A model generated the notes under the pieces. It was not told where the DNA came from, searched no databases, and saw nothing but the letters and a program-made list of their open reading frames with translations. From an uncultured Acidobacteriota bacterium (GTDB lineage: Bacteria; Acidobacteriota; JAQAZP01), in contig CAWIIB010000004.1 of NCBI GenBank assembly GCA_963836075.1, forward strand, positions 1 through 49,958: a stretch of DNA of 49,958 bases. Reading direction: 5' to 3'. The translations under genes and the position numbers were made by a program. This document shows positions 1 through 49,958 of the stretch, piece after piece (the stretch's first letter is position 1; each line of letters begins with the position of its first letter).

Positions 1-2439
<2,439 letters not shown>

Positions 2440-2495
2440 TCAGATCTCACCCGGGAAATGGTGGTCTCCAGGAGACCAGAAAAAACCGTCGGGGA

Positions 2496-3644
2496 TCAGT
2501 TGCCGCTCGGGTCGCTGATCTGCCCCTTGATCACGCGAAAGCGTTTTTGCCTGTTCCAGGGTTCGCCCATGTCCAGTTCTTCCGCCGACACGGCGATGAA
2601 GAGCTGGAAGCGGTCCCGGCAATACTCCAAAAAACCCCCCGGCCCTGCCGGTCCAGTTCGCTCTCGAAATCATCGAAAAGGAATACCGGGTAGCCGCCGG
2701 TCCGATCCCGGTGAATCTCCGCCCGGCCCAGCTTGGCCGCCAGCAGGTCCCCCGTTGCTGGCCCGACAACCCGTACTGCCGCAGCAGCCGGCCACCGTAT
2801 CTGAAACTCGATCTCGTCGCGGTGCGGCCCCACCAGGGACATGCACCGTTCCCGCTCCGCGGTGCGGCGGATTCCAGTTTCTGCTTCAACCTCGCGCTCA
2901 CCGATTCCAGGCCCTCACCGGCAATGGAACCCTCGTCACCAATGGCTGTACGCAGAGTCATCCCCACCGGCGGCCGGGCGCCGGAGAAGAGCCCGGAGTG
3001 GATTTCCTGCAGCAAGTCGTTCAAACGGGAGACATAGGTCGCCCGCTCCAGCAGGATCCGGGAACCGAGATCGATGATACGCTCGTTCCAGGCCTCCAAT
3101 TCTATCAGAAATCCACCATTTTTTCCTGCAAAACCCCGCGCGGAATCGGCTAAAAAGCGGTTTTTTTGCCTTACCGCCCGCCGATACTCCACCAGGGTCT
3201 TCAAATAGGCCGTTTTGACCCCCACGATTCCGCGGTCGATGAACTTGCGCCGCTCTTCCGGACCACCCCGGACGATGGACAGGTGCTCTCCGGTAAAGGC
3301 CAGGGTGTCCAGCACACCGATGTAGTCGTAGAGGTCTTCCGTGCTGTCCGCCCGGCCGAAAGACTTGCCCCCGCCCTGCTCGATGCGGAAGAAAAACTCG
3401 TGCACCCGGCCGCTGTTTTCAACACATCCCTTGAGGGAACAGGCGCTCTGTTCCTCGGCAATCAAGTCGGACGGCTCCGGCAGTGGCCGGAACGATTTCG
3501 TGGTCCCGAGGATGTAGATCGCCTCCATCAGGTTGGTCTTGCCCTGCCCGTTCTCGCCCTGGATGATATTCAACCCGCGGAAAACCGGATCGTGGTGTTT
3601 GCCAGATTTCTGAAGTTGAACAGCGTGAGCGATTCGAGCGTCAT
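2496..3644 (-). CDS. recF: DNA replication/repair protein RecF (frameshifted)
   Basis: MTLESLTLFNFRN start, Walker A GENGQGKTNLMEAI, GGPEERRKFID, GPHRDE, SGQQR, FDDFESELD; lies between dnaN and gyrB. Confidence 0.93.
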
Positions 3645-3772
3645 CGGTGCCTTTGGATCGCGGTTCCCGAACAGCCGGAAGAGCGCACGTCAGATCGGTT
3701 CCGGGGTGGCCGGACGATCCACGGGACGATCGTGGGAAAGGTGGTGCGAGATGGTGGCCAGGGACGGGCCGA

Positions 3773-4901
3773 TCACAGACGCATCGGCATGATCACGTGA
3801 CGGAAGACGTAGTCGCCGTCGGTGGCCGGCCTGAAGAGCCCCTGGGTGGTGCCGTCCTTCAGGTCGATGCTGAATTTCGTCATCCTCCACGCAGCCCAGG
3901 AATTCGAGAATATACTGGGCGTTGAAACCGATACTCAGTTCATCATCTGACGGGAAGTCCACTTCGAGAAGGTCGCGGCCCTCCCCGAGATCGGGGTTGC
4001 TGGAGCTGACCAGCAGGCCGTTGGAACTGAAGCCGAGACGGACAGCCCTGGACCGTTCACTGGACATCAGGGCCACCCGCTTGACCACCGAGGTGATCGC
4101 CTCGCGGTTGAACACGGTGGAGATGTTGTTCTCCCGGGGCATCACCCGTTCGTATTTGGGGAAGGTCCCTTCCACCTTGCGGGTGATCAGCGTCCGCTGT
4201 TCGATGCGGAAGAAAATGTGATTTCCTTCCTGGCCCACCAGAACCTCGCCGTCATCCTCCACCTCGGCCACCATCTTGCGCAGCTCCACCAGGGACTTGC
4301 GCGGGATGAGAAACTCCACCGGTTCGGAGAGGCCGTCGACCTTGAACGGCACTTCCACCATGGACAGCCGGTGACCGTCGGTGGCCACCAACCGGATGAA
4401 TTCTCCATCGGCCATGAACTGCGCACCACTCACCGAGTAGCGGGCATCGTCATGGGTGATGGCAAAAACGATCTTGGGCAGGGACGACTTGAAAATCCAG
4501 GCCGGGAGCTTGAAAGCGCTTGGCCATGTCGCACTCGGGTTGCCTGGGGAAGTCGTCCACCGGCCAGACCGACGATCTCGAAGTGCGAAGACCCGGCATC
4601 GATCTCGAGCCAGTTGTTTTCCATCTTGCCGGCAGTTGAGCTCGGCGCCGGAGGGCAGTGCCCGGACGATCTCGAACAGCTTGCGCGAGGAAACGGTGAG
4701 CGCTCCCGGCTTCTTCACGCTGGAGAGCGGGCAGGTGGTGACCAGGCTCACCTCCATGTCGGTGGATACGATGGTCAGACCTTCATCACCGGCGGTGAGA
4801 TGAATGTTGGAAAGAATCGCCATGGCGTGTTTTTTCTCGACGATTCCCTGGACCAGCGAGAGCTCAAACTGCAGATCATCCTTTTTGACTGAAAACTCCA
4901 T
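3773..4901 (-). CDS. dnaN: DNA polymerase III beta sliding clamp (frameshifted)
   Basis: ILSNIHL, STDMEVSL, LVATDGHRLS, EGTFPKYERVMP, IGFNAQYILEFL, C-terminal HVIMPMRL. Confidence 0.96.
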
Positions 4902-4949
4902 GAAACCACTCCTTGGCGACGGAGGACCTTCCCGTGATCCTGCAGTCTT

Positions 4950-5187
4950 CTTCGACTAAAGAAGCAATAGATAACAAAATATCTAACAGTAGCTTTCGTA
5001 GTAGCTGTTAATACTGTGCAAAATATCAAAAGAACGATAATTTTTCAATGAGTTGGCAACCAGAATCGTCCCTGTTGAAGACTCAGGGAGCATCGGTTGA
5101 AAACCAACGGAAAACCCGTCAGACCGCGCCTGAACCCCGATTTCCTCAGGTTTTCAAAACGGGCAGCTGTCGATAAAAGGAGCAAGT
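4950..5187. other. oriC unwinding sub-region between dnaA and dnaN
   Basis: AT-rich tract with TAA-CAG-TAG (4984-4992) and TAG-TAG (4999-5004) trio-like repeats abutting tandem DnaA-box-like 9-mers TGTTAATAC and TGTGCAAAA (5006-5023); further box TGTCGATAA (5168-5176); IHF-like TTTCAA-N4-TTG (5043-5055). Confidence 0.8.
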
Positions 5188-6512
5188 TCAATTGAGCGCA
5201 TTAATAAAGCTGTTGATCTGCTTGTTGAAATCAGGATCGTCCTTGCGCATCTTCTCGATTTTTTTGATCGAGTGCATCACCGTGGAGTGATGCTTGCCGC
5301 CGAAGTTTCGCCCGATCTCCGGGAACGAGGCATTGGTCAGCTGCTTACTGAGATACATCGCGATCTGCCGCGGGAAGACACGCAGCGCGAGTTGTTCTTC
5401 GTTTTCAGCACCGCGGGCTTGAGGTTGTAGAACTCGGCCACCATCTCCATGATCACCTCGATGGAGATGACTTTGCGGTTTTCGCGGAAGAGGCTCTTCA
5501 GTGTCTCCTGGGCCAGGTCGAGATCGATCCGGCTGCCGGTGAGTGAGGCAAAGGCAATGACCCGGATCAGCGACCCTTCGAACTCGCGGATGTTCGAGCG
5601 GATCTTGCTGGCGATGAACAGGGCCACGTCCATCGGCAGGTCGATACCTTCCAGCTCGGCTTTCTTGCGCAGGATCGCCACCTTGGTTTCCAGGTCGGGC
5701 GGCTGGATGTCGGCGATCAGCCCCCACTCGAACCGCGAGCGGAGCCGCTCTTCCAGCTTGGGGATTTCCTTGGGCGCCGAGTCGCTGGTCATCACGATCT
5801 GTTTTTGCGAATTGTAGAGGTCGTTGAAGGTGTGGAAGAACTCCACCTGGGTCATCTCCTTGCCGGCCAGGAACTGGATGTCGTCGATCAGCAGCACGTC
5901 GATGGTGCGATATTTGCGCTGAAAGTCGCCGGTCTTTTTGAAACGGATGGCGTTGATCATCTCGTTCATGAATTTTTCGGCGGAGATGTAGATCAGCCGG
6001 TGTTCGGGGAACTTGCCAGGATCAGGTTGCCGATGGAGTGGATCAGGTGTGTCTTGCCCAGCCCCACACCGCCGTAGATGAAGAGCGGGTTGTAGCAGCG
6101 GGACGGGGTTTCGGCCACCGCCCGGCAGGCGGCGTTGGCGAACTGGTTGCTGGGGCCGACCACGAAACTGTCGAAGGTGTAGCGCGGGTTGATCGAGCCG
6201 GAGAGCCGGGTGGCGGCGGTGAAGTATTCGCTGTTTCTCTGATCCGCGGCCTGATCGGCTGATTTTTCGGCATCGCCGTTGGTGACCTCGAAGAGGATTT
6301 TCAGGTGACCGAGGTTCACCTCTTCCAGGGCTTCGTCAAGACTGCGGCGGTATTGCGAGCGAAATAATGTCCCGCCAGAAATTGTTCGGGACCCTGAGGG
6401 TCAGCGTCTGGTCGTCGCCGGGAACGGCCTCGATTTTTCGGAACCACATGTCGAGACTGTGCCGGTTGACCCTCTTTTCGAGGGCCGTGAGAATATTTTC
6501 CCAGAGGTTCAT
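5188..6512 (-). CDS. dnaA: Chromosomal replication initiator DnaA (frameshifted)
   Basis: [86 protein letters not shown]. Confidence 0.98.
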
Positions 6513-6599
6513 GGTGGGGGTCCGGCCTTTTTACCGCGATCTTCCGGCCCCTCCGGCGGGTAACCCGAGACCGTCGCGGTTCGCGTTCGGTTGAATGCC

Positions 6600-6815
6600 A
6601 CTTGAATTCTTTTTCCACAAGTCGTCAACAACTGTTCATAACCTGTGGAAAAAAACGATAAAACCATTACAATGAGACAGTTGTTCTTATAATTATTGCT
6701 TCGTAAAAGTGGGTGATTTTTTTAACTTTTGATCCCGTAAGAATGTTGCATTCTAGCACAGGGCAAGCTTTTTTTCAATCGGATCGACCCTGTTTCGGGC
6801 CGTTTTTCCACGGCC
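6600..6815. other. DnaA-box cluster and AT-rich region upstream of dnaA (second oriC sub-region or dnaA autoregulation)
   Basis: TTTTCCACA (6611-6619), TGTTCATAA, TGTGGAAAA (6644-6652) and TTTTCCACG (about 6803) in an AT-rich intergenic stretch. Confidence 0.75.
6750..6778 (-). promoter_or_regulatory. Sigma70-type promoter for dnaA
   Basis: Minus strand reads TTGAAA-N17-TAGAAT. Confidence 0.65.
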
Positions 6816-6867
6816 TGAAGACGAAAAAAAAGCGAAAACATGTACGTGAAAGAGCGGTCCGGTTTTC

Positions 6868-6896
6868 TTGACAAGGTCCGGTGGCGTACCTACAAT
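6868..6896 (+). promoter_or_regulatory. Sigma70-type promoter for the rpmH operon
   Basis: TTGACA-N17-TACAAT about 40 nt upstream of the rpmH ATG. Confidence 0.8.
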
Positions 6897-6935
6897 ACCA
6901 AGTTCGATTTTTGATTTGATAGAAAGGCAAGGATT

Positions 6936-7070
6936 ATGAAGAGAACGTTTCAACCAAACAACCGGAAACGGCAGAAGACTCACGGATTCCTGGTTCGGAT
7001 GAAGACCAAGGGCGGGCGGACGATCATCAACCGGCGCCGGGCCAAAAAGCGCAAACGGCTGGCCGTGTAG
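6936..7070 (+). CDS. rpmH: 50S ribosomal protein L34 (not in the ORF track)
   Basis: [44 protein letters not shown], 44 aa. Confidence 0.98.
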
Positions 7071-7157
7071 GGTGCCAACGGCCCCGGCTTGCTCGCTGCG
7101 CATCGGCTCCCCGGACGGAGGCCGTCGCGGGTCTTCGTTTTCCGGGACAGGAACTCC

Positions 7158-7568
7158 TTGAGTATCAGAGGCACCCAGTCGTTCCGGCCGGAAGATCGGA
7201 TCACCAGGAGCAGCCGCTTCAAGCAGATCTACGGGGAAAAGAACGCGCTTTTTTCCCACACCATGGTGGTCTATCATGCCGTTGCGGAGGGGGACCGTTC
7301 CCGGATCGGTCTGACCGTCTCCAGGAAAATCGGCAATGCCGTGGTTCGCAACCGGACCAAGCGGCGGCTGCGTGAGGTGTTCAGGAAAAACCGTCTCGCG
7401 CTGGACCTGCCCCTGGACCTGGTGGTCAACGCCAAGAAGAGTATTCGGGACACGGACTTCAGAACACTGGAGGCTGAATTTCGTATCGTCATCAGGCGGC
7501 TGAACAGATTTTACGGAAAGCAAGGGCAGGAGAGGCCGGACCAACCGTCGGCTCGCAACACCCGATAA
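7158..7568 (+). CDS. rnpA: Ribonuclease P protein component
   Basis: [28 protein letters not shown] motif; follows rpmH; TTG start inferred. Confidence 0.95.
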
Positions 7569-7570
7569 CA

Positions 7571-7818
7571 GTGCAGCGAAACACGAGATTCAGGCTGGTC
7601 CTTCTCCCAAGAATCTGCATCTGCGCCATTCTCAGGCTGTACAAACTGACGATCTCACCCCTTCTTCCCCCAAGCTGTCGATTTCATCCGACCTGCTCGG
7701 AGTATGCCCGGGCAGCAATTGAACGGAAGGGCGTGCTGGCCGGCGGCTCCTGGCCCTGAAGCGGCTGCTCAAATGTCACCCTTTCCATCCCGGGGGGTTT
7801 GATCCCCCGCCCGCGTGA
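7571..7818 (+). CDS. yidD: Membrane protein insertion efficiency factor (frameshifted)
   Basis: [19 protein letters not shown] ... [15 protein letters not shown]. Confidence 0.93.
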
Positions 7819-7839
7819 AGGTTGCACGGTCCTCATCCC

Positions 7840-9746
7840 ATGGAAAAACGAACGATCGTCGTCATCGTCCTCTCGATCCTGTTCCTCGTGGTCTGGAACT
7901 ATTTCTTTGTGGCGCCGAAGCAGGCAGAGCTTCGTGAAAAGGCGGCCGCGGAACGGGCCCTGCTGGAGGCGGCGGCCGCCGCCGAACCGGATGCGGCGCC
8001 ACCGCCGGCGGCGAGCGACCCCGGTGGAGCCCGGCGGCACCGCCTGGCGGATCTGATCGCCGGAACAGGACGCGCCGCCGAGACCGGGACCTGGCCGGCC
8101 GTTGCCGCCGCGGCCGAGGAGACGGTGGTGATCGAGGACAGCCTCTACCGTGTGGAGCTGACCAACGCCGGCGGCCGGGTCAAGAGCTGGATCCTCAAGT
8201 CCTTCAACGGCGGCGACGGGGACCCGCTGGAGCTGGTGTCGGCCAGCGCCCACACCCTGGGCCGCCTGCCCCTGGAGATCGCCTACGGCGGGCCCGGAAA
8301 ATTCCGCCCGGATCAATTCCGCCCTGTGGCAGGTTGAGCGGTCCGCCCCGGTGGACCTCGACCTGGTGGGCCGCTTCGATGGCGAGGTCGCCGACACGCT
8401 GCGGCTGAGTCTACGCCGACGGACTGGGCCTCGAGGTGGTCAAGGAGTTCGTCTTTTACCGGGACAACTACCACCTCGGGTTCAGCTGCCAGGTGAAGGA
8501 CAAGGGCGTCCCGCGGGAATACGAGATCCTGCTCGGGCCGGGAATGGGCAACCCCTCGAAGGAGGAGGCCAAGAACCGCTACTTCTTCTTTGGCCGGGTC
8601 CTGCTGGAAACCGCCCCCCCGGGAGGCGAACAGAAATCGAGCGGGTGGCCGACCGGGACGAGTCGAAGAGCGGGAAGCGACTCGGCGGTACCTGCTCGGC
8701 TTCGTCCGCAAGCGGGTGCCCTACCTCCGTGACGGGGACGCGCTGCGCATCGAGAACCGTGTTCGCTGGATCGGCATCGAGGACAACTACTTCGTCTTCT
8801 ACCCTGGTCCCCGAAGCCGAGCCGGGACCGGCCCGATCCACCCTTCAGCGTGAACGCGCCGGCGGAGGCCCAGGCGGAAAGCAAGGAGAAGAAGGCGACC
8901 CGGCCCGAGACCAACTCGCCGTCTCCACCACGGTCAACCGCGGAGAGCCCGCGGTTCGACCTCTACGTCGGACCCAAGGAGGAGGATGCCCTCCGTGCCG
9001 GCGGACTGAACCCGAACGAGATCATCGATTTCGGTTTCTTCGGATTCATCGGCCGGCCGCTGCTCTGGATGCTCAACGCCATTTACGGTGTCCTGGGCAA
9101 CTACGGTTTTGCCATCATCATTCTGACCATCATGATCAAGATCCTCTTCCTGCCGCTGACCCACAAGCAGCTCTCCTCGATGAAAAAGATGCAGTCGGTG
9201 CAGCCGCAGATGAAGGCGATCCAGGCCAAGTACAAAAAAGCCCAAGGAGGACATGAAGGCCCGGCAGAAGATGAACGAGGAGGTGATGGCCCTCTACAAG
9301 AAGGAGGGGGTCAACCCGCTGGGCGGCTGCTTCCCGCTTCTCCTGCAGCTGCCGGTGCTCTACGCGTTCTACAGCTTCCTGCCGGTGGCCATCGAGCTGC
9401 GCCAGGCCCCGTTCATCCTCTGGGTCCAGGACCTTTCGCTCAAGGACCCCTTCTACGTGACCCCCATCGTCATGGGGGCCACCATGTTCCTCCAGCAAAA
9501 ACTGACTCCGATGGCATCCGTCGATCCTACCCAGAGACGGATGTTTACATTGATGCCCCTGATCTTCACCGTCTTCTTCATCAACCTTCCCAGCGGTCTC
9601 GTGCTCTACTGGCTGGTGAACAACGTGCTGTCCATTTTCCAGCAGATGTTCATCAACAAGAAGAAAGACACGCCGGCCGCCGTTCAGCCGGGAAGAAGGA
9701 GAAGTCGGCGAAGGCAGTCGAGGCAAAGCCGAGGAAGAAAAAATGA
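7840..9746 (+). CDS. yidC: Membrane protein insertase YidC (frameshifted)
   Basis: [13 protein letters not shown]-terminal [55 protein letters not shown]. Confidence 0.95.
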
Positions 9747-10635
9747 CCGACCAGCACGAGTTTGCCGGAAAGACCATCGAGGAGGCGCTGGAGCTGGCTG
9801 CAGAAGAGCTGGCGGCCAACCTGGAGAGCATCGAGTACAAGCTGCTCGAGACGCCGAAGCGTTTCTTCTTCATGGGCGGCTCCAAGGAGTACCGCATCCG
9901 GGTGCTCAGATACACGCCGGCTGCCGGAGGCTCGGGCCGGTGGTGAAGCCGCCGCCGCGGCCGGCCGAGCCGGCCCGGCAGAGACCGCACCGCCGGCCGC
10001 AGGAGCGGCGACCGCCGGCCCGCCGGGAGGACCCGCCGCCGGCAGGAGAGGCCGGCGCCGCCGGCCCGTCGGGAGGCAGCCGCCGGCCCGTCAGGAGAGG
10101 CCGGCAGCGCGGACCACCGCCCGCAGGCCGGTCGGGAGACGCGCCAGGAACAGCCCGTTCGCCGGGAGAAGCTGGAACAGGCCGCGATGACGATGAACTC
10201 GACCGGATCATGGACCTGGTGGATGACTTCATCGACAGCTGGGGCATGAACCTGGAGATGGAGGTCGACACCAGCGACGAGCGGCTGGAGATCAATTTCT
10301 TTGGCGATGACCAGCAGTATCTGCTGGAGAAGAAGGGCGCGGGCCTGCTGGCGCTCCAGCTGATCCTGGGCAAGATGCTCTACAAGCGCGGGCTGATCCG
10401 CCGCAAGCTCCAGGTGGACTGCCAGGGATACCGGCAGCGCCGGGAGAATGAACTCCGGGAGATCGCCAACCGCACGGCCGACCGGGTAAAGAAGAACGGC
10501 GAGGATGCCTTCCTCAACCCGATGAATCCCTACGAGCGGCGCATCGTCCACCTGGCGCTGGTGGATGACCAGCAGGTGACCACCGACAGCCTGGGCGAAG
10601 GATACATGAAGAAGATTCGCGTCACACGGATCTGA
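9743..10635 (+). CDS. jag: Jag/KhpB (EloR) RNA-binding protein with Jag_N, KH and R3H domains (frameshifted)
   Basis: [14 protein letters not shown]-terminus, low-complexity linker, [15 protein letters not shown]3H motif; follows yidC. Confidence 0.9.
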
Positions 10636-10660
10636 GTGCCTGTTGTCTCAGCCGCATCAG

Positions 10661-10691
10661 AAGAGCCGGTCGCGCGAGGGTCGGCTCTTTT
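10661..10691 (+). terminator. Intrinsic terminator after jag
   Basis: AGAGCCGG/TCGGCTCT stem followed by T residues. Confidence 0.55.
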
Positions 10692-10809
10692 GTGTACACC
10701 TGCGGGTACGCCGCACTCATGGCCCGGCGGTCCGGCATCACCCTCTGTCGCTCACGGTCCCTCTGTCCTCCTGCTTGACCATCAGCGCCATTTCGTTCAG
10801 ATTAACGCC

Positions 10810-12215
10810 ATGAAACCGATCGACGAACAGGACACCATCGTGGCCGTGGCCACGCCGCCGGGCCACGGCGCCCTGGGTGTGGTGCGGCTCAGCGGCAGCG
10901 AGGCCTGGAGCATCTGCTGCCGGCCTGGTGCGCTTTCCCGCCGGCCGGCGCTTTCGCCCGCAGCCGTGGCGCGCATACTTCGGCCGGGCGGTGCTCGACG
11001 ACGGGGCGCTGGAGCTGGACCAGGTGGTGGCGCTGTTCTATGCGCCGCCAAAGAGCTACACCGGCCAGGAGATGGTGGAGCTGACCTGCCACGGCAGCCC
11101 GGCGGTTCTGGCCCGGCTGGTGGAGGAGGCCGTGGCCATCGGCGCGCGTCCCGCCGACCCGGGCGAGTTCTCGCTTCGCGCGTATCTCAACGGCAAGCTC
11201 GACCTGGCCCAGGCCGAGGCGGTGGACGCCCTGATCCGCGCCGGCAGCCTGGGCGAGGCGATCAACGCCATGGCCGCCCTGGGCGGGAAGCCGTCGCGGA
11301 TCATCGCCGGGATCTGTGAGCAGCTGGAAGAGCGGCTGGCCTTCCTCGAGGCGGCCATCGAGTTTCCCGAGGACCTGGGGCCGGAGGAGAGCGGCATGCC
11401 CACGACCGGGCGGTGGGCGGCCTGGAAAAGCAGCTGGCCGGGATGAGCCGGGAGTTCCGAGCGCGGCCGGCTGCTCCGGGAGGGGGTCAGGGTGACGCTG
11501 GCCGGCACGGGCCAACGCCGGCAAGTCCAGCGTTTTCAATAGGTTACTGAGAAAGAAGCGGGCCATTGTCACCTCGGCCCCCGGGACCACCCGGGATCTT
11601 CTGGAGGCGGAATACCATGCCGGGCCGGTGCGGGTGCGGCTCTTCGACACCGCCGGGTTGACCACCCCGCGGAGCGAGGCGGACCGGGCCGGCATGCGCA
11701 AGAGCCGCCAGGCCCTGGCCCGGGCCGAAGTTGCTGCTGGTGGTGGTGGATGCCTCGCGCCCGCTCACCGCCCGGGACCGGGCGCTCTGCTCCGGACCGC
11801 GGGCCCGGAGCGGACTGGTTCTGCTGAACAAGGTGGACCTGGCGCCGGCCGGGCCGCCACCGGGAAGCGTCTGGAGCGGCTGGGTGCGGCGAACATCGTC
11901 GAGATCTCGGCGCGAACCGGGCGCGGGTTCCGCGAGCTGGAGCGCCGGCTGGCGGCCCGGGTGGACGAGGTCTGGCAGCAGACCGCCGGGGCAGGGCGGC
12001 GGGTTCATGATCAACCTTCGCCAGCGAAAACTGCTCGACACGGCGCGGAAGGAACTGGCCGCCGCCCGGCAGGAGTCTGGACGGGCGGTGAGGGCGAGGA
12101 GCTGGCCGCCCATCACCTGCGGCGGGCGCTGGATACCCTGGACGGTTTTTCCGGCCGAACGCTGCCCGACCGGTTGCTGCGGCGTATTTTTGACCGGTTC
12201 TGTATCGGCAAGTGA
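10810..12215 (+). CDS. mnmE: tRNA modification GTPase MnmE (frameshifted)
   Basis: DTIVAVATPPGHGALGVVRLSG, PKSYTG, GEFSLRAYLNGKLDLAQAEAV, NAGKSS, PGTTRD, DTAG, NKVD, C-terminal FCIGK. Confidence 0.96.
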
Positions 12216-12280
12216 GGGGGCCGGGCGCTCGGCTCAGGAGCAACATGGCCTGGCCTGGTGGAGAAAGAGTGTGAAAGCGG

Positions 12281-14178
12281 ATGGGCTCTGATCGGTATGA
12301 CGTGGTGGTGGTGGGCGGCGGTCACGCCGGGTGCGAGGCGGCGCTGGCCGCCGGCCGCATGGGCGCCCGCACCCTGCTGCTCAGCATGAGCCGGGACAAG
12401 CTGGCCGCCATGCCCTGCAACCCGTCGGTGGGCGGGCTGGCCAAGGGGCACCTGGTGCGCGAGATCGACGCCCTGGGCGGCGTGATGGCCCGGCTGGCCG
12501 ACCAGGCCGGAATCCATTTCCGGACCCTGAACAGCAGCAAGGGGCCGGCGGTTCAGGCCACCCGGGCCCAGGAGGACAAGGCGCTCTACTGCCCGCCTGA
12601 TGCTGGAACAGCTGGAGAACCGGGCCGGCGTTGAGATCTGCTGGAAGGCGAGGCGGTGGAGATCGAGGCGCGGGACGGGCGGGTCGAGGCGGTGCTCACC
12701 GCCGACGGCCGGCGTTTCGCCGCCGCGCGCCGTGGTGCTGGCCGCGGGCACCTTTCTCGGCGGTCTGATCCACATGGGGCACCGGACCTTCCCCGCCGGC
12801 CGGGATGGCGAGCCGCCGGCCGCCGCGCTTTCCGCGTCTCTTCGCGTCGGCTGGGCTTTCGTCTCGGCCGCCTGAAAACCGGAACGCCGCCGCGGCTGGA
12901 CGCCGCCACCATCGATTTCAGCGCCTTTACGAGCAGCCCGGCGAGGACGATGCCGTGCCCTTCTCCTTTGAAACCGCGCGCACCGGGCCGAACAGCATCA
13001 CCTGCCACATGGGGTTCACCGGGCCGCGACTGAAAGCGATCGTCGAGAAGAACCTCGACCGTCGGCGCTCTACGGCGGGGCGATCACCGGCATCGGCCCC
13101 CGCTACTGCCCCTCCATCGAGGACAAGGTGGTCCGCTTCTCGCACAAGGAGCAGCACCAGCTGGTGCTCGAGCCCGAGGGGCCGGAGAGCCGGAGCATCT
13201 ATCTCAACGGCCTTTCCAACTCCATGCCCGAGGCGATCCAGCTGGAGATGGTCCGCGCCATTCCCGGCCTGGAGCGGGCCGAATTGCTCCGGCCGGGCTA
13301 TGCCATCGAGTACGACTTTGTCCCTCCGGAGCAGCTTCGGCCCTCGCTGGAAACCCGCGCGGTGCGCGGGCTCTACCATGCCGGACAGGTCAACGGCACC
13401 TCGGGATACGAGGAGGCGGCGGCCCAGGGACTGATCGCCGGGATCAATGCGGTTCTCGGTCTCGCGGAGAAGGGCGAGCCGCTGGTGCTGGGCCGTGCCG
13501 AGGCCTATGCCGGCGTGCTGGTGGATGACCTGGTGACCCTGGGCACGGCGCGAGCCGTACCGCATGTTCACCTCCCGGGCCGAGCACCGGCTGCTGCTGG
13601 GCATCGACACCGCCGAAGCAGCGGCTGCTGCGCCACGGGGCACGGCTGGGTCTGGTGCCCGGGACGCGCCTGCGGCGGTTCGAGGAGAGCGAGGAGCGGG
13701 TGGATGCGGCCCGCCGCGCCGCCTGCGTTCGCTGGTGGTGAAGCCGGACAGCGAGCTGGCCGGCAGAGGTGTCCGCGGCCTTCGGGTTCCGGCTCTCCCG
13801 GCCGGCCAGCCTGGAGGAGATGCTCCGCCGTCCCGGGGCCTGCCTGGACGGCGAGGCTGTCGCCGCTGGAGATCGAACCGCTGGCCGGCCTCAATCGCCA
13901 GGAGCGGCGGCGTCTCTACTACGCCATCAAGTACGAGGGCTACATCGAGCGGGAGACCCGGGAAGCCGGGAAAGCGGCGGAGATGGAGGGAGCGGCGGCT
14001 GCCCGAGGAGCTCGACTATCGCTCGGTGCCCAGTCTCAAGCGCGAGGCGGCGGAGAAGCTGGACCGGCTGCGGCCCGAAACCTTCGGCCTGGCCAGCCGG
14101 ATCCCGGGGTCACCCCGGCGGACCTGGTGGCCGATCCGGGTCCACCTGAAGCAGAAAAGGCCGGGGCGAGCAGAATGA
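12281..14178 (+). CDS. mnmG: tRNA uridine 5-carboxymethylaminomethyl modification enzyme MnmG/GidA (frameshifted)
   Basis: [78 protein letters not shown]. Confidence 0.97.
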
Positions 14179-14851
14179 CCGCGGTAACAATCAGGACCGC
14201 CGCTTTCTTCCCCTGGTGGAGGAGGGACTGGACGCTGGCCGGTGTCTCCGACCGGGAAGGGCTGGCCGGCCGGCTGGCCGGCTACTGCGCCATGGTGCGG
14301 CGGTTCCGCCGCGCCGCCGGCCTCACCGCCGAGCGTGACGACCGGTTGATGACGCTGAAAATGGCCATCGAACCGCTGCTGGCCCTCCGCTTCCTGTCCG
14401 CTACCCCACGGACCCTGCTGGATGTGGGTTCCGGCGCCGGTTCGCCGGGAATCGCCCTGGCCGCGGCGAACCCGGTCCTGGACGTGACCATGCTCGAGCC
14501 GGACCGGCGAAAGAGCGTTTTCATCGGTGAGGCGATCCGCACCCTCGAACTGCCCAATGCCGCGGATCGAGCGCATGCGCCTGGAGGAACTGCTTGCGAA
14601 CTCCGGAAACAGCGGAGTCCTGGCCGATTGTGGTCTCCCGCGCGGCGATGAAGCCGGCCAAAATGACCGAAGTGGTGGGCAAATCCATGCCCGGGACCAC
14701 CCGGCTGATCCTCTTTCTCAGTGTCGACGGCGTCAAGGAGGCCGGGTCCGGGCCCTGGTTCCGAGCTGATCGATCAGGTGTCCCTCCCCTGGCGTCCCTC
14801 CAGCCGCGTGGCCCTCTTCGAACGGATCTGATGGTACAATCAGTCGAATAG
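14175..14851 (+). CDS. rsmG: 16S rRNA m7G527 methyltransferase RsmG/GidB (frameshifted; 3' end uncertain)
   Basis: [19 protein letters not shown] motif, [14 protein letters not shown]; directly follows mnmG. Confidence 0.85.
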
Positions 14852-14856
14852 CGGAA

Positions 14857-15107
14857 CGTTGGCGGGGATGGTCTTCATCTGAACGACCTGTCGGTCGACG
14901 TGCCGCCGTTGTGCGAACAAAACCGCGCGGGAAACCGCGGCCGGGTCAGGCAAGCTCCGGCCGCGAAACAGGTGATGATGGAAACCATCAAAATCCTTCG
15001 TGCCGGGCGAACAATCCGGAACGCGGAGGGATCCCGCCGGTTTTGGAGCTTACAACGGCGTGCACTCGCAGACCGGGAGTGAGGATGAAGGGCCGGCTTC
15101 GTCAACG
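14857..15107 (+). repeat. About 250-nt rod-like imperfect palindrome, copy 1 (candidate ncRNA or non-autonomous element)
   Basis: Nested stems CGTTGGCGGGG/CTTCGTCAACG, CTTCATC/GATGAAG, CGCCGTTGT/ACAACGGCG, AAAACCG/CGGTTTT, apical TGATGG-AAA-CCATCA; homologous to 22166-22420 on the minus strand. Confidence 0.8.
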
Positions 15108-15161
15108 GATAAAATCCCTTTTTCACCTGCTATTGATTGGATTTTCCAGATTTTTGCGAAC

Positions 15162-15177
15162 TGTTCCACGTGGAACA
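15162..15177. promoter_or_regulatory. parS: parS centromere-like site 1
   Basis: Perfect palindrome TGTTCCACGTGGAACA upstream of parAB. Confidence 0.95.
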
Positions 15178-15197
15178 ATGGGCAGTGATTTCTCAAA

Positions 15198-15213
15198 TGT
15201 TCCACGTGGAACA
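15198..15213. promoter_or_regulatory. parS: parS centromere-like site 2
   Basis: Second perfect TGTTCCACGTGGAACA, 36 bp from the first. Confidence 0.95.
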
Positions 15214-15328
15214 TCGAGGGCCCGGGGGTGGAATCTCTTCCATTTCAGTCGATCTCCGTGCTATTATTTTGACCTCTCTCCGTAGGAAGCTCTTTGTTGG
15301 CCACAATTCTTCACATTGTTGGGGATTA

Positions 15329-16111
15329 ATGGGTAAAATAATCGCCATAACCAACCAGAAGGGTGGGGTTGGGAAGACCACCACTGCCATAAACCTTGCC
15401 GCGTCCCTGGCCGCGGCCGAAAAACGGGTTTTGCTGGTGGACCTCGACCCCCAGGGCAATACCACCGGTGGCCTCGGCTTCAAAACCGGGGAGGAGAGCC
15501 GTCGACGTCACATCTACCACGTGCTTATTGAAGGTATGGAGGCCCGGGATGTGGTGCTGCCCACCGAATTGGGTCTTCTCGACCTGATCCCCTCGGGCCG
15601 TGACCTGGCCGGCGCGGAGCCGGAGCTGGTGAACATGGAGGGGCGGGAGTACCGGCTGCGCGAGGCGCTGACCGACCTGGCCGCGGACTACCAGTATGTC
15701 TTCATCGACTGCCCCCCGTCCCTGGGCCTGCTCACCGTCAACGCCCTGGCCGCGGCTCACAGCGTGCTGATTCCGATCCAGTGCGAGTACTTCGCCATGG
15801 AGGGGCTCACCGAGCTGACCCGCACGCTGACGCGGGCCCGGTCCTCTCTCAACACCAGCCTCGACATCGAAGGCATCCTGCTGACCATGCTCGACGAACG
15901 GACCCTGCTCACCCGACAGGTGACCAGCGAAATCCGCGAGTTTTTCGGCGACAAGGTCTTCAAAACGGTGATCCCCCGCAATGTCCGCCTGGGAGAGGCG
16001 CCCAGCTTCGGCAAGCCGATCCTGCTCTATGACATCCGTTCCAGGGGGGCGGAGGCCTACCTGGACCTGGCCAGGGAAGTGATTGAACATGAAGCGGAAA
16101 GCACTGGGTAG
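15329..16111 (+). CDS. parA: Chromosome partitioning ATPase ParA/Soj
   Basis: MGKIIAITNQKGGVGKTTT, VDLDPQGN, IDCPPSLGLLT, IPRNVRLGEAPSFGKP. Confidence 0.97.
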   Translation: MGKIIAITNQKGGVGKTTTAINLAASLAAAEKRVLLVDLDPQGNTTGGLGFKTGEESRRRHIYHVLIEGMEARDVVLPTELGLLDLIPSGRDLAGAEPELVNMEGREYRLREALTDLAADYQYVFIDCPPSLGLLTVNALAAAHSVLIPIQCEYFAMEGLTELTRTLTRARSSLNTSLDIEGILLTMLDERTLLTRQVTSEIREFFGDKVFKTVIPRNVRLGEAPSFGKPILLYDIRSRGAEAYLDLAREVIEHEAESTG

Positions 16112-16953
16112 GGGGCTCAACGCCCTGATCCCCGACGCCCCCCGGACCACCGAAGCCGGCGGGCAATGAGATCCAGATGGTCAAGGTGGATGCCATCCGG
16201 CCCGGCCGGTTCCAGCCCCGCCGCAAGATCGATCGCCGGAAGATCTCCCTGCTGGCCGTCTCGATCCGTAACGACGGCATCATCAATCCCCTGCTGGTCC
16301 GTCGTGTGGACGGCGGCCTGGAGCTGGTGGCCGGTGAGCGGCGCCTTGAGGCGGCCAGGGAGGCCGGACTGAAGCAGGTGCCGGTGATGATCCGGGACCT
16401 GACCGACGAGAAGGCAGCGGAGCTTGCCCTGGTGGAAAACATCCAGCGGGAGGAGCTGAACCCGGTGGAGGAGGCCGAGGCCTACCAGCAGCTGATCGGC
16501 CAGTTCGGGCTGAGCCAGGACGAGGTTTCCAAAAGGGTGGGCAAGGAGCGGGCAACGGTGGCCAACATGCTCCGGTTGCTCAAGCTGCCCGATGCGGTGA
16601 AGCAGCACATGCGCGACGGTGAGATCACCATGGGGCACGGGCGTGCCCTGCTGGCCGTGCCCGGGGAAAAGGAGCAGGTCGCGCTCTGCCGGCGGATCCT
16701 CGCCGACGGACTCTCGGTTCGTGCGGTGGAGGAGGCGGCCGCCCGCAGCGGTGCGCGCAAGAAGCCGGTCAAGAAAAAAGAGGCGGAGAAGCAGGACCCC
16801 AACGTGCGGGCGGCAGAAGAGGAGATGACCCAGAGCCTGCATGCCAAGGTGCGGATCAACGGCAGCCACCGGAAGGGGAGGATCGAGATTTACTACACCT
16901 CCGACGAGGAATTGGATAGAATTTACCAGCTTCTGACCAGAAAGCGGGGCTGA
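16089..16953 (+). CDS. parB: Chromosome partitioning protein ParB/Spo0J (one frameshift near the N-terminus)
   Basis: MKRKALGRGLNALIP, FQPRR, VAGERRLEAA, ENIQREELNPVEEA, HTH region GKERATVANMLRLL. Confidence 0.96.
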
Positions 16954-16973
16954 GTGATTGGTGGGTGAGGGCC

Positions 16974-17327
16974 ATGGCGAAAACGAAATCGACTGGCGAG
17001 ATCAACGCGTACCTGGACGGGGATACGATTCTCGACGGCGAGATCACCGTCAAGGGGTCGTTGCGTATCGACGGCAAGGTGAAGGGCAAGATCACTGCCG
17101 GCGGTGAGGTGGTGGTGGGGCCCACCGCCGAGGTGGATGCCGAGATTACCGCCACGCTGGTCTCGATCAGCGGTAAGGCGGCGGGGAGCATCAGGGTCAC
17201 CGACCGGGTGGAGATTTTCACCGGCGCCGTGGTGACCAGCTCTTTGATCACTCCCAGCCTGCAGATCGCTGATGGCGCGATTTTCCAGGGCCACTGCGAG
17301 ATGAACCCCGGCGGCAAGCTCGACTGA
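16974..17327 (+). CDS. Bactofilin (polymer-forming cytoskeletal protein)
   Basis: LDGEITVKGSLRIDGKVKGKI ... LQIADGAIFQGHCEM beta-helix pattern. Confidence 0.9.
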   Translation: MAKTKSTGEINAYLDGDTILDGEITVKGSLRIDGKVKGKITAGGEVVVGPTAEVDAEITATLVSISGKAAGSIRVTDRVEIFTGAVVTSSLITPSLQIADGAIFQGHCEMNPGGKLD

Positions 17328-17350
17328 ACGGTGCGGCGAGGAGACGATTG

Positions 17351-18409
17351 ATGAGCGATGAACCAAAAAACGAAGAGGTCCGCCTGACCAGGTCGGTGAC
17401 CAGCGGCGGGTGAGCGGCCAAGATTGCTCCAGGGGTCCTGGAGCGTGTTCTGGGCAGCCTGCCGCGGGTCGACGACTCGAGGGTCCTGGCCGGATTCGAC
17501 ACCAGCGAAGATTGCGGTATCTATCTCCTGCGAGACGATCTGGCCATGGTGCAGACCATCGACATCCTCACCCCTGTTGTCGATAACCCCTTTGTTTTCG
17601 GGCAGATAGCGGCATCCAACGCACTCAGTGACGTCTTTGCCATGGGGGCCCGGCCACTCACCGCGCTCTCCTTTGTCGGCTTTCCACGCAGCGGCCTGGG
17701 GATGGAGGTGCTGGAGCAGATGCACCGCGGCGGACTGGACAAGCTCACGGAAGCCGGCACCGTCCTGGTGGGCGGCCACACCATCGCCGACAAGGAGATC
17801 AAGTTCGGCTACGCGATCACCGGCGAGGTCCACCCCGGCGGCATTCTGCGCAACGCCGGCGCCCGGCCGGGCGACGCCCTGGTGCTGACCAAGCCGCTGG
17901 GCATCGGGGTGCTGACCCACGGCGTGAAACAGGACAAGACCTCGGCGCAGGAGCTGGCCGCCGCCATAGCCCAGATGACCACGCTGAACATGAGTGCCTC
18001 CAGGCGTGCCCGTGAATTCGGCGCCAGCGCAGTGACCGACGTCACCGGCTTCGGCCTGGTGGTGCACGCCCTGGAAATGGCCAGGGGCAGCGGTGTCGAC
18101 CTGGAACTCGACTCGGCCGCGGTGCCGCTGTTGCCCGGTGCGCTGCGGGTGGTGTCCGAAGGCTGCATGCCCGGGGCGGTGAAGACCAACCGCGAGTTTG
18201 CCGGGGAGAGCGTCAGCTACGCCGACAGCGTGGATGAGAACCTGCAGTGCCTGCTCAACGACCCGCAGACCGCCGGCGGCCTGTTGATCGCCGTTGATGC
18301 CATCAGCGCCAAACGGCTGGCGCGGTTTCTCACCCAGGATGGTGGAACCGCCGCGGTGGTGGGTCGCGTGGTCAACGCCGGGAAGTGCCCCTCCATCAGT
18401 GTTCGGTAG
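17351..18409 (+). CDS. selD: Selenide, water dikinase SelD, selenocysteine-containing (TGA at 17411-17413)
   Basis: RLTRSVTSGG-TGA-AAKIAPG in frame with VQTIDILTPVVDNPFVFGQIAASNALSDVFAMG, GGHT, LTKPLG, TDVTGFGL, DPQTAGGLL. Confidence 0.95.
17426..17444 (+). promoter_or_regulatory. Bacterial SECIS hairpin
   Basis: GCTCCAGG-GGT-CCTGGAGC perfect 8-bp stem with G-containing loop, 12 nt after the in-frame TGA. Confidence 0.8.
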
Positions 18410-18484
18410 CAGGCCCTCGGTCCGGCCCATGCCGCCCCGGTCACCAGAAGCGCACCTTCGGCTGAAACAGTGACGGATCGAACC

Positions 18485-20298
18485 ATGACTCAATCAGGCC
18501 CCGACTCCGGACGAGGTGCATTGCTCCGGCGCACGCTCCTTCTGGCGCTCTGGGCCGGGCTGATTCTGGGCGGTCTCGACGTGGCCCGGATCCTCACCCG
18601 CGGCGACCTGGTCCCCACCCATATCCACTACCTGGTCCTGGCCCTGAACATGGTTCAGGCACTGGTCGCGGGGCTGCTGCTCTTTCTGCTCCTGGGGTAT
18701 CTGCCCCGTCGCGGACTTGTCCGTTTCGCGGCGGAGCTGGTGCAGCTCCCCTTCCCGGCCCCCGGGCCGAGACGGCGGGTGCGGTCCTGGTCCTGCTGCT
18801 GGCGGGGCTCACCGGGCCGCTGGCCGGGATGGCCGAGGAGAGGCGTCTGGCCGAAGAGTTTCCCGCGGCAGCGGAAGAGCCGGCAGCCGCCAGGGCACTT
18901 CCCGCCAGCACGCTCCCAACGTGATCGTCCTGGTGATGGACACCGTGCGTGCCGATCACCTCTCGCTCTACGGCTACCAGCGGCCCACCTCGCCGAACCT
19001 CGAGCGTCTGGCTCCGGAGTTTCTGGTCTGCCGCAACGCCATCAGCTCGGCGCCCTGGACCGTCCCCTCCCACGCCACGCCTGTTCACCGGCCTCTACCC
19101 TTACAACCACGGGGCGCGGAGCTTTCTGCCGCAGAACATCAGCAGGGGGAGCTGGAGCAATGTTTTCACGCTCGACCCGAAGTGGACCACTCTTGCCGGC
19201 CTGCTCGGCCGGCAGGGCTACCTCACCGCCGGGCTGGTCTCCAACCCCTACCTCTCGCCCCACTCGGGCCTGAACCAGGGGTTTGACCAGCTACCAGTTC
19301 CAGACCAACCGCAACTACCTCCTGCCCCTGCGCTGCCAGTGGTTGATGAAGAAATGGTTCGGAGACCGCTGGCGGGCCAATTTCGACAAACCGCAACAGT
19401 CGGCGTGGCAACTGAACCGGCGGATCGAGCGCTGGCTCGATGTACACGGGGATCGTCCCTTCTTTCTCTTTGCCAACTACATGGACGCCCACCTGCCGCA
19501 CAATGCGCCGCCCCCGTTCTGCGACCGCCTTTCCGGGACAGCTTCCCGGCTTTCGGGTTCAACCGCCCCTTCGAAGCGACGATCATGGGCCGGGAGCGGC
19601 CGGTGAAGGAGGCGGAGGTCGCACACCTTCATGCCATGTATGACGGGTCGATCCAGCTATCTCGACCACCACCTGGGCCGATTGCTGGACGGGCTCCGCC
19701 GCCGCGGGCTCTACGAGAACAGCCTGATCGTGCTGCTCAGCGACCACGGCGAATATTTCGGTGAGCACGCTCTGCTGGAGCACAGCAAGGACGTCTACGA
19801 GCCGGCCATGGCCGTGCCGCTGATGGTCCGGTTTCCGGGCGGCGAGCCCGCGGGGCGAGGTCACCGTCCGGACCCACCTGGTGGACGTGATGCCCACCAT
19901 CCTTTCCGTGCTGGGCATCGAGGTCCCGGCCCGGGCCCGTGGAATGGACCTGCGGCAGGTGACCGAAGGGCGGATGCTGCTCGGTGAGAACTATTTTGCC
20001 CGGGTCAAGGATCTCCGGCGGCCGTACGGCCACCGCTTTCGCCGGGTGCGGCAGGCGGTATACCAGGGCCAGTGGAAATACATCCACTCCACTGACGGGA
20101 ACAGCGAACTCTACGACCTGGAATCGGACCCGCGGGAGTTCACCAACCTGATCGTCGACCGGCCCGACGTGGCGGAATCCCTCCGCCTGTGGCTGGAGGA
20201 ACAGCTCTCCGCAGAGCCCGGCAACCGATGATGACTCGCAACCCCTGGAGGTGGACGAGGAGACCCGCGCCAGGCTCGAGGCCCTCGGGTATATCTGA
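18485..20298 (+). CDS. Membrane-anchored sulfatase-like hydrolase (frameshifted)
   Basis: N-terminal TM segments; PNVIVLVMDTVRADHLSLYGY, APWTVPSHA-LFTGLYP, NYMDAHLP, SDHGEYFGEH, ELYDLESDPRE, C-terminal LEALGYI. Confidence 0.88.
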
Positions 20299-20328
20299 CT
20301 GTCCCGCCCTCGATCGCAAATTTTCACA

Positions 20329-20357
20329 TTGACAACTAATTTTACAGACATTAGGGT
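20329..20357 (+). promoter_or_regulatory. Sigma70-type promoter
   Basis: TTGACA-N17-TAGGGT in an AT-rich intergenic region. Confidence 0.5.
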
Positions 20358-20461
20358 TTACCCAAGCCTTTCCTGGTTCACTACAACAGAAAATCAGTTC
20401 ATGCCCCCGCCCAATCCGTCCGGCGGTTGGTAACCACTGACCATTTGAAGGGAGATGCACC

Positions 20462-22146
20462 ATGTGGAACACCAGGTTCGGATTGGCCGTGGCCGCCATC
20501 CTCCTGCTGATTCTGGTTTTGCTCACCGCCTCGCGGTGAGGGGCCGCCGGCCGATGACGAAGGCATCACAGCTGAAAGGCTCGGCGGCTCGGCGCCGGGC
20601 GAGTCTCCCGGAAAAGGAGACCGGGCCGGCCCTCGAGGGAACGCTCATGGCGGCGTCCATTGCCGCGGGCAGCGGCGGGTCGGTCATGTCCGACATCGGG
20701 GTCGAGCCGGCTGGCGATGAGCGCGGACGGCGGGTCGGTGGCCATTGTCAGCTCGTCAACAACCTGGTGGAAGGGCAGCACGACGCCCTTCGCGACTCGC
20801 ACCTGCCCGAGCTGTTTCTCCATGACCGGGAGGCCCGGGGCATCACGCCTGGTCTCGCACAGCGTCGGCGACCCGACCCAGACCGCCATCGCCCAGTCGG
20901 ACTACCCCGACGTCTCCGCCGACGGCCGCTACGTGGCCTACCAGAGCAGCTCCACCGACCTGGTGGCCTCGGACGGGACGCGGAGCATGTTCCACAACCA
21001 GGTCTTTCTCTACGACCGGGAGACCGGCGCCAACGTGAGGATGAGCAACGCCGCCGGCGGCATCGCCCCGTCCAACGGGGCCTCCGAAGGCGTGTCGATC
21101 AGCGCCGACGGCCGCTGGGTGGCCTACCAGTCCAACGCCCAGAACCTGATGGCCGGCCAGCAGGACCGGCGGGGCAACGACGACATCTTTCTCTATGACC
21201 GGGAGAGCGGCGAGAACATCAAGGTCAGCCATGCCCCGGGCAGCGAGACCGCGCCGGCGGACCACCAGTCCATCGCCCCGTCGATCAGCGCCGACGGCCG
21301 GTGGGTGGCCTACGTCAGCTATGCCACCAACCTGGTGGACGGGCTGGACGACCCGAACGGCAACGGCATCGACATCTTCCTCTACGACCGGGAGAGCGGC
21401 GAGAACATGCTGGTCAGCCGGGCCGGTCATTCCCCCACCACCACCGGCAACAACGGCTGCAGCCCCGAGCCGCCCATCGATCAGCGACGACGGCCGCTTC
21501 GTGGTTTACAACAGCACCGCCGTGGATCTCGTGCCGGGAATGGTGGACGAGGCGGGGGACGGCATGGTCTATCTCTTCGACCGCCAGAGCGGGCGAGAAC
21601 CGTCTGGTGAGCCACGCCGCCGGGAAGCCGCTGCGCACCGGCATGTATCTCGCCGAGGCGGCCTCGGTGAGCGGCGACGGGAACTGGGTGGTCTTTGCCA
21701 GCGAGGCCAGCGACCTGGTGGCCGGCCAGGACGATTCGGAGGTCCGGCGCAACATCTATCTCTGGGAGCGGGCCACCGGCACCACCCGGCCTGGTCAGCC
21801 ACCGGGCCGGCTCGACCGTCGCCTCGCCGAACCAGAACTCCTACGAATCGGCGATCAGCCGTGACGGCCGCTTCATCGCCTTCGACTCCGACGCCCCGCA
21901 CCTGGTGCAGGGGCAGGTGGACGAGGAGATGGGGCTCGACCTATTCCTCTACGACCGGGAGACCGCGGCCATCACCCTGGTCAGCCACCTCGCAGGCAGC
22001 CGACCACGGCCAACAACGGCTGCGCCCACCGACATCTCGATCAGCGCCGACGGGCGGGTGGTCGGCTTCATCAGCTGAGGAGGACGGCCTGGTGCCCGAG
22101 GACACCAACGGTGCAGACCGACGCCTTCTGGTTCGAGGTGGAGTAA
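20462..22146 (+). CDS. Exported TolB-like/PD40 beta-propeller repeat protein (frameshifted)
   Basis: Signal-like N-terminus; repeats of about 60 aa, SISADGRWVAY.S.A.NL..G..D..G..DIFLYDRESGEN..VS. Confidence 0.8.
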
Positions 22147-22165
22147 GAAAACGAAGGGATCCGGA

Positions 22166-22420
22166 GAGGTCGAACAGAGGACGGGACGATCATTCGGCTT
22201 CGCTCCGGGTCTCCGAGTGCACGCCGTTGTATGTTCGAAAACCGACGGGGCCCTCCGTGTTCCGGACCAGTCCGCCCCGATCGATTGTGATGGTGACATC
22301 ACTACATTGACCTGGCCGTGAATTCCGCCCCGGCCACGGAAACCCGTTCGGTTTTCTTCACACAACGGCGGCACGTCTCCGACAGTCGCTCAGACGAAAG
22401 ATCGCCCCGCCCCCCGACTC
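22166..22420 (-). repeat. About 250-nt rod-like imperfect palindrome, copy 2
   Basis: Reverse complement carries GACGTGCCGCCGTTGTG, AAAACCG, apical GTGATG-TCAC-CATCAC, TCCGGAAC, CGGTTTT and TACAACGGCGTGCACTCG in the same order as copy 1. Confidence 0.8.
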
Positions 22421-22552
22421 ACTCTGAATCATGCCGGAACGTCTGATTTCCCCCCTCGTTTCAAGCGATAAGACATCCCGCCGATAAGAAAAAGGAGGTA
22501 CAACCGCAGCAGCACTGACCGGCCACGGGCCGGGGAACGGAGGGGTGAAACC

Positions 22553-23340
22553 ATGAGCAGTTCTATCGAAGGTTTGCCCGAAACGTCCGTCGCCCATCCG
22601 GAGCATCACGACCTGGAGTTTGCCAGAAGGATCCGGCAGGACCTGCTGCCCGGGATCACTGGTGGGCACCGAGACCTTCCGGCTGGACGTCCATCACCAT
22701 CCCCACGACCTGATCGGCAGCGACTTCTACGACATGATCCCGCTGGACGGGCAACCGCTTCGGCATCCTGGTGGCCGACGTGCGGGGCACGGCGTCTCGG
22801 CGGCGCTCTACACCATGCTGCTGAAGGGGCTGGAGGAAAAGTATGCCGTGCAGAAGCAGCGATCCCGCCGCATTTGTTGCCGGGCTGAACCAGGGAACTG
22901 GCCCGCTATTCCGTGGACGACAGCGTCGCCACCGCGGTCTATGCCGTTCTCGACGCGGACGCGGGACCCTGTGCTATTGCAGCGCCGGGCACCCGCCCCT
23001 GCTGGTCTATCCGGGCGTGCGGCCGGCAAGGTGAGCTGCCCTGGCCGTCCGGCGGCCTGCCCCTGGGCTGTTTCGATGATGAACAATTCACGGCGCGGGA
23101 GACGACGCTGGCTCCGGCAGACCTGGTGCTCTTCTACACCGACGGCCTCACCGAAACCAGCGAAGACCGGCCGACCCGATAGTCGGTGAGAAGGGGCTGG
23201 CCGACCTGCTGCGCCAGGAGGTCATCGACCCCTCCATGGATCTGCCCAAAAGGCTCTACGACCGCGTGCTGGCCCTCTCGGGCGAAAATTCCCTGGACGA
23301 CGACGCCCTGATTCTCTCCCTGCTTCGGCGTAACACCTGA
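22553..23340 (+). CDS. Stand-alone PP2C/SpoIIE (RsbU-like) phosphatase domain protein (frameshifted)
   Basis: ARRIRQDLLP, GSDFYD, VADV.GHGVSAAL, AGHPP, GLPLG, FYTDGLTE, DDD near the C-terminus. Confidence 0.85.
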
Positions 23341-23553
23341 GCGCTCGCCGGCTTGCCGAATTAAAAGAATCATTCGACAATTGGCCGTGAAAGGGCCTAT
23401 ATTCTCTTTTAGATACAAGTTCGGCGACAGACGGCCGGTTTTCATGGACAATTACCCTATCGGCCGCACGGCGCCGCTCGTCATCGATGACACGCACGTA
23501 TAAATGACCCCTCCCGCCGGGGTCGCCATTCCTCGTCAGGAGAGATACTTCGG

Positions 23554-25078
23554 ATGAACCCTCGCGCAATGCTTTCGGCTCTGATCATTGTTTTTGTCGC
23601 CTTCTTTACAGCCCAGTCGTCCAGGCCCAGACCACGATCCACGTGGACGACGATGCGCCGAACGATCCCGGGCCGGGTGACCCGGCGGTGAGCGACCCGC
23701 TGGAGGATGGATCCACCGCCCATCCCTACGATGCCATACAGGAGGGGATCAACGCCGCGGTGAACGGCGACACGGTGCTGGTGGCCGACGGCACTTACAC
23801 CGGCATGGGCAATTGGGACATGATTTCCTCGGCAAGGCGATCACCGTGGCTTCGGCCACGGGCCGGCTGCCTGCATCATCGACGGCGAGGGGAGCTGGGA
23901 CAACGAGCACTTCGCGTTCATGTTCGACAGCGGGGAGGGAAACGACTCCATCCTCCGCGGATTCACCATCACCCACTTCACAGCTATCGGTGCCGCCGCC
24001 GGCATCAACTGCGGGACGTCGCCCACCATCATCGGCAACGTGATCAGCGACAACGAGGGGTTCGACGGCGGCGGGGCGATGACGATCTGCCGGGGAGAGT
24101 TCACCCTGATCATCGGCAATGTATTCACCGAGAACATTGCTGAATACAGCGGCGGGATCATCATCTATGGCCACGCCCAACCGCTGATCTTCAACAACCT
24201 GCTCTACGGCAACTAGGCTATCGACACCGGCATAGGGCGACACCGGCGCCATCTACTGCTTTGCCGGCAACTACAACTCGTGCCGGCCGCTGATCATCGG
24301 CTGCTCCATCGTCGACAACTATGGCACCGGGTATGCCTCGGGTATTTACGGCAACGACTTTGCCGAGATCACGGTTCGTGACTCGATTATCCGGGGTAAC
24401 TGCAACGGCCAGATCTACGCCTCATCTGCTCGATGACCTGGTCCTGCGTGGAAGGCGGGTTCCCCGGCGCCGGCAACATCGACCTCGACCCGCTTTTTGT
24501 CAGCGGTCCGGATGGCGACTACTATCTTTCCCAGATCGCCGCGGGGCAGGCCGTGGACAGCCCCTGCGTCGATGCGGGCAGTGACCTGGCGGCGGGACAT
24601 CTGCGCGTCACCGCCAACCGGTGTCGTCTGTTTGGATGACGTGGCCACGCGCAGCGATGGCTTCGGTGACACCGGACAGGCCGACATGGGTTACCACTAC
24701 ACGGCAGGTTCCTCCGTGGCGGCCACATTCGGCTGTGTGCCGTCCAGCGGCACACTCCCCTTCCAGAGCACCATGTTTGTTGAGCTGGAGAACCGCTACC
24801 CGGGGACCACCCGGCGGATCGCGGGGAAGATAAACGTCATGCTGGCCGGCGGCCAGGGGTATTCGAACTGGCGCGCCGGCTTCACCAACGTGGGTCCCGG
24901 CGACAGCTATCTCACTTCCTGGGTCCAGAACATCCCGGCCCTCGGCTCTCTGGAGGGCGGCAACCTCTTCACCCTGGTGGCCGAGGACGTCACCCCGCCC
25001 CCCTGGAACCAGCCGCCCTATCCCCCGGCAGGGGATACGGCCGCCAGCGTCTGCACGGTCACCGGGGTGACGCGGTAG
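23554..25078 (+). CDS. Exported right-handed beta-helix (pectin lyase-like) protein with shared C-terminal domain, paralog 1 (frameshifts, one internal stop at about 24214)
   Basis: Signal peptide; VDDDAPNDPGPGDP..SDPLEDGS.AHPYDAIQEGINAA..GDTVLVADGTYTG; SPTIIGNVISDN repeats; GNIDLDPLF; shared CTD. Confidence 0.8.
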
Positions 25079-25153
25079 GGAAGGTAAACACATCTCTTGA
25101 GTTCTTGTTAGGGATCAGTTGAGGGATCATCAGGCAGCAGAAAAGGACGGGAA

Positions 25154-26999
25154 ATGAAAACGCGCACATACTTTTCGGCATTGTTCGTCGTACTCGCATT
25201 GCTGCTCTTTGCCCCGTCCCTCCAGGCCCAGACCACCTGGTACGTGGACGACGACGCGCCGGGAGACCCCGGCCCGGGTGACCCGCTGATCAGCGATCCG
25301 CTGGAGGACGGCACGGCCGCCCACCCCTTCGACGCCATCCAGGAGGGGATCTATGCCGCGGCGCCCGGCGACACGGTGCTGGTGGCCGATGGCACGTACA
25401 CCGGTATCGGCAACCGGGAAATTCGGTACCAGGGGAAGGCGATCACGGTGCGGTCGGAGAACGGGCCGGAGAACTGCACGGTGGATTGCGGGGCGGTTGT
25501 AACCGAAACCCGCGGCGGGTTCTATTTCTATTCCGGGGAGGGGCCCGGCGCGGTGCTCGAAGGAATGACCATCACCGGGTCGAGTTTCAATGCCTCCCAC
25601 CCTGAACTCTTCGGCAACGGGATATATATCAACAACAGCTCACCAACCATCACCGGCAATGTGATCACCCACAGCCACAACGATGACGGGATCTATCGCG
25701 GGGGGGAAGCGATCCGACGATTATCGGCAACACCATCGCGGACTGTGATGAATCGGGGATAGTCATCGGCAACGGCAACCCGGTAATCCGTGACAATATC
25801 ATCGTGCGAAACGGATCGACGTCCAGGGACGGGGAGGAATCCGTTTTACCGGTGCCAGTGCGGCGGGCCGGATCGAGGGCAACCGCATCGCCGACAACGA
25901 GGGCGAGTCGGGGGGCGGCATCTATCTGAATCAACTCCCCAACAACACCGTTACCCCGGTGATCGACAACAACGTCATCGCCGGGAACTACGCCCTGCAC
26001 AGTGGAGGCGGCATCTACATTTTCTATGCCAATCCCCTCTCGCTGACCAACAACCTTATTGCCGGCAACCTTGCCGGGTCCGGCGGCGGTCTGTTTCTGG
26101 TTGCAGATGATCTGTCCACACCGGGCGTTGAACCGGGACCGTTGAACTGCACGCTGGCCCACAATACCGCCTTCTATGAAGGCGGTGGATTGTATGTCCG
26201 TGCAAAGTTTGAAGAAACGGCGGCCATAACCCTGAAGAACACCATTCTGTCCGGTGGAGAGGCGGCCAGCGGCGGGAATTTCTTCCTCCGTGGGTCAGAA
26301 GCGACGGTAACCATCACACTCGACCACTGCCTGATCCAGGATGCCTCCCAAACGGTGCACATCGGCCAGCAAACGCTGATCCAGACCGGTCCCCTGCTCA
26401 CCGCCGATCCGCTCTTCGCCGACGGTCCGGGGGGCGACTACCACCTCAGTCAGACCGCGGCCGGCCAGCCGGCTGACAGCCCCGCCCTCGACGCAGGCAG
26501 CGACCCGGCGGCCACGATCTGTTTCGACGGGCTGGACGAGACCATCTGCCTGGGCGGCCTGTCCACCCGCAGTGATGGTGTGGCCGATGCCGGGATCGTG
26601 GATCTCGGCTTCCACTACCCGGCGGCGTCCACGTCCATCTTCGCCGCCCTGGGCTGCGTGCCGGCCAGCGGGACGCTGCCCTTCAAACGCCGATGACCGT
26701 CGAGCTTCACAACCTCCACGCCGACGCGCACCCGGCGGATCGCGGGGAAGATAAACGTCATGCTGGCCGGCGGCCAGGGGTATTCGAACTGGCGCGCCGG
26801 CTTCACCAACGTGGGGCCCGGCGACAGCTATCTCACCTCCTGGGTCCAGAACATCCCGGCGCTCGGCTCTTTGGAGGGCGAGAACCTGTTCACCCTGGTG
26901 GCCGAGGATGTCACACCGCCGCCGTACAACCTGCCGCCCTATCCGCCGGCCGGGGATACGGATAATGCTTCCTGCCTCATCACCGGCGTGGCGCGGTAG
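25154..26999 (+). CDS. Exported beta-helix protein with shared C-terminal domain, paralog 2 (frameshifted)
   Basis: MKTRTYFSALFVVLALLLFAPSLQA signal; same N-terminal block; GGGIY/GGGLF beta-helix turns; shared CTD. Confidence 0.82.
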
Positions 27000-27077
27000 G
27001 GAAGGTAAACACCTCTCTTGAGATTCTTGTTGAGGGATCAGTTGAGGGATCATCAGACAGCAGAAAAGGATGGCACA

Positions 27078-28572
27078 ATGAAAACGCGCACACACTTGAC
27101 GGCGTTGTTCGTCGTACTTTTGCTGCTGCTCTTTGCCCCGTCCCTCCAGGCCCAGAGCACCATCCACGTGGACGACAACGCACCGGGGGATCCCGGGCCT
27201 GGCGACACCGCCGTGAGCGACCCGCTGGAGGATGGCACCATAGCCCACCCCTTTGACGCCATCCAGGAGGGGATCAACGCCGCGGTTTACGGCGACACGG
27301 TTCTGGTGGCCGATGGCCTCTACACCGGTGAAGGAAACCGGGACATGAATTTCAATGGCAAGAGGATTACCGTGGGGTCGGAGAACGGGCCGGGCGAGTG
27401 CGTTATCGACGGGGAAGGGAGCTGGAACGAACTGCACACGGCGTTCCTGTTCGACAGCGGCGAAGGCCCGTATTCGATCCTGCGGGGGTTCACTATCACC
27501 CGGTTCGAGAGCTATGGGACAGCTGGTATCGATTGCCAGGCAGCATCACCCACGATCATCGGCAACGTGATAACTGTACATCAATGGAGGCGGGATCAAC
27601 GTGAATGGATCACCGCGGATCATCGACAACGAAATCACCCACAACTGGTCTAATTATGTTTACGCTGCCGCCATCCAAATCTGGGACGATTCGGCGCCGC
27701 TGATCTTCAACAATCTGATTGATGACAACAGAACCGATGAACAGTATGGCGCGGCCATCTCCTGCTACGGTGACTGCAGCCCGCTGATCGTCGCGTGCAC
27801 CATCGTCGATAATTACAATACCGGATATGCAAGCGGCATTTACGGAAGCGACCAGTCGGAGATTACGGTTCTCGACTCGATCGTCTGGGGCAACTACAAC
27901 GGAGAGATCTATGCCAACAACATCTCGGTGACGTACTCGGACGTCGAGGGCGGCTTCGCAGGCACCGGCAATATCGACCTCGATCCGCGTTTCGTCGGAG
28001 GGCCGGGCGGCAGCTATAGCCTCTCCCAGCTGGCCGCCGGTCAGGGGGTGGACAGCCCCTGCCTCGATGCCGGCAGCGACCTTGCTTCAAACATCTGCAC
28101 CCCAGGCCCGGATGGCGCAATCTGTCTCGGCGGCCTTTCCACTCGCACCGATCGTTTCTGTGACACCGGCCAAGCGGACATGGGCTTCCACTCACCGGCT
28201 GGCGCCACCGTGGCGGCCGCGTTCAGCTGCGTGCCGGCCAGCGGCACACTCCCCTTTCAGAGCACCATGTTCGTCGAGCTGGAGAACCGCTACCCTGGCG
28301 CCACCCGGCAGATCGCGGGGAAGATAAACGTCATGCTGGCCGGCGGCCAGGGATATTCGAACTGGCGCGCCGGCTTCACCAACGTGGGGCCCGGCGACAG
28401 CTATCTCACCTCCTGGGTCCAGAACATCCCGGCCCTTGGTTCACTGATTGGCGAGAACCGTTTCACCCTGCACGCCGAGGATGTCACCCCTTCCCCTTAC
28501 AACCTGCCGCCGTATCCCCCGGCAGGGGATACGGATGCGGTGTCCTGCACCATTACCGGGGTGGCGCCGTGA
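27078..28572 (+). CDS. Exported beta-helix protein with shared C-terminal domain, paralog 3 (frameshifted)
   Basis: MKTRTHLTALFVVLLLLLFAPSLQA signal; same N-terminal block; YSDVEGGFAGTGNIDLDPRF; shared CTD. Confidence 0.82.
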
Positions 28573-28604
28573 TGCTATTTCCTGATGCAGCCAAAGGAGC
28601 ATTC

Positions 28605-31153
28605 ATGAGTATCCAAATCGCCCGCTCTTTCCGTCTCGCCATGCTGATCCTCTGTTATTGCATTCCCGCGACGGCAGCAGAGCAGATGTTCGACGCCAGG
28701 GTCGACTGCTGGGCCGGGGACGGTGCCTGCTGGGTCGCCACCGGCGACCTGGACGGCAACGGCACACCGGACCTGGCCGTGGCGAATTTCAACAGCGACG
28801 ATGTTTCCGTGCTCCTGGGCCTGGGACGGCACCTTCCAGGTCGCCGTTGAGTTCGGCGTCGGTGACGGGCCGACGTCGGTGGCCATCGGCGACCTGGATG
28901 GCGACGGCAACCAGGATCTGGTTGTAACGAACTATTGGCAGAACACCGTATCGCTGCTTCCGGGAAGCGGTGACGGTTCTTTCGGTTCCGTTCAGAACCA
29001 CCAGGCCGGTGGCGGTCCATCCGCGGTGACCATCGGAGACCTGGACGGTGATGGCCAGCCGGACCTGGCCGATCTGCGCAAACCATGACGGGACATGGTT
29101 TCCGTGCTGTTGGGGAACGGGGACGGCACCTTCCAGGCGGCGGTGCTGTTCGGGGTCGGGGAGCGGTCCACGATCGATCGCCGCTGGTGATCTGGACGGT
29201 GACGGTATCCCGGACCTGGTCACGGCGAATCATGACAGCAACGATGTCTCGGTGCTGCTGGGCAGCGGTGGCGGGACGTTCCAGTCGGTGGTCATTCAAT
29301 ACCCGGCCGGCAGCAGCCCCATCACGTCGCCCTGAACGACCTGAATGGTGACAACGTCCAGGACCTGGCGACGGTCAACTTGGACTGGGATGATGTCTCC
29401 GTCCTGCTGGGCAATGGTGACGGCAGCCTCCAACCGGCGTTGAGCTTCATCGCCGGTGACGAGCCGCATGCCGTTGTCCTCGATGACCTGGACGGGGATG
29501 GCCATTCGACCTCACCGTGGCCAATGCCGGGAATGATGACATCTCGGTGCTGTGGGCAATGGTGACGGCACCTTCCAGCCGGCGGTGGACTACAATGTCG
29601 GTGTCGCCCCCAATTCCGTCGCCATCGACGATCTGGACGGTGACGAGGTCCCCGACCTGGCCGTGGCAAATTCGGAAGGCCGACGGGTCGCGTGTCGGTG
29701 CTTCCGGGCAAGGGCGACGGGTACTTCCCGGATGCCGCCTACTATGAGGCCGCTTATGGTGCGGGTTCCGTTAACATCGGCGACCTGGACAATGACGGCA
29801 GATTGGATCTGGCCATCGCGAATCTTACCACCGGATCGGTCTCGATCCTGCTGGATACGGCAACGGTTCATTCGAGACCGTTGGAAGCTATGAGATCGGC
29901 CTTACCGCCAAAGCCGCCGCCATCGGCGATCTGAATAGTGACGGCATCCCTGACCTCGTGGCATCAGAGCGGCTATCCGGCACCATGTGGCGATACTCAT
30001 GGGAAACGGTGACGGTACCTTCCAGCAAGCGGTGGAATACGCCACAGGCGAATTTCCTGGTCTGTTGCCACCCGGCGACCTGGATAGTGACGGCAACCAG
30101 GACCCCGCTCGTGGCAAACAAGGATGATTCCCATATCTCAATCTTCCTCGGTTTCGGTAAGACGGCACGTTCCAACCCGAAGTAACAACGTATGCTTACA
30201 ATCCCTGGTCGGTGAGGATCGGCGACTGAACGGTGAGACGGGATCCTGGATCTGGCGGGAACTAGCTCGATCCCGGGCACTCTGTTCGTGCGTTTGGGGA
30301 ACGGTGACGGCACCTTTCAAAGCGCCGAAAATTATGGGTTCAGTGACTATCTCTACACCCTCGCCATCGGCGACCGAAAAACGGCGAATGGAATTCCGGA
30401 TATGGCCGTGCGCCGCATTGATGCTCACCGGCTGTGATCCGGTCTGTAACACGGCCGGGTCTGGCTGATGATGGGCAACGGTGAGGTACCTTCGTGAACG
30501 CTGGAAAGTTATCGCGGGCCTGGCAGCCATTTACGGTGGCCATCGGTGATCTGGATGACGACGGCCATCGGAGCTGGCCGTGTCGAACCTCTCCAGCCAC
30601 AACGTTCGGTGCTGCGGGGCGCCGGGAACGGTGCGTTCACTTCGGCCGTGAGCTTCGGGGTTGGTCCGAGGCCACAGACAGTGGCCATCGGCGACCTGGA
30701 CGACAACGGCGCCCTTGACCTGGCGGTTGCGAATGATTCGCAGCAGTAATGTCGCCATCCTGCTCAACACCCGGGGATCCACGGGCAGGACAATCTATGC
30801 CGACCTGACCTGCTCTCCGCTGAAAGCACCCTGCCGTTCTCATCCCTCTTCCGGGCGGCCCTGATCAACGACGATGAAAACCAGACACGGCGGATCCAGT
30901 ACAGCATCCACGTAACCCTTGCCGGGGGCCAGTATTTTTCTTCCTGGCGTAGGGCTGGCTGAACATCCAGGCTGGCGAGATAGTTACCGAGCAGTGGGTT
31001 CAGTTTATCCCCGCCCTGTCGACCCTCGAGGGCGTGAACCACTTCCAGCTTGGTGCGGTCGACGTCACTCCGCCGCCATACAACCTGCCGCCCTATCCCC
31101 CGGCAGGGGATACGGATAATGCTTCCTGCACCATCACCGGGGTGGCGCCGTAA
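28605..31153 (+). CDS. Exported FG-GAP/VCBS repeat protein with shared C-terminal domain (heavily frameshifted)
   Basis: Signal peptide; many repeats of VAIGDLDGDG..DLAVAN..S.DVSVLLGNGDGTFQ; ends VDVTPPPYNLPPYPPAGDTDNASCTITGVAP. Confidence 0.8.
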
Positions 31154-31270
31154 TCCCCATTCCAACGACATTTTCCGGGCCCTTTTTCCGGGCCCGGGCC
31201 CTGTTTTCCCCCCTGGGAAAGATCCCCTCCTCCAACCTGTTGAAAACACCCCCCGAATCCCCCGAATTCA

Positions 31271-31299
31271 TTGACTCGCTTATGGTTCTATGTTAGATT
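31271..31299 (+). promoter_or_regulatory. Sigma70-type promoter of the atp operon
   Basis: TTGACT-N17-TAGATT with an extended TG. Confidence 0.6.
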
Positions 31300-31478
31300 T
31301 TCGAGTCTTTTGCCGTCTTCGGCACGCCCGAGGTGTCGGTTGACGGGGACAAGTGATTTTTTTCACAACGACTTAGGTGATTCGAAGAGCACCTGCGGGG
31401 GGCTGTCGACACCCGGGGGGCTTTTATTTTTTTCTATTCACTTTTTTCGTATCGCAGTAAGCGAAGGGGGCCCCGGAG

Positions 31479-31928
31479 ATGGAAGACATCATTCTCGCGG
31501 TCAAGGAACAGTACCCCCAGGGCATCATCGTTGCGATCGCCATCCTCATCATGATCTGGCTCTTGAAGAAGAACCTCTTCGAGCCGCTGCTGGCCATTTC
31601 GGCCAAGCGGGCCAGTGACAAGGAGAGCCTGATGCACGAGGCAGGCTCCTCGTCCGGCGAGCTGGAACGCCTGGAGAACGAACGGAAGCAGGGTCTGCTG
31701 AACGTTCGCTCCGACGTGGTCAGGATGAAGGACGCCGCGCGATCGCAAGCCCAGGAGGAGGGCCGGGTGAAGCTTGAAGCCACCACCACCCGGCTGACCG
31801 GCATCAAGGAAGAAAAATCGAAGGAGCTCGAGCAGGAGATGGCCACGGCCCGCGAGTCGATGGCCCAGGAGATCCCGCTGATGGCCCGCCAGATCGCCGA
31901 GCAGGTGCTCGGGCGCCCGCTGGCCTGA
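31479..31928 (+). CDS. ATP synthase F0 subunit b'
   Basis: N-terminal TM, LKKNLFEPLL motif, charged helical tail ending IAEQVLGR; first gene of the atp cluster. Confidence 0.85.
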   Translation: MEDIILAVKEQYPQGIIVAIAILIMIWLLKKNLFEPLLAISAKRASDKESLMHEAGSSSGELERLENERKQGLLNVRSDVVRMKDAARSQAQEEGRVKLEATTTRLTGIKEEKSKELEQEMATARESMAQEIPLMARQIAEQVLGRPLA

Positions 31929-31966
31929 CCGAGACCGAGACAACAACCGAACCGGAGAAATCGCTG

Positions 31967-32569
31967 ATGAGACGAACTTCCTTGATACTCCTTGCGGCGG
32001 CCGTGGTGCTGCTGGTGCTGCTGGCCCCGGCGGCGGCCCTGGCCCAGGAGGCCGGGCACGGCGGCGACGCGGGGCCATGGCGAGCACCATGGGATCAACT
32101 GGGGCACCCTGTTCTGGAAAACGGTCAACTTCATTATCTTCTTTGGCGCGCTGGGCTATTTCCTGGCCAAGCCGATCGCCGCCTTCCTCCGCTCCCGCTC
32201 CGAAAACATCACCAAAGAGCTCGATGACGCCCGCGACGCGCGGGACCAGGCCCAGGCCGAACTGGCCGAGGCCCGGAGCAAGGTGGCGAACCTCGAGCAG
32301 GAGCTGGCCGAGATGCGGGCCAAGGGCGGACACGACGCCGAAGAGCTGGGCCGCAACATGGTGGCCCAGGCCCAGGCCGAGTGCCAGCGGATCGAACGGC
32401 AGGCGGCCAAGGACCTCGACCAGATGGGCAAGAGTGCCCGGCGCCAGCTGCGCGAATACGCTGCCGAGCTCTCCATCGAGACGGCGGAGAAGCTGGTGCG
32501 TGAAGCGATCAACGACGAGGACCGCGGCCGGATTCTCACCGCCAGCCTCGAGCGGGTAGGAGGCGAAAA

Positions 32570-32573
<4 letters not shown>
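31967..32573 (+). CDS. atpF: ATP synthase F0 subunit b (frameshifted)
   Basis: WKTVNFIIFFGALGYFLAKPIAAFLRSRSENI followed by a coiled coil. Confidence 0.9.
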
Positions 32574-34640
<2,067 letters not shown>

Positions 34641-34642
34641 CC

Positions 34643-37387
<2,745 letters not shown>

Positions 37388-37431
37388 CCCTGCAGTGTTC
37401 ATATCCAGACCCCGTCTGGAAGGCAATAAGA

Positions 37432-37471
37432 GGGTGCCGGTGGTTTACACCACTGCCGGCGCCCCGTTTTT
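37432..37471 (+). terminator. Intrinsic terminator after atpC
   Basis: GGGTGCCGG ... CCGGCGCCC stem followed by a T run. Confidence 0.55.
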
Positions 37472-37489
37472 GGTTCGAAGGCTTGCTGG

Positions 37490-37914
37490 TCAGAGGAAAG
37501 GGTTGTGGATCTCCCGCCGTGGATCGTCTGGCCGTGGTTGAGATCCTCCGAGTAGACGATTTCAGCGTTCGAGCGCCTTGCGGCGACGAGGATCAGGGTG
37601 TCCCAGTAGGAGAGCTTCAGTTTCCGAGTGATCGCTCCCGCTTCTCGAATCGCCTCATAGTCCACGAGAAAGACCGGCCAGACGGCGAGATCGTCCATCA
37701 CTTCCAGGGCCCTGGCCGCCGGGAGGGGCCGTTTGATCTTCTTCGTCACGGTGACGAAGAATTCCTGGAGCACCTGGGTGCTCAGGCGGAGCCGGTTATT
37801 TGCGGCGAGCTCTTCGATCAACTGCGCAGCCAGGCGACGGCGGCGGCTCTCCGCGCGGTCGAAGGCGTAGACGAGGATGTTGGTGTCCACGAAGGCCGGC
37901 CTGTCATCGCTCAT
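37490..37914 (-). CDS. PIN-domain (VapC-like) toxin (probable frameshift near the C-terminus)
   Basis: FVDTNILVYAFD, STQVLQEF, SYWDTLIL, YSEDLNHGQ, HNPF terminus in a shifted frame. Confidence 0.9.
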
Positions 37915-38134
37915 GGAGTTCGTCCCTTGTCCAGCGTTTGTCTCCGACCTCGAGAATCCCGCGGGCCATGCGTGATTTGAGGCGATCCAGAGCATCCCGG
38001 CGCTTCCGGTCTTCCTCCACCAGGCTCTTCAGATGATCCCGGATCAGCTGGTTGACCGAAGTGTTCCGGTCGAGGGCGTATTTTCGTGCGGTCAACAGCA
38101 GAGCCTCGTCGATGGCGAGGGTCAGGTTTTTCAT
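37904..38134 (-). CDS. Ribbon-helix-helix antitoxin (VapB-like)
   Basis: MKNLTLAIDEALLLTARKYA..TSVNQLIRDHL, ends WTRDELHER and overlaps the toxin start. Confidence 0.85.
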   Translation of the reverse strand: MKNLTLAIDEALLLTARKYALDRNTSVNQLIRDHLKSLVEEDRKRRDALDRLKSRMARGILEVGDKRWTRDELHER

Positions 38135-38145
38135 CGCAGCGCCTC

Positions 38146-38186
38146 CTACACATAATAAGGTAATACCTTATTATGTGTAGAGTCAA
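38146..38186 (-). promoter_or_regulatory. TA promoter with palindromic operator
   Basis: Perfect 17-bp inverted repeat CTACACATAATAAGGTA-A-TACCTTATTATGTGTAG (38146-38180) next to a minus-strand TTGACT -35. Confidence 0.8.
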
Positions 38187-38512
38187 CGAAAAAATGAAAA
38201 CCCCCTTGCCGGATGAACGATCCCTTGGGCGCAGGTGTGACGCAATTTTCCGGTCGCTGACCGGACACATGCAGGGATCCTGGCCCAGTGAACCAAATGT
38301 AGCAATATCCATACCGGCCGGAGCGTTGCGAAAAGAGGGGTTTATGCTGCTCACGAGTACCTGCGGTGTAACGCCTGCGGTGCAGAAGGAACGGGCGGTT
38401 GACAGACGGCACCTGAATTATTTACCAGATGGCTGAACGCCATCGTCCGTATCTGGTATTGTTAACTGAGAACTGAATTCGTGGCCGGTCGGGCCATTTC
38501 CCGGAGGTATTC

Positions 38513-39991
38513 GTGTCGAAACACTTTCGTTCTGCTCTTCATCACACTGCTCGTCCTCGCCCTGGCCGCGGCGCCCGTCGTGGTCGCCGCCCCCCAGGGA
38601 CTGGAGGGGTCGGTGGTGCGCATCGTCAACTACTCCCAGCGCGGAAACTGGTACGTCGCCCTGGGACGTGACCGACGTGGCCCAGGGCTCGGGGTCGGGT
38701 TTCGTCATCGAGGGCGGCCTGATCATGACCAACGCCCACGTGATCAGCGACTCCCGCCTGCTGGTGCTTTTCATCCACAACGATCCCGAGCCGTATGTGG
38801 CCGAGGTGGTGCACGTGGCCCACGACTGCGACCTGGCCCTGATCCGCCCCGACCGACCCCGGGGTGCTGGAAAACGTGCCCGCGCTGAAAATCGGCGACC
38901 TGCCGACCCTGGGCAGCGCGGTGAACACCCTCGGCTACCCGGCCGGGGGCACCCAGATCTCCTCCACCCGCGGCGTGGTCTCCCGTATCGAGCAGACGCT
39001 CTACGTGCACTCCGGCATGGACCTGCACCTCTCGGTGCAGACCGACGCGGCGATCAACCCCGGCAACAGCGGCGGGCCGGTGGTCCAGGGCGGGCAGGTG
39101 GTGGGCGTGGCCTTCCAGGCCGACATGCGCCAGGAGAACGTGGGGTTCTTCATCCCCCCGGGGGTGATCAACCGGTTTCTGCGCGACGTGGCGGACGGCC
39201 GCTACGACGGCTATCCCGAGCTGGGCGTGGACACCGCCGAGATGGAGAACCCGGCACTGCGCGCCTGGGCCGGCATGGACGACGGGGAGACCGGTGTGCG
39301 GGTCAACTATGTTCACGCCGGGTCCAGCGCCGAGGGCCTGATCGGGAAGGGCGACGTTATCCTGGCCGTGGACGGTCAGACCGGTGGCCAATGACGGCTC
39401 GGTGTCCGACGGCGACGGCCGGGTGCCCTTCGGCATGCTGGTGGACCGCCGGCAGACCGGTGAGTCGATCCCGCTGCGTATTCTGCGGAACGGGACCCGC
39501 CGGGACATCGAAATTCCGCTCAAGGCCTACGCGCCGGGCGACACCCGGGGCAACCTCTACGACCAGTTTCCGCGCTACTACGTGTACGGCGGCCTGATCT
39601 TCGTGCCGCTGGACCGGGAGATGCTCAAGACCTACGGCGCGGAGTGGTTCGCTCGCTGCGGACCGCAACCTGATGCACGAGTTCTTCCTCCGGCCGCTCT
39701 ATCGAGCCCGGGGTCCAGCTCGAGGAGCGGGTGGTGCTGCTGCGCCGGCTGGATCACCCGGTGAACGCCGACATGGCCTGGTTCCGCAACCTGGCCGTGG
39801 AGCGGATCAACGGGCGGGAGATCACGGGCATGGACGACCTGGTGGAGAGCCTGGAAAACCACCAGGGGGAATTCCACCTGATCGAGTTCTCCCACCTCGG
39901 CCGGTTCGGGGTGCTTGACCGGCAGAAGGCCGAGGAGGCCCACCAGGAGATACTGGAGCGCTACGGGATCGAGGAGGACCGCAACCTATGA
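38513..39991 (+). CDS. Exported trypsin-like serine protease with PDZ domains (Deg/HtrA-like; frameshifted; start approximate)
   Basis: GSGSGFVI, TNAHV (His), DCDLAL (Asp), TRGVVSRIE, DAAINPGNSGGP (Ser). Confidence 0.9.
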
Positions 39992-41531
39992 AGAGCAGAG
40001 GCTTGCTGATGGTCGTGGATCGTCCTCCTGCTGGCCCTGGCCCTCCCCGCGGCGGCCGACACCGTGGGCGGATGCCGAGGACAGCGCCGCGCAGTACAAG
40101 AACAGCGTGGTGGGTCTCGACGTGACCTACCAGGAATGGGACGAGGACCGGCCGTGGGCCAAGAAGATCCCCAAACACCGTAACGCCGCGGCCGTGCTGG
40201 TGGACGGGGCGCACCTGCTGACCACGGCCCAGATGGTGGACCAGGCGACCCTGATCCGGCTGGTCACCTTCGGGCGGACCCGGCCGGTGGAGCCCCGGGT
40301 GGTCCGCGTGGACCCGGACATCAACCTGGCGCTGCTGGTGATCGAGGACCAGGAGACCCTGGAGAGCCTGAAACCGGTCTCCCTGGCCGACAGCACGCCC
40401 ACCGCCGGGTGTGCTGCGCACCGTTCGCTGGAGCGGCCAGCAGCTGGAGTCGGCGTCCTCCCGGGTGATCGGCTTCAAGGTGGAGCGGAGCTGGGGCGGC
40501 CGGCTGGACCACGCCTTCCTGCACATGCGCACCGACATGGGCAGCGGCGGCTGGGGCGAACCGGTTTTTGCCAACGGGTCGCTGGTGGGGCTGACCGTTT
40601 CGCAGAAGGATCAGCGAAGCCGGGCCATCCCGGTGGAGCTGCTCCGGGCGTTTTTCGACCGGGCGCGGGAGCCGGGGCCGCTGGTGGGCTTCCCCTCGCT
40701 GGGGCTCAGCTGGCAGGTCAACGAGGACCGGGCCCTGGCCGAGTTCCTCGGCCAGCAGGGCGAGCCGCGCGGTGTCCTGGTCCGCCAGGTGCCCTGGGGC
40801 GCATCGGCCTGCGGTGTCCTCGAGCCGCGGGACATCCTGCTGGAGCTGGCCGGGAACCCTATCGACTCCGAGGGCTACTACAACCATCCCCAGCTGGGCC
40901 GGCTGAAATTCAGCCACCTGCTGGTGGAGAGCTACCGGCCGGGAGATACGGTGGAGGCGCTGGTGCTGCGGGCAGGGAAGGAGCTGACGCTGTCCATCCC
41001 CCTGCGAACCTACCCGGCGGCCCTCGACCTGATCCCCGCCCGTCGCGAGGGCCCGCCGCCGTACGTGGTGGCCGGCGGCCTGGTGATCCGCGAGCTGGAC
41101 CTGCCCTATCTCGGCACATGGGGCGCCGACTGGGACGATAATGCGCCGGTCGGGCTGACCACCCGCTACAACCTGAACCGCAACGGCCAGACCAGGGAGC
41201 GGCGGCGCTACGTGCTGATCACGGCGACCCTGCCCGCGGAGTACAACGTGGGCTACCAGGACCTGCGGGACGTGGTGATCGAAGAGGTCAACGGACGTCC
41301 GGTGAGCAGCATCCGGGACGTGGTGGAGGGGCTGGCCGCGCCGCAGGGCGGATTCCAGCTGATCAGGCTGGCGCCCGATTCCGGCCGCGACGTGGTGGTG
41401 CTCGACGCGGCCACGCTCTGACCAGGCGACCAGCGGAGATCCTGGAGACCTACCGGGTGCCGGCGGCGGTGCGGTTGCCGTCGGAGCCGCTGCCCGAGGG
41501 CGGCGGGGATTGCCCGGGGAGCGAGGATTAG
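39988..41531 (+). CDS. Deg/HtrA-like PDZ protein with a degenerate catalytic triad (frameshifted)
   Basis: Collinear with the upstream protease but reads TTAQMV, DINLAL and MGSGGWGEP; PDZ-like DILLELAGNPI and EEVNGRPVSSIRD. Confidence 0.8.
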
Positions 41532-42201
41532 CACGGACCTGTCACGCTATGGCGGGAGCGCAGGTCGGCGCAGGCCTCGGCCAGCTCGATCTCCAGGCGG
41601 GGGATCTCGTTGCAGATGTAATCGAGGTGTTCCGCTTCGGCGTTCTGGAAGGCCTGGAAGGTGCGGACGAACTCGTTGTCCGTGGCCGCCACCACCCCGC
41701 GGAAAATGCTGTTGATCTCCGACCCTTCGATCTCGATCACCAGCTGCAGGGCCTCGGCGGGGTCTTCTGGCGGTCCAGCCCGCTCTCCAGTTCGGACATC
41801 CGTTGTTCCAGCTGCGGGACCACGTCTCGCCAGGCCGCCACCTCACTCTTCCCCCCAGCTCGAATGGCGGCCAGCCCGCGGCAGAGTTCCAGCAGTTCGG
41901 CGTGGCCCTGTTCCTGCCGGGCCAGGGTCTCGAAAAAGCGGGTCAGCGAGGGCGAGGCGGGGAAGCGCCGGGACAGGCGGCGGTAGACTTCCCCGGCGCG
42001 AAGCTCCAGGGCCACGCACTGCTCGATGAAGGATGAAATGGTGGCCGGGGCCGAGGCGCCATGAAGGGTCGGGGCGACGATGGAGAGGAAGGTGCGGTCG
42101 CGGCCGGCAGTGAGGGCGCGGAAAAACACCTGCCAGCCAAAGCTCTGGATGACGGTCACCGGGTGGGCCATCACATGGCGCCGGCAGATCACACCCTTCA
42201 T
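41528..42201 (-). CDS. Rubrerythrin/ferritin-like four-helix protein (frameshifted)
   Basis: ALELRAGEVY, FFETLARQEQGHAELL, IEIEGSEIN and AEAEHL (ExxH diiron-like motifs). Confidence 0.65.
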
Positions 42202-42305
42202 GCGGCTCCTCCCTGTTGGCCAGTGTGGAGGCTGTCGTTCACAGGCGAACAGTATATACGATTATCCGTGATTCCGGCACAATCCATTTATCTGCCGGGC
42301 GGGGC

Positions 42306-42353
42306 AAAAAAAAGCCCCGGCTCCGGTCTCTCCTCCAAAACCGAAATTGGGGC
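42306..42353 (-). terminator. Strong intrinsic terminator with no upstream minus-strand gene
   Basis: Minus strand GCCCC..TTTCGGTTTT/AGAGACCGGAG..GGGGC followed by T8. Confidence 0.7.
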
Positions 42354-42715
42354 CTGTTCCCTCTGGCGGGAACACTGCCCATCAGCGTGTTGCTCGTCTG
42401 TCGCTGACGACGGCACCGATTCACCCGGCGTCAGCCTGTTCCCCTGGCCCGCCGGTGTATACTGTCCCGCTCGTCACCCTATAAGATGATTGCCGGGCCG
42501 ATTGGTTACACGAGGCCGCGTCGATTTTTCGGCCCGGCGGTATGTCCGTTACCGCCAGGGGTCAGCGGTTCAGCCGGGATGTGGACGGCCAGGTTGTTCC
42601 GGGTAGAATGTCCAGGCGGGTGAGCTGAAAACAAGCCGTGATCCGGCCCGGGGCCCTGAGGCGAACGGCCGGACAGCGCTCATATCACCGGGTCTCCCGG
42701 GAGCTTCGTGAAACA

Positions 42716-43564
42716 ATGACACTGCTGCAGGCGATCATTCTGGGCGTGATCCAGGGGCTTACCGAATTCCTGCCGATCAGCAGTTCGGGGCACCTGGTGA
42801 TCTCCCAGCGGCTCTTCGGGCTCACCGAACCGGGGATCGCCTTTGACATCAGCGTCCACCTGGGGACCCTGGCCGCGGTGGTGATCTTCTTCCGGCGGGA
42901 GATCGTCGAGGTCAACGGGGCCGCGGTTTCGGGGTGCCGGCGGCTGATCGCCCGGGAGGCTCCGTTCTCCCGGCTTTTTGCCGAGGAGCCGGGATTCAGG
43001 ATGGCCATGCTGCTGGCTGTCGGGTCGGTTCCCACCGCGATCATCGGCATCTGGCTCCAGACCTGCGTCCGACCAGCTCTTCTCCTCGCTCTCCACTGGC
43101 CGGCGGGATGCTGATGGTCACCGGGGTGATCCTGGTGGCCACCGGCGTGCTGCTCTGGCTGACCCGGGGGGCGGAGGCAAAGGGCCGGGGGATGAGCGGC
43201 TTCAGCCTGGGCATCGCCCTGGCCATCGGCGTGGTCCAGGGGCTGGCCATCATCCCCGGCATCTCCCGCTCCGGCTCCACCATTGCCGCCGGGCTGCTCT
43301 TCGGGCTGGACCGCAAGACGGCCGGAACCTTCTCCTTCCTCCTCTCCATCCCCGCCATCATCGGGGCGGCCCTGCTCCACCTGGTGATGGACGGGCTGGC
43401 GGACTTCGAGCCGCTGGCCGATGCTCATCGGCGCCACGGTCTCCTTTGCGGTGGGGTTCCTCTCCCTGGGCATCCTGATGCGGATCGTCGGACGGGGCAA
43501 GCTCTATCTCTTTGCGCCCTACTGCCTGCTGGCCGGGCTGGCGGTGCTGATCTTCAGCCTTTGA
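42716..43564 (+). CDS. uppP: Undecaprenyl-diphosphatase (BacA/UppP; frameshifted)
   Basis: [47 protein letters not shown]. Confidence 0.95.
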
Positions 43565-43839
43565 GCGACTGTCGGGATCGGTTCCCACTTCCTTCATTCC
43601 GAAGCGCCAGCCACTCCAGAACCGCGCCGGTCTCGCCCCGGCTTTCAATGGTCAGTCTGGGGGCTTCCCCGTCTTCACCGTCCCGGTACACCGAACGGGC
43701 CGTATCCGGGCCGCCCTCGTCAGGGGTGCCAAAGCGGGTGAATCCCTGCTCGACCAGCGAATAGCGGACCTCGTTGGCGTTCATGCCCAAGCGGATTCTC
43801 TTCGATGGCCGGCGGGAGTATTCGCTCAACGGTTTTCAT
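43554..43839 (-). CDS. Small hypothetical protein (uncertain)
   Basis: ORF of about 90 aa filling the gap between uppP and the next gene; no recognisable motif. Confidence 0.3.
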
Positions 43840-43995
43840 GGACAATAGTCCAATAGAGAGGAGCACGGCCATGGTTCCGGCGACTCTTCACGGGTCGATG
43901 TGGCACGCCGTGCCCCGGCGGCCCTATATTGATGGAAGAAACAGAAGTCCCGCCGTGCGCTGCGTTGCGGTCTGCCGGCAGAAGGAGTTTTCCCG

Positions 43996-45659
43996 ATGAA
44001 CCCCAGAGTCTTGTCCCTGTTCACTGCTTGTCCTTTTCATCCTGCTGACACCGGCCGCCCTGGCGGCCGACCCCTTCGACGGCTACACCCTGGTGGCGCC
44101 GATGAACTCCACCACCACCTTGCTGGTCGACATGGACGGCACCACCGTGCACAGCTGGCCCTCGCCTACAACCCGGGGCTGGCCGCCTACCTCAACGAGG
44201 ACGGCAGCGTGCTGCGCTCCGGGCGGCTGGGCAACCCGACGTTCAGCGCCGGCGGGTCGGGCGGGCAGATCATGCTCATCGACTGGGACGGCACCATGGC
44301 CTGGAGCTATCGAATACTCGCACGACGCTCCACTGCCAGCACCACGACGTGGAGATGCTGCCCAACGGCAACGTGCTGATCGTGGCCTGGGAGCTGAAGA
44401 GCCGGCAGCGAGGCGATGGATGCCGGGCGCAACCCCCGCTGGATCGTCGACGGCGAGCTGTGGCCCGACACGCATCATCGAGGTGCAGCCCGACCGGCGC
44501 CACGCGGCGGCACCATCGTCTGGGAGTGGCACGTCTGGGACCACCTGGTCCAGGACTACGACCCGGCACAGGACAACTACGGCGTGGTGGCCGACCACCC
44601 CGAGCTGATCGACCTCAACTACGTCGGCATCGGGGCGCCAGCGCCGACTGGACCCACATCAACTCCGTGGCCTACAACGCCGAGCTCGACCAGATCGTGC
44701 TCAGCGTGCACAACTTCGACGAGGTCTGGGTCATCGACCACAGCACCACCACCGCCGAGGCCGCCGGCCACAGCGGCGGCAACAGCGGCAAGGGCGGCGA
44801 CCTCCTCTACCGCTGGGGCAACCCCGCAGGCCTACGGCGCCGGCACCGCCGCGGACCAGCAGTTCTTCGGCCAGCACGACGCCCAGTGGATCGCCGAGAC
44901 TGCCCCGGGGCGGGCAACATCCTGGTCTTCAACAACGGCCCGGGCCGGCCGGAGGGCAACTACTCCACCGTGGACGAGATCGTGCCGCCGGTGGACGGCA
45001 GCGGCAACTACGCCCTGACCCCCGGCGAGGCCTACGGGCCGGCCGCCCAGACCTGGGTCTACACCGCCGCCCCGCCCACCGACCTGCTTCTCCTCCGGGC
45101 ATCTCCGGCGCCCAGCGACTGCCCAACGGCAACACCCTGATCTGCGAGGGGGACGGCAACTACATCTTCGAGGTGGATCCGGCCATGGTGACCCAGTGGG
45201 ACTACAACGCCTCGGCCCACGTCTTCAAGGCCCGGCGCTATCGCCCCCTCACTATCCCGGGCTGGCCCAGCTCTTCACCCTCGGCGGGTCGCTGACCTGC
45301 AGCCCCGATTCGGGCGTCCTGCCCTTCTCATCCCTCTTCACCGTCACCCTGGCCAACCGCTATGACGGGCAGATCCGGCGCCTGGCCGGGCGGATCGACG
45401 TCGGCCTGGCCAACGGGGCGAACTACCCCAGCTGGCGGGCGGGGTTCACCAACGTGGCTCCGGGGGAGAGTTACGTGGCGTCGTGGGTCCAGAGCTTTCC
45501 GGCCCTGGGGTCGCTGGTGGGGGACAACACCTTCACCCTGGTGGCCGAGGACGTCACGCCCGTCGCCCTACAACCAGCCGCCCTACCCGGCCGTCGGGTG
45601 ACACGGCCGTCGACGGGTGCGTGGTGAGCTGCGCCACAACCTCACCTGAGGCCCGATAG
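43996..45659 (+). CDS. Exported aryl-sulfate sulfotransferase (ASST)-like propeller protein with shared C-terminal domain (frameshifted)
   Basis: DGYTLVAP, QHHDVEMLPNGNVL, IVWEWHVWDHL, DWTHINSVAYN, GDLLYRWGNP, GQHDAQW, QRLPNGNTLICEG; shared CTD. Confidence 0.85.
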
Positions 45660-45845
45660 CTGCGTTGACGGCATACTCGAAATGCTCGCATACCAAAAGA
45701 GTATGCTGCGCTTTCTCCTCAGCTGTCGCCTTGCTCTCGAACCACAGGTGAGGTTGTGAAATCATGTTGCTTCGTTCCGCCACGGGGCCCGGAGCCTGGC
45801 GGAGCAAGTCTACGGAGTGGGCTGAGTTGAAAACGAGCGCAGGCC

Positions 45846-46947
45846 TTACTCCAGCTCCCCCTCGTCCTGCATCTGCTCCACCAGCTTCTTGACATTCTCG
45901 GTGGCCGAACGGCTGGTCACCAGGGTGCGCTTGCCCGAGCGGACCACCACCAGGTCGCTGACCCCCACCAGGGCCACCATCTCCTCCGGGTCCTCGCAGA
46001 ACACGGCGTTGGTCCCGGCGTCGAGAGCCGCGGATGCGGCCGGTGCCCCGGTTGCCCGCCCCGTCCGGCTGGTGGAACTGTTCCAGGGCCAGCCAGCCGC
46101 CCACGTCGCTCCACTGGAAGGCGGCCCGCACCATGCGCACGTCGCCGGCCTTCTCCATCACCCCGAAGTCGATGGAGATCTTTTCCAGCGGCTCGAAGGC
46201 GGCCCGGAGGTCGGTGACCCAGGCCGAGCTGCCGTCCGATGCCTTCAGCGGCTCCAGCCGCTCGGCATGGCCGGGGAGGAAGGTGCGGATGGCGGCGCTG
46301 ATGGCCGAGGTGCGCCAGGCGAACATCCCGCTGTTCCAGCTGTGACGGCCGGAGGCGACGAACTCACCGGCGGTTTCCTGGTCCGGTTTTTCGCGGAACT
46401 TGGCCAGCCGGAAGTGCTCGATCCCGTCATCGGTGGCCAGCGGGTCGCCGGCCTCGAGGTAGCCGTAGCCGGTGGCCGGGTAGGCCGGTGCGATGCCAAA
46501 GGTGTAGAGGGCGCCGCTCTCGCTGGCCGCGCGGGCGGCGGAGAGCAGGGTCTGCTGGAAGAGCTCCACCGGCTGGATCAGGTGGTCGGCGGTGAGCACG
46601 GCCATCACCGGGTCGCCGAAACGGGCTTCACAGAGCACGGTGGCCAGCGCCACCGCCGCCGCGGTGTCCCGGGCCACCGGTTCGCCGATCACGTTGGCCG
46701 CCGGGATCTGCGGGAGCTGCCGGCGGACCAGGCCGGCGTGCCGGCCGTTGGTCAGCACCAGGGTGCGCTCCGGCGGCACCAGGCCGGAGAGCCGGTCCAC
46801 GGTGAGCTGGAGCATGGTCCGGTCGCCGAACAGGGTGAGAAACTGCTTGGGTTTCGAGGGCAGGCTCAGGGGCCAGAAGCGGGTGCCCGAGCCGCCGGCC
46901 ATGATCACGGCCACCAGGTCTTTTTGCGGGTCGAAAGAGTCGGACAT
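45846..46947 (-). CDS. manC: Mannose-1-phosphate guanylyltransferase (frameshift near the C-terminus)
   Basis: VIMAGGSGTRFWPLS..PKQFL, EPVARDTA, TGYGYL, FREKPD, WNSGMF, ISIDFGVMEKA, WSDVGGW. Confidence 0.93.
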
Positions 46948-46971
46948 TGGTCGCTCCAGGGTCGGGTGTGC

Positions 46972-47829
46972 TCAGCAGCTGCGCCCGTAATCGTCCTCCA
47001 GGCGGACGATATCGTCTTCGCCGAAGTAGTCGCCGGTCTGCACTTCTATAAATACGCAGGGCGACGTCGCCGGGGTTGCGTACCCGGTGCCGGGCCTTCC
47101 GGGGGATGTCGATGGCCTCCCCGGCCCGGACAAGGAACTCGTCGTCGTTCAGGGTCACCAGCCCTTCGCCCTCGATCATCAGCCAGTGCTCGGCCCGGCG
47201 GTGGTGCAGCTGGAGGCTGAGCCGCTGGCCGGGGTCCACCACGATACGCTTGACCTTGTGCTCGGGGTGGTCCTCGAGCACGATGTAGTGACCCCACGGC
47301 CGGTAGTTCTCCCGGCGGCCGAGCACCTGGCGGTAGATGGCGAGACAGGATTCGGCCATTGTCAGGGCCCGAAGAAATCGTGCCCAGCAGCGGCAGGCCC
47401 TCCGGCGCGGCGCCGGGGTAGCCCTCGGTGAAGCAGGCGTCATTTCCCAGGCTGCGCCAGGCCGGTTCTTCCTCGGGGGGGCAGGGGCGGTGGATGGTGG
47501 TGAGCAGCGGCAGGTCGGACCGGGAGAAGAGGGCCGCGGCCGTCAGGCCGATATGATTGTGCACCAGGTCGAACTTACCCACGGCCTCCAGCACGCCGGC
47601 CAGTTGAAAGGCCTGCCTGACCCTGGGCGCCAGTTCCAGGTCTTTGTCCTGCCGGCCCGGAACAGACCACCAGCTCACTGCCTCCACTGGAGCCTTCGGC
47701 GGCAAAGAGGGTCACCTGGTGACCGTCGGCCGCCAGCGCCGCCGCCAGTTCGCCGATGACGCGATAGGGGTTCCCTTCCGCCGTCGGCGAGACGGCCCTG
47801 TCCAGCGGGCAGACCATGGCGATGCGCAT
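46972..47829 (-). CDS. GT4 N-terminal-like domain fused to a phosphomannose isomerase type II cupin (frameshifted)
   Basis: MRIAMVCP..LAADGHQVTLFA..FDLVHNH..LLTTIH, then RPWGHY..HKVKRIVVDPGQRLSLQLHHRRAEHW..GDYFGEDDIVRLEDDYGR. Confidence 0.8.
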
Positions 47830-48043
47830 CAGCCGCTTCTCCTTCTATTTCGGATTATGGCGGTGGAGAACGGCCTCCACCGGCCCTTGCGTACGAGCTC
47901 CCGACCCGCGGGGGCCACGGGAGGCCTGCTGAAGGAACAAATGAATATCTATGGTGCCTGGCACCATTCATCTTCATGGCGACGGCATGGCACCTGTTCC
48001 TTAAGGGTGTCGTTGGCGAAAATAGTCCTTTGTCGGCGGCAGG

Positions 48044-49228
48044 TCAAGGCCGCGGCTGTTCCTGCAGCCATTCGGCGATGGTTTCCACCAGCAGCGGGTT
48101 GAGCTCCCGGTCTTCGGCGTTGTACGTTGACGGCCAGCTGCGGACCCAGTTCTTCCGGCGGTGTCTGCTCGATCTTGAACACGTGGTCCGCCTCCGGGAA
48201 TGTCCTTCCGAACCACCGGCAGCCCTCGCTTGAGGGCCGCCGCCATCAGCAGGTCGGCATCGGGGTCCGGTTTGACCTGCATGTCCCGGTCGCCGTTGAG
48301 GATCAGTGCGGGAAGGCCGCTCTGCGGCCAGCGCCGCCGCCGGGTCGAAGACCAGTATTTCCCTGATAAAAGCCTGGGCCGCTTTCTGCTGGAAGGCGAG
48401 GGCCACCGAGAGGAGCCCCATGTCCCCGCCCAGCAGCGAAAGATCCATCTCCTCGCCGGCCGCGCAGTGCTCGAGCACCGTGCGCAGGCCGCCTATCAGC
48501 TGCTCTTCCTTCTCCGGGGTGGCCCCGCCCAGCCGGATCTGGGCGCGGATCTGTTCGATCACCGTATCCATCATCGTCCGGCCCGGCGTGGCCAGCAGGA
48601 TCAGCCCGGCCAGCGGCGTACCCGGATCCCCGGCCAGCCTGACGGCATGAATGCCGCCCTCGCTGTGTCCGGCAGGAAAGATCAGCCGCTGGTCCACATT
48701 GCCGCGGGAAGCCAGCAGGGCCAGGCCGGCCCGCTGCTCGGCCAGGTAGTCATCCCAGCTCAGCTCGCCGGGGAATTCGGTCTCGCCCGTGCCCCGCTTG
48801 TCGTAGCGCAGCACCACCACCCCGCGGCGCCCCAGGGCGTCGGCCAGCAGCTGCCCGCTGCCGTTGCGGCCCGGCAGCAGTCTGCTGTTCCAGTTCCGGT
48901 CGGTGGGCCCGCTGCCGGCGATGAGCAGCAGGGCGGGGAAGGGCCCGTCGCCGGCCGGGCTGGTCAGGGTGCCGTGGACCGTGGTGCCGGCCGCCTCGAA
49001 GGTCACTTCCTCGGCCACCAGGTCGTAGGCCGGCTCAAGGGTCACCGGTGACGGCACGGGTGCCGGAGTTTGAGGCGCCGGGGCCGCTGAGGGCGGCAGG
49101 CCGGGGGCCGGCGGCAGGGCTGGCCGGGGTGGAGCGGGTGGCGCGGGTGGCGCAGGTGGAGCAGGGGGATGGGGAACACAGCCGGTGAACATGGCCAGGA
49201 GCAGGAAAATGATCAGTGTGCGATACAT
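48044..49228 (-). CDS. Lipoprotein alpha/beta hydrolase with a Pro-rich linker (frameshifts near the C-terminus)
   Basis: Lipobox FTGC, PPA repeats, LLIAGSGPTDRNWN, RYDKRG, nucleophile GHSEG, NGDRDMQV. Confidence 0.88.
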   Translation of the reverse strand: MYRTLIIFLLLAMFTGCVPHPPAPPAPPAPPAPPRPALPPAPGLPPSAAPAPQTPAPVPSPVTLEPAYDLVAEEVTFEAAGTTVHGTLTSPAGDGPFPALLLIAGSGPTDRNWNSRLLPGRNGSGQLLADALGRRGVVVLRYDKRGTGETEFPGELSWDDYLAEQRAGLALLASRGNVDQRLIFPAGHSEGGIHAVRLAGDPGTPLAGLILLATPGRTMMDTVIEQIRAQIRLGGATPEKEEQLIGGLRTVLEHCAAGEEMDLSLLGGDMGLLSVALAFQQKAAQAFIREILVFDPAAALAAERPSRTDPQRRPGHAGQTGPRCRPADGGGPQARAAGGSEGHSRRRTTCSRSSRHRRKNWVRSWPSTYNAEDRELNPLLVETIAEWLQEQPRP

Positions 49229-49391
49229 ATGGGGGCCTCCGTTGTGTGATTCCAGGATACGGAGAGCGAACAATATTTATTCAAAATTCACCATTGAAGC
49301 GGCTCCGTTTGTGGCAGAATACCCCTATAGCCATCTCCAGACAATAACCGAAAGCCGGCCGGGGCTTGCCGCCCGTCGGGAGGCGTGACCG

Positions 49392-49958
49392 ATGAAGATG
49401 AAAAAGCACCTGCTCCTGCTGCTGTTGCCGCTGCTGGCCCTCTGCCCGACGGCCTGCTCGCTCCGGAGACGGCGGACGCCCAACAGCTGCCTGCCGCCTA
49501 CCCCCAGGACCTCGACCACCTGGAACCGGGTCCGGATCTGGCGGCCTGGGGCGATGACCTCGATGCAGCCCTGGCCCGGTCGGCGGGAGCTGCCGTCCGG
49601 TGCTCGCCCTCTATCGCGGTGCGGGGCATGGCCCGGGCGCCGGCGGGCTCACCGCCCAGCCGCTGCTGGCCGAGGCGGCCGAAGATCTTTTCTCCCCTGG
49701 TTCTGGAGGCCGATCCTGCCGGGGATGGCGTGGGCGGCAGGGTCTTCGATGCCGAGGGTCGGGACCTGGTGCAGCCGGTGGCCGCACTGCACACCCCGGG
49801 CGAGCTGGCCCGAATGATGATCGCGGCGCTCGACGCAGGCGAACAGGAGGCGCCGCAGTGGCTGCGCCTGGCCGCGGCCGAGAACATGGCCGGGGAGCGG
49901 GCGATGGTCTCGCTGGCCATGTTCTGCTACTGGGAGGGCGAGGCCAAGCTGGGCGATC
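49392..49958 (+). CDS. Exported or lipoprotein hypothetical protein, truncated by the window end (frameshifted)
   Basis: RBS GGAGG; MKMKKHLLLLLLPLLALCPTAC signal or lipobox-like N-terminus. Confidence 0.55.

Follow-up and report, generated by a model that had tools for sequence, protein, structure and literature searches.

Two rod-shaped elements in one window

The window analysed here, a stretch of 49,958 nucleotides from an uncultured Acidobacteriota bacterium, carries two diverged copies of a long hairpin, and the question that they raise is whether such rods encode a structured RNA or belong to a mobile repeat. The initial annotation had described 14857-15107 (+) and 22166-22420 (-) as homologous, non-coding and each folded into one long rod, and all of this was confirmed. 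The copies align, flanks included, at 79% mean column identity over 330 columns (BLAST, 75% identity over 209 nt). The only ORFs across the elements, 14900-15082 (+) and 21949-22374 (-), share their first ~15 residues only and then run in different frames, and family copies are set apart by indels that are not multiples of three. Each copy folds as one rod with a z-score of about -8 (-140.7 kcal/mol, z -8.05 for copy 1; -143.6 kcal/mol, z -7.82 for copy 2; 0 of 200 shuffles equal in either case), and the reverse complements are weaker (-113.3 kcal/mol, z -5.25, and -107.7 kcal/mol, z -3.37, the latter equalled by 1 of 200 shuffles). The features of the two loci are as follows.

14832-14840 (+): extended -10-like TGGTACAAT, possible promoter, 16 nt upstream of copy 1
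14857..15107 (+): copy 1, whole rod, long form with 'A-type' core (fold; member of alignments A2/A3)
14857..14880 (+): copy 1, closing stem P1, 5' arm, variable, partner 15084-15107 (predicted fold)
14888..15078 (+): copy 1, conserved core (covariance model R1, 121 bits, E 1.9e-26)
14976..14990 (+): copy 1, apical hairpin UGAUGG-AAA-CCAUCA, long form (sequence, alignments)
15084..15107 (+): copy 1, closing stem P1, 3' arm (predicted fold)
15107..15124 (+): copy 1 tail, hairpin GGAU-AAA-AUCC followed by C and UUUUU, weakly terminator-like (sequence, fold with flanks)
15137-16111 and 16177-16953: ParA and ParB, beside copy 1
15162-15177 and 15198-15213: two exact palindromes TGTTCCACGTGGAACA between copy 1 and parA
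20660-22146 and from ~22553 (+): PD40 repeat gene and SpoIIE-domain gene flanking copy 2, which is antisense to both
22166..22420 (-): copy 2, whole rod, long form with 'U-type' core (fold)
22204..22385 (-): copy 2, conserved core (R1, 108 bits, E 4e-23)

The individual stems read from the two copies were likewise found in the sequence. GTGC-CGCCGTTGT/ACAACGGCG-T-GCAC and AAAACCG/CGGTTTT are invariant, and paired changes distinguish the copies in the core (GCGGG/CCCGC vs ACGGG/CCCGT; CCGCG/CGCGG vs CCGTG/CACGG), at the apex (TGATGG-AAA-CCATCA vs GTGATG-TCAC-CATCAC) and in the closing stem (CTTCATC/GATGAAG vs GCGATC/GATCGT). The core of copy 1 consists of J1, an irregular helix with two GA/GA 2x2 loops, followed by P2 (GUGCCGCCGUUGU/ACAACGGCG(U)GCAC), P3 (AAAACCG/CGGUUUU), CGGG/CCCG and CCGCG/CGCGG. 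The apical hairpin is enclosed in a domain of ~80 nt (about 14942-15021 in copy 1) that is absent from short-form copies.

Selection on the structure

Selection on structure, proposed earlier from two copies, is now borne out by 12. Standard pairs fill 94.0% of 755 pair cells in a structure derived from the same 12 sequences, against 35-43% when partners are slid by 1-3 columns, and compensatory double changes affect 29 of 63 pairs against 5-12 when slid. RNAalifold finds compensatory changes in 32 of 62 pairs. None of 500 shuffles reached any of five covariation measures, although shuffle-based counts of this kind are inflated because the copies come from three genomes of one genus and one metagenome contig and are thus few and closely related.

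This selection acts differently along the rod. Across the 12 copies the core averages 83% identity (74-94%) and the closing stem P1 only 46% (20-68%), and still, in helix 1 (P1 and J1 pairs), 88.6% of the cells hold standard pairs. Cores at different loci in different genomes are 91-94% identical, whereas the congeners share about 84% identity in collinear coding DNA. The internal loops of the core are fixed: two tandem GA/GA loops, a bulged U, an AA bulge and an asymmetric AAA/AGGGAU loop. The asymmetric loops are kept in all copies, so a simple arm-to-arm homogenisation of a palindrome does not account for the pattern.

Family size and distribution

The family comprises about 13 intact and 3-5 decayed copies, found in three genomes of one genus, which are the only representatives of their class in the genome set, and in a few metagenome contigs. 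None of the other 148 genomes sampled from the phylum contained it, and 72,556 plasmid and 50,697 phage records gave no match. No genome of the genus is without an intact copy and none has more than five. Intact copies score 72-145 bits with R1, and their lengths lie between about 175 nt, for the short form, and about 250 nt, for the long form. The apical UGAUGG-nAA-CCAUCA hairpin is closely matched in five of the seven long copies (copy 1, L005, L008, L010 and L012); copy 2 has GUGAUG-UCAC-CAUCAC and L006 a different sequence. All short forms have in common the deletion junction GGCCGG-CCGCAG-GCCGG, and since it occurs at 5-6 different loci the short form must have spread after the deletion. 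L015, L017 and L053 are truncated or internally deleted and remnants exist in G000:C1 and C9, which indicates that individual copies are dispensable. Between related genomes copies have been gained, lost, shortened and inverted. No near-identical copies were seen within one genome, which speaks against a recent burst.

Favoured strand and genomic context

The idea of a single functional strand gained support, in that one strand is favoured. In the seven long copies the RNA fold is 20-35 kcal/mol better than that of the reverse complement; R1 scored 145, 121 and 108 bits on the given strand and only 24 bits on the opposite one, where a single copy scored at all; and G-U cells outnumber A-C cells by 36 to 14 in the 12 copies. 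With DNA energy parameters the asymmetry nearly disappears (-70.3 vs -62.6 kcal/mol, z -5.3 vs -5.0). In addition, six of the eight copies located between same-strand genes are antisense to their flanking genes, so that transcription as part of adjacent mRNAs cannot by itself account for the favoured strand.

Strand bias together with conserved extrahelical bases would also suit a site of priming or recombination, of the sso or attC kind, that folds as single-stranded DNA with one strand extruded. Copy 1 sits next to the parS-like pair, between rsmG and parA, and the rsmG-parA region is close to the replication origin in many bacteria. We consider such a site very improbable, however, since both strands fold almost equally as DNA and differ strongly as RNA, the remaining copies are dispersed over sites between ordinary genes, no integrase or relaxase gene adjoins any copy, and the plasmid and phage records contained no match.

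All copies are located in intergenic spacers, two of them (L009s and L010) between convergent genes. The neighbours are unrelated housekeeping genes and no partner gene is common to the copies. A hairpin of the REP/BIME or SPRITE kind, acting only in cis to terminate transcription in both directions, to bar read-through or to stabilise the ends of transcripts, would be expected in such places, and a GC-rich rod of this stability would block exonucleases and could stop polymerases; the T-rich runs after copies 1 and 2 fit as well. Nevertheless, this explanation appears improbable. A terminator or stabiliser needs a stem only, not a 125-nt core with fixed internal loops at 83-94% identity, the favoured strand is mostly antisense to the flanks, and L012 directly follows the intrinsic terminator of its upstream gene. 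Moreover, most copies have no T-run. The ATCCCTT and T-rich run noted after both window copies are indeed there, but they follow none of the 11 other copies examined and are thus not a family feature; the tail hairpin of copy 1, with a stem of fewer than five pairs, was not scored as a terminator.

Counting against independent transcription, a canonical terminator is absent from most copies and no conserved promoter was found across the 13 copies. The extended -10 TGGTACAAT reported before copy 1 is present, and was missed by a two-hexamer promoter scan, but the other copies do not have it. Weaker -10-like hexamers stand at varying distances upstream of 10 of the 13, compared with 7 of 13 in an opposite-strand control.

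Comparison with known RNAs

As the initial annotation had anticipated, no known family covers the rods: Rfam 15 gave no match at gathering score in the whole window, and at E<=10 the three element loci gave two matches, neither of them on the element (mir-2009, on the parS-like pair, and snoU82P). SRP RNA was rejected as an identity, since each of the three genomes has a single canonical SRP RNA at another place, detected with RF00169.

The likeness to 6S RNA that had also been suggested is not supported. Like 6S RNA, the rod is largely double-stranded, of the same order of size and closed by a variable stem, and paralogues of 6S RNA are known in some bacteria. RF00013 has no match in the three genus genomes (none even at E<=10 in G000) and is positive in 39 of 58 other sampled genomes of the phylum, as would be expected if a strongly diverged 6S RNA, the sponge of RNA polymerase, had multiplied in this genus. 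This is nonetheless the least probable of the explanations considered, and extremely so. Neither the single folds nor the 12-copy consensus has the large central bubble (no loop exceeds about 4x4 nt), no motif common with four 6S sequences of the phylum was found by eye, without alignment, and the 19 other genomes of those 58 that are also without an RF00013 match do not carry the rod, nor does any of the 148. Furthermore, in four of four loci examined the phylum's 6S RNA occupies the slot pheT-zapA-6S-rny, and in this genus the zapA-rny spacer contains no rod but another conserved and structured sequence, 268-307 nt long, which is a better 6S candidate in the genus than the rod.

Multicopy 'sibling' paralogues with conserved loops on a scaffold and scattered loci are a trait that the rods share with sRNA families that work by sequestering proteins, namely RNAs of the CsrB/RsmZ type and bacterial Y RNAs. 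The 3' half of the rod has several GGA-containing loops, as in CsrB/RsmZ, but its GGA motifs are in internal rather than hairpin loops and Rfam gives no match. For Y RNA, the partner domain TROVE/Ro60 (PF05731), usually encoded close by, was found in none of the three genomes, with positive controls in Deinococcus and Bacteroides.

Evidence for and against mobility

The main rival to a functional RNA is an intergenic hairpin repeat, selfish or partly domesticated and akin to ERIC, Correia elements or REPINs, which a trans-acting enzyme would copy into other spacers via ssDNA or RNA, or which would spread by recombination, and whose pairing would be kept because a transposition intermediate or a transcript must fold. 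Mobilisation through ssDNA or RNA had been proposed from the start, and the evidence on it is divided: there are filled and empty orthologous sites and different subtypes in one spacer, but no conserved termini, target-site duplications or linked enzyme.

Orthologous sites differ in length between filled and empty. The rsmG-parA spacer measures 504 bp in C4, where the element is present, and 210 bp in C9, where it is absent, and the site of copy 2 is 2310 bp filled and 608 bp empty; the corresponding spacers of G000 measure 84 bp where that of L005 has 409 bp, 25 bp where that of L012 has 321 bp and 125 bp where that of L006 has 1166 bp, and L045 is filled where C9 and C4 are both empty. At two loci a decayed remnant persists in the 'empty' genome, which makes these cases losses. 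In the three genomes the rsmG-parA spacer contains a long A-type rod (+), a long U-type rod (-) and a short form (-), and this combination of three subtypes and two orientations looks like mobility or gene conversion. The core of copy 1 matches that of L005, from a different locus, at 94% and that of L008, from the same locus, at only 84%. The common junction of the short forms and the existence of decaying copies point in the same direction, and candidate enzymes exist, as Y1 (HUH) transposase genes are present in all three genomes.

There is also precedent in form. According to PMC3184786, ERIC and Correia elements are intergenic imperfect palindromes of 100-250 bp, found in either orientation, with long and short variants that differ by an internal block, a predicted RNA fold, and presence or absence at orthologous sites. 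The same review gives ERIC-type elements terminal inverted repeats, target duplications and a flanking TA (PMC3184786). The rods differ in these respects. Their termini are the least conserved part, with the first and last 6 nt different in all 12 copies, the reverse of what is seen in transposons relying on terminal inverted repeats. Target-site duplications were found at 0 of 12 copies, the longest flanking direct repeat not exceeding shuffles (a possible GATCG repeat at L012 belongs to the palindromic stem itself). The rods are also far less numerous, with 1-5 intact copies per genome, and show extensive compensatory change. Conservation of the core above the level of coding DNA, next to a scrambled stem, points to functional selection and not to recent common descent.

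REP and REPIN-RAYT systems are alike in that hairpin repeats function as one strand in genomes carrying Y1_Tnp. REPINs, however, are paired short REPs of about 100 nt, in tens to hundreds of copies, that flank or match a RAYT gene, whereas the rods are 175-250 nt long and few. None was present in the Y1_Tnp loci examined (six of nine in the three genomes), where the best R1 score was 16.3 bits and no rod-like inverted repeat was seen. No transposase, integrase or reverse transcriptase gene adjoins any copy, so that the arrangement of retron-like RNAs beside a reverse transcriptase is not found either; RVT_1 occurs in two of the three genomes only, with one match each, on other contigs and unlinked. 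No parent insertion sequence lies beside the copies, and every match in the three genomes is small, although metagenome bins often come without insertion sequences. Taken with the evidence on its side, a mobile repeat seems to us rather unlikely.

Proposed function and significance

We tentatively favour, at somewhat less than even confidence, the reading that the rods are a lineage-restricted family of independently transcribed, protein-binding small RNAs. Each rod would probably be transcribed independently, from the strand named in the initial annotation, into an RNA that forms one irregular rod and acts in trans. Its closing stem of about 20-25 bp, free in sequence but obligatory in pairing, could protect or define the ends, perhaps as a processing stalk of the RNase III type. 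The fixed internal loops of the core may serve as a docking surface for a conserved putative partner, most likely a protein, and the apical domain with the conserved UGAUGG-nAA-CCAUCA hairpin would be an optional addition. The paralogues of such a family would duplicate, shorten, invert and decay. A bolder and more doubtful extension is that the rods form a new class of bacterial ribonucleoprotein RNA, with interchangeable paralogues whose GA-rich loops recruit a lineage-specific partner and which spread without terminal repeats or target duplications. Its layout in a deep-branching lineage would, equally doubtfully, be viroid-like, with a conserved central region, paired ends of free sequence and an optional apical module.

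If transcribed, the rods would constitute a new structured RNA family with covariation that is unusually clean for so few sequences, and the conserved core, free closing stem and optional module are direct experimental handles. As the lineage has almost no genetics, they could point to an RNA-binding partner new to science. They also offer a test case for the long-standing puzzle posed by ERIC-like elements, namely whether long intergenic hairpins are conserved for a function as RNA or for their mobility: a functional RNA predicts a discrete antisense transcript, and a mobile element predicts new insertions in populations. Given a reach of one genus and an inferred function, the present weight of the finding is moderate.

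Finally, the two palindromes TGTTCCACGTGGAACA next to copy 1 represent 2 matches where 0.01 would be expected by chance, and we take the pair to resemble parS sites.

Two homologous rod-shaped elements and their relatives

The initial annotation described two diverged, non-coding copies of a rod-shaped element in the window, which is the whole of contig C4 in a bin (G000) of 6.2 Mb and 10 contigs; a third, shorter copy lies elsewhere in that bin.

14857-15107, + strand: copy 1, long form, A-type
22166-22420, - strand: copy 2, long form, U-type
contig C8 of G000, 31931-32056, - strand: third copy, shorter

Homology of copies 1 and 2 was borne out from end to end (with flanks, 79% mean column identity; 75% by BLAST), and all the stems and compensatory swaps quoted for them were found in their sequences. 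Both fold as the described rod far better on the given strand (copy 1, -140.7 kcal/mol, z -8.05; copy 2, -143.6 kcal/mol, z -7.82) than as the reverse complement (-113.3, z -5.25, and -107.7, z -3.37, respectively), and on the given strand none of 200 shuffles of either copy folded as well. Open reading frames across the elements are alike in their first residues only and then run in different frames, so the elements are non-coding and a coding reading was ruled out.

The rod is built from a variable closing stem and a conserved interior (see table).

Table. Anatomy of the rod, from the outside to the apex
P1: outermost; closing stem of ~20-25 bp, sequence different in each copy, pairing always kept
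J1: inside P1; irregular helix of conserved sequence, 5' CUGAACGACCUGUCGGAGAC opposite UCGCAGACCGGGAGUGAAGA
P2: inside J1; GUGCCGCCGUUGU/ACAACGGCG(U)GCAC
P3: inside P2, after a small loop; AAAACCG/CGGUUUU
NCGGG/CCCGN helix: inside P3
Asymmetric loop: inside NCGGG/CCCGN; AAA/AGGGAU in A-type, UUU/AGGGY in U-type
CCGYG/CRCGG: inside the asymmetric loop; followed by an AA bulge and CCGG/CCGG
Apex, short forms: loop CCGCAG
Apex, long forms: domain of 70-80 nt including a CCAG/CUGG helix

The consensus pairing of J1 has two 2x2 GA/GA loops with two base pairs between them. Near matches to the apical hairpin UGAUGG-nAA-CCAUCA occur in five of seven long copies, the variants being GUGAUG-UCAC-CAUCAC in copy 2 and a different hairpin in locus L006. 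All short forms have the same single deletion junction, though they occupy 5-6 different loci. A K-turn is expected to carry a G-A signature; since this signature is lost in U-type copies, the AAA/AGGGAU loop was rejected as a K-turn. A guide-RNA reading was also rejected, because, in the three G000 copies, neither stem arms nor apical domains matched anything in their own genome better than E 0.02.

Selection on pairing and on sequence

The proposal that structure is under selection was upheld by an alignment of 12 related copies, a small sample from which the tested structure was itself derived: standard pairs fill 94.0% of 755 pair cells, compared with 35-43% when partners are slid by 1-3 columns, and changes on both sides are seen in 29 of 63 pairs, compared with 5-12 in the slid controls. 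Furthermore, none of 500 column shuffles matched any of five covariation measures, and RNAalifold independently found compensatory change in 32 of 62 pairs. Chance is an unlikely source of this pattern, given the slid controls and the pairs that show three or four pair types. As for the strand, 36 G-U cells stand against 14 A-C cells, 10 of the latter coming from the two copies with the worst-aligned outer stems. The two strands of copy 1 are nearly equal with DNA energy parameters (z -5.3 and -5.0) and strongly different with RNA parameters; this near-likeness of the DNA folds argues against a site that works as single-stranded DNA, which we consider very improbable.

Conservation is unequal along the rod. 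Core columns have a mean identity of 83% (74-94%) over the 12 copies and P1 columns one of 46% (20-68%), and cores reach 91-94% across loci and genomes (e.g. copy 1 with L005, L009s and L038s, the latter two short forms). For comparison, genes of the window are ~84% identical to their collinear counterparts in the bin, and the intergenic flanks of the copies mostly cannot be aligned. Had a selfish element multiplied in a recent burst, stem and core would be equally similar; the observed inequality points instead to purifying selection, on sequence in the core and on pairing alone in P1. We tentatively read the rods as a predicted new, lineage-restricted and independently transcribed family of structured small RNAs, in which the loop-rich conserved core would bind a partner and P1 would need pairing alone.

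A family seen in one genus

Against Rfam 15, the window gave no match at the gathering score and the elements none at E<=10, in line with the initial annotation, which could not assign them to a known family. Likewise, no description of the element was found in full-text searches or in preprint 10.64898/2026.10.21.760802 (term search). BLAST against 61 related genomes confirmed a multicopy element with matches in G000 and two other genomes of the genus; the sole further match was an exact one of 22 nt in G022, a genome where the covariance model R1 has none. This model was built from five short-form cores only (126 positions, effective sequence number 0.57). It recovers the three G000 copies at 145, 121 and 108 bits, with a single opposite-strand match (the C8 copy, 24 bits), and matches all three genomes of the class; among 151 genomes sampled evenly from the phylum it matches three, all within the genus, the model being narrow enough that distant relatives may be missed. 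Wider scans of three collections with one strict 26-nt degenerate pattern gave 19 loci in species-representative genomes, nine of them true copies and 10 judged to be chance since the flanking conserved blocks are absent. The 22 loci in metagenome contigs comprise five full copies from one assembly, the truncated L053, two weak pattern-only matches and 14 that are blank with the A2 profile of family copies, while both loci in viral contigs appeared by eye to be chance, leaving no true copy there. Plasmid and phage collections had no BLAST match to the element.

Gain, loss and decay at orthologous sites

The window is collinear with positions 910439-863003 (reverse) of contig C9 at ~84% identity, rising to 95% over one 6.5-kb block (30995-37471), so that the bin holds the origin-proximal region mnmG-rsmG-parA-parB twice. 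C4 is probably either a co-binned congener or a large duplication; the estimated contamination of G000 is 4.6%. The same doubled behaviour was seen at one locus of contig C5. Additionally, several stretches of window 23620-28573 match each other's counterparts at C9 881417-888775, as well as many further sites on C1, C8 and C9, with 66-78% similarity, a pattern that suggests a tandemly expanded gene family.

Empty sites, which the initial annotation had proposed as a mark of mobility, gave a mixed answer. C9 lacks both window copies (rsmG-parA spacer, 504 bp in C4 and 210 bp in C9; copy 2 site, 2310 and 608 bp), and at further sites with copies in other genomes G000 has a shorter spacer (84 vs 409 bp, 25 vs 321 and 125 vs 1166). 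However, decayed remnants persist in G000 where other genomes have an intact copy, namely a P1-only mini-hairpin at C1 ~2128000-2128200 and a degraded core at C9 ~679600-679750; hence ancestral copies have been lost at some of the empty sites. Degeneration is also seen in L015 and L017, which have inner deletions (on the 3' side in L017), and in L053, of which only the 5' half is left. The rsmG-parA spacer alone is occupied by three subtypes in two orientations (see table).

Table. Occupancy of the rsmG-parA spacer
C4 (window): long A-type copy, + strand
G001, another genome of the genus (L008): long U-type copy, opposite strand
Metagenome contig (L038): short form, opposite strand
C9: no element

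The same spacer contains the exact palindrome TGTTCCACGTGGAACA twice (15162-15177 and 15198-15213; chance expectation 0.01), just upstream of parA-parB. The pair is retained in C9, L008 and L038, and we take it to resemble parS sites. On another metagenome contig (L045, ~4400-4560), a second, unrelated inverted repeat of ~100 nt, GTCATTGCGAGG...CGCTCGCAATGAC, adjoins a short-form copy and is missing in both G000 versions of that spacer.

Element ends, neighbours and transcription

Target-site duplications had been suggested as a sign of mobilisation, and flanking direct repeats exceeded shuffles in none of the 12 copies, whose ends also have no common sequence; the rods thus differ from MITEs, which have conserved terminal repeats and target duplications. 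Neither did a linked enzyme appear, as no transposase, integrase or reverse transcriptase was found among the neighbours of the copies. Y1 transposases (nine matches, in all three genomes) had no copy at the six loci inspected, and RVT_1, present in two of the three genomes, is unlinked to the elements. The main rival to the small-RNA reading, a hairpin repeat that spreads by a route without terminal repeats, seems to us unlikely, and the two are not mutually exclusive. In behaviour, the nearest analogues of the rod are the ERIC and Correia imperfect palindromes, as described in parts of PMC3184786.

The neighbours are varied and ordinary (among them rsmG/parA, PD40 and SpoIIE-domain genes, peptidases, sulfatase, AhpC, Omp85, biotin carboxylase, HtrA-like protease and rubrerythrin), no common partner gene was found among them for the copies examined, and we regard it as improbable that the rods are cis-acting hairpins of these spacers. 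Several window genes have irregular frames: a PD40 beta-propeller repeat gene (20660-22146, +) spans at least four frames, a single ORF (13128-14651, +) fuses the MnmG C-terminus with RsmG, and a SpoIIE-domain gene (22553-23189, +) is divided between frames. The broken frames reflect either pseudogenes or assembly indel errors and, with metagenome bins throughout the comparison, they call for caution in interpreting small indels of individual copies.

Between same-strand genes, six of eight copies are antisense (copy 2, the C8 copy, L005, L008, L016 and L038, the last judged from its rsmG side, the only flank on that locus) and the other two, copy 1 and L012, run with their neighbours, L012 coming after a terminator that belongs to the upstream gene. 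Given this mostly antisense placement, the rods need their own promoter if the RNA is the favoured strand. The reported extended -10 TGGTACAAT is indeed present at 14832-14840, before copy 1, the only copy with a convincing one; in 10 of 13 copies weaker -10-like hexamers are found 11-66 nt before the element (opposite-strand control, 7 of 13), and upstream AT content rises only mildly, at -20 to -11. Scans found no canonical terminators on the elements' strand, and the nine public sequencing runs matching window 14000-16000, with at most 0.10 of words each, include no RNA. We infer that the rods are transcribed.

The 6S question

The rod had been compared with 6S RNA, and a diverged 6S would agree with the Rfam 6S model being blank in the three genomes of the genus yet matching 39 of 58 genomes sampled elsewhere in the phylum. 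The likeness did not hold, as the rod lacks a central bubble and by eye has no motif in common with four 6S sequences of the phylum. Furthermore, 6S RNA lies in the order pheT-zapA-6S-rny in all four phylum loci examined, and between zapA and rny all three genomes of the genus carry another conserved and structured stretch, 268-307 nt long and with a long-range closing helix (G000:C9 ~2643630-2643936, equal to L089:2266-2572, minus strand; also L087 and L088). That the rods are a diverged 6S is thus the least probable reading. The zapA-rny stretch, with no Rfam 6S match, is a better 6S candidate than the rod, or else may be an rny leader. The gene for 5-formyltetrahydrofolate cyclo-ligase is the classical neighbour of 6S; it (PF01812) had no match in G000, with a positive control in 11 of 14 reference genomes, and hence cannot serve as an anchor. 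Among other known RNAs, TROVE/Ro60 was found in none of the three genomes and SRP RNA elsewhere in all three. Lastly, a match to a microRNA model directly upstream of rny scored equally on both strands and was set aside as a palindrome artefact; the hairpin itself is near-perfect, 72 nt long (L089:2191-2262, G000:C9 ~2643555-2643626), and has a counterpart in G002, another genome of the genus.
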